From IMG/VR virus record IMGVR_UViG_3300042971_000032: DNA of 64,000 nucleotides, one strand, 5' to 3'. A model generated the notes under the pieces. It was not told the origin of the DNA. It searched no databases and saw nothing but the letters and a program-made list of their open reading frames with translations. Made by a program: the position numbers and the translations under genes. The DNA is from a virus. How positions within the stretch are numbered: the first letter of the stretch is position 1; the number at the start of each line of letters is the position of its first letter. Shown piece after piece: positions 1-64,000 of the stretch.

Positions 1-2075
1 ATCGCGCCAAGTCTATCGCAGAGACGATCCCGACTGATTTTCAGACTGCAGGTGATGCGATCGGCGAGGTGAACACGAGATTTGGTTTAACCGGCGACGC
101 TCTTGAGGATCTTTCCACAAAGTTCGTGGAGTTCGCAACACTTAACAGCACGGATGTATCTACTTCAGTCGATAACGTATCCTCTGTTCTAAATGCCTTC
201 GGTCAGTCATCAGACGATGCGGGGAACCTGCTGGATGCCCTGAATCAGGTCGGGCAGGCAACCGGTGTGTCGATGGATACCCTCTCGCAAGACCTCGCCA
301 AGAATGCCGCCCAGTTCCAGTCGATGGGGCTTACCGCTGAACAGGCGGCAGGATTTATGGGCGCGGTCGAGATGTCTGGTCTTGATACCTCGACGATGCT
401 CACTGGTCTTACCAAGGCACAGAAGGTAGCAACGAAGAACGGGCAGTCCCTGAGCGATGCACTGAAAGACTTCTCGAAGACGATGGGCAGCAATGCCTCG
501 GATACGGAGAAGCTACAGGCAGCTTATGACCTGTTTGGATCCCGCGCCGGTGGTGCTATCTACAACGCGGTCCAGAGCGGGAAGTTGTCCCTGAATGATC
601 TCTCTACCACGCTCGGAGATTATGCAGGTTCCGTAGAGAACACCTTCAATGAGACGCTTGATCCACTCGATCAGATGACGGTTGTGATGAACAACCTGAA
701 GGACCTCGGTGCAGAGATCGTGGATGCATCTGCCCCGATGATCACCGAGGCCATGACGCAGATCAAGGATGTGGTGACTGCCCTGAAGGATGCGTGGGAT
801 GGCCTGTCTCCGGGCATGCAGGAAGCCATTGTCAAGGCAGCCCTCATTGCGGCAGCTGTTGGACCGGTTATCGTCGGTGTTGGCAAAGTTGTCACAGCGG
901 TCGGATCCGTCACGAGCGTGGTCGGGAAGTTTGTGGGGTTCATCTCTGGCACTGTGATTCCTGCGATTGGGGCAGTGTCTGTTCCGATCCTTCCAATCAT
1001 CGGAATCATTGCAACGGTGGTAGCTGTTGTGATCGCAGTGATTGAGATCGTGAAACACTGGGGAGAAATCTCTGAGTGGTTCGGAGGAGTCTGGGAAACC
1101 GTGTGCTCCGGAGTACAGTCAATCGGTGAAGGGCTCGGGAGCTTCTTCTCCAGGCTGTGGAACGGCATTCAGTCTGTGACGGAAACCGTCTGGAACGGAA
1201 TCAGCAGCTTCTTTACAGAGCTCTGGGGCGGCATCAGTTCGACAGCAACCACAGTCTTTACTGGAATTTCTGATTTTCTAGGAAATACATGGTTAACGAT
1301 TAGCTCTGCGGCATCGACGGCATGGAGCGGTATTACAACAACTCTTTCCAGTGTGTGGGACGGGATCAAGACGACAGCCGGTACTGCTTTTGATACCGTA
1401 AAGACCACCATCAGTACCGCATGGGACACTGTAAAAACAAACACCGGCACCGCGTGGGATGCCATTCAGGTATCGGTGGACGAGCACGGCGGCGGCATCA
1501 AGGGCGTGATCGGAACGGCGGTCGATGCCTACAAGTCGATCTGGGAGGCAGGATTCTCGAAGATCAATGAGCTGACGGGAGGGAAGCTCGGCGATGCCTT
1601 GTCTTCTGCACAGGGAAAGCTCGATGCAATCAAAGGAGCCTTCTCGTCAATGATTGAGAATGCCAAAAGTATTGTGAGTGGCGGCCTAAGCAGGATTAGC
1701 GAATTTTTCGCGGGATGCCGTCTGGAGCTGCCCCACATCAGGCTGCCTCATTTCTCGATCAGCGGCAAGCTATCGATTGACCCTCCGTCTGTACCGCATT
1801 TGTCGGTGAGCTGGTATCGGAAGGCGATGGATGATGCGTACATCTTGAACAGCCCGACGATCTTTGGCACTGCAGGCGGCAGGCTCCTTGGCGGAGGGGA
1901 AGCAGGGCAGGAAGCCGTGGTTGGAACCGACAAGCTCGCGGAGATCGTACAGGGGGCTCTGGCAGGAGTCGGTGGCAGCGATATCATCATCCCGGTCTAC
2001 ATCGGACAGGAGCGAATTGATGAGATCGTCGTCCGGGCAACCCAGCGGAGCAACTACCGGTCAGGAGGGCGATGA
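1..2075 (+). CDS. Tail tape measure protein (5' partial)
   Basis: Ala/Gly/Ser-rich helical protein with W-rich repeats, colinear with 59999-62650 at offset 60575. Confidence 0.92.
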   Translation, partial: RAKSIAETIPTDFQTAGDAIGEVNTRFGLTGDALEDLSTKFVEFATLNSTDVSTSVDNVSSVLNAFGQSSDDAGNLLDALNQVGQATGVSMDTLSQDLAKNAAQFQSMGLTAEQAAGFMGAVEMSGLDTSTMLTGLTKAQKVATKNGQSLSDALKDFSKTMGSNASDTEKLQAAYDLFGSRAGGAIYNAVQSGKLSLNDLSTTLGDYAGSVENTFNETLDPLDQMTVVMNNLKDLGAEIVDASAPMITEAMTQIKDVVTALKDAWDGLSPGMQEAIVKAALIAAAVGPVIVGVGKVVTAVGSVTSVVGKFVGFISGTVIPAIGAVSVPILPIIGIIATVVAVVIAVIEIVKHWGEISEWFGGVWETVCSGVQSIGEGLGSFFSRLWNGIQSVTETVWNGISSFFTELWGGISSTATTVFTGISDFLGNTWLTISSAASTAWSGITTTLSSVWDGIKTTAGTAFDTVKTTISTAWDTVKTNTGTAWDAIQVSVDEHGGGIKGVIGTAVDAYKSIWEAGFSKINELTGGKLGDALSSAQGKLDAIKGAFSSMIENAKSIVSGGLSRISEFFAGCRLELPHIRLPHFSISGKLSIDPPSVPHLSVSWYRKAMDDAYILNSPTIFGTAGGRLLGGGEAGQEAVVGTDKLAEIVQGALAGVGGSDIIIPVYIGQERIDEIVVRATQRSNYRSGGR

Positions 2076-2443
2076 TGTTAAGCGACTATCCAATCTACTT
2101 TGACGAGACAAAGCTCTTTACACCGGAAAGTTGGGAGGAGAGCTATGCCGTCGTCGAGAGTACCAACCAGACGGAAGCAGGAACGGATCAGGTCATTGTC
2201 ACAAGGTATGACAAGCTCTCCGTCTCTGCTTCTTTTCAGTGTTCGAGCCGCTGGGCAGCGACGTTTGCTGCATTCCGGGACAAGGACAGTATTGCGGTGA
2301 AACTCTATGATCTGAAGACACAGGATTATAAGACACGAGCGATGCGGATTCGAAACTTCAAAACTGCTCCGGAGAAGAACTCGGAAAAGACGAAGGGCAC
2401 GAATGGGCTCTACACGGTGAGCTTTGATCTGGAAGAGTTTTAA
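2072..2443 (+). CDS. Tail protein following tape measure (distal-tail-like)
   Basis: Position after the tape measure gene; close paralogue of 62650-63018. Confidence 0.7.
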   Translation: MMLSDYPIYFDETKLFTPESWEESYAVVESTNQTEAGTDQVIVTRYDKLSVSASFQCSSRWAATFAAFRDKDSIAVKLYDLKTQDYKTRAMRIRNFKTAPEKNSEKTKGTNGLYTVSFDLEEF

Positions 2444-2477
2444 GAGTTGCTAGTGAGGCATTAGGAGGAGGCGCTTC

Positions 2478-4574
2478 ATGTACGCCGTAAGCGATAAATA
2501 CAAGGCTGCCATGAAGCAGCCGGTCCAGCATTTTTCCATGAAGGGAAGCGTCGGCGATGTTTTCTTCAGCGACGAGAACATTCTCGCCGGTTCCTGTCAG
2601 ATCACCAACCAGTGCTCCGACGATACGATGATCTCTATCGGGCAGGTCTATATCGGACAGATGGATATTACCCTTATGAACATAGACCTAAAGCGTTATT
2701 CCCTGAAAGGTGAAAAGATCACGCCCTTTTTCGGACTAAAGCTCGCGGACGGCACATACGAGTATATCCCTCTCGGCGTCTATCTCATCTCCGAAGCGCA
2801 GTGGACCCAGTCCGGCATCGTGCTGAAAGCCTACGACAACCTGTCGCTTTTCGATAAGACCTGTTCGTTAGGAACGACCGCCGGAAAGCCGTATGATCTG
2901 GCGAAGATGGCCTGTGAGAGCTGCAAAGTGCCTCTTGCTACCACAGAAGATGAATTCGCAAATTTTGCTAACGGCACAGAGACGCTTTCCCTTCACTCAG
3001 AAAATGACATCGAAACCTGGCGGGATTACTTATCGTGGCTGTCTGCCGCTGTCGGGTGCTTTGTGACCTGCGACAGAGCGGGAAGGATAAAGTTCTGCGC
3101 CTACCATCAAAATGTCACCGATGTCATAGATGCAAGCCATCGGTTCAGCGGAGGCTCTTTTTCCGATTTTGAGACAAGATACACCGGCATCTCCTGTGTA
3201 AATCTAAGCGACAAAACAACCAGCTACTACGGGATGGACGAGGATAACGGACTCACCTATAACCTAGGCAGCAATCCCTTCCTCCAGTACGGAGTGGCAG
3301 AAAGTCTTGAGAAACAGCGACGTGCCATCCTTACAGCACTTCAGCAGATCGACTATGTGCCTTTCAAAGTCACGATGATCGGAAATCCAGCCTATGACCT
3401 TGGAGATGTACTTTCCTTTCCCGGAGGAATCGGCGATGCGGATAAACTGTTCTGCATCACGAAATACACGTTCAAGTACAACAGCTCCTATGAAATCCAG
3501 GGCGTGGGACAGGATCCTTCTCTTGCATCCGCCAAGAGTAAATCCGATAAGACGATTGCCGGTCTGCTTTCATCGCAGACGGATAACGACATGCACTATG
3601 TGCTCTACCAGAACGCCGAGGCGGTAAATATAGCTGATGGCAAAGAAGGCTCTGTCATGTTCGTAAAGTTTGCGGTCCAGAAAACCACGCATATCTCCTT
3701 CGACATGGAGATCCTTCTGTCGGTTGATACAACAGAAAATGGAGATTCCGGGAGCACGTCGGAAAATGATGCGGTCATCAAAGCCACTTATTACCTGAAT
3801 GGTGAGGAGATCACCACAAGACATCCTGTGGAAACCTTTCAGGACGGAGCGCATATCCTGCGCCTTCGGTATGAACTCGAAGCTGTGGAGGCAGCGATTC
3901 ATACGTGGAATGTCGTTCTGTCCGTAACAGGCGGTTCTCTATTGATCGAGAGATATGGGGTTCTCGGGGTCGTAAGCGGCATGGGACTGGCAGGAAACGG
4001 TGAATGGGACGGCGAGATCACGGCAGAGGATGTGATGGATCGACTCATCATCAGCCGGATCATGAACCGGTTTTCAGATATGGCAAACGTCCGCCTTCTT
4101 CATGATACGCCGTGCCTTATCGCAGACCGTGTGGCCGGGTTCAATATCGCTTCGATCTTTGGCGGCTTTGCAGAGAAGGCTGAACCTACTTCTGACGTCA
4201 TGGTTTTTGCGCCGTGGGCCAATGCCGACAAAGTGACTACGTCCTGCGAGGTAAAGGACAACGGCTGGATCGGGTCCGGCTCTACAACGCTTAAGACCAG
4301 TCTTTCAGTAACGACCTGTGCTGTCTCCCACGCAACGCACCTTACAGCAGATTCGAAAAACGCGGTTTTTTATATCTCATTCGATAATGGCTCCAACTGG
4401 ATGGGCTACGCTGAGAATGAATGGAAAGAAAATGCCGCTATGACGGAATCGGATATCCGTGAGATCCCGGAGGACGCCCTGCAAAAATCGAATCAGCTGA
4501 TGGTAAGGGCTGTGCTGGAAAATGACTCGGCACTTTACGCAATAAATATATACGGAGGAATGATACAGCAATGA
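2478..4574 (+). CDS. Minor tail / baseplate hub-like protein
   Basis: 698-aa ORF with GGAGG RBS in the tail module; N-terminus homologous to 63034-64000. Confidence 0.7.
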   Translation: MYAVSDKYKAAMKQPVQHFSMKGSVGDVFFSDENILAGSCQITNQCSDDTMISIGQVYIGQMDITLMNIDLKRYSLKGEKITPFFGLKLADGTYEYIPLGVYLISEAQWTQSGIVLKAYDNLSLFDKTCSLGTTAGKPYDLAKMACESCKVPLATTEDEFANFANGTETLSLHSENDIETWRDYLSWLSAAVGCFVTCDRAGRIKFCAYHQNVTDVIDASHRFSGGSFSDFETRYTGISCVNLSDKTTSYYGMDEDNGLTYNLGSNPFLQYGVAESLEKQRRAILTALQQIDYVPFKVTMIGNPAYDLGDVLSFPGGIGDADKLFCITKYTFKYNSSYEIQGVGQDPSLASAKSKSDKTIAGLLSSQTDNDMHYVLYQNAEAVNIADGKEGSVMFVKFAVQKTTHISFDMEILLSVDTTENGDSGSTSENDAVIKATYYLNGEEITTRHPVETFQDGAHILRLRYELEAVEAAIHTWNVVLSVTGGSLLIERYGVLGVVSGMGLAGNGEWDGEITAEDVMDRLIISRIMNRFSDMANVRLLHDTPCLIADRVAGFNIASIFGGFAEKAEPTSDVMVFAPWANADKVTTSCEVKDNGWIGSGSTTLKTSLSVTTCAVSHATHLTADSKNAVFYISFDNGSNWMGYAENEWKENAAMTESDIREIPEDALQKSNQLMVRAVLENDSALYAINIYGGMIQQ

Positions 4575-5827
4575 AAGGACATGTGTGTATAGAGCTGCAC
4601 AGCCACAACAGCGGTTTTACCGAGCGGATCGAGCAGGACAACATGGTGACAAATGCTCTGACCTACGCGATGGGGCATGCCGTCTCCTGCGGCGCTAATT
4701 TATCGGATTTAATGCTTCCAGCGTGCAAAAGGGGTCTCGGAGGCCTTTTTCTTTTTGACGGGAAGCTGGAGGAGAATGCGGAGAACGTGCATTTTCCGAT
4801 GGACGTTCATCTGATTGGCCATGCCTCGAGAACTGTAAACACAGACGATCCCATGCGAGGAAGCATCAACGCTCTGGAAACAAAGAGGACGGACACAGGG
4901 TATGTATCTGTCTGGGATTTTTCCACTTCACAGGCAAACGGGATGATCGCCTCCCTGGCTCTTACCAGAGACACCGCCGGAGAGAATCCCCTGAATCTAT
5001 ACGCTGGAGAATCCGCAAACACGACGGACTACGAATACGGCTTTGCCTTCGATGAGGATAAGGGATTTTTATACAAGGCGGACCGTTACGGCAATATCAT
5101 CCGGCAAAAAGTGCCAGACTGGAAACTTCTGGTATCAGACCCATACTGGGGGCCTGATGAGAAGGTCGTTAATCTATCCGGCACGGATAACTGGGACAAC
5201 TGGGTTATTTCAAACGGGCAGGACGGATATCTGTACCTGATCCGTATGAACCGGAAGGAGAATTCCCGCTGGAATGGCAGCGAATATGAGAATTACTATA
5301 CCTACGGCATGGAGAATTCCTCCGGCAACGCACTTCTTTTTGTAAGGAAATATAAGATCAACGATTTCAGTTTCACGCAGGAAGGCGATGAGCAGACGAT
5401 AGAGCTCTCATCCGTGACAGCAAAAAACGATGCTGTCGTGTCGAGAGGATTCTACTATGTAAGGGGATATGATAACCACAGCGTCTATAAAGTCGAGATG
5501 GCGAATCCGGTAAACATCGTTCTTTTAAACCAGTTCAAGCAGTACGAAGTCGGTGGACTCTACCCAATGTATAACGGCGGCGTCATTACAAGCAACGGTT
5601 TGCTGATCTACCCGGACGGACAGTTCATAAAGAAAAGCAGTGTGGCCATTCCAGACTATGGCTATGAAAGTCCACATTTATTCAGCTTTCACTACAACAG
5701 TTATCCGAAAAAATCCATTCCGTCATCGTATATCGGGACGATCTGCAACCTTTCTTCTCCTGTTACGAAAACTTCAGCCACTTCGATGAAGGTGACCTAT
5801 ACCCTTACAGATCTGAAGGAGGCATGA
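4571..5827 (+). CDS. Tail-associated hypothetical protein (possible receptor-binding)
   Basis: 418-aa ORF overlapping the previous stop; aromatic- and beta-rich C-terminal half. Function inferred from position. Confidence 0.5.
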   Translation: MKGHVCIELHSHNSGFTERIEQDNMVTNALTYAMGHAVSCGANLSDLMLPACKRGLGGLFLFDGKLEENAENVHFPMDVHLIGHASRTVNTDDPMRGSINALETKRTDTGYVSVWDFSTSQANGMIASLALTRDTAGENPLNLYAGESANTTDYEYGFAFDEDKGFLYKADRYGNIIRQKVPDWKLLVSDPYWGPDEKVVNLSGTDNWDNWVISNGQDGYLYLIRMNRKENSRWNGSEYENYYTYGMENSSGNALLFVRKYKINDFSFTQEGDEQTIELSSVTAKNDAVVSRGFYYVRGYDNHSVYKVEMANPVNIVLLNQFKQYEVGGLYPMYNGGVITSNGLLIYPDGQFIKKSSVAIPDYGYESPHLFSFHYNSYPKKSIPSSYIGTICNLSSPVTKTSATSMKVTYTLTDLKEA

Positions 5828-5828
5828 G

Positions 5829-6551
5829 ATGACGGTAAACTATACCGGGAAAAGCAAGGTGATAAAGCGGCTCTGCGAAGCAGTAAATCAACTGACCACA
5901 GCAGAAGATGTGCTCTCGAAATTTGACTCGGACGGGGACGGAATAGTCGACGATGCCGCCAGAGTGAACGGCCATACCGTAAAAGCGGATGTACCGGAAG
6001 GTGCGGTCTTTTCCGATACCACCTACTCGTTTGATCTGAGTGATGGAAAGCTTACCATCCGGTCCTCGGCGGGAACCAAGCAGGTGCTGACTCTGCCAAC
6101 ATCCAGCTCTGGCGGATCCAGCGGAGATGTCACAGAAGTGACAAAGCCCTCGTTTGACCACATCAAGAATGTTGCTGCGGTAACGAAGCTTGCGCTGGAT
6201 GTTGATGATGGGAATGGATTCGTCACGTATAAGGCAAACAGCGCTGTTCACCTGAAGCGGTCTTCACTCACCAAGAGCGACCCGGATATCCGTCTGAAAG
6301 TTGTCGAAGTGCAGCTTTCGGACGGAACCCTGTCGACCGACATGGACACCTATAACGGGTTCCGGTTTTATGCAACAACAGGAAAGTGCATCGTGGATAA
6401 CGGAGACAATGGTACAACGTCCTACCCAGATGCAGACCAAATCGGGCATTTCAAGTTTGCTTCCGGGGTGGCCAATGATGAGACGACCCTGATGGCATAC
6501 AATCAGGCGACACTCAAGTACAAGTACCTCATGGTGTATGTAGAAGATTAA
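5829..6551 (+). CDS. Tail-fibre-like hypothetical protein
   Basis: Contains NGHTVKADVPEGAVFSDTTY, resembling segments of Firmicute phage tail fibres; RBS present. Confidence 0.5.
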   Translation: MTVNYTGKSKVIKRLCEAVNQLTTAEDVLSKFDSDGDGIVDDAARVNGHTVKADVPEGAVFSDTTYSFDLSDGKLTIRSSAGTKQVLTLPTSSSGGSSGDVTEVTKPSFDHIKNVAAVTKLALDVDDGNGFVTYKANSAVHLKRSSLTKSDPDIRLKVVEVQLSDGTLSTDMDTYNGFRFYATTGKCIVDNGDNGTTSYPDADQIGHFKFASGVANDETTLMAYNQATLKYKYLMVYVED

Positions 6552-6565
6552 GGGAGGGGATACCA

Positions 6566-6889
6566 TTGATAGACTTTATCTTGCGCTATTGGATTCAGGA
6601 GCTGTTTGCACTGATCATTGCCGTGATCACTTGGCTCTGGCGAGCGCTGCTCCGGCGAAAACAGGAGAATGACCAAATCAAAGAAGGAATGATGGCACTG
6701 CTGCATGACCGAATTTATCAGGCCTGCAGCTTTTTTATTGCCCGGGGCTGGTGCTCACCGGAGGACCGGAGCAATCTCGAGTACCTGTACAAGCCATACA
6801 AGGCGCTCGGTGGTAATGGAACCGGGGAGTCGTTGTACAGGAAGTGTCTGGAGCTACCACTCACGGCAGAAGAGAAGGAGGTGAAGTGA
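6566..6889 (+). CDS. Small membrane protein of lysis cassette (holin-like)
   Basis: N-terminal hydrophobic helix; sits before the holin and lysin genes. Confidence 0.55.
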   Translation: MIDFILRYWIQELFALIIAVITWLWRALLRRKQENDQIKEGMMALLHDRIYQACSFFIARGWCSPEDRSNLEYLYKPYKALGGNGTGESLYRKCLELPLTAEEKEVK

Positions 6890-6891
6890 TC

Positions 6892-7161
6892 ATGGACTTT
6901 GGAATCGCAAGTGTGGCGGCAATCACGGTGATTGCATATCTGGTCGGTATCGGCTGCAAGGCGGCTGGCTCCGTGAAGGATGAGCTGATCCCGGTGATTT
7001 GCGGATGCGTCGGCGCTGTGCTCGGTGTAGCCGGCCTGTATCTGATGCCGGACTTCCCGGCAAAGGATGTCATCAACGCGCTGGCAGTTGGCATCGTGTC
7101 CGGGCTTGCAGCAACTGGCGTGAACCAGATCTACAAGCAGCTGTCTAAGACCAATCAGTGA
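6892..7161 (+). CDS. Phage holin
   Basis: About 89 aa, three hydrophobic segments, AGGAGG RBS, directly upstream of the endolysin. Confidence 0.8.
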   Translation: MDFGIASVAAITVIAYLVGIGCKAAGSVKDELIPVICGCVGAVLGVAGLYLMPDFPAKDVINALAVGIVSGLAATGVNQIYKQLSKTNQ

Positions 7162-7250
7162 GAGGAGGTGATCCTCATATCTCGGATGCTCCTTCCGTCA
7201 TAGGAGCAACACTGGCTCTCTGGGCTTCAAAACCCGGAGGGCCTTTCTAT
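7160..7250 (+). ncRNA. Structured RNA candidate resembling the skipping-rope motif
   Basis: GAG-AGGAGGTGAT...ATCTC pairing, TGCTCCT/AGGAGCA stem with CCGTCA in the loop, then a terminator-like hairpin. Family match is from memory, not computed. Confidence 0.5.
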
Positions 7251-7276
7251 TTGCAAGGAAAGAGGAGGAGAAGATC

Positions 7277-8239
7277 ATGAGTGAATTCAAAGGAATCGAT
7301 GTCAGCCACTGGCAGGGACATATCGACTGGGCGAAGGTGAAAGCGGCAGGTATCCAGTTTGCTATCATTAAGTCAGGTGGATCTGATGCAGGATTCTACA
7401 CAGATCCCAGGTGGGAAGAGAACTACAGAAACGCAAAAGCAAATGGCATTGCTGTCGGTGCGTATTATTTTGTCGGACCCGGCTGCACTTCTGCGGAAGC
7501 AGGAAGAGCCGACGCACAGCGTTTCCTTGCGCAGCTTAAAGGAAAGCAGCTTGAATATCCTGTGTTCATGGATAATGAAGCTCAGCCTACATCTGCCAAG
7601 GCCGGCATCACGGAGGCAACGATTGCCTTCTGCCATACTCTGGAATCTGCTGGATATTTTGCGGGTGTGTATGGGTCAGCTTATTCAGGCTTCCGTGACC
7701 GGATGGATGATTCGAAGCTCACGCCATTCACACATTGGGTAGCGCAGTATGCTTCGAAATGCACCTATTGCGGAGCATATGGAATCTGGCAGTATTCTTC
7801 CACGGGGTCGGTGAATGGTATTAACGGAAACGTCGATATGGATATTTCGTATCAGGACTACCCGTCCATCATCAAAGCGGGCGGCTACAATGGATACACC
7901 AAGCAAGGAGGCGGAAGTACACAGCCGACTGCTCCGGTTCAGCCGAACAAGACAGTCGATGAACTTGCCCGGGAGGTGCTTGCCGGGAAGTGGGGCAATG
8001 GTGATGACAGGAAGAACCGCATCACGAGGACTGGCTATGACTATGCAGCCGTGCAGACAAAGGTGAATGAGCTGCTCGGTGCAAATCAGGCTGTCTACTA
8101 CACGGTAAGAAGCGGAGACACACTCTCTGCGATTGCACGGAAGTACGGAACGAGCGTATCTGCTATTCAGAAGCTGAACGCATCGCTGATCCGGAATGTA
8201 AACCAGATCCAGGTGGGCTGGAAGATCCGGGTGAAATAA
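7277..8239 (+). CDS. Endolysin: GH25 muramidase + Cpl-7-like repeat + LysM
   Basis: GIDVSHWQG and WVAQY/WQYSS GH25 motifs; ELAREVLAGKWGNG segment; YTVRSGDTLSAIA LysM. Confidence 0.93.
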   Translation: MSEFKGIDVSHWQGHIDWAKVKAAGIQFAIIKSGGSDAGFYTDPRWEENYRNAKANGIAVGAYYFVGPGCTSAEAGRADAQRFLAQLKGKQLEYPVFMDNEAQPTSAKAGITEATIAFCHTLESAGYFAGVYGSAYSGFRDRMDDSKLTPFTHWVAQYASKCTYCGAYGIWQYSSTGSVNGINGNVDMDISYQDYPSIIKAGGYNGYTKQGGGSTQPTAPVQPNKTVDELAREVLAGKWGNGDDRKNRITRTGYDYAAVQTKVNELLGANQAVYYTVRSGDTLSAIARKYGTSVSAIQKLNASLIRNVNQIQVGWKIRVK

Positions 8240-8260
8240 CATATCAATACACATGATGGC

Positions 8261-8290
8261 GGGTGTCCTTCGGGATGCCCGTTATTTTTT
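8261..8290 (+). terminator. Intrinsic terminator after endolysin
   Basis: CGGGTGTCC-TTCG-GGATGCCCG hairpin followed by a T-run. Confidence 0.8.
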
Positions 8291-8301
8291 TGCCTCATTC
8301 C

Positions 8302-8572
8302 ATTTCCGATTTCTCTTTGAAAGTTCCGTTTATATGTGACGGGATGAAAAAAATCCCTCGGGCCATTTCCGATTTGCCCTCGAATGGTCCGCATACATAT
8401 GCGAGGAAGAAATTATCATGGACCGTTCAAAATCGCGTGCGAATGGTCCGCATATACTTGCAGGAAAATTTCACGTCCCGTCACAAAAACGCCCGGGAAG
8501 TGTCCGCTGATAGGTGAAAGCAAAGATTCCTTTGCTCAACCTTGCGGAAAATGTCCTGTGAGTAGTGAAGGG
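8302..8572 (+). promoter_or_regulatory. Stack of four bipartite operator/promoter-like sites
   Basis: Three N7-spaced sites (8302, 8365, 8425) and one TTTGCTCAA-N12-TGTCCTGTG site (8531); all recur in prophage 2. Confidence 0.65.
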
Positions 8573-8612
8573 ATTCCTGTATCGACGACCAAAGCGCAAA
8601 AGGAGATCAGAA

Positions 8613-9050
8613 ATGGCAAGAAAGATATCAGATGAAGAATTGGAGCAGGCAGTCCTGCTCAGAACAAACGGCATGAGTTATCGGAAAATCTCGGATTACA
8701 CCGGCCTCAATACAGAGGCTGTCCGGTATCGCTGCAAGGACCTGCCGTGCGACGATGCACCCGTCTTGGAAGGCGTGCTCACGAAGATCGAGCGCAGGGA
8801 AGCCTGCGCTTTTTGCGGAAAGCCCATCACACAGGATGAGCACCACCCGGGCAGACGGAAGCGCTTCTGCTGCGAGGCATGCCGCAGAAAGTACTGGAAG
8901 CTGCACCGGGATGAGCAGAAGAAAAAGCCCTCTGCGATCTACGTCAAGGTGTGCCCGTACTGCGGGAAGACCTTCGAGGTCTACGGCAACAGGAACCGGA
9001 AGTATTGCTGCCATGAGCACTATGTCCTCGACTACTTCGGGAAAGGCTAA
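8613..9050 (+). CDS. HTH + Cys-rich zinc-finger protein
   Basis: N-terminal HTH-like segment (GMSYRKISDYTGL), CxxC motifs (CAFCGK, CCEACR, CPYCGK), AGGAG RBS. Confidence 0.75.
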   Translation: MARKISDEELEQAVLLRTNGMSYRKISDYTGLNTEAVRYRCKDLPCDDAPVLEGVLTKIERREACAFCGKPITQDEHHPGRRKRFCCEACRRKYWKLHRDEQKKKPSAIYVKVCPYCGKTFEVYGNRNRKYCCHEHYVLDYFGKG

Positions 9051-9152
9051 GTTCCGATGATGCCCTTTATATAAATAAGGAAGAGAGGACCAAAAATGAC
9101 TTGATACTATTGCACTTCAGAGTGATCTATAGACTACCGAAAGGAGGCAATC

Positions 9153-9953
9153 ATGGAGATAACGACAACTATCACAGACAGGGCTGCACTGGTGCAGCTT
9201 TTGAAAAATGAGATAAAACAGCCCGTCGAATATGCCGGTGCTCCGACTTTCAACTACAGTGTCGGACCGTACACAGTTCTCCGGAACGCCAGCATCCGGG
9301 TAGATGATGACAAAGCGAGTCCAGCGCTGATCCAGAAGATGCAGGAGCTTGGATACGTCGCGAAGGACGACAGCTCCTCCGGGATGGGATTTGACATTGG
9401 CGGGGATGCCCTGACAAGAGTGAACCTTGTAAACACATTCGCGGCAAGGGGCTCGCTTATCAACAAGGCGATAGGCAAGCCGAATGCCTTCTATGTAGCG
9501 GCAGCGCTGGTACGGGTGCTGAAGGACAATCCTCCGGAGGACCTTTTCGAATTCAATGAAGCATTCATCGCCTGCGGAGGAGATAAAGCTCTGAAGGGCA
9601 TCACATTCCTGAAGGAAAAGGTAGTCTTCACCGGATTCCCGGATGGGCGTTCTGAAGAGGAGAAAGAGGCATTCCGTGATTTCGCAGAGACGATCACTGC
9701 CGCTTGCCGGCATTCCAAATGGCTGAAGGGTGATGCACCGGAAGTGGAGAACGAAAAGTACACCTTCCGCAGTTGGATGAACAGCATGGGACTTTCCGGG
9801 AAAAAACATACGGCAACGAGGCGTATCCTGCTCGAGCGCCTTTCCGGTGACAGTTCTTTCCGGACACCCGAGCAGAGAGCAGCGGCGCTTGCCAAGCAGA
9901 AAAAGAAGGAGGAAGAGCGTGACAACAAGCCAGATTTCATTGTCCTCGGCTGA
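9153..9953 (+). CDS. Hypothetical protein of recombinase module (paralogue of 47124-47834)
   Basis: GGAGG RBS; C-terminal ENEKY..R....G.SG....RRILL..LSG segment shared with two prophage-2 proteins. Confidence 0.7.
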   Translation: MEITTTITDRAALVQLLKNEIKQPVEYAGAPTFNYSVGPYTVLRNASIRVDDDKASPALIQKMQELGYVAKDDSSSGMGFDIGGDALTRVNLVNTFAARGSLINKAIGKPNAFYVAAALVRVLKDNPPEDLFEFNEAFIACGGDKALKGITFLKEKVVFTGFPDGRSEEEKEAFRDFAETITAACRHSKWLKGDAPEVENEKYTFRSWMNSMGLSGKKHTATRRILLERLSGDSSFRTPEQRAAALAKQKKKEEERDNKPDFIVLG

Positions 9954-11448
9954 TGCCGACAGTCATGTGATCCTTCTTCCTCATATCGAGAAGCCAAAGG
10001 ATCACAGGATACGGGCAGCGGTGTATTGCCGGGTATCGAGCAAGCACGAGGATCAGGAATATTCCCTCGAGAATCAGATCCGGCATTACCGGGAGACGAT
10101 CGGAGAAGACGGGCGCTACGAGCTTGTCGAGATCTACTACGACTTTGGTATCTCGGGATTCAAGGAAGCAAGGCCCGGGTTCCAGCGGATGCTCGAAGAA
10201 TCGAAAGACGGGAAGTTTGAGCTGGTCATCACGAAGTCCATCACCCGCTTTGCCCGGAACACAGCCACGGTGCTCGATGCCACAAGACTCCTGAAGAGCC
10301 GGGGCATCGGTGTGTTCTTCGAGCTGCAGCAGATCAACACCCTAGGGGAAGGCGGAGAGCTGCTCATGACACTGTTTGCTGCATTCGGACAGGCCGAGAG
10401 CGAATCCAACCGCCTCGGCACAAAGATGACGATCAAACGGAAGGTAGAGAAGCAGGAAGCCATCCAGCAGATCCAGCGGGTGTTCGGCTACACGAAGAAT
10501 GCAGATGGTGAGATCGTTCCGGATGAGAACGCAGGCCGCGTGCTGGAAATCTTCGAGATGGCAGCGGATGGATTCACAGTAGGGCAGATCACAAACTACC
10601 TGAACAGTGAGGGTGTGACGACAAAGCGGGGAGCTAAGTTCTACCGCACCACGGTGACAAGGATCCTCACGAACGAGGAGTACAAAGGTGACTTCGTGCA
10701 GTTCAAACACTACTCGGATGAACACCGGAAGGAGAGAAAGAACGCCGGAGAGCACGCCATGATCTATTATGCAGAGAATCATCCGCCGATCGTGACGAAT
10801 GAACTCTGGGAGAAAGCACAGCAGGCGCTTGGCGTCCGGCAGAATCCCAAGCCGGAACCGGAGGAAAAGCCCTTGCTCGACACGCTCCCATATCGGCATC
10901 AACTGTTCTGCGCGAAGTGCGGTCACCGGCTGATGCGTTCCTACACCGGAGGGAAGAACCGCTGGATCTGCTCGGGAAAAGAGAGGTTCAGCAGTGACTT
11001 CTGCTCCGGTGTTTCTATTCCCGACGAGGTGGTGAAGAGCTGGGGAGACTTTCCGGAAGACCGGTACATCAGCGAAACAACCGACCGGGGCCGGGTCACT
11101 GGTTTCACCTATGAGGACGGCGATACCTGGCATAAGAGCCATACGCGTAAGCGGCATGTCACGAAGGCACCTGCACTTACAGAAGAAAATTATCCCTATA
11201 AGGACCGGGTTTACTGCAAATACTGCGGAGGAAGGCTCCGGCGCATCATCGGAAACAACGGAAGCGTCTTCTGGATCTGCAACACGATGAGCCGGTATGG
11301 CAAGGATATCTGCAAGGGTGTTCGGGTGCCGGATGAGATGCTTCAATCTCTCCGCGATTACCCGGGCATCGTCTACATTGGAAAGGAGAACATTGATGGC
11401 AAGGAGCGTTACGGTTATTCCCGCCAGCCAGACAAGAAAATCAGCTGA
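9919..11448 (+). CDS. Large serine recombinase 1 (resolvase + recombinase + zinc-ribbon domains)
   Basis: AAVYCRVSS catalytic motif, ITKSITRFARN, Cys motifs; GTG start after GGAGG. Confidence 0.92.
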   Translation: MTTSQISLSSADADSHVILLPHIEKPKDHRIRAAVYCRVSSKHEDQEYSLENQIRHYRETIGEDGRYELVEIYYDFGISGFKEARPGFQRMLEESKDGKFELVITKSITRFARNTATVLDATRLLKSRGIGVFFELQQINTLGEGGELLMTLFAAFGQAESESNRLGTKMTIKRKVEKQEAIQQIQRVFGYTKNADGEIVPDENAGRVLEIFEMAADGFTVGQITNYLNSEGVTTKRGAKFYRTTVTRILTNEEYKGDFVQFKHYSDEHRKERKNAGEHAMIYYAENHPPIVTNELWEKAQQALGVRQNPKPEPEEKPLLDTLPYRHQLFCAKCGHRLMRSYTGGKNRWICSGKERFSSDFCSGVSIPDEVVKSWGDFPEDRYISETTDRGRVTGFTYEDGDTWHKSHTRKRHVTKAPALTEENYPYKDRVYCKYCGGRLRRIIGNNGSVFWICNTMSRYGKDICKGVRVPDEMLQSLRDYPGIVYIGKENIDGKERYGYSRQPDKKIS

Positions 11449-12775
11449 GGCGGAAAAGAAAAAGATACGGGTGGCAGCCTACTGCCGGGTATCAACGGAG
11501 CAGGAAGAACAGCTCGGATCCTTTGAGAATCAGGTGAGCTACTACACCGAGCTCATCAACAGCAAGCCCGACTGGGTGATGGCCGGGATCTTCTCGGACG
11601 AGGGCATTTCCGGCACCGGGACGAAGAAGCGTCAGGGCTTCCAGAACATGATCAGGGCCTGCCGCGAGGGAAAGGTTGATCGGGTGATTACGAAGTCAAT
11701 ATCCAGATTCGCTCGTAACACCGCTGACTGTCTGCATTACTCAAGAGAGCTGAAGGACCTCGGCATCCCCATTTTCTTCGAGAAGGAAGGGATAGATACG
11801 ATGGCGGCATCGGGTGAGCTGCTCTTCACGATCCTGTCCTCCCTTGCGCAGGAGGAGAGCCGGAACATTTCGGAGAATACCACATGGGGCATCCGGTCGA
11901 AATTCAAACAGGGTGTTCCGATGATTAACACTGGAAACTTCATGGGCTATGACAAAGACGAGAATGGGAAGCTGGTCATCAATCCTGAGCAGGCCAAGGT
12001 GGTGAAGCGAATCTTTCGGGAGTTCCTTGAGGGCTGGTCCACGCGGGAGATTGCACAGCGGCTCAACAGGGAGAAGATTCCCGGTGTGTCCGGCAAGGCA
12101 AAGTGGAATGGCTTCACCATCGAGCGTATGCTTCAGAATGAGAAATACAAGGGAGACCTCCTGATGCAGAAAACCTTCACGGCTGATTACCTCACCAAGA
12201 AGATGGTGGAGAACAACGGTGAACGGGATCAGTACTATGTGCAGGGAAACCACGAAGCGATTGTTTCTCCGGATGATTGGGAAGCAGCTCAGTTTGAGTT
12301 GAAACGGCGAGAAGGCTTCATGGAGAGCCACGGCATCAAGGAGATCAGCAGCCTTACCGGGACGGCATTCTACAATAAGGTCTATTGCGGCAAATGCGGC
12401 TGCAAGATGCAGCGGAGAAACCCGAAAGGAAATAAGCCATTCTGGAAATGCCTGAATACGGATAAGCGGAACGGCTATACCTGCGATGCAGGGAATGTTC
12501 GGGAGTCAGATCTTCGACAGGCCTTCGTCATCGCTTGGAACAGCCTTGTCGAGAACAGGGAGACGGAGCTGCCGCGCTGGAAGAAGATGATGGAATCAGA
12601 GAATGCTCTGGAACGCCTGAGAGGTCGACAGATGATCGAGCTCACGGCAGAAGGGCACTTGGACTTCGAAATCCCGGAACTCACCCGTATGGTTCTTGAT
12701 GAGGTCAGAGTCACCGATCCTAAGAGCTTTACGGTCAAGTTGCTGGATGGGACGGTGCGGAATATCAAGCTCTGA
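11396..12775 (+). CDS. Large serine recombinase 2
   Basis: AAYCRVST, ITKSISRFARN, CGKCG zinc ribbon; AGGAG RBS. Confidence 0.93.
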   Translation: MARSVTVIPASQTRKSAEAEKKKIRVAAYCRVSTEQEEQLGSFENQVSYYTELINSKPDWVMAGIFSDEGISGTGTKKRQGFQNMIRACREGKVDRVITKSISRFARNTADCLHYSRELKDLGIPIFFEKEGIDTMAASGELLFTILSSLAQEESRNISENTTWGIRSKFKQGVPMINTGNFMGYDKDENGKLVINPEQAKVVKRIFREFLEGWSTREIAQRLNREKIPGVSGKAKWNGFTIERMLQNEKYKGDLLMQKTFTADYLTKKMVENNGERDQYYVQGNHEAIVSPDDWEAAQFELKRREGFMESHGIKEISSLTGTAFYNKVYCGKCGCKMQRRNPKGNKPFWKCLNTDKRNGYTCDAGNVRESDLRQAFVIAWNSLVENRETELPRWKKMMESENALERLRGRQMIELTAEGHLDFEIPELTRMVLDEVRVTDPKSFTVKLLDGTVRNIKL

Positions 12776-12791
12776 GAAGGAGAGGAATGCA

Positions 12792-12821
12792 GCCCTGCCC
12801 GGTTGTGGCGGGGCCTTTTTT
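12792..12821 (+). terminator. Intrinsic terminator after recombinases
   Basis: GCCCTGCC...GGCGGGGC hairpin followed by a T-run. Confidence 0.7.
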
Positions 12822-13122
12822 CATCACTACCGATGTTGTGGGAAAGTGCATTTTTGCAAAGGTAGTCTTTCATTACGCGCATATAGTGTGTATAATTATA
12901 GTTTAGGAAAATAGTATCCAATAACTGATAATAGTGTTCAGAAATACCGATGAAGTGTGACTGGCAATAGCTGGTACCTTGGAAATTGAACAGGGAGGGC
13001 ACCTCTCCCATCATAGAGGGCAGATGCGCAGGAGAGGGCACAAAGTGGATTTACTAATATGCGCATAAGTCTGCAACACAATATATGGCATAGACAACGC
13101 ATAATCATAGGTAAAACCACAA

Positions 13123-13165
13123 GATATTGTGGCAGAAATGTGCCGGGCGTGCTGGTCGCGATCTC
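13123..13165 (+). other. Putative attR of prophage 1 (crossover GG at 13146-13147)
   Basis: Identity to the intact pilin gene (16745 onward) begins exactly at this GG; upstream sequence is non-pilin and follows the recombinase genes. Confidence 0.75.
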
Positions 13166-13511
13166 GATTCCGATCTTCACATCGCAGTTGGAGAAGAGCA
13201 GGGATGCTGTAACGCTGTCCAATATCAGGGCCGCATATGCTCAGGCACAGACTGCGGAGTTGACGGAGTCAAGTGACCCCACTAACAAGGTTACTTACAC
13301 CAAGAAAGGTGATGGGACTTCAACAGTTAAGGTAGAAGGTGTTGTTTCAAAAGGAACGCATGATGGACTAAATAATCTTGACCAGCTTCCGTTTGGCGAT
13401 AAGGTAAATGCATGGACCGCGAAGGCTAGTCTTGGTGGAACGCCTAAATCTTGGAATATTACATTTACCTATGATACAAATGGTGCAATCACCGCAGTAA
13501 TCGCTGAATAA
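13146..13511 (+). pseudogene. 5'-truncated type IV pilin (body A, lacks prepilin leader and FTLxE)
   Basis: Identical to 16745-17110 but preceded by non-pilin DNA. Confidence 0.88.
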
Positions 13512-13530
13512 CTTAGACACGAAGTCTAAA

Positions 13531-13564
13531 AAGAAGCCCTCCGGAGCAATCTGGAGGGTTTCTT
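13531..13564 (+). terminator. Terminator hairpin after pilin body A (copy at 17130-17163)
   Basis: AAGAAGCCCTCCGGA-gcaa-TCTGGAGGGTTTCTT. Confidence 0.8.
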
Positions 13565-13955
13565 CATATCAGAACCTAATTACGCGCGCCTGTCCATTGG
13601 TCTGTAGAACCCTTGTACTTTTGCACAGAATGAGGCTGTTTTCCACGGATTTCGGAACCTGCGGGCGTAATTAAAATTTTTCCTACGATGCGGTTCATCA
13701 AAAGCATGGATGGAGCGGCTCTCGGGTCCGCAAACAGCACGATCTTAGCGTGGACAAATGCGCAGAATAAGGCCATTTTCCGCAGATTTTGATACCTTGG
13801 GGCGTAATTAGATTTACTCCAACGATGACCAGATCGGATATATTCAAGGACTTGCATCATCACATGCTGCTTGCACAATAGTGCGTGATGAGCCTCGTTT
13901 CCGCAAATCAGCGGTATCCTGTGGCAGTATAATGGAACGGGAGGAGTGATGCTCA

Positions 13956-14504
13956 ATGAAAAAGAATAAGAAGGGCTTTACATTAGCGGAGCTCCTTATC
14001 GTGGTCGCCATCATTGCTGTGCTTGTCGCAATATCCATACCGATCTTTGCAAGACAGAAACTGAAGGCACAGGAAGCTGTCGATAAGGCTAATCTTCGTG
14101 CTGCATATGCAGAAGTGATGGCAGCTGCAGCATCCGATCCGGACCATTCGTGGTATGTGCCGGTTAAAATGACGCATAAAGGAAATTACGGAGTGAATAA
14201 TACGAGACAATTCTATTTAGCGTCAAGTGATGAGACGATTGCTGGTATTAATACTGCTGGAATTAATCATCCAAATGAGGGAACAGATAATACTTTATTT
14301 GTTGTCCTATATACTTCAGAGCAGGCAAAAATACTGGCAGAGCACAAAGGAGCATATGGGCATTATTATTTTTTACTGTTAGGACGCCAATATCCCGGCG
14401 CCAATTCGGATGATGAGCGATGGGTAGAGAATCCAGTGGTAGTAATAGCACAGGGTATTCCGGATAATATACACATTGATTTAGATATTGAGGAAGTAAA
14501 GTAA
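13956..14504 (+). CDS. Type IV prepilin (pilin 2)
   Basis: KKG|FTLAELLIVVAIIAVLVAISIP class III signal peptide. Confidence 0.92.
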   Translation: MKKNKKGFTLAELLIVVAIIAVLVAISIPIFARQKLKAQEAVDKANLRAAYAEVMAAAASDPDHSWYVPVKMTHKGNYGVNNTRQFYLASSDETIAGINTAGINHPNEGTDNTLFVVLYTSEQAKILAEHKGAYGHYYFLLLGRQYPGANSDDERWVENPVVVIAQGIPDNIHIDLDIEEVK

Positions 14505-14540
14505 ACTTATAGCCATTACTATTTATGGGAGGGACCACAG

Positions 14541-15044
14541 TTGAAGAAGAAATTGCATAAAGGCTTCACCCTCGCGGAACTCCTCATCGTGGTCGCCATC
14601 ATTGCTGTGCTTGTTGCCATCAGCATTCCGATCTTTACCTCCCAGCTCAGAAAGGCACGGCTGGCAGTGAACCAAGCCAATGCAAGAGCGGGAGAGGCAG
14701 CAGCCTGTGCTGCATATCTTGAGGACCCTTCCTATGATCTCATTGCGTATGATATCCGCTCTGGGAAGGTGGCAAAGTCGAAAACGTCCAATGATGAAAA
14801 TACGATAGTTAAAGAGCTGAACATAGGAGACAAAAGAAACATGGGATCCTATAAAGCCGATTATAATAAAATCCCTAATGATATATCTTCATGGACAGTA
14901 AGCACACATTTGACGAACAACGATGCTTATAAATTAGGAGATTATTATTTCTACCACTATATCTGCACGTTCAATAATGATGGAACCATTAAGCAGATTC
15001 AAGCGAATGATAATCACAAGTCGCAACCCAAGGATCCATATTGA
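14541..15044 (+). CDS. Type IV prepilin (pilin 3)
   Basis: HKG|FTLAE motif; TTG start after GGGAGG. Confidence 0.92.
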   Translation: MKKKLHKGFTLAELLIVVAIIAVLVAISIPIFTSQLRKARLAVNQANARAGEAAACAAYLEDPSYDLIAYDIRSGKVAKSKTSNDENTIVKELNIGDKRNMGSYKADYNKIPNDISSWTVSTHLTNNDAYKLGDYYFYHYICTFNNDGTIKQIQANDNHKSQPKDPY

Positions 15045-15093
15045 TGTGAGAAATCAGCGGTGAGCCGAGACAACGGAAGGAAGGTGACTGCGG

Positions 15094-15573
15094 ATGAAGA
15101 GAAAACAGAATAAAGGCTTCACACTTGCGGAATTATTAATTGTGGTCGCCATCATTGCTGTGCTCGTTGCGATCTCTATACCGATCTTCAGTAACCAACT
15201 TAGGAAAGCAAGGTTTGCTACAAATCTGGCAAATGCAAGAGCTGCAAAAGCTGCAGTGATTGCAGGTTATTTTGATACAAATGGGACAAGAATACATTGG
15301 AATTATGACACTAAAACCGGAACCGCTATTAAGCCATGGTATGATAATGCACTTGACCGTCAATCTCCGCAAAGCATGAAAGATCGTGGATTACCCCTTG
15401 AACGGGCCGTTATCTTAGGCTGGATACAGAGCGACCCTGCGGATTGGAACTCTCATTCTGAGAAGGACCTGAACGGTCAAGATCTAAGATTACTTGGCGA
15501 TCAGGTATATAGTACGATAGGAGTAGATCTTAACGAGGATGGAACAGTAAAATACTATTATTTCTACAAATAA
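15094..15573 (+). CDS. Type IV prepilin (pilin 4)
   Basis: NKG|FTLAE motif. Confidence 0.92.
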   Translation: MKRKQNKGFTLAELLIVVAIIAVLVAISIPIFSNQLRKARFATNLANARAAKAAVIAGYFDTNGTRIHWNYDTKTGTAIKPWYDNALDRQSPQSMKDRGLPLERAVILGWIQSDPADWNSHSEKDLNGQDLRLLGDQVYSTIGVDLNEDGTVKYYYFYK

Positions 15574-15663
15574 TATATGATTGTCGATCCAAGTGTTCAC
15601 ATACAGATTTAAGAATGAATGTAATGTGATGCTGATTTTTTCAGTGTGGAGGAGGAATGTCAG

Positions 15664-16128
15664 ATGAAGAGAAAAATGAATAAAGGCTTCACTCTTGCGG
15701 AACTCCTGATTGTGGTCGCCATCATAGCTGTGCTCGTGGCGATATCCATACCGATCTTCAGTAATCAGATTAAAAAAGCTCGACTTGCCACCAATCAGGC
15801 AAATGCCAGAGCTGCATATGCGGCATGGGTTGCTCAGTATATAGATGAGGGGATGCCGTTTCGTAAGGGTAGTGTTTATTATATTTATGATACAACGACC
15901 GGTAAAATCTCATCCTATACCTGGAGTGCTCGGAATTTTGGTGCTGAAGTTTGCAATTCGAACATGGATCAACCTATTACGGATATTTCTGCTTGGAAGA
16001 CAACAACCCGGGCAAATAAACCTGAGCGAAATTTAGGATCAAACGTCTACAAGTATTGGCAGATAAGAGTTACGGATGGAGAATTGTCTGCATATTATGC
16101 GTATCTCTATCCATCAGGTGACTATTAA
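15664..16128 (+). CDS. Type IV prepilin (pilin 5)
   Basis: NKG|FTLAE motif; ATG after GGAGG (alternative GTG at 15646). Confidence 0.92.
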   Translation: MKRKMNKGFTLAELLIVVAIIAVLVAISIPIFSNQIKKARLATNQANARAAYAAWVAQYIDEGMPFRKGSVYYIYDTTTGKISSYTWSARNFGAEVCNSNMDQPITDISAWKTTTRANKPERNLGSNVYKYWQIRVTDGELSAYYAYLYPSGDY

Positions 16129-16155
16129 AAGAGTAATGAGTAAAGAGATATTGGT

Positions 16156-16614
16156 ATGAAACACAGCGTGAAGAGAAAACAGAATAAAGGTTTCACTCTA
16201 GCGGAGCTCCTTATCGTGGTCGCCATCATTGCTGTGCTCGTTGCAATCAGCATACCGATCTTCAGTAAGCTGGTGCAGAAGGCAAGACTCGCCGCAAATC
16301 AGGCAAACGCCAGAGCTGCATATGCCGCGGTAGAAGCGGAATACATCACCAATAATCCTTCAGCGATGGATCCAGTGAGCGAAACTTATTACACTTATGA
16401 TGCATCGACAGGCAAGATAAAGATAATAAGATCAATTGGCGGCGGATATATGTCCGTTGGTGACGATAACTCAACTCCTTCATCTTGGTTGACATCTACA
16501 AGGATCGGTGGACATTGGGATTGGACCCTTGGCCAGCATGTATATAAGAAATGGTTGCTGGTTGTCAATAATGTAAGTGGGAAGGTAAGGGAATACATGG
16601 TATATCATGATTAG
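16156..16614 (+). CDS. Type IV prepilin (pilin 6)
   Basis: NKG|FTLAE motif. Confidence 0.92.
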   Translation: MKHSVKRKQNKGFTLAELLIVVAIIAVLVAISIPIFSKLVQKARLAANQANARAAYAAVEAEYITNNPSAMDPVSETYYTYDASTGKIKIIRSIGGGYMSVGDDNSTPSSWLTSTRIGGHWDWTLGQHVYKKWLLVVNNVSGKVREYMVYHD

Positions 16615-16650
16615 CTTTTAACTTTTTTAGATATGGAACTTTCACAACAT

Positions 16651-16672
16651 TGGTATGCTTATGGTAGGGAGG
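16651..16672 (+). promoter_or_regulatory. Extended -10 promoter and RBS for the IIGVL pilin (copy at 20250-20271)
   Basis: TG-G-TATGCT followed by GGGAGG; no clear -35. Confidence 0.45.
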
Positions 16673-16675
16673 TAG

Positions 16676-17110
16676 GTGACCATCATGAAAAACAAGAATA
16701 AAGGCTTCACACTTGGGGAACTCCTCATTGTGGTCGCCATCATCGGCGTGCTGGTCGCGATCTCGATTCCGATCTTCACATCGCAGTTGGAGAAGAGCAG
16801 GGATGCTGTAACGCTGTCCAATATCAGGGCCGCATATGCTCAGGCACAGACTGCGGAGTTGACGGAGTCAAGTGACCCCACTAACAAGGTTACTTACACC
16901 AAGAAAGGTGATGGGACTTCAACAGTTAAGGTAGAAGGTGTTGTTTCAAAAGGAACGCATGATGGACTAAATAATCTTGACCAGCTTCCGTTTGGCGATA
17001 AGGTAAATGCATGGACCGCGAAGGCTAGTCTTGGTGGAACGCCTAAATCTTGGAATATTACATTTACCTATGATACAAATGGTGCAATCACCGCAGTAAT
17101 CGCTGAATAA
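16676..17110 (+). CDS. Type IV prepilin, leader + body A (candidate major pilin; contains intact attB-like site)
   Basis: NKG|FTLGELLIVVAIIGVL; short Ala/Thr/Gly-rich body; followed by a terminator. Confidence 0.9.
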   Translation: MTIMKNKNKGFTLGELLIVVAIIGVLVAISIPIFTSQLEKSRDAVTLSNIRAAYAQAQTAELTESSDPTNKVTYTKKGDGTSTVKVEGVVSKGTHDGLNNLDQLPFGDKVNAWTAKASLGGTPKSWNITFTYDTNGAITAVIAE

Positions 17111-17554
17111 CTTAGACACGAAGTCTAAAAAGAAGCCCTCCGGAGCAATCTGGAGGGTTTCTTCATATCAGAACCTAATTACGCGCGCCTGTCCATTGGT
17201 CTGTAGAACCCTTGTACTTTTGCACAGAATGAGGCTGTTTTCCACGGATTTCGGAACCTGCGGGCGTAATTAAAATTTTTCCTACGATGCGGTTCATCAA
17301 AAGCATGGATGGAGCGGCTCTCGGGTCCGCAAACAGCACGATCTTAGCGTGGACAAATGCGCAGAATAAGGCCATTTTCCGCAGATTTTGATACCTTGGG
17401 GCGTAATTAGATTTACTCCAACGATGACCAGATCGGATATATTCAAGGACTTGCATCATCACATGCTGCTTGCACAATAGTGCGTGATGAGCCTCGTTTC
17501 CGCAAATCAGCGGTATCCTGTGGCAGTATAATGGAACGGGAGGAGTGATGCTCA

Positions 17555-18103
17555 ATGAAAAAGAATAAGAAGGGCTTTACATTAGCGGAGCTCCTTATCG
17601 TGGTCGCCATCATTGCTGTGCTTGTCGCAATATCCATACCGATCTTTGCAAGACAGAAACTGAAGGCACAGGAAGCTGTCGATAAGGCTAATCTTCGTGC
17701 TGCATATGCAGAAGTGATGGCAGCTGCAGCATCCGATCCGGACCATTCGTGGTATGTGCCGGTTAAAATGACGCATAAAGGAAATTACGGAGTGAATAAT
17801 ACGAGACAATTCTATTTAGCGTCAAGTGATGAGACGATTGCTGGTATTAATACTGCTGGAATTAATCATCCAAATGAGGGAACAGATAATACTTTATTTG
17901 TTGTCCTATATACTTCAGAGCAGGCAAAAATACTGGCAGAGCACAAAGGAGCATATGGGCATTATTATTTTTTACTGTTAGGACGCCAATATCCCGGCGC
18001 CAATTCGGATGATGAGCGATGGGTAGAGAATCCAGTGGTAGTAATAGCACAGGGTATTCCGGATAATATACACATTGATTTAGATATTGAGGAAGTAAAG
18101 TAA
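17555..18103 (+). CDS. Type IV prepilin (pilin 2, copy 2)
   Basis: Identical protein to 13956-14504. Confidence 0.92.
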   Translation: MKKNKKGFTLAELLIVVAIIAVLVAISIPIFARQKLKAQEAVDKANLRAAYAEVMAAAASDPDHSWYVPVKMTHKGNYGVNNTRQFYLASSDETIAGINTAGINHPNEGTDNTLFVVLYTSEQAKILAEHKGAYGHYYFLLLGRQYPGANSDDERWVENPVVVIAQGIPDNIHIDLDIEEVK

Positions 18104-18139
18104 ACTTATAGCCATTACTATTTATGGGAGGGACCACAG

Positions 18140-18643
18140 TTGAAGAAGAAATTGCATAAAGGCTTCACCCTCGCGGAACTCCTCATCGTGGTCGCCATCA
18201 TTGCTGTGCTTGTTGCCATCAGCATTCCGATCTTTACCTCCCAGCTCAGAAAGGCACGGCTGGCAGTGAACCAAGCCAATGCAAGAGCGGGAGAGGCAGC
18301 AGCCTGTGCTGCATATCTTGAGGACCCTTCCTATGATCTCATTGCGTATGATATCCGCTCTGGGAAGGTGGCAAAGTCGAAAACGTCCAATGATGAAAAT
18401 ACGATAGTTAAAGAGCTGAACATAGGAGACAAAAGAAACATGGGATCCTATAAAGCCGATTATAATAAAATCCCTAATGATATATCTTCATGGACAGTAA
18501 GCACACATTTGACGAACAACGATGCTTATAAATTAGGAGATTATTATTTCTACCACTATATCTACACGTTCAATAATGATGGAACCATTAAGCAGATTCA
18601 AGCGAATGATAATCACAAGTCGCAACCCAAGGATCCATATTGA
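18140..18643 (+). CDS. Type IV prepilin (pilin 3, copy 2; Cys>Tyr variant)
   Basis: HYIYTF vs HYICTF in copy 1. Confidence 0.92.
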   Translation: MKKKLHKGFTLAELLIVVAIIAVLVAISIPIFTSQLRKARLAVNQANARAGEAAACAAYLEDPSYDLIAYDIRSGKVAKSKTSNDENTIVKELNIGDKRNMGSYKADYNKIPNDISSWTVSTHLTNNDAYKLGDYYFYHYIYTFNNDGTIKQIQANDNHKSQPKDPY

Positions 18644-18692
18644 TGTGAGAAATCAGCGGTGAGCCGAGACAACGGAAGGAAGGTGACTGCGG

Positions 18693-19172
18693 ATGAAGAG
18701 AAAACAGAATAAAGGCTTCACACTTGCGGAATTATTAATTGTGGTCGCCATCATTGCTGTGCTCGTTGCGATCTCTATACCGATCTTCAGTAACCAACTT
18801 AGGAAAGCAAGGTTTGCTACAAATCTGGCAAATGCAAGAGCTGCAAAAGCTGCAGTGATTGCAGGTTATTTTGATACAAATGGGACAAGAATACATTGGA
18901 ATTATGACACTAAAACCGGAACCGCTATTAAGCCATGGTATGATAATGCACTTGACCGTCAATCTCCGCAAAGCATGAAAGATCGTGGATTACCCCTTGA
19001 ACGGGCCGTTATCTTAGGCTGGATACAGAGCGACCCTGCGGATTGGAACTCTCATTCTGAGAAGGACCTGAACGGTCAAGATCTAAGATTACTTGGCGAT
19101 CAGGTATATAGTACGATAGGAGTAGATCTTAACGAGGATGGAACAGTAAAATACTATTATTTCTACAAATAA
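18693..19172 (+). CDS. Type IV prepilin (pilin 4, copy 2)
   Basis: Identical protein to 15094-15573. Confidence 0.92.
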   Translation: MKRKQNKGFTLAELLIVVAIIAVLVAISIPIFSNQLRKARFATNLANARAAKAAVIAGYFDTNGTRIHWNYDTKTGTAIKPWYDNALDRQSPQSMKDRGLPLERAVILGWIQSDPADWNSHSEKDLNGQDLRLLGDQVYSTIGVDLNEDGTVKYYYFYK

Positions 19173-19262
19173 TATATGATTGTCGATCCAAGTGTTCACA
19201 TACAGATTTAAGAATGAATGTAATGTGATGCTGATTTTTTCAGTGTGGAGGAGGAATGTCAG

Positions 19263-19727
19263 ATGAAGAGAAAAATGAATAAAGGCTTCACTCTTGCGGA
19301 ACTCCTGATTGTGGTCGCCATCATAGCTGTGCTCGTGGCGATATCCATACCGATCTTCAGTAATCAGATTAAAAAAGCTCGACTTGCCACCAATCAGGCA
19401 AATGCCAGAGCTGCATATGCGGCATGGGTTGCTCAGTATATAGATGAGGGGATGCCGTTTCGTAAGGGTAGTGTTTATTATATTTATGATACAACGACCG
19501 GTAAAATCTCATCCTATACCTGGAGTGCTCGGAATTTTGGTGCTGAAGTTTGCAATTCGAACATGGATCAACCTATTACGGATATTTCTGCTTGGAAGAC
19601 AACAACCCGGGCAAATAAACCTGAGCGAAATTTAGGATCAAACGTCTACAAGTATTGGCAGATAAGAGTTACGGATGGAGAATTGTCTGCATATTATGCG
19701 TATCTCTATCCATCAGGTGACTATTAA
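19263..19727 (+). CDS. Type IV prepilin (pilin 5, copy 2)
   Basis: Identical protein to copy 1. Confidence 0.92.
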   Translation: MKRKMNKGFTLAELLIVVAIIAVLVAISIPIFSNQIKKARLATNQANARAAYAAWVAQYIDEGMPFRKGSVYYIYDTTTGKISSYTWSARNFGAEVCNSNMDQPITDISAWKTTTRANKPERNLGSNVYKYWQIRVTDGELSAYYAYLYPSGDY

Positions 19728-19754
19728 AAGAGTAATGAGTAAAGAGATATTGGT

Positions 19755-20213
19755 ATGAAACACAGCGTGAAGAGAAAACAGAATAAAGGTTTCACTCTAG
19801 CGGAGCTCCTTATCGTGGTCGCCATCATTGCTGTGCTCGTTGCAATCAGCATACCGATCTTCAGTAAGCTGGTGCAGAAGGCAAGACTCGCCGCAAATCA
19901 GGCAAACGCCAGAGCTGCATATGCCGCGGTAGAAGCGGAATACATCACCAATAATCCTTCAGCGATGGATCCAGTGAGCGAAACTTATTACACTTATGAT
20001 GCATCGACAGGCAAGATAAAGATAATAAGATCAATTGGCGGCGGATATATGTCCGTTGGTGACGATAACTCAACTCCTTCATCTTGGTTGACATCTACAA
20101 GGATCGGTGGACATTGGGATTGGACCCTTGGCCAGCATGTATATAAGAAATGGTTGCTGGTTGTCAATAATGTAAGTGGGAAGGTAAGGGAATACATGGT
20201 ATATCATGATTAG
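19755..20213 (+). CDS. Type IV prepilin (pilin 6, copy 2)
   Basis: Identical protein to 16156-16614. Confidence 0.92.
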   Translation: MKHSVKRKQNKGFTLAELLIVVAIIAVLVAISIPIFSKLVQKARLAANQANARAAYAAVEAEYITNNPSAMDPVSETYYTYDASTGKIKIIRSIGGGYMSVGDDNSTPSSWLTSTRIGGHWDWTLGQHVYKKWLLVVNNVSGKVREYMVYHD

Positions 20214-20274
20214 CTTTTAACTTTTTTAGATATGGAACTTTCACAACATTGGTATGCTTATGGTAGGGAGGTAG

Positions 20275-21135
20275 GTGACCATCATGAAAAACAAGAATAA
20301 AGGCTTCACACTTGGGGAACTCCTCATTGTGGTCGCCATCATCGGAGTACTGGTTGCAATATCCATCCCGATCTTTACCTCTCAGCTCGAGAAAGCCAGA
20401 GAAGCAACGGACGCGGCGAATATTCGATCACAGTATGCAGAGGTGATGGCAGAGGCAATAACCGATGGCGGCGATGTAAACGGCATGGATATGTTCGGTG
20501 CCGTGGTGCTCAAGCAGAAGAAAGATCAATGGCAGAGCGCAGGGCTAAAGAAAAATCTGGAAGGTGTATATCAGAGCATAGAAGGTGACTATCCGAAAGC
20601 TGGCGGCACTGCTTGGGTTGAGTATAAGAATGACAAGGTGATCCTTCACTATGGAGACGGAAGTGGAAATGCTGGTGGAGGAAGTACCGGAGGTGAAAAC
20701 ACTGGTGACGGAAGTGGCTCCGGCTCTTTAGCAAATCCAGATGAGATTAATTCGAGTACACAACTTCCTAATGCTTTCAATACCTCGATAAATGATTGGG
20801 ATAAAATCGTAAGTAATAATCCAAGTTATAATATTGTTCCAGGAATGGTATACGGCTACCAAGGATCAATTTACTTCGGTACAAGCAATACAGAAGTTAA
20901 GAATGATCAGTATACTCACCAGGGTTTGAATGACGCTGTTGCTTGGTTTGCTGCAGCAAAATATACTGGAAAAATTTGGAGCTCATCTGATTTTGAAAAT
21001 CAGAGATATGATATTACCAGAGGAGATATCTGTAAGGTTGGTAAGGATTATTATGTTTTCAAAGATGGTGGCAATACATCATCCGGACCAGAGAAAGCAA
21101 GCTGGCAATGGCAAAAGATTAACCTGAATGAATAA
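20275..21135 (+). CDS. Type IV prepilin, leader + body B with Gly/Ser linker and extra C-terminal domain
   Basis: Same leader as 16676 up to GG 20344-5, then a unique 286-aa product. Confidence 0.9.
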   Translation: MTIMKNKNKGFTLGELLIVVAIIGVLVAISIPIFTSQLEKAREATDAANIRSQYAEVMAEAITDGGDVNGMDMFGAVVLKQKKDQWQSAGLKKNLEGVYQSIEGDYPKAGGTAWVEYKNDKVILHYGDGSGNAGGGSTGGENTGDGSGSGSLANPDEINSSTQLPNAFNTSINDWDKIVSNNPSYNIVPGMVYGYQGSIYFGTSNTEVKNDQYTHQGLNDAVAWFAAAKYTGKIWSSSDFENQRYDITRGDICKVGKDYYVFKDGGNTSSGPEKASWQWQKINLNE

Positions 21136-21491
21136 GATCGTTATAAAGTTCACATCCCGTATCCCAGTCATCCTTTTGCCTCCGAAAGCCCGGACTGCTT
21201 CCCGGATTTTAAAACCGTGGACTGGGGCTTTATGTGCACTCAGAAAGCACCCTCAGTAGAGCGGCTTTACCATCATTCGGTGTGTTGCCGACAATGGTTG
21301 AGCGCGAGAATACAGTCAAGTTATCGGGGTGTTTGTGAAAGGAATAGATGGCGGTGCGGGATGAATGCCTGCATCGCTTTTTCGTCCTCATCAGTTTTGA
21401 TTACACATGTTCATTTTTCAGAGCTCAATGTCCGGCGTTCATGGTATACTGATTTTATCCAATCATTTTTTACACGCGGGGGACTGCTGCT

Positions 21492-23825
21492 ATGATTCTT
21501 GATAAAAAGCAGATGACCGAGGAGGATATCAAGCTCAATTACATCACGCCTGCCATCAACCGGAGCGGGTGGGTGAATGGCGTCAACATCACCATGGAGA
21601 CGAGGATCACGGATGGACGGATCAATCTCCGTGGCAACATGGCATATCGTGAAAACCCTAAGAAGGTCGATTATCTTCTCTATTTGAACAAATATCATCC
21701 GATTGCTGTTGTGGAAGCAAAGGATAATACACACACGGCCGGTTTTGGCATGCAACAGGCGATGACCTATGCCCAGATGCTGGATGTCCCTTTTGCGTAC
21801 AGTTCCAATGGCGATGCGTTTTTAGAGCATGACTTTCTGACTGGTCAAGAGCGGCAGATTGCAATGGATGCGTTTCCCTGTCAGGAGGAACTGCTCAAAA
21901 GATACCAGCAGAATGTGAATGACGGAAAGGGCCTGAATGAAGAGGAGACAAAGCTCATTGAGCAGCCCTACTACTCCAGTCCGTCTCTTTATTCGCCGAG
22001 GTATTATCAGCGCAATGCGGTGAACCGCACGCTCGATGCTATCGCTCGCGGACAGAATCGTATTCTTCTTGTGATGGCGACTGGTACCGGCAAGACTTAC
22101 ACGGCTTTTCAGATTGTTTACCGTCTGTTGAAGAGCGGGGTGAAAAAGAAAGTCCTTTACCTTGCGGACCGCAACAATCTGGTCGATCAGTCGATTCAGC
22201 GGGATTTTGCTCCGCTCGCAGGGGTTACTCACAAGGTTAACTTTGCAAAAGACAGCAAAGACACGATCACTTCCTATCAGGTTTATTTTGCTCTCTACCA
22301 GCAGCTGGTCGGGGACAACGATCAGGAGCACTACAGTGAACTCTTTGATCCGGAGTTCTTCGATCTCATCATTGTCGATGAGTGCCACCGCGGCTCCGCA
22401 AAGGAGGACAGCAGATGGCGCAGGATTCTGGACTACTTCCGTGACGCCACCCAGATCGGTATGACCGCGACACCAAAAGAGACGGAGTATGTTTCGAATA
22501 CCACCTATTTTGGTGAACCAGTTTACAGCTACAGCCTGAAGGAAGGTATCGATGATGGATTCCTTGCGCCATTCAAGGTGTATGGGATAACGCTGAACAT
22601 TTCCGATGGTTGGAGACCGTATAAGGGTCAGAAGGACTACTACGGTAATGAGATCGAGGACCGGATTTATAACAATACGGACTACGACTACAACATCATC
22701 CTCGCGGACCGAATTCAGGAGGTCGCCTTCCGGATTACCGAGTTTCTGAAGGCTACGGACCGGATGCAGAAGACGATTGTATTCTGCGCGACAGAAGCCG
22801 CAGCGGAACGGATGCGGGAGGCACTCGTCAACCTGAATACGGACATGGTAAAGCAGAACCCGGACTATGTGGTTCGCATTACCGGAAACGATGACTACGG
22901 GAATAGTAAGCTGGACTATTTCATCTCGGTATCGAGCAAATATCCGGTGATCGCAACGACCTCAGAATTGCTCTCGACCGGAACCGACTGCAAGATGACA
23001 AAGCTCATTGTCATTGACAAGAACGTCAACTCCATGACACAGTTCAAGCAGATGATCGGGCGAGGGACCAGAGTGCGCGAGGACCAGGGTAAGCTGTTCT
23101 TCACAATCATGGACTTCCGGGGCGTGGCGAGGCTCTTCGCTGATCCGGACTGGGATGGCCCGGTGGAGATCAACGAGAACTTTGAGCCCGGGCAGGGTGA
23201 CCGCTCGCCGGTTAAGGTGGAACCAGACAAACCGCCTGTGGAAAAACCACCAATGCCCTACGTGGACGCGAGTGGTTGTCCGGTAGACGTTGTCAGGGAA
23301 ACGGTCTCTGTCTATGATTCAGGAGGCAAGCTCCTTCGGCAGGAGAACATTATCGACTATACGAGAAGAAACATTCGTGGCGATTATGCGGATCTTGGCG
23401 CATTTGTGCGCAGATGGTCGCAGGCCGATAAGAAGGAAGCAATCTCTGAAGAGCTAAAGAAACATGGCATCGACCTTGAGAAGATGAAAAAGGATCAGCA
23501 CATGGAGGACGTGGATGATTTCGATTTTATTACTCACGTTGCCTATGACCAGAAGCCGCTGACGAGAAAAGAACGCGCAGAGAACGTCAAGAAGAGCGAC
23601 TTCCTGCACAAGTACAGTGGTGTGGCGCAGGAAATCATTGAGGCGTTGCTCGAACGGTATGCCAATGAAGGCATTTACGAAATCGAGCGGAAGGAAATCT
23701 TGAAGCTGGATCCTTTCCGGAAACTTGGCTCTCCTGCGCGGATTGCAAAGTATTTCGGCGGGAAGGAAGGATATCTTAAGGCGGTGCATGAGCTGGAATC
23801 GGCGATCTACATGCAGGCCTTATGA
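21492..23825 (+). CDS. hsdR: Type I restriction enzyme R subunit
   Basis: VVEAK nuclease motif, MATGTGKT Walker A, DECH box, C-terminal LERY...LDPFRKLG segment. Confidence 0.93.
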   Translation: MILDKKQMTEEDIKLNYITPAINRSGWVNGVNITMETRITDGRINLRGNMAYRENPKKVDYLLYLNKYHPIAVVEAKDNTHTAGFGMQQAMTYAQMLDVPFAYSSNGDAFLEHDFLTGQERQIAMDAFPCQEELLKRYQQNVNDGKGLNEEETKLIEQPYYSSPSLYSPRYYQRNAVNRTLDAIARGQNRILLVMATGTGKTYTAFQIVYRLLKSGVKKKVLYLADRNNLVDQSIQRDFAPLAGVTHKVNFAKDSKDTITSYQVYFALYQQLVGDNDQEHYSELFDPEFFDLIIVDECHRGSAKEDSRWRRILDYFRDATQIGMTATPKETEYVSNTTYFGEPVYSYSLKEGIDDGFLAPFKVYGITLNISDGWRPYKGQKDYYGNEIEDRIYNNTDYDYNIILADRIQEVAFRITEFLKATDRMQKTIVFCATEAAAERMREALVNLNTDMVKQNPDYVVRITGNDDYGNSKLDYFISVSSKYPVIATTSELLSTGTDCKMTKLIVIDKNVNSMTQFKQMIGRGTRVREDQGKLFFTIMDFRGVARLFADPDWDGPVEINENFEPGQGDRSPVKVEPDKPPVEKPPMPYVDASGCPVDVVRETVSVYDSGGKLLRQENIIDYTRRNIRGDYADLGAFVRRWSQADKKEAISEELKKHGIDLEKMKKDQHMEDVDDFDFITHVAYDQKPLTRKERAENVKKSDFLHKYSGVAQEIIEALLERYANEGIYEIERKEILKLDPFRKLGSPARIAKYFGGKEGYLKAVHELESAIYMQAL

Positions 23826-23835
23826 GGAATAATAG

Positions 23836-25368
23836 ATGAGCGATTTAGGAAGTTTTGTAAAACGGCTGAGAGACATCATGCGGAATGACGCAGGTATCAA
23901 TGGTGATGCCCAGCGGATCGAGCAGATCGCATGGATCCTGTTTCTGAAGGTCTACGACGCACAGGAGGAGAACTGGGAATTCGATCAGGAGGATTATGTC
24001 TCGATCATTCCGGAGGAGTGCCGCTGGCGCAACTGGGCAGTAGATGATGGAAAAGGCAATGCTCTGACCGGAGATCAGCTGCTCGATTTTGTGAACAACC
24101 GGCTGTTTCCGGTACTCAAGGGAACAGATGTAAAGGACGCAAGCGGAAACATTCTCCTGCATGGCATCCAGGTTGACAGGGACACACCCATCAATAAGGC
24201 GATTGTGCAGGCAACCTTTCAGGATGCCAACCAGTACATGAAGGACGGCGTTCTTCTCCGACAGGTGATTAATGTCATCGACAGCGTGGACTTTGGAAGC
24301 TATGAAGACAGCCACGCCTTTGGCGACATCTATGAGTCTATTTTGAAGGAGCTGCAGAGCGCAGGTTCCGCAGGTGAGTTCTACACGCCCCGTGCCGTCA
24401 CGGACTTCATGGCGGAGATGATCAAGCCGAAGATCGGCGAGCATATGGCGGATTTTGCGTGTGGCACGGGTGGATTCATGGTGAGCTGGCTGACAGAGCT
24501 TTCCAGACAGGTGAAGGATACGGAGGATTCCAAGGCGCTCAGTGAGTCTATCTATGGCATGGAGAAAAAACAGTTCCCGTACATGCTCTGCGTCACCAAC
24601 CTTCTGCTGCATGGTGTGGATGTACCGAGGGTGTATCACGGGAACTCCCTGATGCACGACGTTCTTGATTACACGGAGAAGGACCAGTTTGACGTGATCC
24701 TGATGAATCCGCCCTATGGAGGTTCCGAGAAAAACGACGTGAAGAACCACTTTCCCTCGGAACTTGCAAGCTCCGAGACAGCGGATCTTTTCATGTCGGT
24801 CATCATGTACCGCTTAAAGCAGGGCGGCAGAGCAGCCGTTATCCTGCCGGATGGGTTTTTATTTGGTACCGATAATACGAAGGTGGCAATTAAGAAAAAG
24901 CTCTTGACGGAGTTCAACCTGCACACCATCATTCGGATGCCAGGCAGCGTTTTCTCGCCGTATACGTCCATCACGACCAATATCCTGTTCTTCGATCATA
25001 CCGGCGCGACCAAGGAAACCTGGTTCTATCGTCTTGACATGCCGGAGGGCTACAAGCACTTTAGTAAGACCAGGCCAATGAAATCCGAGCACTTTGATCC
25101 GGTGCGTGAGTGGTGGAACAACCGGACGGAGATCAAGGATCAGGACACCGACACATGGAAGGCAAAGAAGTACACCGCACAGGAGATCGCAGACGGCGGA
25201 TTCAACCTGGATCTCTGCGGCTATCCGCATGAGGAAGAGGAGATCCTTGCGCCGCTCGATCTGATCCAGCAGTATCAGGAGAAACGCGCCAGTCTGAACG
25301 CGGAGATCGATCATGTACTTGATGAGATCGTGGCGCTTCTGCCGCATGACGAGGGAGGAGAACAGTGA
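23836..25368 (+). CDS. hsdM: Type I R-M methyltransferase subunit
   Basis: GEFYTPR, DFACGTGG and NPPY motifs. Confidence 0.95.
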   Translation: MSDLGSFVKRLRDIMRNDAGINGDAQRIEQIAWILFLKVYDAQEENWEFDQEDYVSIIPEECRWRNWAVDDGKGNALTGDQLLDFVNNRLFPVLKGTDVKDASGNILLHGIQVDRDTPINKAIVQATFQDANQYMKDGVLLRQVINVIDSVDFGSYEDSHAFGDIYESILKELQSAGSAGEFYTPRAVTDFMAEMIKPKIGEHMADFACGTGGFMVSWLTELSRQVKDTEDSKALSESIYGMEKKQFPYMLCVTNLLLHGVDVPRVYHGNSLMHDVLDYTEKDQFDVILMNPPYGGSEKNDVKNHFPSELASSETADLFMSVIMYRLKQGGRAAVILPDGFLFGTDNTKVAIKKKLLTEFNLHTIIRMPGSVFSPYTSITTNILFFDHTGATKETWFYRLDMPEGYKHFSKTRPMKSEHFDPVREWWNNRTEIKDQDTDTWKAKKYTAQEIADGGFNLDLCGYPHEEEEILAPLDLIQQYQEKRASLNAEIDHVLDEIVALLPHDEGGEQ

Positions 25369-26852
25369 CACCACAGCAACTGAAAAACAGTATCCTCCAG
25401 ATGGCTATGCAAGGGAAGCTAGTGGAACAGCGACCGGAGGAAGGCACCGGGGAAGAACTGTATCAGCAGATCCAGAAGGAAAAGCAGAAGCTGATTAAAG
25501 AGGGGAAGATCAAAAGACAGAAGCCCTTGCCGGAGATCACAGAGGATGAGGTGCCGTTCGAGATACCGGAGAGTTGGAAGTGGGTGAGGCTGGGGGCACT
25601 TATGTTTGACATAAGCGATGGAACCCATCAAAGGCCAAATTATATGAGCCAAGGAACTCCTTTTATATCTGTAAAAGATGTCAGTTCTGGAAAACTAGAG
25701 TTCGATAATTGTAAATATATTAGTAAAAAAGATTCAGATAAATTAAATGCTCGCTGCAATCCTGAATATGGAAATATATTGTTGACTAAAGTTGGTACAA
25801 CAGGAGTTCCTGCAATTGTTGATACAAAAGCGCAATTCAGTTTGTTTGTCAGCGTTGCACTGCTTAAGTTTGATAACGATCATATAGATTGCCATTATTT
25901 AAAATTTCTCATTGAATCACCATTGGTTCAATTGCAAGCGAAAGAAAATACCAAAGGAGTAGGCAATAAAAATTGGGTATTAAGAGACATATGTAATACT
26001 ACTGTTGCCATTCCTCCCCTCGCCGAGCAAAAGCGCATTGTGGAAAAGATCGAAGAGATCATGCCATTCATTGACCGCTATGCTTCCGCTTACGACAATT
26101 TGCAATCCTACAACACTCGCTTCCCGGATGATTTGAAGAAATCCATCCTTCAGATGGCGATTCAGGGAAAACTGGTACCACAAGATCCGAATGACGAACC
26201 TGCAAGTGTACTGCTTGAGAAAATTGCCAAAGAGAAGCAGAAGCTGGTCAAGGAAGGGAAAATCAAGAAGCAGAAGCCACTGCCGCCGATTAAGGATGAG
26301 GAGATACCATTCGATATTCCGGAGAGTTGGGAGTGGGTGAGACTTGATGATATAGTGATATTTGAAAACGGTGATCGAGGGAAGAACTATCCTAACAAAT
26401 CAGAATATGTAAAGTCTGGCGTTGCGTGGATAAACACTGGGCATATTGAACCGAATGGCTATTTATCTACGGTACGAATGAACTATATTTCACAAGAAAA
26501 ATTTGATTCCTTAAGGAGTGGAAAAATAGCCCAAAATGATTTGGTGTTTTGCCTACGGGGAGCAACATTTGGAAAAGTGTGCAGAGTAAAGCCATATACC
26601 AAGGGAGCAATTGCCTCCTCCTTAATGATAATTCGCTCTATTATTGGTGATCTTGAAGAATATCTGTTCATTTATTTAAAATCTCCTTTAGCAGCGAACG
26701 AGCTACAAAAATATGCAAATGGATCGGCACAGCCTAATTTAGGAGCAAAAGATGTAAGAAAGTATTTAATTCCTCTTCCTCCCCTCGCCGAGCAGAAGCG
26801 TATTGTCACCAAACTGGATGAATTGCTTCCACAGATCGATGGGCTGAAATAG
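25365..26852 (+). CDS. hsdS: Type I R-M specificity subunit (two TRDs)
   Basis: Duplicated PF(E/D)IPESW(K/E)WVRL and PPLAEQKRIV repeats flanking two AT-rich variable regions. Confidence 0.93.
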   Translation: MTPQQLKNSILQMAMQGKLVEQRPEEGTGEELYQQIQKEKQKLIKEGKIKRQKPLPEITEDEVPFEIPESWKWVRLGALMFDISDGTHQRPNYMSQGTPFISVKDVSSGKLEFDNCKYISKKDSDKLNARCNPEYGNILLTKVGTTGVPAIVDTKAQFSLFVSVALLKFDNDHIDCHYLKFLIESPLVQLQAKENTKGVGNKNWVLRDICNTTVAIPPLAEQKRIVEKIEEIMPFIDRYASAYDNLQSYNTRFPDDLKKSILQMAIQGKLVPQDPNDEPASVLLEKIAKEKQKLVKEGKIKKQKPLPPIKDEEIPFDIPESWEWVRLDDIVIFENGDRGKNYPNKSEYVKSGVAWINTGHIEPNGYLSTVRMNYISQEKFDSLRSGKIAQNDLVFCLRGATFGKVCRVKPYTKGAIASSLMIIRSIIGDLEEYLFIYLKSPLAANELQKYANGSAQPNLGAKDVRKYLIPLPPLAEQKRIVTKLDELLPQIDGLK

Positions 26853-27108
26853 GGAATAGAATTGAACTAAGCATTATTTACATTGAGACAGCACCGAATA
26901 TGAAGCAAGAGGTTCATCTATGCCAGATCCCAAACACGGTGAGCCATTGAAAACTACCAGAATTACTATCGATGGGAGTTCCGGCTATTGCCCAGTGGAT
27001 ATAGCATTTCATGATCGTATCTCGCTGACGCCGAACTCTATCGAATATACCTATTAGACGTAGCATAGACAAGAATTGTTTTTGGTAATGTAAAAGTGAA
27101 ATTATAAT

Positions 27109-28061
27109 TTGATTATGGAAAATATAGATAACGAAATCACAAGCTTTTATTCTGAGTTAATTCCAGAATACTGTAATAAAAGCTGGTATGAAGATATAAA
27201 ACGGCTTTATAGTATAGATGAAGCACTTTATCACTTGGTTTACTTTGAAATATTGCCTGAATACATGCGAGTAGCAGTGAGTCCGAATAATAATTATGAT
27301 AGAGAGAAGATATTTTGTTTTCAACTGGATAATTTAAGAAATAGAAAATATTTTTGCGCAAAATATTTATCTTGCTGTGCAGAAGAATTTACTTTTTTAG
27401 GAGATGTAATACAAATAAAGTTTTCTGGGGCAAAAATATATGAACTTGAAATAATGACATTTTTATGTAGAAAAAGTAGTCATGCATTATTAGAATATGG
27501 TAAAAAATTTAGTTCCTATCTTTACTTGCTATATATAGAAAACGAAATCCTTCAAGTATATAGTGGAAGTAGATGGTATATATATAATCAATATATTCAT
27601 AAAGCAGGAATTCTAAAGGCGCTTATAGAAAAAGAGGAGAAAAGACTGGCGGAAACATGTAATTTTATTATTCGTGAAATGAAGAAAAAAGGGGAAATAC
27701 AATCGAAATGGGTTTCGGAATTGACGCTTTATACATTTATTAAGGACTATATTCCGAATGCAAAATATCAGTATAGAACAAAATGGTTAGAGGGACAGTC
27801 GTTTGACATATATTTGCCAGACGAAAAAATTGCAATTGAATATCAAGGGGTTCAACATTATACAGCCGTGCCGTATTTTGGAGATGAAAAAAATTTGAGG
27901 AACAAAAGCAAAGAGATATTCAAAAACAGAAGAAAGCAGAAAAACATAACATAAAAATAATATACTGGACGTATGAGAAACGTGTAAGTTGGAGAAATGT
28001 TTATCAGTTTTTAAAGGAAAATAATATTAGCATTAGAAGAATTACATCCACTAATTTATAA
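27109..28061 (+). pseudogene. AT-rich gene with C-terminal PD-(D/E)XK/DUF559-like nuclease domain, frameshifted at A7 tract 27887-27893
   Basis: SFDIYLPDEKIAIEYQGVQHY motif; one extra A restores KFEEQKQRDIQKQKKAEKHNIKIIYWTYE to the stop at 28061. Confidence 0.65.
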
Positions 28062-28355
28062 GTTTATGGTGATTTTCCTCGTTCTATTCTTCCGTGTAAA
28101 CGCATAAAGTCCGTTGATTTATCAGCACATCAAATTCCATAGCATAAAAATGTTGTTTGCAATAATTGTGTTGAGACCCTTTCTGGTGTTATATAGTTGG
28201 ACAACCAGTAGATCGTTCAAAAAATAGACGGACCAATGATTTTGCAAGATGACGCTAGGTAAGACCTTCTTTGACATTTCAATTGGTTCAGCCAATTACT
28301 GAATGCTCTACTAGTAGAGCGTTAATTACATATAGGCGATAAATAAGGCGTCTGT

Positions 28356-28565
28356 GGATCTGTTAACAAAGATCAAGAAAAAATATCAGAGCTGGATCAT
28401 TGGACCGATAAACAGGAGACATGCGCTGCGGTCGAGATTCTCATTCGCGACACTCTTCTCACGGAGCTTTCCGATAGCTATGATTATAAGCGGATCAAGG
28501 AATATCGGAACAAAATCTATAAGTACGTGTATAAGCACTATCCGGAAGTGAATGCTGTGGCGTAG
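28356..28565 (+). pseudogene. Relic 3' end of another type I HsdR gene
   Basis: DLLTKIK/KISELDHWTDKQETCAAVEILIRDTL...YRNKIYKYVY resembles HsdR C-termini; frameshifted, with no upstream coding sequence. Confidence 0.55.
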
Positions 28566-28728
28566 ATAAGTTTATCTCACTATGCAGTTTTGACAGCTAT
28601 GAATCAGCCCACTACTCATGGACAAAGTTGAAAGTTGAAACCTTAGAGATTCCCCATTGACACCCCGGCTTGTCCGGGGTATTATTTTACTTGCAAGTGT
28701 AATAAATATTACAGATAGGAAGAATGTT

Positions 28729-29334
28729 ATGCGCCATAAGAACGAGGAGTACTTTGATGTACTGGCGAAATTTATCGAGGACTACTGGGATGAGTATGGT
28801 GTATCCCCTACCAACCAGATGGTCGCAGACGGAACGCACCTCTCGACGGCAACCGTCAGTCGATATCTCCAGTACATGAGAAAAAACAATCTGATCGATT
28901 ATCACGGCCATCAGGGCTATCGGACGAAACGCCAGATGGACAGCCAGACCGGGAAGATCTCTGTTCCTCTCCTTGGGGCTGTGGCCTGTGGTGTTCCGAA
29001 ACTTGCGGAGGAGAACATCGAGGAGTATGTAGACCTTCCGGTCGTGCTCTTCGGCAGAGGCACGTTTTACCTGCTGCGTGCGGATGGGGATTCGATGGTG
29101 AATGCCGGGATTAACACCGGAGACCTGGTCCTCATTCGAAAGCAGGACAGCGCTGAGCCGGGGCAGATCGTGGTGGCGCTCATGGAGACGGAGGCAACGC
29201 TCAAGCGCTACTTCCCGGAACCGGAGCACAACCGGATCCGGCTTCATCCGGAGAATGACCAGATGAAGGATATCTACGTCCCGGCATGTGAGATACAGGG
29301 GGTGGCCGTCAAAGTTATCAAGGATCTGGAGTAG
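28729..29334 (+). CDS. lexA: LexA-family repressor (winged HTH + S24 peptidase)
   Basis: SPTNQMVADGTHLSTATV HTH, VACG cleavage loop, GDSM and ATLKR catalytic motifs. Confidence 0.9.
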   Translation: MRHKNEEYFDVLAKFIEDYWDEYGVSPTNQMVADGTHLSTATVSRYLQYMRKNNLIDYHGHQGYRTKRQMDSQTGKISVPLLGAVACGVPKLAEENIEEYVDLPVVLFGRGTFYLLRADGDSMVNAGINTGDLVLIRKQDSAEPGQIVVALMETEATLKRYFPEPEHNRIRLHPENDQMKDIYVPACEIQGVAVKVIKDLE

Positions 29335-29437
29335 TCGTTGTAAGGAGTCGCTACCTTAGCAAAAAAATGTGCGGGATTTCAGCATTTTCAGTCTGACTTT
29401 CCCTTTGACTGAGGATGTCCATCTATGGAGGAAGCAG

Positions 29438-29698
29438 ATGACATTCAAAGCAGGAGAACAGGCGTATATCATTGAGAATCATTCCCGTGTAACACCTGTA
29501 GTTGTTGTTCGAAGTTATGGAGATTTTTACACCGTTGCCTTCGGTGAGACGCTCATCAATCTGAGAGCCAGCCGGTTGTTCCGAAAGCGGGAGGACGCAG
29601 AAGCGAAGCTCCCCAGACGAGAGAGAATGGTGACGGGTGGGATGAACTATTCGTCCCCGTACAGTTACATGGATTATCACAGCCCTTACGGCATTTGA
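29438..29698 (+). CDS. Small hypothetical protein
   Basis: GGAGG RBS, 86 aa. Confidence 0.6.
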   Translation: MTFKAGEQAYIIENHSRVTPVVVVRSYGDFYTVAFGETLINLRASRLFRKREDAEAKLPRRERMVTGGMNYSSPYSYMDYHSPYGI

Positions 29699-29717
29699 GG
29701 AAGGACGGTGATATCAC

Positions 29718-29885
29718 ATGGAGGAGAGAGTAGTCGAGATCAAGTGTCCCTGCTGTGGCCGAAAGCTGTTTGACATGAAGTCAGACACTCAGGGAGCAAT
29801 CAGCATCAAGTGCTCACGCTGCAAGACGGTCATGGCAGTCAGGATGATGGGCAAAAACAGAATAAGAGTTGTACCGAGCAAATAG
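29718..29885 (+). CDS. Small zinc-ribbon protein (55 aa; not in ORF track)
   Basis: MEERVVEIKCPCCGRKLF...IKCSRCK, two CxxC pairs. Confidence 0.65.
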   Translation: MEERVVEIKCPCCGRKLFDMKSDTQGAISIKCSRCKTVMAVRMMGKNRIRVVPSK

Positions 29886-29944
29886 CCGCGCATAGGTGGT
29901 GAACGAAATTTGTATCACAAGGCCTGTAGCATGCAGCGAGCAAC

Positions 29945-30018
29945 GCCGGACATGTGGTTTGGTAATTCACAGGGATATTGTGCCTTGTGATGACCGGACC
30001 GCGTGTCCGGCTTTTTTT
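29945..30018 (+). terminator. Long irregular hairpin with T-tail
   Basis: GCCGGACA/TGTCCGGC outer stem, CACAGGG/CCTTGTG inner stem, T7. Confidence 0.55.
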
Positions 30019-30378
30019 GTGTCTGGAAATAAATCGGGCGAATTCCGCACACATGAAATTTTGACGGCAAAAATCGCCCATATACCTATAGGTACTCCGG
30101 ATCGGCTCCATTAGATGAGGGTTAACAAAGGAGCGGATTCCTTGACTGGGACATGCGAGGAAGTTTTAGGAGGCTTGTTACAGCTTCCCATACCACAGGG
30201 GTGCGTTTTGCACAGGGTTTCGAGGACGGAAGACATAGAGGGATGTGTCCGATTTTGCTGGTTAATTTCTGAACTGATATTTGAGAGAGAAATGTTACCC
30301 GAACAACACAAAAACGGGTCGCTTGTGTCCGTAGATAAGCAGAAAGGCCGGTTGATTTTTATGGTTCTTATTGAGAGG

Positions 30379-30726
30379 ATTTCCGATTTTGCTCCGTATG
30401 GTCCGCATACACGTGGCACCACTTTTCCAGAAAAAATTTCGGAGACTTGTTCAAAATCCGTCCTGAATTGTCCGCATATACATGGAAGCAAAAGGGAGGC
30501 AAAAATTCATGCGCAAAAAAGGAAGTAATTTTCAGATTTCGTCCATATATAGATGGGCCGGATATCGGAGCTGAAATCTTAGAAGAGTAGAGAATTAGGA
30601 TTTCCGATTTTGTCCGGAAAGTTCCGTTTATATACAGCAGGAACAGTACCGCTCAAAACGGCAGCGATTCTCCAGAAAAAATATCGGAGACCCGTTCAAA
30701 ATCAGCTCCAAATGGTCCGCATATAC
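30379..30726 (+). promoter_or_regulatory. Stack of four N7-spaced bipartite sites
   Basis: Sites at 30379, 30449, 30600 and 30694 match those at 8302-8457. Confidence 0.65.
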
Positions 30727-30862
30727 ATGAAGGCAAAAAGGAGGCAACTATGAGAGACCCACCATGACAACCAGAAGTACCTAATGTAACCCGTCGTCCC
30801 TGACTGCAGATCAGTAGTCAGCAATTCAATCACATTAAAAAAATCGAATATCGAGCCAGAGT

Positions 30863-30958
30863 GCGCACGAAGGCAGGATGTCGACATAACAGATTCCTTA
30901 TCTCTTACGGGATAGGTGGATCTGGAATGTCGGGAGCCTTACTTTCGTGCGCCTTTTT
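30863..30958 (+). other. About 90-nt multi-stem hairpin with T-tail in the leader of the sigma-like gene
   Basis: GCGCACGAA/TTCGTGCGC, AAGGC/GCCTT, CGACAT/ATGTCG, CAGAT(T)CC/GGATCTG and TATCTC/GGGATA pairings. Confidence 0.55.
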
Positions 30959-31050
30959 TGTGCCCACTCGTATCGGCTCCAAAGGCTACCGGCCTTTCCG
31001 GTCAGAACTTTCTTCCTGCCTTCCGTGCCTCCGGCTCAGGAGGCAAATCC

Positions 31051-31533
31051 ATGGAAGAGAAAAAGTTCTATCTCAATGTAACCGTTCTGAACGATGAAGG
31101 CAAAAAAGAGACAAAGACCGTGTTTGTAACCGAGGAAGTTTATCGCGCTTATAAGCAGCCGTATTGGAAGGCAAAGCAGCAGGAGAGACGTGCATCCCGC
31201 TGCATAATCGACGGTCACCGCTGCATGGGCGACTGCTCGAAGTGTGACCGGCTCCGCGATGGCGCACCGCTGTCCCTTGAGCAGATGGCAGAGGACGGCA
31301 TCGATGTTCCTTCTTCTTATGAAACACCGGAAGAAGCAGCGCTCCAGAAGGAAGAATACGAGAAGCTGTATGCCGCAATGGCGACCCTGACCGAGCAGGA
31401 TCAGAAGATCCTCTGGATGATGACGGACGGCAAGTCTGATCATGCGATCGCCGAGGCGCTTGGCATGGCGCAGACCACGGTTTCCTATCGCCGGAGAGCG
31501 GCTCTCAAGAATCTGAAAAAACTTCTCGGGTGA
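31051..31533 (+). CDS. Sigma-70 region-4-like HTH regulator
   Basis: C-terminal LTEQDQKIL...DHAIAEALGMAQTTVSYRRRAAL HTH; Cys cluster; GGAGG RBS. Confidence 0.8.
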   Translation: MEEKKFYLNVTVLNDEGKKETKTVFVTEEVYRAYKQPYWKAKQQERRASRCIIDGHRCMGDCSKCDRLRDGAPLSLEQMAEDGIDVPSSYETPEEAALQKEEYEKLYAAMATLTEQDQKILWMMTDGKSDHAIAEALGMAQTTVSYRRRAALKNLKKLLG

Positions 31534-31623
31534 TTTGCTCAAAATGTCCGCAACTGTCCTGTGAGTTATGGAGGGGTCAAGAACAAAAACAAATCACCCT
31601 CCAGAAAGGACAGGTGCAAGCCT

Positions 31624-31767
31624 ATGACAAACAAATCATTTGACCACGACGATGTGGTGGCATTCCTGCGGGTGATCTCGATCCTCACCGATCGGATCGC
31701 CTGCTGGATGCAGAAAGGAGGGACAGATCATGTCGAAGATGAGCGACCTGGATCTGACGCTGAATGA
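31624..31767 (+). CDS. Small hypothetical protein
   Basis: AAGGA RBS; typical small gene at this position. Confidence 0.4.
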   Translation: MTNKSFDHDDVVAFLRVISILTDRIACWMQKGGTDHVEDERPGSDAE

Positions 31768-32053
31768 GCTGAAGGAGTGCGGGGAAAAGCTGATTGCTGT
31801 TTCTGACTCCCTGCGAAAGCTTTTCTCAGGGCAGCAGCCGACAGTGGAACCGCAGCCGGAGGCAGATCCGCAGGAGCAGATCACGTTCGAGGAGCTTCGG
31901 GGCATCATGGCAAAGAAGACGAGAGTTTCCAAGGCCAATACGGATGCGATCCGGGAGCTTCTCACCAAGTACGGTGTGCATAAGCTCTCAGAGCTGAAGC
32001 CGGAACAGTACGCAGGGTTCCTGAAAGATGCGGAGGTGATCCCCGATGCCTGA
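31730..32053 (+). CDS. Hypothetical protein of replication module
   Basis: GGAGG RBS; LLTKYGVHKLSEL C-terminus typical of genes preceding DUF2800. Confidence 0.7.
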   Translation: MSKMSDLDLTLNELKECGEKLIAVSDSLRKLFSGQQPTVEPQPEADPQEQITFEELRGIMAKKTRVSKANTDAIRELLTKYGVHKLSELKPEQYAGFLKDAEVIPDA

Positions 32054-33167
32054 TCAGCACGCATTCCTGTCGGCATCGTCCAGTAACCGCTGGATCGCCT
32101 GTCCGCCTTCCGCAAAGCTGAACACCGGGACTGGAGGAAGGACATCCGAGTATGCCGTTCAGGGCACCTGCGCACACAGCCTTGCCGAGTACAAGCTGAA
32201 GAAGGCGCTCGGCATGAAGGCAAGGGATCCCACTGAGGATCTGGACTGCTTCGATCAGGAGATGGATTCCGCAACGGATGACTACGCCACCTATGTGATG
32301 GAGCAGGTACAGAATGAAAAGGAAACTTGCCGTGATCCTACCGTATTGGTAGAGCAGAGGCTCGATCTCTCCAGGTGGATTCCGGAATCCTTCGGAACGG
32401 CAGACTGCCTGATTGCCGGGGATGAAACCCTGACGATCGTGGATCTGAAGTACGGAACCGGAATCAAGGTGGAATCAAGCTCCTCGCAGCTTAAGTGCTA
32501 CGCACTCGGTTGTGTGGATATGTTCGACGGAATCTATGACATCAAGACCGTCCGGATGGTGATTTTCCAGCCGCGTCTCTCCCATGTGAGTGAGACGGAA
32601 ATGAGCAAGGAAGATCTCCTCACATGGGCGGATGAGGTTCTGGTCCCGGCAGCAAGGCAGGCATTTGTCGGCGAGGGCGAGTTTAAAGCAGGTGATCACT
32701 GCCAGTTTTGTGCCGTGAAAGCAAATTGCAGAAAGCGGGCAGAGACGAATCTGGAACTGGCCCGGTACGACTTTGCGATGCCCGCCACACTGGAGGATAC
32801 GGAGATCGAAGCGATTCTGCCGATGATCGACCAGCTGGTAGCGTGGGGTAATGACATCAAAGACTATGCGCTTCAGAAAGCATTATCCGGGAAGAAGTGG
32901 ACTGGCTTCAAGCTCGTCGAGGGCAGAGCCAACCGGAGATACACAAACGAGGACGCTGTAGTCAAAGCCGTGGAGAATGCAGGGTTTGATCCCTATGAGC
33001 GGAAATTGCGCGGCATCACTTCCATGACGTCCCTGCTTGGCAGGAAAAAGTTTGATGAGGTGCTGGGAGGTTTAGTGGAACGGCCGACCGGTAAACCGAC
33101 ACTGGTTCCACAGAGCGACAAACGGCCGGAGATGAATTCGGCTGCAGATGATTTCAAAGACGAGTAA
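32046..33167 (+). CDS. DUF2800-family (Cas4-like PD-(D/E)XK) protein
   Basis: HAFLSASSSNRWIACPPS, FGTAD, IVDLKYG, HCQFC motifs. Confidence 0.85.
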   Translation: MPDQHAFLSASSSNRWIACPPSAKLNTGTGGRTSEYAVQGTCAHSLAEYKLKKALGMKARDPTEDLDCFDQEMDSATDDYATYVMEQVQNEKETCRDPTVLVEQRLDLSRWIPESFGTADCLIAGDETLTIVDLKYGTGIKVESSSSQLKCYALGCVDMFDGIYDIKTVRMVIFQPRLSHVSETEMSKEDLLTWADEVLVPAARQAFVGEGEFKAGDHCQFCAVKANCRKRAETNLELARYDFAMPATLEDTEIEAILPMIDQLVAWGNDIKDYALQKALSGKKWTGFKLVEGRANRRYTNEDAVVKAVENAGFDPYERKLRGITSMTSLLGRKKFDEVLGGLVERPTGKPTLVPQSDKRPEMNSAADDFKDE

Positions 33168-33180
33168 AGGAGAAAAAATT

Positions 33181-33756
33181 ATGTCTACAAAATTCGTGAA
33201 TCCGACAAAGGTTGTAACTGGTAAGGATACCCGCTGGAGCTATGCAAACGTGTGGCAGGCAAAGTCCATCAACGGCGGCACGCCGAAGTTTTCTGTAAGT
33301 CTGATCATTCCCAAGAGCGATACCGTGACTGTGAAGAAGATCAAGGCTGCCATTCAGGCAGCGTATGAGGAGGGCGAGGCCAAGCTTAAGGGCAACGGTC
33401 GTACCGTGCCTCCGCTGTCTGCGATCAAGACGCCTCTTAGGGACGGCGATACGGAGCGCCCGGATGATGAGGCATACAAGAACTGCTACTTCATCAACGC
33501 CAATTCGACAACGGCACCGGGCATCGTGGATGCAGACCGGCAGGGGATCCTCGATCACTCCGAGGTCTACAGCGGTGTGTATGGCAGAGCGAGCATTTCG
33601 TTCTATGCCTTCAACAGCTCTGGTAATCGTGGCATCGCCTGCGGCCTCAACAACCTGCAGAAGATCCGCGATGGCGAGCCGCTTGGCAGCCGCAGCAGCG
33701 CACAGGATGACTTCGCTGATGTGGATGATGACGACGATGAGGGCTTTCTCGACTGA
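33181..33756 (+). CDS. DUF2815-family ssDNA-binding protein
   Basis: PLRDGD, EVYSGVYGRA, GIACGLNNLQK motifs and an acidic tail. Confidence 0.88.
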   Translation: MSTKFVNPTKVVTGKDTRWSYANVWQAKSINGGTPKFSVSLIIPKSDTVTVKKIKAAIQAAYEEGEAKLKGNGRTVPPLSAIKTPLRDGDTERPDDEAYKNCYFINANSTTAPGIVDADRQGILDHSEVYSGVYGRASISFYAFNSSGNRGIACGLNNLQKIRDGEPLGSRSSAQDDFADVDDDDDEGFLD

Positions 33757-33831
33757 GCAAATAATCCGATCCGGGACGGCAGGCGTGATCCTGCTGTCCA
33801 AGGATCCTGACAATCCAAGGAGGAAATTCCA

Positions 33832-33987
33832 ATGTACGAATTCATGATTCACATGATCATTGCATGCGTGTTTGGTGTTTGCATGGGAGGCTGCATTGTC
33901 GGCTGGGTGTACATCATAAAGAAGCTGATCGGACAGCTCATGAGGTTTGGGCGCTGGATCAAGGCAAAGGCAGCAAGAGAATCATAA
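33832..33987 (+). CDS. Small membrane protein (51 aa; not in ORF track)
   Basis: GGAGG RBS; hydrophobic N-terminal helix and basic tail. Confidence 0.5.
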   Translation: MYEFMIHMIIACVFGVCMGGCIVGWVYIIKKLIGQLMRFGRWIKAKAARES

Positions 33988-34041
33988 CAACGGGGCTGGG
34001 CGGGAGTGATCCTGCCCGGCTTCTTTCTTTGGAGGAAATGT

Positions 34042-36024
34042 ATGAAGAACTTATCTATGGACGTTGAGACATTTTCCAGCGTCGACCTGAATAAATGCGG
34101 TGTATATCGATACTGCGCATCACAGGATTTTGAGATTCTGCTGTTCGGCTACTCTGTTGACCATGGCCCGGTCCGGACGATCGATCTGGCATCCGGAGAG
34201 AAGATCCCGGAGGAGATTCTGAGGGCTCTCACCGATCCTGCTATTACGAAGTGGGCGTTTAACTGCAATTTTGAGCGCGTGTGCCTGTCGACCTATCTTC
34301 GCCGGAACTATCCACAGTACTTCAAGAGCTATGGATCACCGGAGGACTCGGTCGGGAACTACCTTGATCCCACCTCATGGCACTGCTCCATGGTGTGGTC
34401 TGCAAGTCTTGGACTTCCGCTGTCACTGGCACAGGTGGGTGCCGTTCTGAAGCTGGAAGACCAGAAGATGACCGAGGGCAAGGATCTGATCCGCTACTTC
34501 TGCGTGCCGTGCAAACCGACAGCCAGTAACGGCGGCAGAACCCGGAACCTGCCGAAAGACGCACCAGAGAAGTGGGCTGTCTTCAAGTCCTATAACATCC
34601 GCGATGTGGAGGTCGAGGTAGCCATTCAGGAACGACTCAAAAACTACCCGGTGCCGGACTTTGTATGGGACCAGTACCGGATCGATCAGATGATCAACGA
34701 CCGGGGCACCATGATTGACCTGTCCCTTGTTAAGAACGCGATCGCAATCGATGCGAAGACCCATGATGCCTACATGGCCCAGATGGCAGAACTGACAGGC
34801 CTTAACAATCCCGGGTCTGTTCAGCAGCTCAAGGGTTACCTGTCTGAACAGGGCGTCGAGGCAGATAGTCTTGGCAAGAAGGATGTTGCAAAGCTCATCG
34901 AGGAGGTTCCGAATGAGGTGAGGCAGGTGCTGGAACTTCGTCAGCAGACGTCAAAGTCGTCGATCAAGAAGTATCAGACCATGGAACGCGCTGTCTGTCC
35001 GGATGGCAGGATCCGGGGCATGTTCCAGTTCATGGGCGCACCGAGGACTGGCCGCTTTGCCGGGCGGCTGGTCCAGCTTCAGAACCTGAAGCGCAACAGT
35101 ATGTCGGATCTGGCAGAAGCAAGGGAACTGGTAAGGACCGGAAACTACGAGGCCCTTGAGATGCTCTATGATTCCGTACCGGAAGTGCTCTCGGAACTGA
35201 TCCGGACAGCTCTCATTCCGAAACCTGGCTATAAGTTCTATGTCGCTGATTACAGCAGCATCGAAGCGAGGACGCTTGCCTATCTGGCCGGAGAACAGCA
35301 CACGATAGATTCCTTCGCAAGAGGCGAGGACCTTTACTGTGCGACGGCCAGCGCCATGTTCCATAAGCCGGTCGTGAAGCATGGCATCAATGGCGAGTTA
35401 AGACAAAAGGGCAAAATTGCGACTTTGGCCTGTGGATATGGCGGCTCTGTCGGTGCGCTCAAGGCAATGGGTGCTCTGGATATGGGGCTTCAGGAAGAGG
35501 AACTGCAGCCGCTTGTAACAGCATGGAGGAAGGCAAATCCGCACATTGTTCGGTTCTGGTGGGAAGTCGATAAAGCGGCAATGGAATCTGTCCGGAATCG
35601 CACCGTGACAGAGACACACGGATTTAGGTTCATCTACAAATCCGGCATGCTGTTCATCTCTCTTCCTTCCGGCAGGTATCTTGCCTATGTGAAACCGAGG
35701 ATTGGCATGAACCAGTTTGGAAGTGACTGCATCACCTATATGGGACTTGATTCCACCCGGCACTGGAGCAGGATCCAGACCTACGGCCCCAAGATTGTCG
35801 AGAACATCACGCAGGCGATCTGCCGGGATATCCTCTGCAATGCCATGCAGAACCTGCAGGATACCTTCATCTGTGCGCACATCCACGACGAGCTTGTGAT
35901 CGAATGCCGGGAGTCGGTATCTCTCGATGAGATCTGTGAACGCATGGGTAAGACACCGGATTGGATTCCGGGTTTGCTGCTTCGGGCGGATGGGTATACC
36001 TGCGATTGGTATCAGAAGGACTGA
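34042..36024 (+). CDS. Phage family-A DNA polymerase
   Basis: DVETFS exonuclease motif, DYSSIEAR motif A, KIATLACGYG motif B, HIHDE motif C. Confidence 0.93.
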   Translation: MKNLSMDVETFSSVDLNKCGVYRYCASQDFEILLFGYSVDHGPVRTIDLASGEKIPEEILRALTDPAITKWAFNCNFERVCLSTYLRRNYPQYFKSYGSPEDSVGNYLDPTSWHCSMVWSASLGLPLSLAQVGAVLKLEDQKMTEGKDLIRYFCVPCKPTASNGGRTRNLPKDAPEKWAVFKSYNIRDVEVEVAIQERLKNYPVPDFVWDQYRIDQMINDRGTMIDLSLVKNAIAIDAKTHDAYMAQMAELTGLNNPGSVQQLKGYLSEQGVEADSLGKKDVAKLIEEVPNEVRQVLELRQQTSKSSIKKYQTMERAVCPDGRIRGMFQFMGAPRTGRFAGRLVQLQNLKRNSMSDLAEARELVRTGNYEALEMLYDSVPEVLSELIRTALIPKPGYKFYVADYSSIEARTLAYLAGEQHTIDSFARGEDLYCATASAMFHKPVVKHGINGELRQKGKIATLACGYGGSVGALKAMGALDMGLQEEELQPLVTAWRKANPHIVRFWWEVDKAAMESVRNRTVTETHGFRFIYKSGMLFISLPSGRYLAYVKPRIGMNQFGSDCITYMGLDSTRHWSRIQTYGPKIVENITQAICRDILCNAMQNLQDTFICAHIHDELVIECRESVSLDEICERMGKTPDWIPGLLLRADGYTCDWYQKD

Positions 36025-36165
36025 GTCCGGGACAAGCGCTGGGACACTGGAAATTTCTCAAAAAAAGTTCATCAGGCTTTGCTCAAACGGGCTCTATCTG
36101 TCCTGTGTCTTATGGAGGGACAGATAAGAGCCTGTTTTTGTTCCCTCCGGAAAGGAGGCACTCAT

Positions 36166-36504
36166 GTGCGTGAGAAAAAGATTGTATACGTCTGCTCGCC
36201 ATATTCAGGAAACATCTCCCTGAATACGGAACGGGCAAAGATCTACAGCCGGATGGTTGTGGACAGGGGAGCAATCCCCGTAACACCGCATCTCTACCTG
36301 CCGCTTTTTCTGGATGAAGAGACGGAAAGAGATGCCGCAATCGAAATGGACCTCGCTCTCTTAAAGAGATGCGATGAGCTCTGGGCTTTCGGAGATGAGA
36401 TCTCTAGTGGAATGAAGCGGGAGATGAAGGAAGCAGAGAAGCTCGGAATAGCGGTCCTAAGAATAACGCCCACAGGGCAGGAGGAATGGATATGTACGAA
36501 GTAA
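36166..36504 (+). CDS. Nucleoside deoxyribosyltransferase-like (DUF4406-type) protein
   Basis: VYVCSPYSG, PHLY, CDELWAFG, GMKRE motifs. Confidence 0.7.
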   Translation: MREKKIVYVCSPYSGNISLNTERAKIYSRMVVDRGAIPVTPHLYLPLFLDEETERDAAIEMDLALLKRCDELWAFGDEISSGMKREMKEAEKLGIAVLRITPTGQEEWICTK

Positions 36505-36824
36505 TCAGCGGAGAAAGAGACGTCAATCGTGTGGCGGTTGACACATTCAAGAGACAGGTCGCCTCTGGCGAAAACATCCTCGAGGTCGAGGCAGGCACGA
36601 ATGGCTATAAGGGAGATGACTTTGGACACGCTTCCCGGACCTACATTCGCCTGCAGGACATCATGGATACCGACATGAGAGTGAAGGAGACCCATGACAG
36701 CGATGGCAACGTGGATGGATTTGTACTGGAGATGGCAGGAGACTCGGAGCTTACTACGATCATCAATGCTCTGAAGTTTGTGGTAAAGGTGCTCGATGAA
36801 CAGAGACGGGAGGTAGTCGGATGA
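36486..36824 (+). CDS. Hypothetical protein
   Basis: 112-aa ORF overlapping its neighbours in operon fashion. Confidence 0.6.
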   Translation: MDMYEVISGERDVNRVAVDTFKRQVASGENILEVEAGTNGYKGDDFGHASRTYIRLQDIMDTDMRVKETHDSDGNVDGFVLEMAGDSELTTIINALKFVVKVLDEQRREVVG

Positions 36825-37709
36825 TCAACATGGAACGGACCCTGATGGCGCCTGGATTTGACAACACAGAGGCAGATCAGAAAAGAGGACTAGCCACGTG
36901 GTCACATCCGAGCGGATTTGAAAAGCTCGATACGATCCACACCTCGGAAGAGGCCCTGAATGACATGGCCGCCATGTTTGAGACCATGGAGGATCGCGGG
37001 ATTGATCTTCTGGAGAAACCGGCTCTTCCGGAGTTCGCTTTGAGCGTCCATGAACCGGCACCGCTCATGAATCCACATTCCACGCTGGTGCGCTTTAAGC
37101 GCTCAGCCATGAAAGAGGAGACGACCACCGAGATCGGGGAAGATAGCACGCAGACCACCAAGCCGGTGATCGATGCCTACATCTCGTTTGATAAGACCGA
37201 TGCCATTGATGCCGTCATGACCATTTACGCTACGCGGATTCGTATCGGTGAAAAGGTTATGACTGCAACCGGTCAGCGGTCAGGTTGTTCACTGGACGAA
37301 TCCGGATACCGAGATCGGAGAAATCATTCATGAAAACAGACTGGATCAGGAGTTTCTTGAGATTTTCAGGGATATCAAGCTGTCCTATCTTGCAATCCAG
37401 AGAGCCTTAAAGCACCGCCCGACCATGTTCTATACACCGACCGGAAGAAAGCAGACAGGTCCTGACAGCGGGGAATATATCCCGCAGAAACACACGCAGC
37501 ACCCGGTCCGGATGATCCGGGTCGATGAAGAGGAGCTTCGGAAGTATGCAGAACCGCTCCGTCACATGAAATGCCCGTGCTGGGGTGTCATCGGCCACAT
37601 GCGGCATTACAAGAGTGGCAAAGAAGTATGGATCAAACCGTACCGGAAAGGCAGACAGCGCAACAATCCGGAAGCCTATCAGGCCAAGGAATATCTGATG
37701 GAGGATTGA
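36821..37709 (+). pseudogene. Hypothetical gene split by a 1-nt frameshift near 37271
   Basis: Downstream frame is open from 37263 to 37709 and ends with GHMRHYKSGKEVWIKPYRKG. Confidence 0.55.
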
Positions 37710-37711
37710 GT

Positions 37712-40144
37712 ATGGAAGCAGTAATGGAAAAGCCAGTCGGGACAACTTCGGACGCTGGTCGGGACAGTCCCGATCCCAAGGATCTCATGCTGAAGATTAC
37801 CGTGGGAAACAGCCGGATGGCCGGAATCTGGAATCCGATGGAGATCAGCTTCGGAGATCTCTGTGAGAAGCTGCAGGAGCCGATCCGGACAGCGGAGACA
37901 GTCGCGGAATATAAGAAGATGTCACGGGCAGAACGTGACGAGGCCAAGGATAAAGGCGGCTTTGTCGCAGGCATCTTCAAGGGCAAGCGGAGAAAAAAGG
38001 AAGAGGTCCTGTATCGCACAGCGATCACGCTGGACGAGGATAAGCTGGAGCTCGGCTTCCTTGACTGGTACCGGGAACATCACCGGTATGCGTCGGTGTT
38101 CTATACGACACACAGCCATACGCCGGAAAAGCCAAGAGGCCGGATTGTGATTCCTACGACGCGTCCCATGACGCCGGATGAGACGAACGCGATTGCCCGG
38201 TATCTGGCTGCGGAGTTTGGCATGAGTCAGGTGGATGTCTGCTCGTTTGAGATCAATCAGCTCATGTTCTGGCCGACGTGCCCGTCTGATGGTGAATATA
38301 TCTGCGAGGTATTTGACGGAGTAGTCCTGAACCCGGATACATTCCTTGCCGCACATCCGGACTGGCAGGATGTTACCACCCTGCCAGTATCTCCCGACGA
38401 GAAGAAGGAGTTTGCAAGGCAGCAGAAAAAGCAGGAGGACCCGCTGACCAAGACGGGCATTGTCGGTAACTTCTGCCGGGCGCACTCGATCACGGATGTC
38501 ATGGAGAACATTCTCCCGAACATCTATGAGCCGGGCGATAAAGATGACCGGTGGCATTACATCGGAGCTTCCAGCTCAGCCGGTGTGGTGGTCTATGATG
38601 ACAAGTTTGCCTACAGCCACCACGCCTCGGATCCTGCCTGCAGCCAGCTTCTCAACGCCTTTGATCTTGTGCGGGTGCATCTCTTTGGCGATGACGACCC
38701 GAAGAAGTCCCTCCAGAAAATGTCGGAGTATGCAGCAAACGATGAGGCAACGCAGGAAGAAGCCATGCGCTGGCGGCAGAAGGAGGCAGTGGGTGACTTC
38801 TCGGAAGAGGAAGAGATACCTGCCGACTCTGGCAGCGATAACAGCTGGATGAAGAAACTCCAGCGGAGCCCGAAGTCCGGTGAGCTTATCGGAAACCTGC
38901 ACAACCTTCTTCTCATCATGAAGAACGACCCGTACATGAAGAATATTGTCTTCAACCAGCTGGCAGATGGCATGGAAATCGCCGGGGATGTCCCGTGGAA
39001 GCATCCGGGCCGCTACTGGCGGGATGCGGACGATGCACAGCTGATCTGCTACGTTGATGAGCACTATGGCACCTTTTCACAGCGGAACTTTGACCTTGCT
39101 GTTACAAAGGCGGCGGACGACAGGAGCTATCACCCGATCCGGGATTATTTCAAAAAGCTCCCCAAGTGGGACGGGGTTCCCAGAGTGGAGACACTCCTGA
39201 TCGACTATCTCGGAGCCGAGGATAACGCCTATGTGCATGCCGTCACGAAGAAGGAACTCTGTGCGGCACTTCGGAGAATCAAGGATCCCGGTGCGAAATT
39301 CGACAACATGATCGTTCTGAACGGACCGCAGGGAATCGGCAAGAGCACCCTCATCTCGAAGCTTGGGATGGAGTGGTTCTCAGACTCTCTCAGCATGTCG
39401 GATATGAACGACAAGACGGCAGCCGAGAAGCTGCAGGGCTATTGGATTCATGAAATCGGAGAGCTTGCCGGTATGCGGAAAGCGGATCTCGACAAGGTGA
39501 AGTCCTTTGTCAGCAGACGGGACGATAAGTACCGCGCCAGTTTCGGACGCCGGGTCGAGCCTCATCCGAGGCAGTGTGTCTTTTTCGGAACGACCAATGC
39601 AGAGAAAGGGTATCTCCGGGATATCACCGGAAACCGGCGCTACTGGAACGTGAAGGTCACCGGGCAGGGAAAGTATCACCCGTGGGATCTCAATCAGGAA
39701 ACCATCGACCAGATCTGGGCTGAGGTCAAAGTGCTGGAGCCGGATGAGAAGCTGTACCTTTCTGCGGATCTTGAGGGCTATGCCGAGGGCGAGCAGAAGG
39801 AAGCCATGGAACAGGACGACCGTGAAGGCATGGTGCGAGAGTATCTGGATACCCTCCTTCCGGAGAACTGGGAGGAGATGGCCATCGACGAGAGAAGAAA
39901 CTACTTCCTCTATGGCGACGATCCTCTTCGGGCACAGGGCAAGGTTCAGCGTCAGGTCGTGAGCAACATCGAGATCTGGTGCGAATGCTTCGGCAAGAAG
40001 CAGGCGGACATTGAGCCCAAAGACAGTTATGCCATCGCTGCCATCATGGAGCGCATAGAGAACTGGGAGAAGACTGGAGAGAGGAGATCCGATCATGCGT
40101 ATGGCCGCCAGCGGGTGTATGTGCGAAAGACGGACGATGAGTGA
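37712..40144 (+). CDS. Primase-helicase (VirE family C-terminal ATPase)
   Basis: YTTHSHTPEKPRGR primase-like N-terminus, GPQGIGKST Walker A, HEIGEL, FFGTTN. Confidence 0.9.
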   Translation: MEAVMEKPVGTTSDAGRDSPDPKDLMLKITVGNSRMAGIWNPMEISFGDLCEKLQEPIRTAETVAEYKKMSRAERDEAKDKGGFVAGIFKGKRRKKEEVLYRTAITLDEDKLELGFLDWYREHHRYASVFYTTHSHTPEKPRGRIVIPTTRPMTPDETNAIARYLAAEFGMSQVDVCSFEINQLMFWPTCPSDGEYICEVFDGVVLNPDTFLAAHPDWQDVTTLPVSPDEKKEFARQQKKQEDPLTKTGIVGNFCRAHSITDVMENILPNIYEPGDKDDRWHYIGASSSAGVVVYDDKFAYSHHASDPACSQLLNAFDLVRVHLFGDDDPKKSLQKMSEYAANDEATQEEAMRWRQKEAVGDFSEEEEIPADSGSDNSWMKKLQRSPKSGELIGNLHNLLLIMKNDPYMKNIVFNQLADGMEIAGDVPWKHPGRYWRDADDAQLICYVDEHYGTFSQRNFDLAVTKAADDRSYHPIRDYFKKLPKWDGVPRVETLLIDYLGAEDNAYVHAVTKKELCAALRRIKDPGAKFDNMIVLNGPQGIGKSTLISKLGMEWFSDSLSMSDMNDKTAAEKLQGYWIHEIGELAGMRKADLDKVKSFVSRRDDKYRASFGRRVEPHPRQCVFFGTTNAEKGYLRDITGNRRYWNVKVTGQGKYHPWDLNQETIDQIWAEVKVLEPDEKLYLSADLEGYAEGEQKEAMEQDDREGMVREYLDTLLPENWEEMAIDERRNYFLYGDDPLRAQGKVQRQVVSNIEIWCECFGKKQADIEPKDSYAIAAIMERIENWEKTGERRSDHAYGRQRVYVRKTDDE

Positions 40145-40408
40145 CATCTCATGGGACAAACAGCCCTTGGACGAAGCAGACGGGACAAGCAGAGCTCCAC
40201 CCTGTCCCAATCTGGCTGTCCAGCAGGAAAGCCTTTATTTAAGGGCTTTTCCGGGATGAACTGGCACAACCCTGTTTCTTTTCTATATAGCACAAAATAA
40301 TAAAAATTTTAGTAATAAAAGGACGGGCGCATGTGGGCGCATACGCGTATACGCGCGTAAGGGGATTTTGTGCCTGTCGTCCATCCATTTGTCCCAAAGG
40401 AAGAAGAA

Positions 40409-40753
40409 ATGACGATGCAGAGTCGTAAAGACAGAACGGTAGAGAGGTATATGAGAGCAGGAGCCGCCATGCGGCTGTTCAAGACGGTATATGGCGAGGT
40501 GATCACCACCCTGTCAAAGGTGATGCCGAAACAGGACGTAGAAAAGATCGTCCGGGCGATGGATAAGGTGGAACAGGTCTGTTCTGATACAGAGGATCGC
40601 ATGTTTCTGGAACACCCGGATCTCAGCAATGAATACATCGACGTGTTCTACGGAGATGTTAGAAACGATACAAGAACAGATGTCGACCGGAAAGTAGTGA
40701 AGATGGCGCATGAAATGACGGAGCAGTTGTTTGAAGGAGGAGGAAGAAAATAA
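40409..40753 (+). CDS. Hypothetical protein
   Basis: ORF with RBS in the replication operon. Confidence 0.6.
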   Translation: MTMQSRKDRTVERYMRAGAAMRLFKTVYGEVITTLSKVMPKQDVEKIVRAMDKVEQVCSDTEDRMFLEHPDLSNEYIDVFYGDVRNDTRTDVDRKVVKMAHEMTEQLFEGGGRK

Positions 40754-40992
40754 TGTTTGCTTATACACAGATGGGAACCATTGTGAATCTGGACCGCTTT
40801 GATGGCGTGATCTCCAGCGAGATGAAGTGCGGCAAGGCCTGCGTGTATGCCGTCCGTGGTACCGGGAAGGATCAGGTCCGGATGCCGATTGCGCTTTTTG
40901 ACAGTCTGGCGGATGCCGACGATTCGATCTACCACATGGCAAATGCCATGAACGGAATCGACACGGAGGGTGAAGATGGATGGCATGTGTGA
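40753..40992 (+). CDS. Hypothetical protein
   Basis: GGAGG RBS; translationally coupled. Confidence 0.55.
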   Translation: MFAYTQMGTIVNLDRFDGVISSEMKCGKACVYAVRGTGKDQVRMPIALFDSLADADDSIYHMANAMNGIDTEGEDGWHV

Positions 40993-41269
40993 AAGGGATA
41001 TCGAGCAGCGCCTTGTCACTGCCGTGAAGGCAGCAGGCGGCTGGTGTCCGAAGTTTATCTCTCCCGGCACCAATGGCATGCCGGACCGGATCGTCCTGCT
41101 GCCGGGAGGCAAGATGGGATTTGTGGAAGTGAAGGCACCCGGACAGAAACCAAGAAAGCTGCAGATCCGGAGGCACATCCGCCTCCGGACACTCGGCTTC
41201 AAGGTCTATGTCCTTGATGATCCGGAGGAGATTCCGGAGATACTTGCGGATATTGCGGGAGGTGCATGA
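40970..41269 (+). CDS. VRR-NUC domain protein
   Basis: GMPDRIVLLPGGKMGFVEVKAPG motif. Confidence 0.9.
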   Translation: MKMDGMCERDIEQRLVTAVKAAGGWCPKFISPGTNGMPDRIVLLPGGKMGFVEVKAPGQKPRKLQIRRHIRLRTLGFKVYVLDDPEEIPEILADIAGGA

Positions 41270-41616
41270 TGGGAACTTTGATCGAACTGAAAGATGGAAC
41301 ACTTGCGACGGTCCTCTCCGGAGAGGATCTTCTGTATCTTATCAAAACTCACATGGGGCAGGAGATGAAGGAAGCTGTTGTGGAGTGGATGAACGAGATT
41401 GACTTGCAGCATGCAGACGATGAGGAGTGCATCCACGAACTGAACGAGCTGATCAGCGAGGACCATGCACGCCATAAGCAGGTGATGGAGGAACTCCGGA
41501 CAGAGGCAGCGACCTTGTCAGACCTCATCTGTCAGAAGGATCTCGACCGGGGAGCGATCTCCCATACGGTCGGCAGGATCACTGGCATCATAGGACAGGA
41601 GGTGGGCCGATGTTGA
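41266..41616 (+). CDS. Hypothetical protein
   Basis: GGAGG RBS; coupled to both neighbours. Confidence 0.6.
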   Translation: MMGTLIELKDGTLATVLSGEDLLYLIKTHMGQEMKEAVVEWMNEIDLQHADDEECIHELNELISEDHARHKQVMEELRTEAATLSDLICQKDLDRGAISHTVGRITGIIGQEVGRC

Positions 41617-42995
41617 AGCGGGATCAGCTCCATGATTACCAGAACTACTGCGTGAATTTCATTGAGAGCCACCCGGAGTCGATTCTGATCCTCTCCATGG
41701 GTCTTGGAAAAACGGCGATCTCCCTCACTGCGGTTCTGGACCTGATGTTTGATTCGTTCGAGGTCCATAAAACACTGGTGGTAGCACCGCTCAGGGTGGC
41801 AAGGGATGTGTGGCCGGAGGAATGCAGGGATACCTGGGAGCACACAAGGTTCCTTCAGATGTCGGTGATCGTGGGAGCGGCAAAGGAGCGGTCTGCAGCC
41901 ATGCAGAAGCAGGCAGACGTGTATGTCATAAACCGGGAGAACATCAAATGGCTGGTAGAGTACTTTGAGCAGCGCCATCAGCCGTGGCCGTTCGATCTCT
42001 GTATCATCGATGAGCTGTCGAGCTTCAAGAATTACAAATCACAGCGGTTCAAGTACCTCCGGAAGGTCCGACCGTTCATGAAGCGGATTGTGGGCCTTAC
42101 CGGAACCCCGGCATCGAATGGGCTTCTGGATCTTTTCGGTGAGGTTGCCATTATCGATCAGGGCAAGCGCCTTGGCAGGTTCATCAGCCGGTATCGGGAG
42201 GCGTACTTCAAGCCCGGCAGACAGAATCCTTACACCGGAGTGGTTTATGAATACATCCCTCTGCCGGGTGCCGAGGAGGTGATCTATAAGAAGATCAGTG
42301 ACATCAGTGTATCGATGAAATCCAAGGATTATCTTCCGGATCTGCCTGAGTGCCTGACTGTCACTCACACTGTAGAGATGAGTCCTGCCGAGAAAAAGCA
42401 GTACGACAAAATGAGAGCAAATCTGGTTCTTACGGTCGGTGATGCCGAGATCGATGCCGCCAATGCAGCCGTTCTCTCCGGCAGGCTCTTGGAAATGGCG
42501 AACGGCGCAGTCTACAACGAGGACCATGACGTGATCCGGATCCATGACAGGAAGCTGGAAATGCTATCGGACCTTATCGAGGAGGCAGTTGGCCAGAATG
42601 TCCTGATTGCCTACTGGTACCAGCATGACCGGTCGAGGATATTGGAATACCTATCAGAGCAGGGATATAAAGTCCGGGATCTGAAGACGGCAGAGGATAT
42701 GGCCGACTGGAATGCAGGAAAGATCCCGATTGCCCTGATCTCACCGGCCTCTGCTGGGCATGGTCTGAACCTGCAGCATGGCGGTCATATCCTGATCTGG
42801 TTCTCCCTCTGTTGGAGTCTTGAGATGCGCCAGCAGACCGATGCCAGACTGAACCGGCAGGGACAGACTGAGGTGGTGACGATCCACAATATCGTGACGA
42901 AGGGCACGATTGATGAGGATGTGCTGAAGGCCCTGGAAGATAAGAACTCCACACAAGAGAATCTGATCCGGGCAGTCCGTGCACGCCTGCAATAA
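41610..42995 (+). CDS. SNF2/DEAD-box helicase
   Basis: MGLGKT, IDELS, LTGTP, GHGLNLQ motifs. Confidence 0.92.
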   Translation: MLKRDQLHDYQNYCVNFIESHPESILILSMGLGKTAISLTAVLDLMFDSFEVHKTLVVAPLRVARDVWPEECRDTWEHTRFLQMSVIVGAAKERSAAMQKQADVYVINRENIKWLVEYFEQRHQPWPFDLCIIDELSSFKNYKSQRFKYLRKVRPFMKRIVGLTGTPASNGLLDLFGEVAIIDQGKRLGRFISRYREAYFKPGRQNPYTGVVYEYIPLPGAEEVIYKKISDISVSMKSKDYLPDLPECLTVTHTVEMSPAEKKQYDKMRANLVLTVGDAEIDAANAAVLSGRLLEMANGAVYNEDHDVIRIHDRKLEMLSDLIEEAVGQNVLIAYWYQHDRSRILEYLSEQGYKVRDLKTAEDMADWNAGKIPIALISPASAGHGLNLQHGGHILIWFSLCWSLEMRQQTDARLNRQGQTEVVTIHNIVTKGTIDEDVLKALEDKNSTQENLIRAVRARLQ

Positions 42996-43091
42996 AGCCA
43001 ATCACAGAAAATCAGAGTCAATCAAAGAAAATCAATGACAAACATATGCCAATCCGAGGAACGTATCAACAACCCCTGAAGGAGGCAGCAT

Positions 43092-43328
43092 ATGAACAAG
43101 AACTACGGAGCAGATCCGTATGAGAATCTGGCGAATGCCATCGTGGCACAGGCAGCGAGAGATTATCTGGCGGCGCTGAAAAAGCTGAAAAAGAATCCGG
43201 GGAACCGGACGGCTATGGATGATGCCATGCGGCTGGAGAAGTTCTTTCATTCCGGCTGGTATGGAGTTCTTACTTCTGTAGACCCGGATTACTTGATCCG
43301 GAAGCTGAGAGAGAAGGTGGCGGCATGA
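43092..43328 (+). CDS. Conserved phage hypothetical protein
   Basis: YENLANAIVAQAARDY...FFHSGWYGVLT; GGAGG RBS. Confidence 0.75.
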   Translation: MNKNYGADPYENLANAIVAQAARDYLAALKKLKKNPGNRTAMDDAMRLEKFFHSGWYGVLTSVDPDYLIRKLREKVAA

Positions 43329-43750
43329 CACCAAAGACCTATCTCAATCAGGCGTACCGACTGGAGCAGCGAATCCGGCTGGACACAGAAGAACTGGAAA
43401 ACTTAAGAACGCTGGCAGCCACAGTCAGCAGTCCCGGATTTGAAGAACACTACAATCCGAATCATCCGACCGATGCACCGTTTGTAAAAACGCTGAACCG
43501 GATCTGGGAAATGGAGCAGAAAGTGAAGGACGAGCTGGATCTTCTTCTCCGATTGAAGAAAGAGATACAGTCAGTGATTGCCAAGGTCGATAACACGGAT
43601 GAACGACTGATTCTCACTTACCGGTATCTAAAAAATTATACCTGGGCCAGAATCGGCGATGAGCTCTATGCCGATGAGCGCACGATTCGTAGATGGCATG
43701 ACCGTGCCCTGTCTCATGTGGTGGTACCGGAAAATCCGGTCGTTCTGTAA
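43325..43750 (+). CDS. Late transcriptional activator (DUF1492/ArpU-like)
   Basis: C-terminal HTH (TWARIGDELYADERTIRRWH); located just before the packaging genes. Confidence 0.75.
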   Translation: MTPKTYLNQAYRLEQRIRLDTEELENLRTLAATVSSPGFEEHYNPNHPTDAPFVKTLNRIWEMEQKVKDELDLLLRLKKEIQSVIAKVDNTDERLILTYRYLKNYTWARIGDELYADERTIRRWHDRALSHVVVPENPVVL

Positions 43751-43759
43751 GTGCGCCGG

Positions 43760-43803
43760 AAATGTCCGCAAATGTCCGAGTGCTATATGTGATATGGTAT
43801 AGT
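43760..43803 (+). promoter_or_regulatory. Putative late promoter with tandem activator sites
   Basis: AAATGTCCG repeated at a 10-bp period (43760, 43770), then TG-G-TATAGT extended -10. Confidence 0.55.
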
Positions 43804-43879
43804 CAGTGAAGAAGATAAGATGAAGCCTCGAAGGACCGTTACAGAATCCTCCGGGGCTTTTCTTGTGGAGGTGTGATGG

Positions 43880-44239
43880 ATGCCATACAAACCAAAGGTC
43901 CCGTGCAAGCATCCCGGCTGTAGTGAGCTGGTGGAACCGGGACAGAAGTACTGTGAGAAACACAAGAAGATGCACCCGGAAGAAGTCCGGTCGGCGGCTT
44001 CCAGAGGCTACAACGCAAGATGGAGAAGAGAGAGCAAGAAGTTCTTGGAGCTTCATCCTCTGTGTCAGGAGTGCCTGAAGAACGGCATCGCAACTCCGTC
44101 AACAGTCGTGGATCACATCGTTCCACACCGAGGAGACCCGAAGCTCTTCTGGGACCGGAGCAACTGGGAGACACTCTGTAAGCACCATCACGATCAGAAG
44201 ACGAGGCGAGAAGATCACAATCCGATATATCACTACTGA
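43880..44239 (+). CDS. Terminase-associated HNH endonuclease
   Basis: VVDHIVPHRG...SNWETLCKHHH motif; N-terminal Cys cluster. Confidence 0.9.
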   Translation: MPYKPKVPCKHPGCSELVEPGQKYCEKHKKMHPEEVRSAASRGYNARWRRESKKFLELHPLCQECLKNGIATPSTVVDHIVPHRGDPKLFWDRSNWETLCKHHHDQKTRREDHNPIYHY

Positions 44240-44279
44240 GGGCAGCTTCGGCTGTCCTTTTTGATTGGGAGGAACCACA

Positions 44280-44966
44280 ATGTCTGCTAGCATTCTTATG
44301 CCGATTAATGGCTATCATACAGATAACCCGGTGTTTACCGTTCTTGATAAAGAAGACTATGAGAAGGTCAAATATTGGAGATGGCAGGAATCATCAAGTG
44401 GGTATGCTAGGAGAAACGTAAGCTATAAAAGCGAAGACGGGTCAGTGCATTGGCGGGTTATTGAGTTGCACAGATTCATTATGAGCGTTGTGGACGAACA
44501 GGATAAATCACTGGTGGTTGATCACATCAATGGTGATCGCTTGGATAACAGGAGATCAAACCTGAGACTGGTCTCCCCCTCAGTAAACTCAAGCAACCGG
44601 CATGTGGTTCTGACTGGCAGCGGGACGCTGGGAGTTTCTAAGTGTGGCAGCAAGTACATTGCAAGAGCTAGAAGGAATAAAGTTTCGTACTACTTGGGGG
44701 TATTTGATAGTGCGGATGAAGCAAAAAGAGCAATAGAAGACTTTGATGATTTTGGTGTGGTAAAGGAGATCAAAAGAATCAGACCTGTCGTTCAAGTAGC
44801 TCCTGATGGAACCACGATTGCAGAATATAAAAACTGTAGAGATGCAGCAAACAAAACCGATCTTGTTGCCTCAAACATTAATCGGGTCGTCAATCATAAG
44901 AGAAGGAGCGCAGGAGGATTTCTTTGGAGGTATGCCGATGAATGCTATGAAATCAGTGCATCATAG
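44280..44966 (+). CDS. Free-standing HNH homing endonuclease (C-terminal NUMOD1-like HTH)
   Basis: VDHINGDRLDNRRSNLR; C-terminal YKNCRDAA...SAGGFLWRY; AT-richer than flanks. Confidence 0.8.
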   Translation: MSASILMPINGYHTDNPVFTVLDKEDYEKVKYWRWQESSSGYARRNVSYKSEDGSVHWRVIELHRFIMSVVDEQDKSLVVDHINGDRLDNRRSNLRLVSPSVNSSNRHVVLTGSGTLGVSKCGSKYIARARRNKVSYYLGVFDSADEAKRAIEDFDDFGVVKEIKRIRPVVQVAPDGTTIAEYKNCRDAANKTDLVASNINRVVNHKRRSAGGFLWRYADECYEISAS

Positions 44967-44974
44967 CTAGCTTT

Positions 44975-45095
44975 CTTCGGTCCCCGGGGTGGGGGAGGGA
45001 AAAATCCCAAAAACCAGAGGCACAGGAGACCGTCGGCCCCCTCCGTGTGCGTGAGCGCGATTTTCATACCCCGGGGGTCTGAGGGGTCCCGGGCA
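44975..45095. other. Putative cos / packaging initiation region
   Basis: Non-coding, G/C-run-rich segment (CCCCGGGGTGGGGGAGGG...CCCCCGGGGG) downstream of HNH, as in HK97-like cos phages; inferred from position. Confidence 0.45.
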
Positions 45096-45286
45096 TGAAC
45101 AAATTTACATACCGAAACCGCAGGAAAGCGTGGAAACAAGCGCCTTCTCTGCGGTTTTTTCGTGCGCGGAATGACGCGGCAGTGGCTTGGATTTTCGCGC
45201 ATGAATTTCCATTCCACGCTCGGCAGACTTTCGAGTACGTTCTGACTTTCGAGTACGGAAAATCCGGCAGTGCCGGGGAGGGCGTG

Positions 45287-45559
45287 ATGGATGAGAGCTT
45301 TGAAACACCGGATATCTCGGAATTCCTCGCGTCCTGTGCGAAGCAGTTCTGCCCTTGGTGCGGGAAGCCGATGGGACGGAATCCGATGGGCAGGCCACGG
45401 GTATTCTGCTCAGACCGATGCCGCTGGGCTTACAACAGCTGGCGGTACAGAAAACGAATGAAGGAGAAAGAGAATGGAAACACCAATCCTGAAGAACATA
45501 CCGGTGACGGAATTGAAACCGGCAGCATACAACCCGAGAAAAAAGCTGAAACCGGGTGA
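45287..45559 (+). CDS. Small zinc-finger protein
   Basis: FCPWCGKP...GRPRVFCSDRCR; similar Cys pattern to 8613-9050. Confidence 0.6.
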   Translation: MDESFETPDISEFLASCAKQFCPWCGKPMGRNPMGRPRVFCSDRCRWAYNSWRYRKRMKEKENGNTNPEEHTGDGIETGSIQPEKKAETG

Positions 45560-46751
45560 TAAAGAATACGAGAAGATCAAGAACTCCATCAAGGAGTTCG
45601 GCTTCGCGGATCCGCTTGTCGTGAATTCCGATATGACGATCATCGGAGGACATCAGAGACTGACCGTAGCGATGGACCTTGGCTATACCGAGGTTCCGTG
45701 TGCTGTCGTCAATATTGATAAGACCCGGGAGAAGGCACTGAACATCGCGCTAAACAAGATCACCGGCGCATGGGACGAAGAACTGCTCGCTGATCTCCTG
45801 AAGGACCTCGAAGCGTCGGACTTCAATACAGCGCTCACCGGTTTCGAGCCGCCTGAGATGGAGGCACTGTTCAACAAGGTCGGAGACAACAACGGCCATC
45901 AGGATGACTTCGACACCGAGGCAGAACTGAAAAAGCCGTGCTTCTCCAAGACCGGAGATATCTGGCATCTGGGAAAACACACCCTGATCTGCGGGGACAG
46001 CACCGATCTTGCTACCTACCAGAAGCTGCTCGGTGATACCAAGGTGAATCTGGTCTGCACCGATGCTCCGTACTTCGTAGCGCGGCAGAGCACTTCCGGA
46101 ATGGTGACGAATGATGATCTGAACGATAAGGACGCTTACGAATTCCTGATGAATGCATTCCACGGGATGTATGAGTCTATGGCAGATGATGCGTCCATCT
46201 ATGAATTCTATGCGACGTCCAAGGCACGGATCTTCCATGACGCCTTCGAGGATTCTGGCTTTAAGGTCGGTGCTGGACTTGTCTGGAAGAAGGACAGACT
46301 GGTTCTCACTCGGACCGATTGGAAATACATTCATGAGCCGATCATCTGGGGATGGAAGAAGAAAGGGAAGCATATCTGGTACGGCGATCAGAAGCAGACA
46401 ACCGTATTCGAGTTTCCGAGAATCAAGTCTTCCAAGAAGGAAGGCTACGATCATCCGGACGCGAAACCGGTGCCGCTGATCGCGTATCTGATCCAGCAGT
46501 GCACGCAGACGAACAGCCTTGTCCTCGATCCGTTCATGGGATCCGGCACGACGCTCATTGCCTGCCAGCAGCTTGGACGGATCGCCTACGGCATCGAGTT
46601 GGAACCGAAGTTCGTCGATGTCGAGGTGATGCGTTTCAAGAAGAGTCTGGAAGATGAAGGCGAGACAGCTGAGATTTACCTGATCCGGGACGGTCAGAAG
46701 CTGACACTCGATGAGGCGATTGCAGCGATGCCGAAGGAGGAATCCGCATGA
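45474..46751 (+). CDS. ParB-domain + N4/N6 DNA methyltransferase
   Basis: YNPRK/IIGGHQRL ParB motifs; DAPY motif IV; VLDPFMGSGTT motif I. Confidence 0.88.
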   Translation: METPILKNIPVTELKPAAYNPRKKLKPGDKEYEKIKNSIKEFGFADPLVVNSDMTIIGGHQRLTVAMDLGYTEVPCAVVNIDKTREKALNIALNKITGAWDEELLADLLKDLEASDFNTALTGFEPPEMEALFNKVGDNNGHQDDFDTEAELKKPCFSKTGDIWHLGKHTLICGDSTDLATYQKLLGDTKVNLVCTDAPYFVARQSTSGMVTNDDLNDKDAYEFLMNAFHGMYESMADDASIYEFYATSKARIFHDAFEDSGFKVGAGLVWKKDRLVLTRTDWKYIHEPIIWGWKKKGKHIWYGDQKQTTVFEFPRIKSSKKEGYDHPDAKPVPLIAYLIQQCTQTNSLVLDPFMGSGTTLIACQQLGRIAYGIELEPKFVDVEVMRFKKSLEDEGETAEIYLIRDGQKLTLDEAIAAMPKEESA

Positions 46752-47035
46752 ATGCTGAGGAACGGCTACTGGAGAATGGCTATGACGGAGTCAAGTATCT
46801 CACGAACTACAGCTACGACGATGCTCTGATTGGCGTCACCGATGATGGCAGAGCCGTCTATGACTATGAGCTCATGGTTGAGTGGCTGATGGAGACGGAG
46901 GGATGGTCCTATGAGGATGCTGCCGAATGGGTGAATTACAGCACGATTCGTGCTCTTCCCTACATGGGAGAGGATGCTCCGATTATCCTGAACTGCCTTG
47001 AAGACGTATACATTCGCGTCGATAAGGACGACTAA
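46748..47035 (+). CDS. Hypothetical protein
   Basis: GGAGG RBS; coupled to the methylase gene. Confidence 0.65.
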   Translation: MNAEERLLENGYDGVKYLTNYSYDDALIGVTDDGRAVYDYELMVEWLMETEGWSYEDAAEWVNYSTIRALPYMGEDAPIILNCLEDVYIRVDKDD

Positions 47036-47123
47036 ATTTTGTGCAATCTTATTACAGAAATGAGTTGCTATTACAGCCACGTAGAGTGATGTATGTACTA
47101 CCAAAACAAAGGAGGTACATACC

Positions 47124-47834
47124 ATGAAAGCAGACTACAACATGATAGGAAAAGACAGAAAGGCACTGGTGGATGCCATTGCCGCAATCACCGGAGAGGC
47201 AGCCGAGTACCAGTTTGTACCGACCTGCGCTTACAAGATCGGAAACATCACGGTTGATAAGGAAGGCGGGGTGAGCTGCGACGACGAGGAGAAGCTGAAC
47301 CGGGTGATGGCAGCCCTTGGCGAGAAGGGGTTCCACCCGGCAGCCGACGAGACAGCTGCACAGGAGCCCGCAGAGCCAGAACAGGAGCCGGGGACAGAAG
47401 AGACGGGCCTTACGATCAGCCTGCCACTTTCTTCCGCGAGCGTCGGGAACCTCACCAACCTGCTCACTGCAAAGGGAGACCTGATTCGGAAGGCCCTCGG
47501 GGTGGACGACATCCGCATCGAGGTGACAGAAGACGAGATTCTCTTCCCTTGGTTCAGCAAGGCCCCGGAGGCAGATGAAGCCAAAGCCTACACAGATTTC
47601 ATTGCTGCGATCTGCAAACTTTCCAAAGACCAGAAACATGTGAGCGCGACACCGCATCCGGTCGAGAATGAGAAGTACGCATTCCGCTGCTTCCTACTTC
47701 GACTGGGATTCATCGGTGCCGAGTACAAACCGGAACGGAAGATACTGCTCCGGAACCTTTCTGGAAACAGCAGCTGGAAAAACGGCGCTCCGGAGAAGAC
47801 AGAAACAGACGGGCAGCTGGTGTCAAGAGACTAA
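47124..47834 (+). CDS. Hypothetical protein (paralogue of 9153-9953)
   Basis: Own promoter-like motif and RBS; shared C-terminal ENEKY domain. Confidence 0.75.
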   Translation: MKADYNMIGKDRKALVDAIAAITGEAAEYQFVPTCAYKIGNITVDKEGGVSCDDEEKLNRVMAALGEKGFHPAADETAAQEPAEPEQEPGTEETGLTISLPLSSASVGNLTNLLTAKGDLIRKALGVDDIRIEVTEDEILFPWFSKAPEADEAKAYTDFIAAICKLSKDQKHVSATPHPVENEKYAFRCFLLRLGFIGAEYKPERKILLRNLSGNSSWKNGAPEKTETDGQLVSRD

Positions 47835-47963
47835 AAAATACACGATTCTAAAGAGCCAAATTTGTGAGAAATACACCTCCGAAATGACTGGATATATGTG
47901 CCGGGCAGAGTGATATATACACATGCCAAAGGAAAAGCACACAGCCACAAGGAGGGCATAACC

Positions 47964-48911
47964 ATGAAGGATACAGCAGTAAGAATCGAAACCATGAAGC
48001 AGCAGACGATCGGAGTCGAGATCGAGATGTACGGGATCGCAAGAAGCAAGGCAGCCGAGGTTGCTGCTGCCTTCTTCGGAACCGGGAGATGCGAAGACAC
48101 CGCAAGACGGAACGGCTACCGGGCATGGAGCGCATGGGACGCACAGGGCAGGGAATGGAAATTCCAGAGGGATGCCAGCATCCGGGCAGAACGGGATGAG
48201 GAATCCTGCGAGATGGTTACCCCGATCCTCACCTGGGACGACATCGAGATCCTGCAGGAACTGGTACGGCAGCTGAGACATGCCGGAGCCAAGAGCGACC
48301 CGAGCCACATGTGCGGGGTTCACATCCATGTCGGAGCAAGCGGCCACAACGCACACACGCTCCGGACACTGGCGAACCTGATGGCGAGCCATGAGAGCCT
48401 CCTGATCAGCGCCCTTCGCCTCGACCGGAGCCGCCTCGACCGCTACTGTCAGACGGTTGATCCGGATTTCCTAAAGAGACTTAACAAGAAGAAACCGGAC
48501 ACCATGCAGCAGCTTGCTGACATCTGGTACGAAGAGAACCACGCAAGCTACGGACGGCGCGAACATTACAACGCAAGCCGCTACCACATGCTGAACCTCC
48601 ACGCAACCTTCACCAAGGGCACGATCGAGTTCCGGCTCTTCCAGTTCGCAGACGCAGGGAACGGCAAGAAAGGCGGCCTGCATGCCGGAGAGCTTAAGAG
48701 CTACATTCAGCTTTGCCTTGCCCTTTCTGCAGCAGCGAGGATCCAGACGACGGCAAGCCCGAAGGAACCGCAGCATGAAAACCCGAAATACGCGATGCGC
48801 ACCTGGCTCCTTCGGATGGGATTCATCGGGGACGAGTTCGAAACCGCAAGGGAGATCCTCACAAGGAATCTTGCAGGCGACACCGCATTCCGGAATGGCA
48901 GGACGGCCTGA
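47964..48911 (+). CDS. Putative amidoligase (COOH-NH2 ligase-like)
   Basis: GVEIEM, EMVTPIL, CGVHIHVG, RYHMLN, TIEFR motifs. Confidence 0.85.
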   Translation: MKDTAVRIETMKQQTIGVEIEMYGIARSKAAEVAAAFFGTGRCEDTARRNGYRAWSAWDAQGREWKFQRDASIRAERDEESCEMVTPILTWDDIEILQELVRQLRHAGAKSDPSHMCGVHIHVGASGHNAHTLRTLANLMASHESLLISALRLDRSRLDRYCQTVDPDFLKRLNKKKPDTMQQLADIWYEENHASYGRREHYNASRYHMLNLHATFTKGTIEFRLFQFADAGNGKKGGLHAGELKSYIQLCLALSAAARIQTTASPKEPQHENPKYAMRTWLLRMGFIGDEFETAREILTRNLAGDTAFRNGRTA

Positions 48912-48998
48912 AACGAAGAGACAGCCTCCCGCTACCTTACCCGCGAGCCTCGCGGGCTTAAGGTGGTAGAAGGGTATCCCTTCGGAAAGGAGAACGCG

Positions 48999-49400
48999 AT
49001 GAGATTTCCAAGCGAGAAAGAACTGAAAGAGTTACGGGAGCATTATCCGGAAGGAGCCAGAGTAGAACTGGTGGAGATGGATGATCCGCAGGCACCGCCA
49101 GTCGGCACCAAGGGCACGGTGCTCGGAGTGGATGATGCGGGTGATGTCATGGTGGCATGGGACAACGGGAGCGGTCTGAACCTGGCTTTCGGAAAGGATC
49201 GCTGCAGGCTGCTGGTCGGAGAATTCACACAGACCGTGCGGGATCAGATCCTTGCGATCCGCGACAGCGGAGAGACGAACATGTTTGATGTTCCGATGGT
49301 CCAGCAGATTGCAAACCGGAAAGGCTACTACGAACTGGTCCTCTTCCTGATTGACCACAGGAAGGAATACGCAAACTTTATCATGAAAGGAAGCGTTTAA
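48999..49400 (+). CDS. DUF4314-like + DUF5049-like hypothetical protein
   Basis: YPEGARVELVEMDDPQAPPVGTKG and IRDSGETNMFD segments. Confidence 0.7.
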   Translation: MRFPSEKELKELREHYPEGARVELVEMDDPQAPPVGTKGTVLGVDDAGDVMVAWDNGSGLNLAFGKDRCRLLVGEFTQTVRDQILAIRDSGETNMFDVPMVQQIANRKGYYELVLFLIDHRKEYANFIMKGSV

Positions 49401-49537
49401 CGTGACCACATCCTCCTGCTGAAATTTGTGCAGATTATGAATCTACATCTCCTTGCTATATGTGCCGGTCAGAGTGATATATGTACATGCCAAAGGAAAA
49501 GGGCACAAGACCAGTACAAAGCAAGGAGGACAAAGCC

Positions 49538-49972
49538 ATGACAAACATTTTCGAAGAAACCTACGAGGCAATGGAAGAGGCAAAGAAGGCATACGCAGCA
49601 GCCACCACCGACGAGAGCAAGGAAGCTGCAGAGAAAGCCTACGGAGAAGCTAAGTATCGGATGGCTGATAAGGGTGACATCGCATGGAGAATCTGGAGAG
49701 CCTACGAGCATTCCAGAGAGAACGAGAACAAGATCCTCAACTTCGACGACATCATCTGGGACCGGGATGTGGAAGCCATTACCGCCTGCTTGAAGGAGAA
49801 CGGGATCAGGGAATTCACCTACTCCTGCAGAGCGACCGACGCGGTTGAAACCTTATGGCTCTTCAAGGAAGCGGGCTGCACAATCGGCGAGATGGTCGAG
49901 GTCAACCTCCGGAAAGACCTCTGGGGCAAGACCTACGAGAAGGGACACGCATTCAAGATGAGCATTGCCTGA
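49538..49972 (+). CDS. Hypothetical protein
   Basis: Own promoter-like motif and GGAGG RBS. Confidence 0.7.
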   Translation: MTNIFEETYEAMEEAKKAYAAATTDESKEAAEKAYGEAKYRMADKGDIAWRIWRAYEHSRENENKILNFDDIIWDRDVEAITACLKENGIREFTYSCRATDAVETLWLFKEAGCTIGEMVEVNLRKDLWGKTYEKGHAFKMSIA

Positions 49973-49987
49973 AGGAAGGAGAGAACC

Positions 49988-50230
49988 ATGTGGAGCGAGG
50001 GAAGCATTGCAGCACCAAACGACGACGGAACTTATACCGTCTGCAAATACAGAGTAAAGCACTTTGACGAGCCAAGCGAGAAATACGGGATCGACGGCGG
50101 CAGGATCAGCAAGCTGACGATTACGGTAAATGGAGAAATCACACTTAACTATGACAGAGGCTGGGACATCGAGCCCGAGGATGAGGCAAGCCAGATGGTC
50201 TACGCCATCCTGCTGAAGGAATTCAACTAA
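49988..50230 (+). CDS. Hypothetical protein
   Basis: YGIDGGRISKL...NYDRGWD; AAGGAG RBS. Confidence 0.7.
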   Translation: MWSEGSIAAPNDDGTYTVCKYRVKHFDEPSEKYGIDGGRISKLTITVNGEITLNYDRGWDIEPEDEASQMVYAILLKEFN

Positions 50231-50379
50231 GCACCGGCACTGCCGGGCAGCATATTTAAGAATGAAAATTCCGAGAGGGAGCCGGAAACGGCTCTGTCTC
50301 TCGTACAGATACAGACCACATGGACGGGATCGCTTTGGCGGTCCTTTTGTTTTGCACGCGGGAAAGGAGGTGTGTTCCT

Positions 50380-50865
50380 ATGGCGGCTAGAGGAAGGAAG
50401 CCAACTCCTACAGCGATCAAGGAGCTGGAAGGAAATCCCGGAAAACGAAAACTGAATGAGAACGAGCCAAAGCCAGAGAAGAAGGCACCCTCCTGTCCGA
50501 AGTGGCTCGACAAAGAGGCAAGGAAGGAGTGGCACCGGCTCGCAAAGAAGATGGAAGCCATCGGCATCCTCACCGAGGTCGATATGGCTGCCTTCGCCGC
50601 TTACTGCCAGTCCTATGCACGGTGGAAACAGAATGAGGAGTTCATCACCGAGCATGGCTCCCTTGTCCGGACACCTTCCGGCTACTGGATGGCCGTGCCG
50701 CAGGTGGCAATGGCCCAGCAGTACATGAAGCAGATGGGAAAGTTCGCGACCGAGTTCGGTCTGACTCCGGCATCGAGATCGAGGCTCATTGCAGCTGCTG
50801 GAGACAGCAAGACAGGCGATGAGATGGAGGAGCTTCTCGATGAGAACTGGAAGGAGAAGAAGTGA
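50380..50865 (+). CDS. Terminase small subunit (P27 family)
   Basis: RGRKPTPT..GNPGKR N-terminus; FGLTPASR C-terminus. Confidence 0.92.
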   Translation: MAARGRKPTPTAIKELEGNPGKRKLNENEPKPEKKAPSCPKWLDKEARKEWHRLAKKMEAIGILTEVDMAAFAAYCQSYARWKQNEEFITEHGSLVRTPSGYWMAVPQVAMAQQYMKQMGKFATEFGLTPASRSRLIAAAGDSKTGDEMEELLDENWKEKK

Positions 50866-52490
50866 TGGAGACGCAGGAAACAAGACCGGACAGCATCCCG
50901 AAACTCAAAGACTATCATCCGACGCGGTTCATGCTTCCAACGTCACATTACGATGCGGCAAAGGCCGACCGAGCAGTGAAGTTTATCGAGATGCTCCGCC
51001 ATACCAAAGGCAAGTGGGCCGGGAAACGATTCTGGCTTCTCCCATGGCAGGAGCAGATCATCCGGGACCTCTTTGGCATCGTAAAGGAAAACGGAAAGCG
51101 GCAGTTCCGGACAGCCTATATCGAGATCGGCAAGAAGAACGGAAAAAGTGAGCTTGCTGCAGCGGTAGCGCTGTATCTCTTGTATGCAGACAACGAGCCG
51201 TCTGCTGAAGTCTACGGTGCAGCGGCTGACCGTCAGCAGGCTTCGATCGTTTTCGATGTCGCGCACCAGATGGTTTCCATGACACCGGCGCTATTGAAGC
51301 GGTCGAAGATCATGGCGGCAACGAAACGAATTGTGAATTATAGCAACGCGGGCTTTTATCAGGTCCTCTCTGCAGAGGTCGGGACGAAACATGGACTGAA
51401 TGTTTCCGGACTTGTCTTCGATGAGGTCCACGCCCAACCTACCAGAAAGCTATATGACGTTTTAACGCAGGGCTCTGGCGATGCCCGAGAGCAACCACTG
51501 TTCTTCCTGATTACAACTGCGGGAACCGATAAGAACTCGATCTGCTATGAGCTGCACCAGAAGGCAAAGGATATCCTTTCCGGGCAGCGTGTGGATCATA
51601 CCTTCTATCCGGTCGTCTATGGACTGGAAGACGATGAAGACTGGCATGATGAGAAGAACTGGTACAAAGCGAATCCGAGCCTTGGACAGACAATCGATAT
51701 CGAGCGTGTCCGGGAGCACTACCATGAGGCGCTGGAGAATCCTGCAGAGGAAGCGGTGTTCAAGCAGCTCCGACTCAACATGTGGGTATCCAGTACGACG
51801 GCCTTCATTCCGGAGCAGGTCTTCGATCAGGGAAATGAACCGATTGATCTCGCCAGCCTTCGTGGCCGGGAGTGTTATGGCGGTCTCGACCTTTCGAGCA
51901 CCGGAGATATCACAGCGCTGGTTCTGATGTTTCCACCGCGTACAGATGATGAGAAATACATCTGCCTGCCGTTTTTCTGGGTGCCGGAAGATACGATTCC
52001 GCTTAGAGTAAGGCGCGCATCGGTTCCGTATGACGTGTGGGTAAAACAGGGATACATGAAAGCGACCGAAGGAAATGTGATCGACTACAACTTTATCGAG
52101 AAGTTCATCCTCGACCTCTACAAGATCTACAACATCAAGGAGATCGCAGTCGACCGCTGGAATGCGACCCAGCTCATCATTAACCTGCAGGACGATGGGA
52201 TGACGATGATTCCCTTCGGGCAGGGGTTTAAGGACATGAGCCCGCCAACGAAGGAGTTCTACAAACTCATGATGGAAGGGAAGATCATTCATGGTGGCAA
52301 CCCGGTGCTCCGCTGGATGGCATTAAACGTCGTGGTGGACCGGGATGCGGCGGACAACATCAAACCGACGAAAGCAAAATCACCGGAGAAGATCGACGGC
52401 ATTGTTGCTGCGATCATGGCGTTGGATCGCTGCATCCGGCAGGAACATGCAGAGAGTGTTTACGACAGCCGGGGGCTGATCACATTTTGA
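50862..52490 (+). CDS. Terminase large subunit
   Basis: GKKNGKS Walker A, FDEVH, GGLDLS, KIDGIVA motifs. Confidence 0.95.
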   Translation: MMETQETRPDSIPKLKDYHPTRFMLPTSHYDAAKADRAVKFIEMLRHTKGKWAGKRFWLLPWQEQIIRDLFGIVKENGKRQFRTAYIEIGKKNGKSELAAAVALYLLYADNEPSAEVYGAAADRQQASIVFDVAHQMVSMTPALLKRSKIMAATKRIVNYSNAGFYQVLSAEVGTKHGLNVSGLVFDEVHAQPTRKLYDVLTQGSGDAREQPLFFLITTAGTDKNSICYELHQKAKDILSGQRVDHTFYPVVYGLEDDEDWHDEKNWYKANPSLGQTIDIERVREHYHEALENPAEEAVFKQLRLNMWVSSTTAFIPEQVFDQGNEPIDLASLRGRECYGGLDLSSTGDITALVLMFPPRTDDEKYICLPFFWVPEDTIPLRVRRASVPYDVWVKQGYMKATEGNVIDYNFIEKFILDLYKIYNIKEIAVDRWNATQLIINLQDDGMTMIPFGQGFKDMSPPTKEFYKLMMEGKIIHGGNPVLRWMALNVVVDRDAADNIKPTKAKSPEKIDGIVAAIMALDRCIRQEHAESVYDSRGLITF

Positions 52491-52504
52491 TGGAGGAAGT
52501 ATCG

Positions 52505-53848
52505 ATGGGATTTAAGGATTTATTCCATAGAAGGAAGGCGAGAGCGGATCCGCAGGACATGACATCCGGGAGCGTGTACCGGGCTTACTACGGGCACACT
52601 TCTGCGGGGAAGACCGTGACAGAGCGAAGCTCCATGCAGGTGACCGCTGTGTATGCCTGCGTCCGGGTGCTTGCCGAGGCCGTGGCAAGCCTGCCGCTTC
52701 ACCTCTACAAGGAAGAGGATGGCAGCAAGGTGAAGGCGACAGACCACCCACTGTACTTCTTGCTCCATAGTGAACCGAATGAAGAGATGACAGCCTACTC
52801 GTTCTGGGAGACGCTCATGACTCATCTATTACTGTGGGGGAACGCATACGTCCAAGTGATCCGGAACGGCAAGGGTGAAGTCACAGCACTGTATCCTCTG
52901 ATGCCAAACCGCATGACGGTGGACCGGGATGAGAACGGACACATCTACTACCAGTATCTCTGGTCCAAGGGATCCGATGCGCCGACTATGAAAGAGACGA
53001 TCGTAAAGCTCACTCCTCACGAGGTGATGCAGATCCCGGGACTTGGTTTTGACGGCCTTGTCGGATACAGCCCGATCGCGATGGCGAAAAACAGCATCGG
53101 ACTCTCGATGGCCTGTGAGGAATACGGTAGTAAGTTCTTTGAGAATGGTGCCGCACCATCCGGTGTCCTCGAGCATCCGGGCATCCTGAAGGATCCGGAG
53201 AAGGTCCGGGACAGCTGGCAGGCGGCCTTCGGTGGCAGCCAGAATGCCGGGAAGGTAGCCGTTCTCGAAGAAGGGATGAAGTATTCGCCAATCTCCATCA
53301 ACCCGCAGGAGGCACAGTTTCTGGATACGAGAAAGTTCCAGATCGATGAGATCGCCCGGATCTTCCGGGTGCCTCCTCATATGATTGGAGACCTCGAGCA
53401 CGCGACCTTCAGTAACATTGAGGAGCAGTCACTGGAATTCGTGACCTACAGTCTACAGCCGTGGCTCACAAGAATCGAGTCCGCAATCTCCCGGTCGCTT
53501 CTCACCCCGGAGGAGAAGAAGATCTATTACGCAAGGTTCAATGTGGATGGGCTGCTTCGCGGCAACTACGCATCCCGCATGCAAGGCTATGCGACCGGTA
53601 TCAGTAACGGCTTCCTGTGCGTGAACGACGTGCGACGCCTTGAGAACATGGATCTGGTTCCCGACGAAGAGGGAGGAAACCTGTTCCTCGTGAACGGGTC
53701 AATGACTCCCCTTAAATCGGCAGGCGCTGCCTATCAGACTTCAGGTGGAGGAAGCGACCCACCGGAGCAGGATGATTCAGAAAAGGGCGATGAACCGACG
53801 CAGGATAAGAAATCGAAGCGGCGGGGAAGAAACGGAGGCAGCAGATGA
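52505..53848 (+). CDS. Portal protein (HK97 family)
   Basis: VYACVRVLAEAVASLPL, LLWGNAY, IARIFRVPPH motifs. Confidence 0.95.
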   Translation: MGFKDLFHRRKARADPQDMTSGSVYRAYYGHTSAGKTVTERSSMQVTAVYACVRVLAEAVASLPLHLYKEEDGSKVKATDHPLYFLLHSEPNEEMTAYSFWETLMTHLLLWGNAYVQVIRNGKGEVTALYPLMPNRMTVDRDENGHIYYQYLWSKGSDAPTMKETIVKLTPHEVMQIPGLGFDGLVGYSPIAMAKNSIGLSMACEEYGSKFFENGAAPSGVLEHPGILKDPEKVRDSWQAAFGGSQNAGKVAVLEEGMKYSPISINPQEAQFLDTRKFQIDEIARIFRVPPHMIGDLEHATFSNIEEQSLEFVTYSLQPWLTRIESAISRSLLTPEEKKIYYARFNVDGLLRGNYASRMQGYATGISNGFLCVNDVRRLENMDLVPDEEGGNLFLVNGSMTPLKSAGAAYQTSGGGSDPPEQDDSEKGDEPTQDKKSKRRGRNGGSR

Positions 53849-54549
53849 AACCAATTCTCATGATAGGTAAGAAATATGGTCATCTTACAGTGATCGCTGA
53901 AAGCCCCAGTGCCAAAGGGCATCGGAAGGTTCTCTGTAAATGCGACTGCGGAAACACCCTTGTAGTTGATGCAGGGAATCTCCGCTCCGGACACACAACG
54001 TCGTGTGGACACTGTGAGAGATACATTTTCGTACCGCCGGACAGCTTCCGATGCCAGCTCCCCAACGAGGATTCATTCCTGATAAGTGCTTCTGATCTTG
54101 CAGAAGTCCAGAAACACAAGTGGTCGATTGAGAACAGCGGATATGTTCACACTACAATAAACGGCGAGCATATCAGACTGCACAAGTATCTGCTGCAGCC
54201 ATACCCGGGAGAAATTGATCACATTAACGGCGACAGGACGGATAATCGGCGGTCTAACCTCCGACTGGCAACGCCCCAGCAAAATGCCAGAAATGCACGA
54301 ATGCACAGCAATAATTCAACCGGGTACAAGGGCGTTTTCTATGACGCGAGGAGGGGAAAGTTCGCGGCAGGAATAACGATAGACGGAAAGAAGCACTTCT
54401 TAGGATATTTTGATAATGCTGTTGACGCGGCGGTTGCCTATGACAAGGCAGCCGTCATTTATTTTGGAGAATTCGCATGGCTGAATTTCAAGGAGGTAAC
54501 CAATGAACAACAAGTTTTGGAAGTGGGTAAGAGACAAGACGCCGTCTGA
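53845..54549 (+). CDS. Free-standing HNH-AP2 homing endonuclease
   Basis: IDHINGDRTDNRRSNLR; NNSTGYKGV...LGYF..AVDAAVAYD AP2-like C-terminus. Confidence 0.85.
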   Translation: MKPILMIGKKYGHLTVIAESPSAKGHRKVLCKCDCGNTLVVDAGNLRSGHTTSCGHCERYIFVPPDSFRCQLPNEDSFLISASDLAEVQKHKWSIENSGYVHTTINGEHIRLHKYLLQPYPGEIDHINGDRTDNRRSNLRLATPQQNARNARMHSNNSTGYKGVFYDARRGKFAAGITIDGKKHFLGYFDNAVDAAVAYDKAAVIYFGEFAWLNFKEVTNEQQVLEVGKRQDAV

Positions 54550-55402
54550 ATCTGGGGAGGCGGAAGAGGAGAGAACCTTGTTTCTTGATGGAGCAATCGG
54601 AGGAGATGACACCTGGTACGAGGACAACGTCACGCCGGCCCTTTTCAAGTCCGATCTTGATTCCGGCAAGGGACCGATTACGGTCTGGATCAATAGCCCG
54701 GGCGGGGATGTCTGGGCAGCGGCGCAGATCTACAACATGCTTCTCTCTTACACCGGCAAGGTGACGGTGAAGATCGACGGTCTTGCCGCCAGCGCAGCAT
54801 CGGTCATCGCGATGGCAGGAGACGAGGTTCTCGTATCTCCCGTGTCGATGCTGATGATTCATAATCCGGCAACAGCAGCGATGGGAGACAAGGACGATCT
54901 CGCACAGGCAATCTCGATGCTGGATTCCGTGAAGGATTCTATCCTGAATGCCTACGTGAAGAAGACGGGCCTCTCGAAGAACAAGCTCTCCAAGCTCATG
55001 GATGATGAGACATGGATGGACGCAAACAAGGCTGTGGAGCTCGGCTTTGCAGACCGCGTGATGGAGCGCCCGGATCTCTACCATGAGGAAGAGCCGGAAA
55101 AGAAGGTGCCGGAGCAGGACGATCCTGATGAGGATGATCCGGAGAAGAAAAAGTCCGATCCAGACTCTGAGGAGGACCAGCCGGAAAAGGAACCGGATGA
55201 TCCCAAGAAAAAGGATGAGGATCGGATTCGCACAGGCTTCATGTATTCCAGTCGTCAGATGGCGGCTGCTTTCACCAATAAGGTGAAGAACCATTACAAG
55301 ACAGTAAACACGGCACCGGAGAAACCGGTGATTGATATCGCAGAGGGACGGAGCGTCGATGCGCTGATGGATCGTCTCAATCTGCTGCACACGATGATGT
55401 GA
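54503..55402 (+). CDS. ClpP-like prohead maturation protease
   Basis: INSPGGDV, AASAASVI, MIHNP, ETWM motifs; acidic insertion near the C-terminus. Confidence 0.92.
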   Translation: MNNKFWKWVRDKTPSESGEAEEERTLFLDGAIGGDDTWYEDNVTPALFKSDLDSGKGPITVWINSPGGDVWAAAQIYNMLLSYTGKVTVKIDGLAASAASVIAMAGDEVLVSPVSMLMIHNPATAAMGDKDDLAQAISMLDSVKDSILNAYVKKTGLSKNKLSKLMDDETWMDANKAVELGFADRVMERPDLYHEEEPEKKVPEQDDPDEDDPEKKKSDPDSEEDQPEKEPDDPKKKDEDRIRTGFMYSSRQMAAAFTNKVKNHYKTVNTAPEKPVIDIAEGRSVDALMDRLNLLHTMM

Positions 55403-55416
55403 GGAGGAAAACACAT

Positions 55417-56610
55417 ATGAACGTACAGGAATTGATTGCAAAGAGAGCAAAGGCATGGGAGGCAGCGAAGTCCTTCCTTGATGCTCACAGGGGAGAAAAC
55501 GGTATTCTCTCTGCCGCAGACGGAGAAACTTATGACCGCATGGAGAAGGAGATCACGGATCTCACCAAGGAGATCGATCGCCTGAACCGTCAGGCCGCAA
55601 TTGAAGCGCAGCTGAATCAGCCGACTTCTTCTCCGCTTTCCAGTATGCCGTCTCGCACTGGAGAGAAGCCGAAGAAGCAGGGCCGTGCTTCCGATCAGTA
55701 TGCCAAGGATATGCTGACCGCCATGCGCACGAACTTCCATCAGGTATCCGATATCCTGCAGGAAGGCGTGGATGCCGATGGCGGGTATCTTGTTCCGGAG
55801 GAGTGGGACAGCCGCCTAATTGATGTTCTGAATGAAGAGAACATCATGAGAGGGCTGGCAACGCAGATCACGACTTCCGGCGAGCACAAGATCAATATCG
55901 CCGGTGCCAAGCCGACTGCTGCGTGGATCGAGGAGGGCGGAGCACTGCAGTTCACCGACGCGAAGTTCGGCCAGAAGATCCTCGATGCCCACAAGCTGCA
56001 TGTGGCCGTGAAGGTGACGGAGGAGCTGCTCTACGACTCTATGTTCGATCTCGCAAGCTACATCACCACCCAGTTCGGTATCGCAATTGCCAATGCCGAG
56101 GAGGATGCGTTCCTGAACGGCGATGGCAAAGGCAAGCCGACTGGTATCTTCGATGCCACCAATGGCGGCACTGTTGCAAAGACCCTGACCGGCACCAAGC
56201 TCGGCACTGATGATGTGCTGGATCTCGTATATGCCCTGAAGCGTCCGTACCGTAAGAAGGCATCGTTCATCATGAACGATCAGACCCTTGCGGCACTTCG
56301 GAAGCTGAAGGACAACAACGGATCCTACATCTGGCAGCCGTCCTATCAGGCAGGTGAGCCGGACAGACTTCTTGGCTACTCTGTCCACACCAGCGCCTAC
56401 GCACCGGAGCTTGCCGCAGATAAGCCGGTGATGGCCTTTGGCGACTTCTCCTACTACAACATCGGCGATCGTGGTACCCGTTCCATGCAGGAACTCCGTG
56501 AGCTCTTTGCTGGCAACGGCATGATCGGCTATGTTGCCAAGGAGCGTGTCGATGGACTTCTGGTACTGCCGGAAGCCGTGCAGATCCTGAAGGCAGGAGC
56601 ATCTGCCTGA
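55417..56610 (+). CDS. Major capsid protein (HK97 fold)
   Basis: Coiled-coil delta domain, DGGYLVPEE, AFLNGDG.GKPTGI motifs. Confidence 0.95.
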   Translation: MNVQELIAKRAKAWEAAKSFLDAHRGENGILSAADGETYDRMEKEITDLTKEIDRLNRQAAIEAQLNQPTSSPLSSMPSRTGEKPKKQGRASDQYAKDMLTAMRTNFHQVSDILQEGVDADGGYLVPEEWDSRLIDVLNEENIMRGLATQITTSGEHKINIAGAKPTAAWIEEGGALQFTDAKFGQKILDAHKLHVAVKVTEELLYDSMFDLASYITTQFGIAIANAEEDAFLNGDGKGKPTGIFDATNGGTVAKTLTGTKLGTDDVLDLVYALKRPYRKKASFIMNDQTLAALRKLKDNNGSYIWQPSYQAGEPDRLLGYSVHTSAYAPELAADKPVMAFGDFSYYNIGDRGTRSMQELRELFAGNGMIGYVAKERVDGLLVLPEAVQILKAGASA

Positions 56611-56685
56611 TCTGTAGTCGTAACAAAGTAGTGTCGGGAGCTCAGGGTGTCAAAGCTCTGGGCTCTCTTTCGATGGGAGGCAGTG

Positions 56686-56955
56686 ATGATTACGCTTGAA
56701 GAAGCAAAGAAATATCTGCGCGTGGATGCAGCCGATGAGGACGATGTCATTCAGCAGGAACTGGATGCCGCAGAGAGCCTTGTCGCCTCCGTGCTCCGGA
56801 AGGACAGTCTCGATGATACAGGCAGTCCGATCATTGTGGTGGCGGTGCTGTATGCCCTTGCCAATCTCAATGAGCACCGGGAGGAAGCGGATCATCACGC
56901 GCTCACCATAACGCTTCGGAACCTGCTCTTCGGTGAGCGGGATCCGTGCTTTTAA
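56686..56955 (+). CDS. Head-tail connector (gp6-like)
   Basis: ITLEEAKKYLRVD...EHREE. Confidence 0.88.
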   Translation: MITLEEAKKYLRVDAADEDDVIQQELDAAESLVASVLRKDSLDDTGSPIIVVAVLYALANLNEHREEADHHALTITLRNLLFGERDPCF

Positions 56956-56967
56956 GGGAGGTTTGGG

Positions 56968-57300
56968 ATGAATATTGCAGCGATGTGGTGCCGGATTACG
57001 GTGCAGAAGAATGAGACGGTGGTTGACCGGATCGGGAATCACATAAATGCCTGGACCGATTTTTATACCTGCTGGGCGACACCCGTGCAAGGGACTGGAT
57101 CGGAGAAACAGGAAGCTGGGACGACGAATAGCACGGAAGCGATAGATTTTACGGTTCGATATGCTAAGTGTCTCGACGGCCTTGATTCCACGAAGATCCG
57201 TATCCGGCTGGGCGATGCGATCTATAACGTCACCTCGATTGATCCGATGGGGTTCAAACACAGCAGCCTGAAATTCAAGTGTGAGAGGGTGAAGCGATGA
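56968..57300 (+). CDS. Head closure / head-tail adaptor
   Basis: Position; FTVRY...YNVTSID. Confidence 0.8.
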   Translation: MNIAAMWCRITVQKNETVVDRIGNHINAWTDFYTCWATPVQGTGSEKQEAGTTNSTEAIDFTVRYAKCLDGLDSTKIRIRLGDAIYNVTSIDPMGFKHSSLKFKCERVKR

Positions 57301-57661
57301 AGATAAAAGTGGACAATCTTGCAGCTACGGTCGAGAAGACCCTCTCCGATTATGCCGACGATGTGAATGATGTTGTAAAGCAGGAGATCAAGGATGCCGG
57401 GAAGGAAGCCGTGAAAGAGCTGAAGGAGAAGTCTCCCAAGCGTACCGGAAAGTATGCCAAGGGCTGGCGGTCCACAGTTCAGAAGGAATCGGCGGTCGGT
57501 GCAGAGGTGGTGGTTCATAACAAGGTGTACGGACTGACCCATCTCCTCGAGAAAGGCCATGCCAAGCGCGGCGGTGGCCGTGTGGAGGGGATTCCTCATA
57601 TCGCACCGGTCGAGGAAGAGATCACCGGGAAGCTGTCGGATGAGATAGAGAAGGAGCTGAA

Positions 57662-57665
<4 letters not shown>
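57297..57665 (+). CDS. HK97 gp10-like tail component
   Basis: SPKRTGKYAKGW, THLLEKGH motifs. Confidence 0.85.
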
Positions 57666-58616
<951 letters not shown>

Positions 58617-58631
58617 TAAGGAGGGTATGAC

Positions 58632-59006
58632 ATGTACCAGGAAATTTCGCTCCGGCTTAATGATGGGTCGGAGCAGAAGTTCCCGTTTCTCGCAACGGGG
58701 ACAACGGCATACCGCTATAAGCAGGTTTTCCATCAGGATCTGATGATCCTTCTCAATAAGATGGAAAACAGCGAGGACGATCAGACCGATATGACAGTCG
58801 GTGATAAGCTCGCTTTCATCATGAACGCGCAGGCAGAGAAGAAAGATATGAATCGTCTGAACGTGGATGCCTTCCTTACGTGGGCGGATCAGTTCGATGG
58901 GGCAGAACTTTTCCTGCATATGCAGGAGTTCGTTACCCTCTATCTTGGATCTCGGAGGACTACTTCAAAGCCAAAAAAAGAAGCCGCCCAACTGAAAGGG
59001 AAGTAA
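58632..59006 (+). CDS. Tail assembly chaperone G (with -1 frameshift extension GT to 59173)
   Basis: Between major tail and tape measure genes; A-AAA-AAA slippery site 58973-58979 leads into an open -1 frame. Confidence 0.8.
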   Translation: MYQEISLRLNDGSEQKFPFLATGTTAYRYKQVFHQDLMILLNKMENSEDDQTDMTVGDKLAFIMNAQAEKKDMNRLNVDAFLTWADQFDGAELFLHMQEFVTLYLGSRRTTSKPKKEAAQLKGK

Positions 59007-59176
59007 ACACGGCTGTGTTTATGCTGCGTGCCAAGCAGCTGGGCTTTTCCTTAGAGGAACTCGACAGTGTGGAGGAAGGACTCGTGATGGATATGATCAT
59101 CGAATCCGGGAATGACCTCTGTGATGACGAGTACCGGCAGGTCGCAACGCAGCAGGATTTTGACGTATTTTAGTGC

Positions 59177-59204
59177 TTGATATTTTGCCAGTCTCCGCTA
59201 TAAT
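59177..59204 (+). promoter_or_regulatory. SigA-type promoter of TA moron
   Basis: TTGATA-16 nt-TATAAT. Confidence 0.7.
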
Positions 59205-59247
59205 AAAAGTAGGAAATACCCTACTTTCATGGAAGGAGGCAGACAAT

Positions 59248-59526
59248 ATGGAAGCAACGTTAGATAAGAACACTTTTACGGATGACGCTAAGGTGATGTC
59301 GAAAGGGCAGGTGACGATACCCAAAGATGTCAGAGAGGTCCTTGGCGTTGGTAACGGAGACCGTGTGACATTTGTGGTTGATCACGGAAAGGTCACTGTT
59401 GTGAACTCAGCTGTTTTTGCAATGAAATACTTGCAGGATCAGCTAAAAGGTGAGGCTGAAAGGCTGGGGCTTGAATCAGAGCAGGATGTTAACGATCTGA
59501 TGAAATCTATCAGAGATGAGGACTGA
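59248..59526 (+). CDS. AbrB/MazE-family antitoxin
   Basis: MSKGQVTIPKDVREVLGV..GDRV AbrB fold; acidic tail. Confidence 0.88.
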   Translation: MEATLDKNTFTDDAKVMSKGQVTIPKDVREVLGVGNGDRVTFVVDHGKVTVVNSAVFAMKYLQDQLKGEAERLGLESEQDVNDLMKSIRDED

Positions 59527-59528
59527 GA

Positions 59529-59927
59529 ATGAAGGTATTTATTGACAGCAACGTCCTGTTCTCAGCCGCGCTTTTTCCCGGAAGCGCACCTGCAAGAGCT
59601 CTTTACAAAGCAGTAACAGAACCCAATGATGCGATTGTGTGCGAGATTAATATTGATGAGCTGAAGAAAGTATTTAAGAGGAAAATGCCGGAGAAGATAT
59701 CCGTGCTAAATACATTCCTATCTATGCTTATGACATCCGTCACAATCGTAAAGGTTCCAGAATTAGAAATAGCAGACGAGCAGAGAATCCGGGATGAAAA
59801 GGACCGTCCAATCTTCAGGGCGGCAGTTGCATCAGGCGCAGATGTGATCCTGACTGGAGATAAAGACTTTCTTGAGTCGGGAATTACAGATCCCAGAATT
59901 GTTTCCCCGGGAGATTTTCTGAAATGA
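59529..59927 (+). CDS. PIN-domain toxin (VapC-like)
   Basis: VFIDSNVLFSA, RDEKD, ILTGDKDFL PIN motifs. Confidence 0.88.
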   Translation: MKVFIDSNVLFSAALFPGSAPARALYKAVTEPNDAIVCEINIDELKKVFKRKMPEKISVLNTFLSMLMTSVTIVKVPELEIADEQRIRDEKDRPIFRAAVASGADVILTGDKDFLESGITDPRIVSPGDFLK

Positions 59928-59998
59928 AGCAAATAAATTGTGTGGAGCATCGGTGAAGAGCCGGTGCTTTCTTTTTGCCATGAAGGGAGGAGCAGGCT

Positions 59999-62650
59999 AT
60001 GGCAGATCGCATTAAAGGAATCACAATCGAGCTGGATGGCGATACGACCAAGCTCTCCAATGCCCTGAAAGGTGTAAACAAGGAAATCCGGGATACCCAG
60101 AGTAACCTCAAGGATGTAAACAAGCTCCTGAAGATGGACCCCGGCAATGCGGATCTTCTCGCACAGAAACAGAAGTATCTCACGGATGCCATTGACGCGA
60201 CGAAGAAGAAGCTGGCCGAGGAGAAGGAAGCTCTCACACAGCTTAAAGCTGGTCCTCAGACCGAGGAGACGCAGAAACAGCAGGAAGCACTGACCCGGGA
60301 GATCGAAGCCACCAAGCAGTCCCTCGAAGGACTGGAAGACGAGTATAAGAAGTTTGGTTCCGTTGCCGGACAGCAACTTCAGGTTGCCGGTGACAAGATG
60401 AAAGAGGTCGGCGGCAAGATCAGTGACGTCGGAGGTGGACTCACCAAGGGCATCACCGTTCCGGTCGCTGCCGCTGCCGGTGCATCGGTTGCCGCATGGA
60501 AAGAAGTCGATGAGGCGCTAGATACTGTCACGGAAAAGACAGGAGCTTCTGGTGCTGCCCTTGAGGATATGCAGAAGAGGGCAAAGTCCATCGCAGAGAC
60601 GATCCCGACCGACTTCCAGACCGCAGGCGATGCCATCGGCGAGGTGAACACGAGATTTGGACTCACCGGGGATGCCCTCGAAGATCTCTCTACAAAGTTC
60701 GTGGAGTTTGCGACCCTCAACAGCACGGACGTCAGTACGTCTGTGGATAACGTATCGTCAGTTCTGAACGCATTCGGTCAGTCTTCAGATGATGCGGGGA
60801 ACCTGCTCGATGCTTTAAATCAGGTCGGACAGGCAACCGGTGTGTCAATGGATACGCTCTCGCAGGACCTTTCCAAGAACGCCGGACAGTTTCAGGCGAT
60901 GGGTCTTACTGCAGAGCAGGCGGCAGGCTTCATGGGCGCGGTCGAGATGTCGGGTCTTGATACCTCGACCATGCTCACTGGACTTACCAAAGCGCAAAAA
61001 GTTGCGACAAAGAATGGTCAGAGTCTTGATGATGCCCTGAAGGACTTCTCCAAGACGATGAACAGCAACCAGAGCGACACCGAGAAATTGCAGGCGGCAT
61101 ACGACCTGTTCGGTTCCCGTGCTGGTGGTGCAATCTACAATGCGGTCAAGAGTGGTAAGCTGTCGCTCGATGACCTCTCGACCACGCTCGGAGATTTCTC
61201 CGGATCCGTGGAGAACACGTTCAACGAGACACTGGATCCGCTCGATCAGATGACGGTTGTGATGAACAATCTGAAAGACCTCGGAGCGGAGGTCGTGGAT
61301 GCATCCGCACCGATGATCACAGAGGCCATGACGCAGATCAAGGATGTGGTCACGGGGCTGAAAGACGCATGGGATGGTCTTTCTCCCGGTATGCAGGAAG
61401 CGATCGTCAAGGCAGCTCTGATTGCCGCTGCGGTCGGACCTGTTCTTGTGGGGATCGGCAAGGTCGTCACTGCAGTCGGGTCTGTGACCAGTATCGTCGG
61501 AAAGCTCGTCGGCTTTATCTCCGGCACTGTGATTCCTGCCATCGGAGCAGTATCCGTACCAATCCTTCCGATCATCGCTATCATCGCGGCTGTTGTGGCT
61601 GCTGTGGTTGCGGTCATTGAGATCGTGAAGCACTGGGGAGAAATCTCAGAGTGGTTTGGCGTTGTGTGGTCCACAGTCTGTGATGGCGTGAAGACGGTCG
61701 GCAGTGCGCTCGGAGACTTTTTCTCAGGCCTCTGGGACGGAATCAAATCCACCACGGAATCAGTCTGGAACGGGATCAGCAGTTTCTTTTCTGGACTGTG
61801 GAGTGGTATAAGCACTACAGCAACAACGGTATTCACGGGTATCTCTGATTTCCTTGGAAATACATGGTCGGCGATAAAATCGGCTGCATCAACAGCATGG
61901 AGTGGGATTACCTCTACGCTCTCTGGAGCGTGGGACGGTATCAAAACTACTGCGAGCACAGCGTTTGAGAACGTCAAGACGACCATTGGAACAGCGTGGG
62001 ATACGGTAAAGACCAAAACCGGTACCACGTGGGATGCCATTCAGTCCTCCATTGAAACACATGGTGGTGGCATCAAAGGCATCATCGGAACGGCGGTCGA
62101 CGGATACAAGTCTATCTGGGAGACAGGCTTCTCGAAGATTAATGAGCTGACCGGTGGAAAACTTGGCGATGCTCTTTCTTCCGCACAGGAAAAACTTAGC
62201 GAGATCAAGGGAGCATTCTCCTCGATGATTGAGAATGCGAAGAGCATTGTGAGTGGTGGCCTTGATAAGATCAAAGGCTTTTTCTCCGGATGCCACCTGG
62301 AATTTCCGAAGATCAAGCTCCCGCATTTCTCCATTAGTGGCAAGCTCTCTATTGATCCTCCGTCCGTTCCGCACCTGTCGGTTGATTGGTACCGGAAGGC
62401 TATGGATGATGCATATATCCTGAACAGTCCAACCATTTTTGGCGCTGCAGGAGGAAGGCTGCTTGGCGGAGGTGAAGCTGGATCCGAGGCAGTTGTTGGT
62501 ACCGATAAACTGGCTGAGATCGTTCAAACCGCGCTTGCCGGAGCCAGTGGAGGGGATATTGTGATCCCTGTGTACATTGGGAATGAGCGTATTGATGAGC
62601 TGGTTGTTAAGGCACAGCAGCGGGTGAATTACCGTTCGGGAGGCAGATAA
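59999..62650 (+). CDS. Tail tape measure protein
   Basis: MADRIKGITIELDGDT start; 883 aa helical protein with W-rich repeats. Confidence 0.95.
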   Translation: MADRIKGITIELDGDTTKLSNALKGVNKEIRDTQSNLKDVNKLLKMDPGNADLLAQKQKYLTDAIDATKKKLAEEKEALTQLKAGPQTEETQKQQEALTREIEATKQSLEGLEDEYKKFGSVAGQQLQVAGDKMKEVGGKISDVGGGLTKGITVPVAAAAGASVAAWKEVDEALDTVTEKTGASGAALEDMQKRAKSIAETIPTDFQTAGDAIGEVNTRFGLTGDALEDLSTKFVEFATLNSTDVSTSVDNVSSVLNAFGQSSDDAGNLLDALNQVGQATGVSMDTLSQDLSKNAGQFQAMGLTAEQAAGFMGAVEMSGLDTSTMLTGLTKAQKVATKNGQSLDDALKDFSKTMNSNQSDTEKLQAAYDLFGSRAGGAIYNAVKSGKLSLDDLSTTLGDFSGSVENTFNETLDPLDQMTVVMNNLKDLGAEVVDASAPMITEAMTQIKDVVTGLKDAWDGLSPGMQEAIVKAALIAAAVGPVLVGIGKVVTAVGSVTSIVGKLVGFISGTVIPAIGAVSVPILPIIAIIAAVVAAVVAVIEIVKHWGEISEWFGVVWSTVCDGVKTVGSALGDFFSGLWDGIKSTTESVWNGISSFFSGLWSGISTTATTVFTGISDFLGNTWSAIKSAASTAWSGITSTLSGAWDGIKTTASTAFENVKTTIGTAWDTVKTKTGTTWDAIQSSIETHGGGIKGIIGTAVDGYKSIWETGFSKINELTGGKLGDALSSAQEKLSEIKGAFSSMIENAKSIVSGGLDKIKGFFSGCHLEFPKIKLPHFSISGKLSIDPPSVPHLSVDWYRKAMDDAYILNSPTIFGAAGGRLLGGGEAGSEAVVGTDKLAEIVQTALAGASGGDIVIPVYIGNERIDELVVKAQQRVNYRSGGR

Positions 62651-63018
62651 TGCTGAAAGACTACCCGATCTACTTCGATGACGTTAAGCTCTTCACTCCA
62701 TCGAAGTGGGAAGAAGAAAATAGCGTGGTGGAGAGCGTAAATCAAACTGAGGCAGGAACGGATCAAGTCATTGTCATTCGAAATGATAAGTTGTCCGTCT
62801 CTGCCTCTTTTCAGTGCTCTGCAGTGTGGGCTGCAAAGTTTGCTGCATTCCGGGACAAGGACAGCATTGCCGTAAAACTCTACGATGTGAAAACACAGGA
62901 TTATAAGACGCGGCAAATGAGAATGCGGAACTTTAAGCCAGGGCTGGAAGAACACTCTGAGAAGACAAAAGGGACAAACGGTTTATACACTGTGTCCTTT
63001 GATCTTGAGGAATTCTAA
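62650..63018 (+). CDS. Tail protein following tape measure (distal-tail-like)
   Basis: Paralogue of 2072-2443. Confidence 0.7.
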   Translation: MLKDYPIYFDDVKLFTPSKWEEENSVVESVNQTEAGTDQVIVIRNDKLSVSASFQCSAVWAAKFAAFRDKDSIAVKLYDVKTQDYKTRQMRMRNFKPGLEEHSEKTKGTNGLYTVSFDLEEF

Positions 63019-63033
63019 AGAAAGGGGAGCAGG

Positions 63034-64000
63034 ATGTATAAGGTATCGGATGCCTATCTGAAAGCAAGAAAAAGTCCCGTGCAGAGATACCGGATGCGTG
63101 GAACCATCAACGGATCGGTTTTCACTGATCAGAACATCCTCTCTGGCTCCTTTTCTATATCCAACCAGTGTTCGGATGAAACACAGGTTTTAATTGGACA
63201 GGTGTATATTGCCGAGCTCAGGGTGACGCTTATCGGTTTTGATGCTGAGAGATATTCGCTAAAGAATGGAAAGCTTATTCCTGTCTTTGGTATGAAGATC
63301 GAAGATGGCACTTTTGAAGAGGTGCCGCTTGGTGTTTATACCGTGTCCGATGCACAGTGGGGAACCAGTGGCATTGCCATCACGGCATATGACAACATGT
63401 CCCTTCTGGACCGGACCTTTTCCGCAGAAAAGCTGACGGGAACACCCTACGAAATTCTGTCACTTGCCTGCTCGAACTGCGGCATGACCATGGGAATGAG
63501 CGAAGCGCAGGTGCAGAACCTACCCAATGGAAGAACTGAGTTCTCGATGGCAGCGGACAATGATATCACCACATGGCGTGATGTGGTTTCATGGATTGCA
63601 CAGACCTGCGCCTGCAATGCATTTGCTGACAGGCAGGGCTGCCTTGTTCTTCGATGCTACAACCAGAACGTCATGGATACGATTGACGACAGTCACCGAC
63701 TTTCCGGTTGTACCTTCGGAGACTATGAGACGAGATACACCGGTCTTTCCGTTGTGAATCAGGCTGAAGAGAAAACCAATTACTACGGCGCGGATAAGGA
63801 CGATGGCCTTACCTATGATCTAGGCAGCAATCCATTCCTGCAGAACGATCAGATTCGTGATAGCTGTTGCGCGGCGATACTGTCTGCACTTTCGAAGATT
63901 CAATACGTGCCATTCAAGGTAACGATGATCGGTGATCCAGCTTTTGATCTGATGGACGTACTTCAATTTACTGACGGGGTGGCAGATGGAAACAAGATCT
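63034..64000 (+). CDS. Minor tail / baseplate hub-like protein (3' partial; not in ORF track)
   Basis: MYKVSDAYLKARKSPVQ... aligns with the N-terminus of 2478-4574 and runs off the window end. Confidence 0.8.
   Translation, partial: MYKVSDAYLKARKSPVQRYRMRGTINGSVFTDQNILSGSFSISNQCSDETQVLIGQVYIAELRVTLIGFDAERYSLKNGKLIPVFGMKIEDGTFEEVPLGVYTVSDAQWGTSGIAITAYDNMSLLDRTFSAEKLTGTPYEILSLACSNCGMTMGMSEAQVQNLPNGRTEFSMAADNDITTWRDVVSWIAQTCACNAFADRQGCLVLRCYNQNVMDTIDDSHRLSGCTFGDYETRYTGLSVVNQAEEKTNYYGADKDDGLTYDLGSNPFLQNDQIRDSCCAAILSALSKIQYVPFKVTMIGDPAFDLMDVLQFTDGVADGNKI

Follow-up and report, generated by a model that had tools for sequence, protein, structure and literature searches.

How did a single pilin leader come to stand before different pilin bodies in the interval between two prophages? 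The question is raised by the window analysed here, a 64,000-nt stretch of IMGVR_UViG_3300042971_000032, whose host is a bioreactor Lachnospiraceae bacterium. Type IV pili serve in adhesion and motility and often act as phage receptors, yet little is known of how their subunits diversify in Firmicutes of the gut and of bioreactors. The locus contains the following features:

1..13145, + strand: right part of prophage 1 (Pfam; direct repeats with prophage 2)
9967..11448, + strand: large serine recombinase 1, 493 aa (Resolvase, Recombinase and Zn_ribbon_recom domains; YCRVSS; phrog_95 integrase)
11396..12775, + strand: large serine recombinase 2, 459 aa (same three domains; YCRVST), overlapping recombinase 1
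12776..13145, + strand: right arm of prophage 1, P side of the att site (same arm with body E in L108)
13146..13147, + strand: GG crossover, attR of prophage 1, phage arm to body A (by phage-free relatives)
13146..13511, + strand: leaderless copy of body A, then a stem-loop and a 445-bp gap (intact gene in relatives)
13146..16744, + strand: copy 1 of the tandem duplication, with body A, gap, pilins 1-5 and leader (self-comparison)
13956..16614, + strand: pilins 1-5, copy 1 (N_methyl motif; Ala, GCT, at the crossover position)
16745..20343, + strand: copy 2 of the tandem duplication (self-comparison)
16685..17110, + strand: hybrid pilin, pilin 6 leader with body A, 141 aa; GG at 16745-16746, recombinant attB-type site
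20284..21135, + strand: hybrid pilin, same leader with body B, 283 aa; GG at 20344-20345, attL of prophage 2
21217..27954, + strand: left-arm cargo of prophage 2, with a 92-codon ORF, type I hsdR/hsdM/hsdS (21492-26852) and an HNH-like gene
28657..64000, + strand: prophage 2 proper, running beyond the window

The 3,599-bp block occurs twice in tandem, positions 13146-16746 being equal to 16745-20345 at a period of 3599 except for a single mismatch at 14965/18564. This G/A difference corresponds to Cys142Tyr in pilin 2 and has the same copy order in three samples. Both outer edges of the block and its inner joint fall on the same GG, in the Gly codon of IIG/VL: the junction at 13146 reads GTGCCG-GG-CGTGCTGG (phage arm to body A), that at 16745 reads ATCATC-GG-CGTGCTGG (leader to body A) and that at 20344 reads ATCATC-GG-AGTACTGG (leader to body B). 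Because the partner sites differ at the base before and at the base after the GG, only 2 bases are common to them, and the crossover is confined to the GG at all three junctions that an earlier note on this DNA had described as switching partner there. Its observation that the other five pilins have Ala instead of Gly also holds, with GC(T) at this position in each copy. No further pilin leader, phage-arm-like sequence or att-like junction was found anywhere in the 64 kb, in agreement with the claim that no other attL is visible for prophage 2. All complete pilins match PF07963 and combine a G/FTL.E motif with a hydrophobic N-terminal helix and a globular body, as type IV pilins do; a structure model predicts a helix at 10-61, with pilin-like matches.

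The possibility that the duplication is an assembly artefact was rejected, given that the two-copy arrangement recurs in contigs from three JGI samples and that short-read Logan contigs (L006; X5 record 19) span the leader-body A joint without mismatch. A shufflon or invertible pilin switch was likewise set aside, all sites being in direct orientation and the enzymes being serine recombinases, not tyrosine (Rci) or Piv enzymes.

Prophage 1 enters the window with a tape measure gene (to 2075), followed by tail genes, a holin, a GH25/LysM lysin (7277-8239), small genes, the two recombinases and the right arm, and forms direct repeats with prophage 2 at an offset of 60575 (76-84% identical). That two large serine recombinases lie just upstream of the pilins was confirmed by complete domains, both proteins scoring above the cut-off for PF00239, PF07508 and PF13408, and by the catalytic-serine motifs YCRVSS and YCRVST, which align although the proteins are 34% identical. 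Relatives of recombinase 2 (69-78% identical) reside in pilin-flanked loci (L029, L031-L034). The small genes near the recombinases lacked a telling match and yielded no candidate for a directionality factor.

Phage-free relatives define where the phages entered. In L139, L140 and L143, homology to the window starts exactly at 13146, with 98-99.5% identity, and the empty site consists of an intact leader0-GG-body A gene, the gap and pilin 1; an intact native body A gene is present in relatives (P0242, P0247). The assignment of 13146 as attR of prophage 1 is thereby upheld. At the second empty site, phage-free L163 carries pilC-leaderC-GG-body C-yfhO and matches L016 from the exact GG (99.2%). 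Only the GG is shared and the matches to both empty sites begin there, a 2-base central dinucleotide exchange without extended identity between partners, so that sequence comparison supports the GG as the crossover point of a serine recombinase, as previously suggested.

The same position has been used repeatedly. The prophage 1-type arm is joined to bodies A and E (the latter in L108), and the prophage 2-type arm, 91% identical to it, to bodies C and D; intact genes for bodies E and C were found elsewhere. Eleven distinct arm-GG-body junctions, with at least four arm types, all have right arms of class I (class I, target, versus class II, body B: Fisher p = 6e-4). For bodies A and C the prophage insertion lies in the pilin reading frame, as in comYC-type insertions, and at the body B junction the frame appears to be restored with another body. 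These junctions indicate that the conserved N-terminal pilin codons act as a shared landing site of at least four recombinase-bearing elements. One site indeed joins different heads, A and B, behind one leader, as had been claimed, and through the same crossover three different bodies seem to have been placed behind a single leader, one of them seemingly phage-delivered.

In the hybrid gene at 16685..17110, the body part is 98-99.5% identical to phage-free relatives and has a class I right arm, as do all hit targets, whereas the leader matches the native leader of body A in those relatives at only 41-43 of 60 bases. Since this leader is not the native one, the joint is a recombinant attB-type site and not the untouched attB envisaged before. 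A second model in the earlier note, in which recombination created the leader-body A hybrid and body B was a host gene, was right in that the hybrid is recombinant; body B as a host gene is now a less favoured rival. Ordinary homologous recombination, raised there as the competing origin of the hybrid, fails because the partners share only 2 bases. The 16745 joint and the duplication are best explained by an exchange between attL of prophage 2 (leader-GG-B) and attR of prophage 1 (arm-GG-A) on sister chromosomes. Such an excision-type event would generate an attB-type leader-GG-A gene and also the 3,599-bp tandem duplication, with arm-GG-B and deletion of the block as the reciprocal product. 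The recombinases, together with a directionality factor, would thus have made the duplication.

The phage genes of prophage 2 do not start right after body B, as had been stated, the 92-codon ORF, the type I restriction-modification genes and an HNH-like gene of low G+C (27109-27954) preceding its S24 repressor (28657). The latter is followed by genes for a DUF2800 nuclease, a family A polymerase, a VapE primase-helicase and SNF2, and later by terminase (50862-52490), portal, capsid, a MazE/PIN pair and tape measure (59999-62650). At its right end, outside the window (L016/L017), two recombinases are followed by arm-GG-body C, a third body, where the earlier note had predicted a junction of phage with body A. 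In the phage-free relative, pilC and another leader precede body C, not pilin 5 and the leader of the window. As the native left flank of body C is pilC-leaderC, at least one further flank exchange must have occurred, and the two flanks of prophage 2 are not native partners.

The body B hybrid gene shows dN/dS of 0.17-0.24, and its predicted structure begins with a helix and a small pilin domain, which a Gly/Ser linker connects to a beta domain at the C-terminus; in the model, this extra domain weakly resembles chitin-binding type-3 modules. Body B, variable cargo and the same phage early region succeed one another behind three different upstream sequences, those of the window, of L024 and of L144, with no other leader between body B and the phage genes in any of them; in L024 and L144, whose phage DNA is 99% identical, the cargo is a different one from that of the window, but body B and the phage early genes are retained. 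The junction at 20344 acts like an attL of prophage 2, as proposed. Three pairs of body B proteins have bodies of ~270-280 aa that are 100% identical behind different leaders, the difference extending to the codon before Gly. L162 has a non-pilin arm that meets body B exactly at the GG equivalent to 20344, in what may be an attP-type joint, with the 92-codon ORF and hsdR following. The leader in L024 is identical to that of the window at 58 of 60 bases despite a different upstream gene, so leader and body may have travelled together there. A complete phage pilin of the P-FimU type was rejected for body B in view of the identical bodies with different leaders and the homology break at the GG.

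The sites found are of attL, attR and attB type; an attP (arm-GG-body B, matching the phage on both sides) was not detected in viral and metagenome scans or in the contigs examined. IMG/VR yielded no body-B-like gene, and GenBank phages a single weak N-terminal match. Body-B-like pilins stand last in the pilin arrays of three genomes where the DUF2800 query detected no such phage; in most cases pieces of the same restriction-modification genes lie behind them, and they could be either relics or the native source. The best reading remains that body B is a phage-side arm giving an in-frame hybrid pilin, as first suggested, and most likely comes with the phage.

It is improbable, in our estimate, that body B, as last pilin of the array, and the restriction-modification genes, as a defence island behind it, make up a module resident in the host, with prophage 2 inserted downstream and its true attL (leaderC-GG-phage) deleted, 20344 being an intact host pilin gene that resembles attL in appearance only. 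Such a module would fit the phage-free arrangement (DUF2800 query) of pilin array, body-B-like pilin, 92-codon ORF, restriction fragments and host GGDEF genes, the MKKNKNK-type leader as the commonest partner of body B, the near identity of the L024 leader, and the absence of the native left flank of body C from the window and of body B from viral collections. However, attL would have had to be lost independently in the window, in L024 and in L144, whose cargo between body B and the same phage DNA differs, and the module leaves unexplained both the identical bodies with different leaders and the L162 homology beginning exactly at the GG behind a non-pilin arm; the restriction genes of the phage-free genomes are, moreover, truncated, as decayed inserts would be. 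A separate mobile cassette or satellite, made of body B and defence cargo, using the same GG and the phage's recombinases and lying in tandem with the phage without being packaged, should have left its own arm-GG-body junction between cargo and phage. None is present in the window, L024 or L144, and we regard this explanation, too, as unlikely, even though the cargo is exchangeable, body B-92-codon ORF-hsdR occurs also without adjacent phage and, in L162, behind a different arm beside an HNH_2 gene, and HsdR/HsdM of this organism and Porcincola are 93-95% identical, against 64% for the pilin.

The duplication and the leader-body A hybrid might also stem from homologous or microhomology-based unequal exchange without recombinases, or from assembly error. 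Pilin N-terminal regions are alike, the strains are mosaic through homologous exchange, and L165 and L163 part 88 bases past the GG, not at it. Yet the joint shares just 2 bases, the outer edges are independently defined att crossovers, and three samples retain both copies with their single difference, in addition to the short-read contigs bridging the joint. Such an origin is already largely refuted and would be highly surprising.

We therefore favour, with a probability of roughly 0.7, a pilin-targeting phage that brings body B at its arm, followed by exchange between the attL and attR of two prophages, a reading based on the observed junctions, the empty sites, the recombinant pairing of leader and body, and the association of body B with the left end of the phage. 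The interpretation in the earlier note stands in part, its crossover and phage-side body B being retained and its untouched attB abandoned. A family of temperate tailed phages of Lachnospiraceae, with two overlapping large serine recombinase genes at the right end, would use genes for type IV pilins as integration targets, entering at the GG within AIIG/VL, in the conserved N-terminal helix. Integration would split the pilin, keeping promoter and leader at attL and stranding the old body, leaderless, at attR. Since the phage DNA beside attL would open in frame with the leaderless body B, made of the helix remainder, the small pilin domain, the Gly/Ser linker and the extra beta domain, the lysogen is predicted to make a hybrid pilin whose new head is twice larger. 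Exchangeable defence cargo, here type I restriction-modification, would lie behind body B. Prophage 1 occupies the body A gene, the first pilin after pilC in phage-free relatives, and prophage 2 is located 7.2 kb downstream. Body B would be contained within attP of the free phage, and the hybrid pilins could be expressed, altering pilus properties such as adhesion or phage adsorption.

By integrating, a temperate phage appears to replace the portion of a pilin that is exposed, and because host promoter and signal peptide are used, lysogenic conversion would need neither a phage promoter nor a phage leader for body B. More tentatively, and with the odds somewhat against it, attP may lie inside a leaderless pilin gene and lysogeny may amount to an in-frame head swap, the phages constituting a mobile, recombinase-driven system of pilin-head shuffling in which a multi-copy target family is hit by several recombinase-bearing elements, so that att sites keep recombining with one another. 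If true, the receptor could change, phages that bind pili could be excluded, or the carbohydrate-binding-like domain could confer new adhesion. The shared landing site may account for some of the mosaicism seen at pilin loci. With its defined 2-base crossovers, empty sites in relatives, natural two-prophage recombinant and two recombinases, the locus is a testable system, and it could supply serine integrase tools with new attB/attP pairs.

The R64 shufflon (Rci, PilV) and Piv inversion of tfpQ/tfpI in Moraxella exchange the C-terminal parts of pilins by site-specific recombination; there, as here, a recombinase acts in the pilin frame and joins a constant N-terminus to alternative variable parts. 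Those systems, however, rely on inversion by tyrosine or DEDD recombinases at a dedicated host or plasmid locus, in contrast to the direct sites, phage large serine recombinase and integration, duplication and deletion of the present one. In mycobacteriophages such as BPs, attP lies within a phage coding sequence and integration changes the gene product; there the repressor loses its C-terminus, whereas here a host N-terminus would be added to a phage-borne body. The paired recombinases resemble CcrA/CcrB of SCCmec, where a single integrating element likewise encodes two paralogous large serine recombinases side by side, although SCCmec is not a phage and has no pilin target.

Large serine integrase prophages that interrupt host genes include SPbeta in spsM (PMC5499854) and Listeria A118 in comK (PMC3556126), which have in common with this locus a recombinase at the prophage end, a central-dinucleotide crossover inside a coding sequence and the possibility of precise rejoining on excision. 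They encode one recombinase rather than two, and their insertion does no more than interrupt the gene; in the present locus, the reading frame runs on into a different functional body on the phage-side arm, and because the targets form a multi-copy gene family, recombination between the att sites of separate prophages becomes possible. A temperate phage inside the gene for a type IV pilin-like major subunit has a precedent in streptococcal comYC/comGC, where the insertion, with a 17-base att core, is reported to disrupt the gene and block competence (PMC12378983; PPH100 in PMC8637289); those accounts describe neither a replacement body nor a serine recombinase crossover in the N-terminal helix. 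P-FimU of Pseudomonas phages, a prophage-encoded minor pilin that can protect against other pilus-binding phages (PMC12952977), likewise supplies a pilus subunit in place of the host's, as a complete phage gene, whereas here only the body would be phage-borne, host promoter and leader being borrowed through integration. The locus thus appears to belong with gene-targeting prophage integrations, to which it would add a new variation, namely a phage-side body that continues the pilin frame.

The pilin genes of the window lie between two related prophages, 76-84% identical over their overlapping parts, and three times within this interval the sequence changes partner at the same GG, in the Gly codon of the pilin motif IIGVL. 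Here, leader denotes the 60-base pilin start 5' of this GG, bodies A to E the pilin parts 3' of it, and arm the phage DNA that runs up to it.

Features of the window
left 13 kb: prophage 1, right part of a tailed prophage (tape measure, tail genes, holin, GH25/LysM lysin, two recombinases)
9967-11448 and 11396-12775: large serine recombinase genes, overlapping pair of prophage 1
13146-21135: pilin genes
between the pilin genes and the type I restriction-modification system: 92-codon ORF
21492-26852: type I restriction-modification system
27109-27954: low-G+C HNH-like gene, between hsdS and the repressor
28657: S24 repressor
from the S24 repressor past the window end: prophage 2 (replication genes, terminase, portal, capsid, tape measure)

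Both recombinases of prophage 1 contain resolvase, recombinase and zinc-ribbon domains and a YCRVS(S/T) motif, and share 34% identity. A motif of ~46 bases (...GTTCAAAATC-N7-...TGGTCCGCATATAC...), present in five copies (8364-8524 and 30415-30747), is common to the region before the prophage 1 recombinase module and the early region of prophage 2; the copies may be operators or promoters. Pfam marks on the comparison locus L010 identify a MazE-like antitoxin and PIN-domain toxin pair at 59173-59927, between the prophage 2 tail genes and tape measure. The HNH-like gene, with an unusually low G+C content of 36% and an HNH/homing-endonuclease-like C-terminus, is absent from L024, a retrieved locus with its own body B. 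A variant of prophage 2 from another sample has an IS110-family transposase amid its head genes (L011:3560-4777) and is devoid of the HNH gene beside the portal.

The three junctions described in the earlier note were all recovered. The same GG occupies the left edge (phage arm-GG-body A), the inner joint (leader-GG-body A) and the right edge (leader-GG-body B) of a 3,599-bp unit repeated head to tail, the two copies of which (13146-16746 and 16745-20345) differ by one mismatch and consist of body A, a stem-loop, a 445-bp gap, pilins 1-5 and the 60-base leader. Because the flanking bases on either side of the GG differ between the partners, the crossover is restricted to these 2 bases; the five other pilins have GCT at the crossover position, and no further leader or arm-like sequence was found within the 64-kb window. 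Both copies are present in contigs of three JGI samples, with the single G/A difference between them (Cys142Tyr in pilin 2) in the same order each time, and short-read contigs span the leader-body A joint with zero mismatches, indicating that the duplication is real and fixed in the strain.

In the first model of the earlier note 16745 is an intact attB, which comparison with relatives does not support: the leader at this site is identical to the one before body B and matches the native leader of body A at only 41-43 of 60 positions, though body A itself is 98-99.5% identical. Thus, 16745 is not an untouched attB and, as judged from these alignments, is a recombinant joint. Most simply, it would have arisen when attL of prophage 2 recombined with attR of prophage 1 across sister chromosomes; this route would generate leader-GG-body A, in form an attB-type site whose arm is of class I (one of the two arm classes described below), and would duplicate everything between the two sites. 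The structure predicted by this route agrees with the observed one to the base, whereas homologous exchange, the alternative source of the duplication and the joint, cannot yield leader-body A from 2 shared bases.

The assignment of 13146 as attR of prophage 1 is borne out by three phage-free relatives (L139, L140 and L143), which carry pilB-pilT-pilC, an intact body A pilin, the same gap and pilin 1, and are 98-99.5% identical to the window starting exactly at 13146. These alignments indicate that prophage 1 has split the body A gene at the GG. The gene order of the relatives places body A as the first pilin after pilC in L143 and the second in L139 and L140, and it is probably the major pilin. 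Five bases, CCGGG, are absent exactly at this attR core in L106:7040-7070 and L001 (one contig, Ga0558709_325), where the assembly reads ...GAAATGTG/CGTGCTGG (equivalent to window 13141-13147); the gap is either a sequencing error or a repair scar at the recombinase cleavage site, and such a scar would lock in prophage 1. L024, considered as the left end of prophage 1, could not be shown to be such: its pilB, pilT and pilC share only 66-70% identity with the genes beside body A or body C in relatives, and its record is not among the contigs carrying the 266-aa protein of prophage 1, despite co-occurrence in the same runs.

By chaining contigs, we traced the right end of prophage 2 past the window to two recombinases and an arm, ...GAAATGTGCCG-GG-, followed by body C, yfhO and more pilins. 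A pilin body had been expected here, and one is present, but it is body C rather than body A. The phage-free relative L163 (pilC-leaderC-GG-body C-yfhO, leaderC being the native leader of body C) matches the lysogen at 99.2% identity, beginning exactly at the GG. Its body C is preceded by pilC and leaderC and not by pilin 5 and the leader of the window, so the two flanks of prophage 2 are not native partners: either two related prophages recombined, deleting the intervening DNA, or the att sites were exchanged once more, or strains differ at the body C locus. Further, L163 and another retrieved locus, L165, diverge 88 bases past the GG, and by this comparison pilin loci are additionally mosaic through ordinary homologous exchange. 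A search for body C-yfhO in 401 genomes of the family yielded no close relative. The gene directly behind body C, in the lysogen as in the phage-free relative, encodes a YfhO-family membrane protein (899 aa; L016:14526-17225) that may serve the pilus as a glycosyltransferase partner. In sequencing run X1, the contig with the prophage 2 right arm, which aligns to window 12600-13150, has a depth of 672 versus ~65 for pilin contigs (~10x) and, compared with L016, stops just past GGCGT; in abundant strains this arm probably precedes several class I bodies, not body B.

The origin of body B is where the two models of the earlier note part, and the interpretation, supported in part, is a blend of both: the recombinant joint at 16745 comes from the second, the probably phage-borne body B from the first. 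Conservative recombination needs a leader-GG-phage junction for prophage 2, and 20344 (or its pre-duplication equivalent) is the only leader-GG site available, which argues that body B is phage DNA. Body B is directly followed by cargo, and the cargo by the same phage early genes, in three loci that differ in the gene upstream: pilin 5 in the window; a 142-aa gene in L024, with a body 96% identical to that of the window and another hsdS; and a GYF gene in L144, with another leader, a cargo of SymE, HTH and a different type I system, and phage DNA behind this cargo 99% identical to that of L024. Moreover, in three pairs of body B proteins the bodies of about 270-280 aa are fully identical and the leaders differ up to the codon preceding Gly. 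In L162, body B-ORF-hsdR stands behind an arm that is not of pilin origin and is itself preceded by an HNH_2 gene; homology to the window sets in exactly at 20344. Body B is under purifying selection (dN/dS 0.17-0.24).

Alternatively, body B could stem from native pilins, such as the body-B-like ones in three genomes in which a DUF2800 query found no such phage. The leader of L024, identical to that of the window at 58 of 60 positions, counts against body B as phage DNA. In two of the three genomes (L132 and L133), pieces of the same restriction genes lie behind the body-B-like pilins, with host GGDEF genes beyond, and we read these pilins as probable decayed inserts. The absence of body B from the viral collections searched (IMG/VR, GenBank phages) likewise counts against a phage origin; a profile of its C-terminal part had no match in IMG/VR, and body B was also missing from viral contigs with related repressors, which were too distant. 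Searches for exact matches to either arm, phage or body B, gave none in viral or metagenome contigs, among which records close to this genome may be missing. Also on the opposing side, attP was seen neither in these scans nor in Logan contigs of eight runs, which supported the joints and, amid much cross-mapping from other pilins, included no arm-GG-body B joint.

The predicted structure of body B (mean pLDDT 79, above 90 in the C-terminal domain) comprises an N-terminal helix, a small pilin domain, a disordered Gly/Ser linker (127-149) and a beta-rich domain (150-283). The latter has no Pfam match, and fold searches returned weak matches (E about 0.01-0.03) to chitin-binding type-3 modules and binding modules of a Vibrio chitin deacetylase, a lead towards a putative adhesive or shielding appendage.

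The adjacent restriction cargo (21492-26852) has a counterpart in a Porcincola isolate (L128:5255-10591), with HsdR and HsdM 93-95%, HsdS 47% and the adjacent pilin body 64% identical at the protein level; other contigs of the same genome encode a recombinase 78% and a repressor 98% identical. The Porcincola genome counts among the evidence for body B as phage DNA, and its Hsd and pilin identities suggest recent horizontal transfer of the cargo with a swap of specificity. On another Porcincola contig (L161; C30, reverse strand, 4109-5369), the gene of a 311-aa pilin, which has Ala at the crossover position and a C-terminus resembling leucine-rich repeats, ends 24 bases before a 302-base piece 96% identical to window 21344-21645. 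Unrelated genes and a repressor 98% identical to that of prophage 2 come next; body B is absent.

Related elements target the same position in other pilins. In another sample, body E follows an arm of the prophage 1 type; body D follows one of the prophage 2 type, and intact E and C genes exist elsewhere. A leaderless pilin body follows the recombinases in each of the IMG/VR loci L029 and L031-L034, where the enzymes are 69-78% identical, and none follows in relatives with ~49% identity; GenBank phages yielded recombinases only 52% identical and one weak pilin N-terminal match. An element with a single 539-aa serine recombinase and a different arm, the latter also found in two Porcincola contigs, sits at the same GG in L028. 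Each of the 11 distinct arm-GG-body junctions carries a right arm of class I (GG[C/T]GT...ATC..ATTCC), and the first pilins after pilC do too; class II arms (GGAGT...GC[A/G]ATATCCATCC) occur in body B genes and several short pilins (Fisher p = 6e-4). This distribution is consistent with half sites that differ between the bacterial and the phage side. The 7-mer GATATTG is found in the phage arm 17-23 bases from the core (window 13116-13147) and, as its reverse complement, in the body B arm at 12-18 bases (20344-20375), 5 bases nearer. Such an offset has been described for attP-type versus attB-type half sites, but it is only a lead here, as ordinary host pilins also carry the body-side complement.

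Earlier work describes serine-integrase prophages that interrupt host genes (PMC5499854, PMC3556126), prophage insertions into comYC/comGC, the gene of the competence pilin (PMC12378983, PMC8637289), and minor pilins that prophages encode and that block other phages (PMC12952977); our literature search found no paper in which pilin, attB, prophage and a serine integrase or recombinase are brought together in the sense used here. New in the present case are the conserved helix codons of type IV pilins as an integration target, the paired recombinases encoded by the pilin-targeting elements, what appears to be an in-frame replacement body brought by the phage arm, and a natural recombinant between the att sites of two prophages that re-pairs leader and body.

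Follow-up and report, generated by a model that had tools for sequence, protein, structure and literature searches.

Sequence comparisons indicate that a family of prophages of the gut and rumen cuts and rejoins DNA at a single GG dinucleotide inside type IV pilin genes by means of a pair of large serine recombinases. The DNA analysed, IMG/VR record IMGVR_UViG_3300042971_000032 (64,000 nucleotides, hereafter the window), holds one such end of a prophage, a tandem duplication bounded by the GG, and a second junction at which a different pilin body begins.

Three junctions and a recent tandem duplication

Re-reading of the sequences confirms the central observation of the initial annotation: at 13146, 16745 and 20344 the DNA changes partner at one GG, which belongs to the Gly codon of the IIGVL motif. 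The first junction (J1, 13146–13147) reads TGTGCCG-GG-CGTGCTGG, the second (J2, 16745–16746) ATCATC-GG-CGTGCTGG and the third (J3, 20344–20345) ATCATC-GG-AGTACTGG. All three overlap by GG exactly. Similarity to the pilin leader is absent 5′ of 13146, and the body that follows J3 (body B) diverges from that following J1 and J2 (body A) at the first base past 20345.

Segments 13146–16746 and 16745–20345 are direct tandem copies with a period of 3,599 bp. Their common seam consists of the GG only, and the GG delimits the duplication at both boundaries. The copies differ at one of 3,599 bases (G at 14965, A at 18564, giving C142Y in the second pilin), so that the repeat is very recent.

Each of the seven pilin genes with a leader matches PF07963 and so has the prepilin leader, the N-methylation motif and a hydrophobic helix at the N terminus. 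The structure model of the 283-residue pilin likewise includes a long N-terminal helix. Phage pilin families in PHROGs, a library of phage protein families, match the N-termini of these pilins. The leader-side junctions retain a complete open pilin frame. No Pfam domain was found in body A or in the C-terminal part of body B, and Rfam matched no RNA gene either at the junctions or beyond body B. The two outer pilins have GGC or GGA at the codon where the five inner pilins have GCT, with GC rather than GG at the centre; the Ala codon, as originally noted, is present in all ten copies of the five.

Table 1. Features of the window that bear on the pilin junctions
Feature	Position	Strand	Basis
Endolysin of prophage 1 (GH25 + CW_7 + LysM); places the lysis module directly ahead of the integration module	7277–8239	+	Pfam
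Large serine recombinase 1, first of the pair	9847–11448	+	Resolvase, Recombinase and Zn_ribbon_recom domains; YCRVS motif
Large serine recombinase 2, second of the pair, overlapping recombinase 1	11297–12775	+	Pfam; YCRVS motif
Terminator-like hairpin 3′ of the recombinase genes	12792–12814	+	sequence
Phage half-site (P arm), ending ...ATATTGTGGCAGAAATGTGCCG; nearly base-for-base conserved in L106, L194, L196 and L239–L248	13056–13145	+	comparison
J1, GG crossover, attR of prophage 1 (phage arm / body A)	13146–13147	+	comparison
Tandem repeat unit, copy 1 (body A, spacer, five Ala-type pilins, leader)	13146–16744	+	repeat comparison
Body A, copy 1; leaderless, displaced by prophage 1; read from a fortuitous phage ATG at 13059	13146–13511	+	sequence
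Conserved arm remnant; precedes an inverted leaderless pilin cassette in relatives; recurs at 17175–17276	13576–13677	-	comparison with relatives
Five Ala-type pilin genes, with GCT at the crossover codon	13956–14504, 14541–15044, 15094–15573, 15646–16128, 16156–16614 (span 13956–16614)	+	Pfam, alignment
Hybrid pilin gene, leader of the last pilin and body A; J2 GG at 16745–16746; reading frame intact, ribosome-binding site present	16685–17110	+	sequence
Tandem repeat unit, copy 2	16745–20343	+	repeat comparison
283-residue pilin, leader and body B; J3 GG at 20344–20345; Gly/Ser-rich linker, C-terminal domain folded confidently	20284–21135	+	sequence, Pfam, structure model
Terminator; similarity to phage-free loci stops (21382) and similarity of the restriction block to G011 starts (21348)	21350–21382	+	comparison
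Type I restriction-modification genes hsdR, hsdM, hsdS; cargo, left end of prophage 2	21492–26852	+	gene content
Prophage 2: S24 repressor, replication, packaging, head and tail genes	28657–64000	+	gene content

The recombinase pair and the end of prophage 1

The two large serine recombinases annotated just upstream of J1 are indeed present. Both contain the Resolvase domain (PF00239; E values 1.7e-29 and 5.5e-36), followed past the catalytic domain by the Recombinase domain and zinc ribbon (PF07508 and PF13408). Both keep the catalytic YCRVS motif with its nucleophilic serine and match phrog_95, annotated as integrase; their nearest solved full-length relative is the SPbeta integrase. The two share 34% identity, and all relatives examined have both. 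At the prophage end, beside the attachment site, the P arm follows 370 bp after recombinase 2.

The assignment of 13146 as attR of prophage 1 is firm, since near-identical recombinase pairs and P arms meet other bodies at the same GG elsewhere. At five other pilin junctions the recombinase shows 97% identity to recombinase 2.

The same site in other genomes

With recombinase 2 identical or 97% identical, the same P arm meets six different bodies at the GG, body A included; its partners include body A in the window, a 110-residue body that has YfhO behind it (in a genome of 3.33 Mb), and bodies of 120, 157 and 97 residues. At least five different pilin bodies are joined to the P arm in other genomes alone, and five remoter relatives among the public viral contigs of IMG/VR likewise break at the Gly codon. 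The targets are pilins beside pilM, pilB, pilT and pilC, or an orphan pilin after feoB.

The feoB-linked pilin supplies a separate three-way set: the feoB-side leader with body N (G011), the same leader with body 97 (L249), and the recombinase-bearing P arm with body 97 (L247/L106). L249 and L247 are 99.98% identical over 5.8 kb starting exactly at the GG, and L249 and G011 are 99.7% identical over 3.1 kb ending at the GG. The exact break is thus repeated at a locus without neighboring paralogues. The repeated joints of P arm and body, together with the feoB locus, bear out two proposals made from the window alone: serine recombinases cross over at the GG within pilin genes, and through this site different pilin bodies come to stand behind one leader.

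Two genomes, one of 2.29 Mb and one of 3.33 Mb, have the recombinase and a tail protein in identical form. Two other cases were considered in the survey. Recombinases among the pilins of a Blautia genome (L115) belong to a decayed element, with recombinase 1 truncated and a 4.2 kb insertion in the P arm, and do not represent a domesticated system. No pilin sequence was found next to the recombinase in the GenBank “Heliusvirales” phages, whose recombinases are 52% identical to recombinase 2.

A proposed sequence of events

The explanation that we favor, with some reserve, is that phages bearing the recombinase pair integrated in pilin genes, leaving J1 as an attR and J3 as an attL with a phage-borne body B, and that their recombinases made J2. 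The GG in the Gly codon of ...AIIGVL... is the 2-bp crossover of temperate phages with two adjacent large serine recombinases, which integrate within type IV pilin genes in the DNA for the conserved N-terminal helix. The original host cluster would have comprised pilC, a first pilin (leader and body A), a spacer, five Ala-type pilins without the GG, and a last pilin. Entry of prophage 1 into the first pilin produced the joint of phage arm and body A at 13146. At 20344, the leader of the last pilin would have become joined to body B as attL of prophage 2; body B, the terminator and the restriction genes would have been carried in on the other arm of the phage, and the outer domain of the pilin replaced in frame.

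J2 would then be a recombinant at the GG that combines the left half of J3 with the right half of J1. It may have arisen by exchange between sister chromosomes, or by excision of a 3.6 kb segment as a circle and its re-insertion. Either event would have doubled the five-pilin unit and returned the displaced body A to a leader and ribosome-binding site. The comparisons show the junctions, the att site and its use with many bodies, and the duplication, while the making of J2 by recombinases instead of homologous recombination and the phage origin of body B are inferred.

Body B and the left end of prophage 2

J3 is probably attL of prophage 2, with body B brought in by the phage, because no leader lies to its right and the same layout is seen in an Oribacterium prophage visible from end to end (G008:C2). 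A scan of the whole window located no leader-type half-site elsewhere to the right of 20345. The only leaders to the left of the Oribacterium prophage precede in-frame pilin bodies, and its right end is a joint of P arm and leaderless body; the family of Oribacterium G008, searched for an empty site, yielded no close relative. The order of leader and body, terminator, restriction genes and phage is repeated in L100, L105 and G011 C43. The initial annotation placed attL at 20344 and noted that prophage 2 begins right after body B, with no other attL visible. The latter point holds, and the assignment stands by elimination. The former needs correction: the 247 bp that follow the stop codon of body B, as far as the terminator at 21350–21382, are common to phage-free loci. 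Body-B-type genes with the terminator also occur in phage-free L104 and L244.

These loci give weight to a possible but less likely reading, in which body B belongs to the host and the pilin site at 20344 is an ordinary one that no phage has entered. Some other route would then have brought in prophage 2, alone or as part of an island with the restriction genes, after the terminator at about 21383, and its pilin-type attL would be lost or elsewhere; such a history is compatible with a recombinase origin of J2. The body-B-type pilins of L104 and L244 have the same 247-bp tail and terminator and adjoin host GGDEF genes, so body B could be native. The stretch that resembles L104, which is phage-free, and L105 extends only as far as the terminator, and L244 likewise has long pilins followed by host genes. 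The G+C content of body B, 43%, is that of the host pilins, as against 52% for the phage, and in G011 the same restriction block comes after a different body. What argues against a native body B is the structure of the phages themselves: those with this recombinase pair end in a joint of P arm and leaderless body, so that conservative recombination requires a leader at the opposite end. That leader is absent to the right of 20345, and absent between pilins and phage in the Oribacterium prophage.

The context of body B, which had been proposed as a means of deciding its origin, turns out to be of both kinds. Body-B-type genes occur in the phage-free loci of L104 and L244, and a full body-B-like pilin lies between the lysin and the recombinase pair of another Oribacterium prophage. 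It also speaks against a phage-borne body B, though the scans were narrow, that no free-phage joint of P arm and body B came to light. The predicted joint is absent from the window; scans with the P arm gave no match in viral contigs and just two integrated copies in metagenome contigs. Viral contigs and GenBank phages held no useful relatives of body B, and viral contigs no relatives of the 196-residue neighbor of body 97. The nearest virus record (G001) begins at about window position 29,700 and is without the left end. Both outer prophage ends, the left one of prophage 1 and the right one of prophage 2, fall outside the window.

Origin of the hybrid gene

As read from its two halves, J2 unites the last pilin's leader with the body that prophage 1 displaced. 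Action of the recombinases on two resident sites appears to be the best explanation for this joint, and homologous recombination a poor one. Only Gly-type pilins, two of them, took part. Of the two models in the initial annotation, the one in which the hybrid arose from attR and a second pilin site fits best; its premise that body B is simply a host gene is possible but less likely.

Large serine integrases normally pair attP with attB, or attL with attR in the presence of a directionality factor. Formation of J2 would require attR with attL or attR with attB, a relaxed, non-canonical pairing that counts against the recombinase explanation. The hints that product sites may stay substrates are indirect only: the duplication in the window and the leaderless bodies stacked in L113.

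It is unlikely that the duplication arose instead by unequal homologous crossover between the leaders of the first and last pilins in a phage-free ancestor, with prophage 1 entering the first copy later. The GG limits would then merely mark the position of the phage and the start of divergence between bodies A and B. The leaders are similar paralogues 3.6 kb apart, the phage hides the left limit of the repeat, and body-B-type host genes exist, all of which would suit such an event. However, the first-pilin leader, which was compared from relatives, fits it badly: the intact leaders of L100 and L217 differ from the window's leader at many bases (about 80% similarity overall) and have just ATCATCGG, 8 nt, in common with it ahead of the GG. 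A homologous crossover would therefore need to fall within about 10 nt. In addition, the pair that recombined among 21 possible pilin pairs is exactly that of the two GG carriers, and the break recurs at the feoB locus, where no paralogues are nearby.

An assembly artefact, in which mixed chromosomes and excised 3.6 kb circles, or body-swapped variants, were threaded into a tandem repeat, is very improbable. Circles carrying exactly J2 are to be expected if the recombinases act on these sites, but the identical duplication, with the single base difference in the same copy, is present in an assembly made from a different sample (L098, a contig of 2.29 Mb), and agreement between two samples makes a one-off error unlikely. 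A wrap-around artefact of a circular contig is ruled out by the two ends of the window, which are just 77.5% alike (tape-measure region of prophage 2, 60581–63018, against 6–2443 of prophage 1).

In its strict form, and as regards 16745, the other model of the initial annotation can hardly be right: J2 looks like an intact target site, as it should if three natural tandem copies of the target pilin existed and 16745 were an untouched ancestral attB between two occupied ones, but it is the new joint of units that differ at a single base, and relatives L100, L217 and L220 have one unit each, with the first pilin directly after pilC.

Implications

Type IV pili often serve phages as receptors and also act as adhesins; receptor switching or superinfection exclusion, as the initial annotation proposed, may be what a change of pilin body achieves. 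A tentative generalization, about which we are a little doubtful, is that the temperate phages of Firmicutes in gut and rumen have a leaderless, promoterless pilin-body cassette on one arm of attP and use their two recombinases to integrate at the conserved helix codons of pilin genes, so that lysogeny may rewrite the exposed pilus by fusion and leave the old body as a silent cassette. Product sites that remain substrate-like would allow bodies to be exchanged, stacked and duplicated among Gly-type pilins, in effect a phage-driven shufflon, and the conserved target would permit integration across bacterial families.

If integration does exchange the outer domain in frame, it would amount to lysogenic conversion by half a gene placed behind a host promoter and leader, with no gene added. 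The same process would account for leaderless bodies in pilin clusters and for the occurrence of Ala (GC) as against Gly (GG) among pilins. A target in a highly conserved stretch of pilin may explain how one phage comes to be in unrelated hosts, with genomes of 2.29 and 3.33 Mb. A pair of serine recombinases whose product sites are still active would, if real, be of interest for genome-engineering tools.

Comparison with known systems

Pilin genes are known to switch C-terminal segments in the R64 shufflon (Rci acting on PilV), in the Piv pilin inversion of Moraxella and in Neisseria pilE/pilS. These are host or plasmid programs that depend on a tyrosine recombinase, a DEDD recombinase or RecA gene conversion. 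The window resembles them in combining a constant leader and N-terminal helix with alternative, promoterless and leaderless C-terminal bodies, and differs in that exchange of bodies would be a by-product of prophage integration.

In staphylococcal SCCmec, the large serine recombinases CcrA and CcrB are encoded side by side, and the element inserts at the end of a conserved gene, rlmH, supplying the replaced codons; both proteins are required, the product sites remain usable and elements stack in tandem. In organization, the window shares with CcrAB two adjacent, diverged large serine recombinases kept as a pair. Unlike SCCmec, which is no phage and enters rlmH, the element in the window is a phage and its target a pilin.

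Phages with serine integrases in the competence pilin gene comGC are already known, and the present case is a variant of that arrangement. Group 2b prophages of Streptococcus pneumoniae, with the serine integrase Int2b, are inserted in comGC with a reported GG crossover, and comGC is described as simply disrupted, with loss of competence (PMC7600539). Here, too, the insertion point of a phage with large serine recombinases is a GG within the reading frame of a gene of the type IV pilin kind. Streptococcal prophage recombinases are 47–50% identical to recombinase 2 of the window and also form an adjacent pair; no remnant of comGC was found within the flanks examined at the streptococcal loci. 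In contrast to the Int2b prophages, the leader-side junction of the window runs on in frame through an entire pilin body that has a terminator of its own. The phage target, moreover, is not comGC but an adhesive pilin cluster of several genes, and the resident sites have recombined into a duplication.

The prophage-encoded pilins P-FimU and P-PilA replace components of the pilus as an anti-phage defense (PMC12952977). There, as in the arrangement proposed for the window, a pilin supplied by a phage stands in for that of the host. P-FimU and P-PilA are complete, separately expressed genes, whereas the phage contribution in the window would be fused to a host leader through integration itself.

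The Pilin Gene as a Phage Attachment Site

The initial annotation proposed that phages integrate within a pilin gene, at the GG in the glycine codon of IIGVL in the N-terminal helix, and that pilin bodies (the parts 3′ of the GG) are thereby reshuffled behind leaders (the parts 5′ of it). That proposal is well founded: the phage half-site, or P arm (13056-13145), is found joined to many bodies. The three junctions, J1 to J3, were all confirmed as written, and J1 is an attachment site of prophage 1.

In all the proviruses whose recombinase 2 is 69-78% identical to that of the window (L001, L003, L004, L005 and L006), a phage arm gives way at this codon, some hundreds of bases 3′ of the recombinase pair, to a pilin body that lacks a leader. 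Closer relatives have a P arm that is nearly base-for-base the same and a recombinase 2 that is 97% identical, a single 459-aa protein across the loci compared. Here the GG leads into five further bodies; they include bodies of 110 aa (in a genome of 3.33 Mb, with YfhO next), 120 aa, 157 aa and 97 aa, the last found in four samples. The phage in locus L106, which equals L247 base for base, shares 97% identity with prophage 1 across 5.9 kb and ceases to resemble the window roughly 50 bp beyond the GG, which assigns the body to the target and not to the phage.

An identical 122-aa tail protein (window 62650-63018) occurs in genomes of 2.29 Mb and 3.33 Mb (L190/L194/L239), the larger of which also encodes the 459-aa recombinase 2, and a near-identical phage end is present in L106, from a Lachnospiraceae MAG. 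These occurrences suggest that one phage type inhabits unrelated hosts, possibly owing to the strong conservation of the pilin stretch that it targets. Where the recombinase pair is more distantly related, the arm is joined to an Ala-type body (arm|AVLVAISIPIF), at 13033 and 15548 in L113/L006 (Lactimicrobium), 15960 in L115 and 11724 in L165; in Lactimicrobium the two junctions are stacked 2.5 kb apart behind one recombinase pair. Other phages may target this Ala/GC variant of the site.

Organization of the Window

Principal features of the window and positions of the three junctions
Feature	Position	Content
Prophage 1 (tailed phage), right end	1-13145	tape measure and tail genes, then endolysin, then recombinase pair
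GH25 endolysin of prophage 1	7277-8239	
Large serine recombinase genes (1 and 2)	9847-11448 and 11297-12775	overlapping pair
Type IV pilin genes	13146-21382	
J1	13146	phage arm joined to body A
J2	16745	leader joined to body A
J3	20344	leader joined to body B
Tandem repeat copies	13146-16746 and 16745-20345	leaderless body A, spacer, five pilins with Ala (GCT) at the critical codon, leader of the sixth pilin
Prophage 2, left and middle part	from 21492 on	type I restriction, S24 repressor, DUF2800 nuclease, family A polymerase, VapE-like primase; then packaging, head and tail genes

The repeat has a period of 3,599 bp, and its copies overlap by the GG alone. They differ at one base (14965 G versus 18564 A), which alters residue 142 of the second pilin. 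The entire region, single base difference included, is identical in L098, a separate assembly from another sample. An in-frame ATG in the phage arm of the window places the displaced body A in a 150-aa ORF (13059-13511) without a prepilin leader; this ORF is probably fortuitous, since the corresponding arm of relatives contains a stop codon.

Recombinases 1 and 2 are 34% identical, each with Resolvase, Recombinase and zinc-ribbon domains and a YCRVS catalytic motif, and the pair is kept in all relatives, streptococcal ones included. The pilin formed with body A is 141 aa long. The one formed with body B has 283 aa and includes a Gly/Ser-rich linker; its C-terminal domain (20725-21132), modelled at pLDDT 83-93, recurs at 80-89% identity in many pilins whose preceding regions differ. 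Language-model neighbours at 0.8 and Foldseek hits to Vibrio chitin deacetylases (E = 0.02) are both weak and offer a lead, and only that, to a carbohydrate-binding module of CBM5/12 type; Pfam gave no support for such a domain in body B.

A second kind of conserved arm has left remnants at 13576-13677 and 13751-13810 and again at 17175-17276 and 17350-17409. In many relatives (L003, L104, L105, L109, L217, and Oribacterium G008 contig 2 at 185,000-185,406) this arm, whose translation reads ...WTGARNSAEQVTNTCLR|GVLVAISIPIF, precedes a pilin body without leader that is encoded on the other strand and converges with the first pilin. Of this inverted cassette the window retains the arm remnant alone. 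The inverted body may be either an invertible cassette or a scar left by some other element.

The tape-measure region of prophage 2 (60581-63018) matches window 6-2443 at 77.5% identity, and the two prophages are therefore related but distinct; the same figure rules out the window as a wrapped circle. Within the restriction block the most divergent stretch between strains is hsdS (25365-26852, compared with 15085-16569 of L100, a locus with a related prophage), and its internal repeated matches (25476-25588 and 26230-26353) suggest exchange of target-recognition domains. A 30% G+C island separates the restriction genes from the repressor and contains a 281-aa ORF (27109-27954) that is missing in the L100 prophage and whose C-terminus resembles HNH or homing endonucleases (PHROGs). 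A MazE-like antitoxin and PIN-domain toxin pair, assigned by position from the genes tabulated for L190, whose phage region is identical there, lies at 59173-59927 in the tail-gene block of prophage 2, just before the tape measure.

Origin of the Duplication

The ancestral arrangement can be read from relatives. In L100 and L101, a related strain (named Solobacterium sp. at NCBI), the order begins with pilM, pilB, pilT and pilC. An intact first pilin comes next, with a body similar to body A and the same spacer after it. Then come further pilins, a leader joined to body B (95% identical) and a terminator, and finally restriction genes with a phage that is 88-91% identical to prophage 2. L217 and L220, which lack a phage here, show pilC, then the first pilin, the spacer and pilins. 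From these layouts it follows that the ancestor of the window had one unit and that prophage 1 interrupts the first of the pilins that follow pilC. A tandem repeat X-B-B-Y has X-B-Y as its ancestor, which makes J2 a new joint and not an ancestral site. The initial annotation is upheld in part: the attachment site and the reshuffling of bodies stand, whereas the reading of 16745 as an intact attB, part of one of its two models, does not.

The duplication was likely made by the phage recombinases, acting on two resident sites, P arm joined to body A and leader joined to body B. Exchange between these sites on sister chromosomes would give exactly the observed repeat, and exchange within one chromosome would release a 3.6 kb circle containing J2 and able to re-insert. 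Phage arm and leader share no sequence left of the GG. By the textbook rule, large serine integrases would not be expected to pair such sites.

A rival account invokes unequal homologous crossing-over, before the arrival of prophage 1, with the first-pilin and last-pilin leaders as partners. This would require matching leaders, and the first-pilin leader differs from the window leader at many bases in L100 and L217, which are relatives and not the strain of the window; the final block shared before the crossover is ATCATCGG. Homologous crossover would also have had to fall on the only two of the seven pilins with GG at the centre, which are the recombination partners. The mismatched leaders and this choice of partners favor exchange by the recombinases.

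Origin of Body B

The company that body B keeps in relatives bears both ways on whether, as the initial annotation asked, it is of phage or host origin. We lean somewhat toward its arrival with prophage 2, whose counterpart accompanies it in L100. One end of such phages is a P arm joined to a body that lacks a leader, which requires a leader at the opposite end, and the window contains no leader-type half-site to the right of 20345. Contig 2 of Oribacterium G008 allows a whole prophage to be read end to end: pilC, a 141-aa pilin, an inverted leaderless cassette, a 286-aa pilin, a terminator and restriction genes are followed by phage, recombinase pair, P arm joined to a leaderless body, and three more pilins. 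In between, no further leader occurs. The order leader-body, terminator, defence genes and phage-like DNA recurs in L105 and in contig 43 of genome G011. In a different prophage (L237, G008 contig 1, 7905-8843), a complete 312-aa body-B-like pilin with leader lies on the opposite strand between lysin and recombinase pair.

Against a phage origin, body-B-type pilins in L104 and L244 are followed by the same 247-bp tail and terminator as in the window and then by host GGDEF genes; the terminator (21348-21382) is a seam joining different bodies to different cargo, and the G+C content of body B is that of the pilin cluster. Phage origin is plausible, and the pattern would fit body cassettes, with the conserved helix at one end and the terminator at the other, that move between phages and hosts.

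A Second, Independent Switch at feoB

An orphan pilin downstream of feoB exists in three variants. The feoB leader is joined to body N, giving a complete 151-aa pilin, in contig 27 of G011, and to body 97 in L249, where a 196-aa gene, a UmuC-like gene, ImmA and Xre come next; in L247, identical to L106 of G011, the recombinase pair and P arm are joined to body 97 and the same genes. L249 is 99.98% identical to L247 over 5.8 kb beginning exactly at the GG, and 99.7% identical to G011 over 3.1 kb ending at the GG. A look-up of body N yielded just a 1.8 kb contig. Whichever of the two feoB leader junctions is not the empty site arose through GG exchange with a partner bearing a complete in-frame pilin body.

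Comparison with Known Systems

Phages with Int2b serine integrases integrate at a GG within comGC, the competence pilin gene of Streptococcus pneumoniae, and abolish transformation (PMC7600539). Streptococcal prophage recombinases are 47-50% identical to recombinase 2 of the window, and pilin targets are therefore not new for this enzyme lineage. Prophage-encoded pilins in Pseudomonas replace parts of the pilus and block other phages (PMC12952977). For the site described here, the initial annotation proposes receptor change or exclusion as a possible role of a body swap. We found no published report of integration in which a host leader becomes fused to a pilin body brought by the phage, of this site being used in Lachnospiraceae or Erysipelotrichaceae adhesive pilin clusters, or of recombination between resident sites yielding hybrid pilins and duplications. 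By analogy, the two-recombinase layout and the stacked displaced bodies recall CcrAB and SCCmec.
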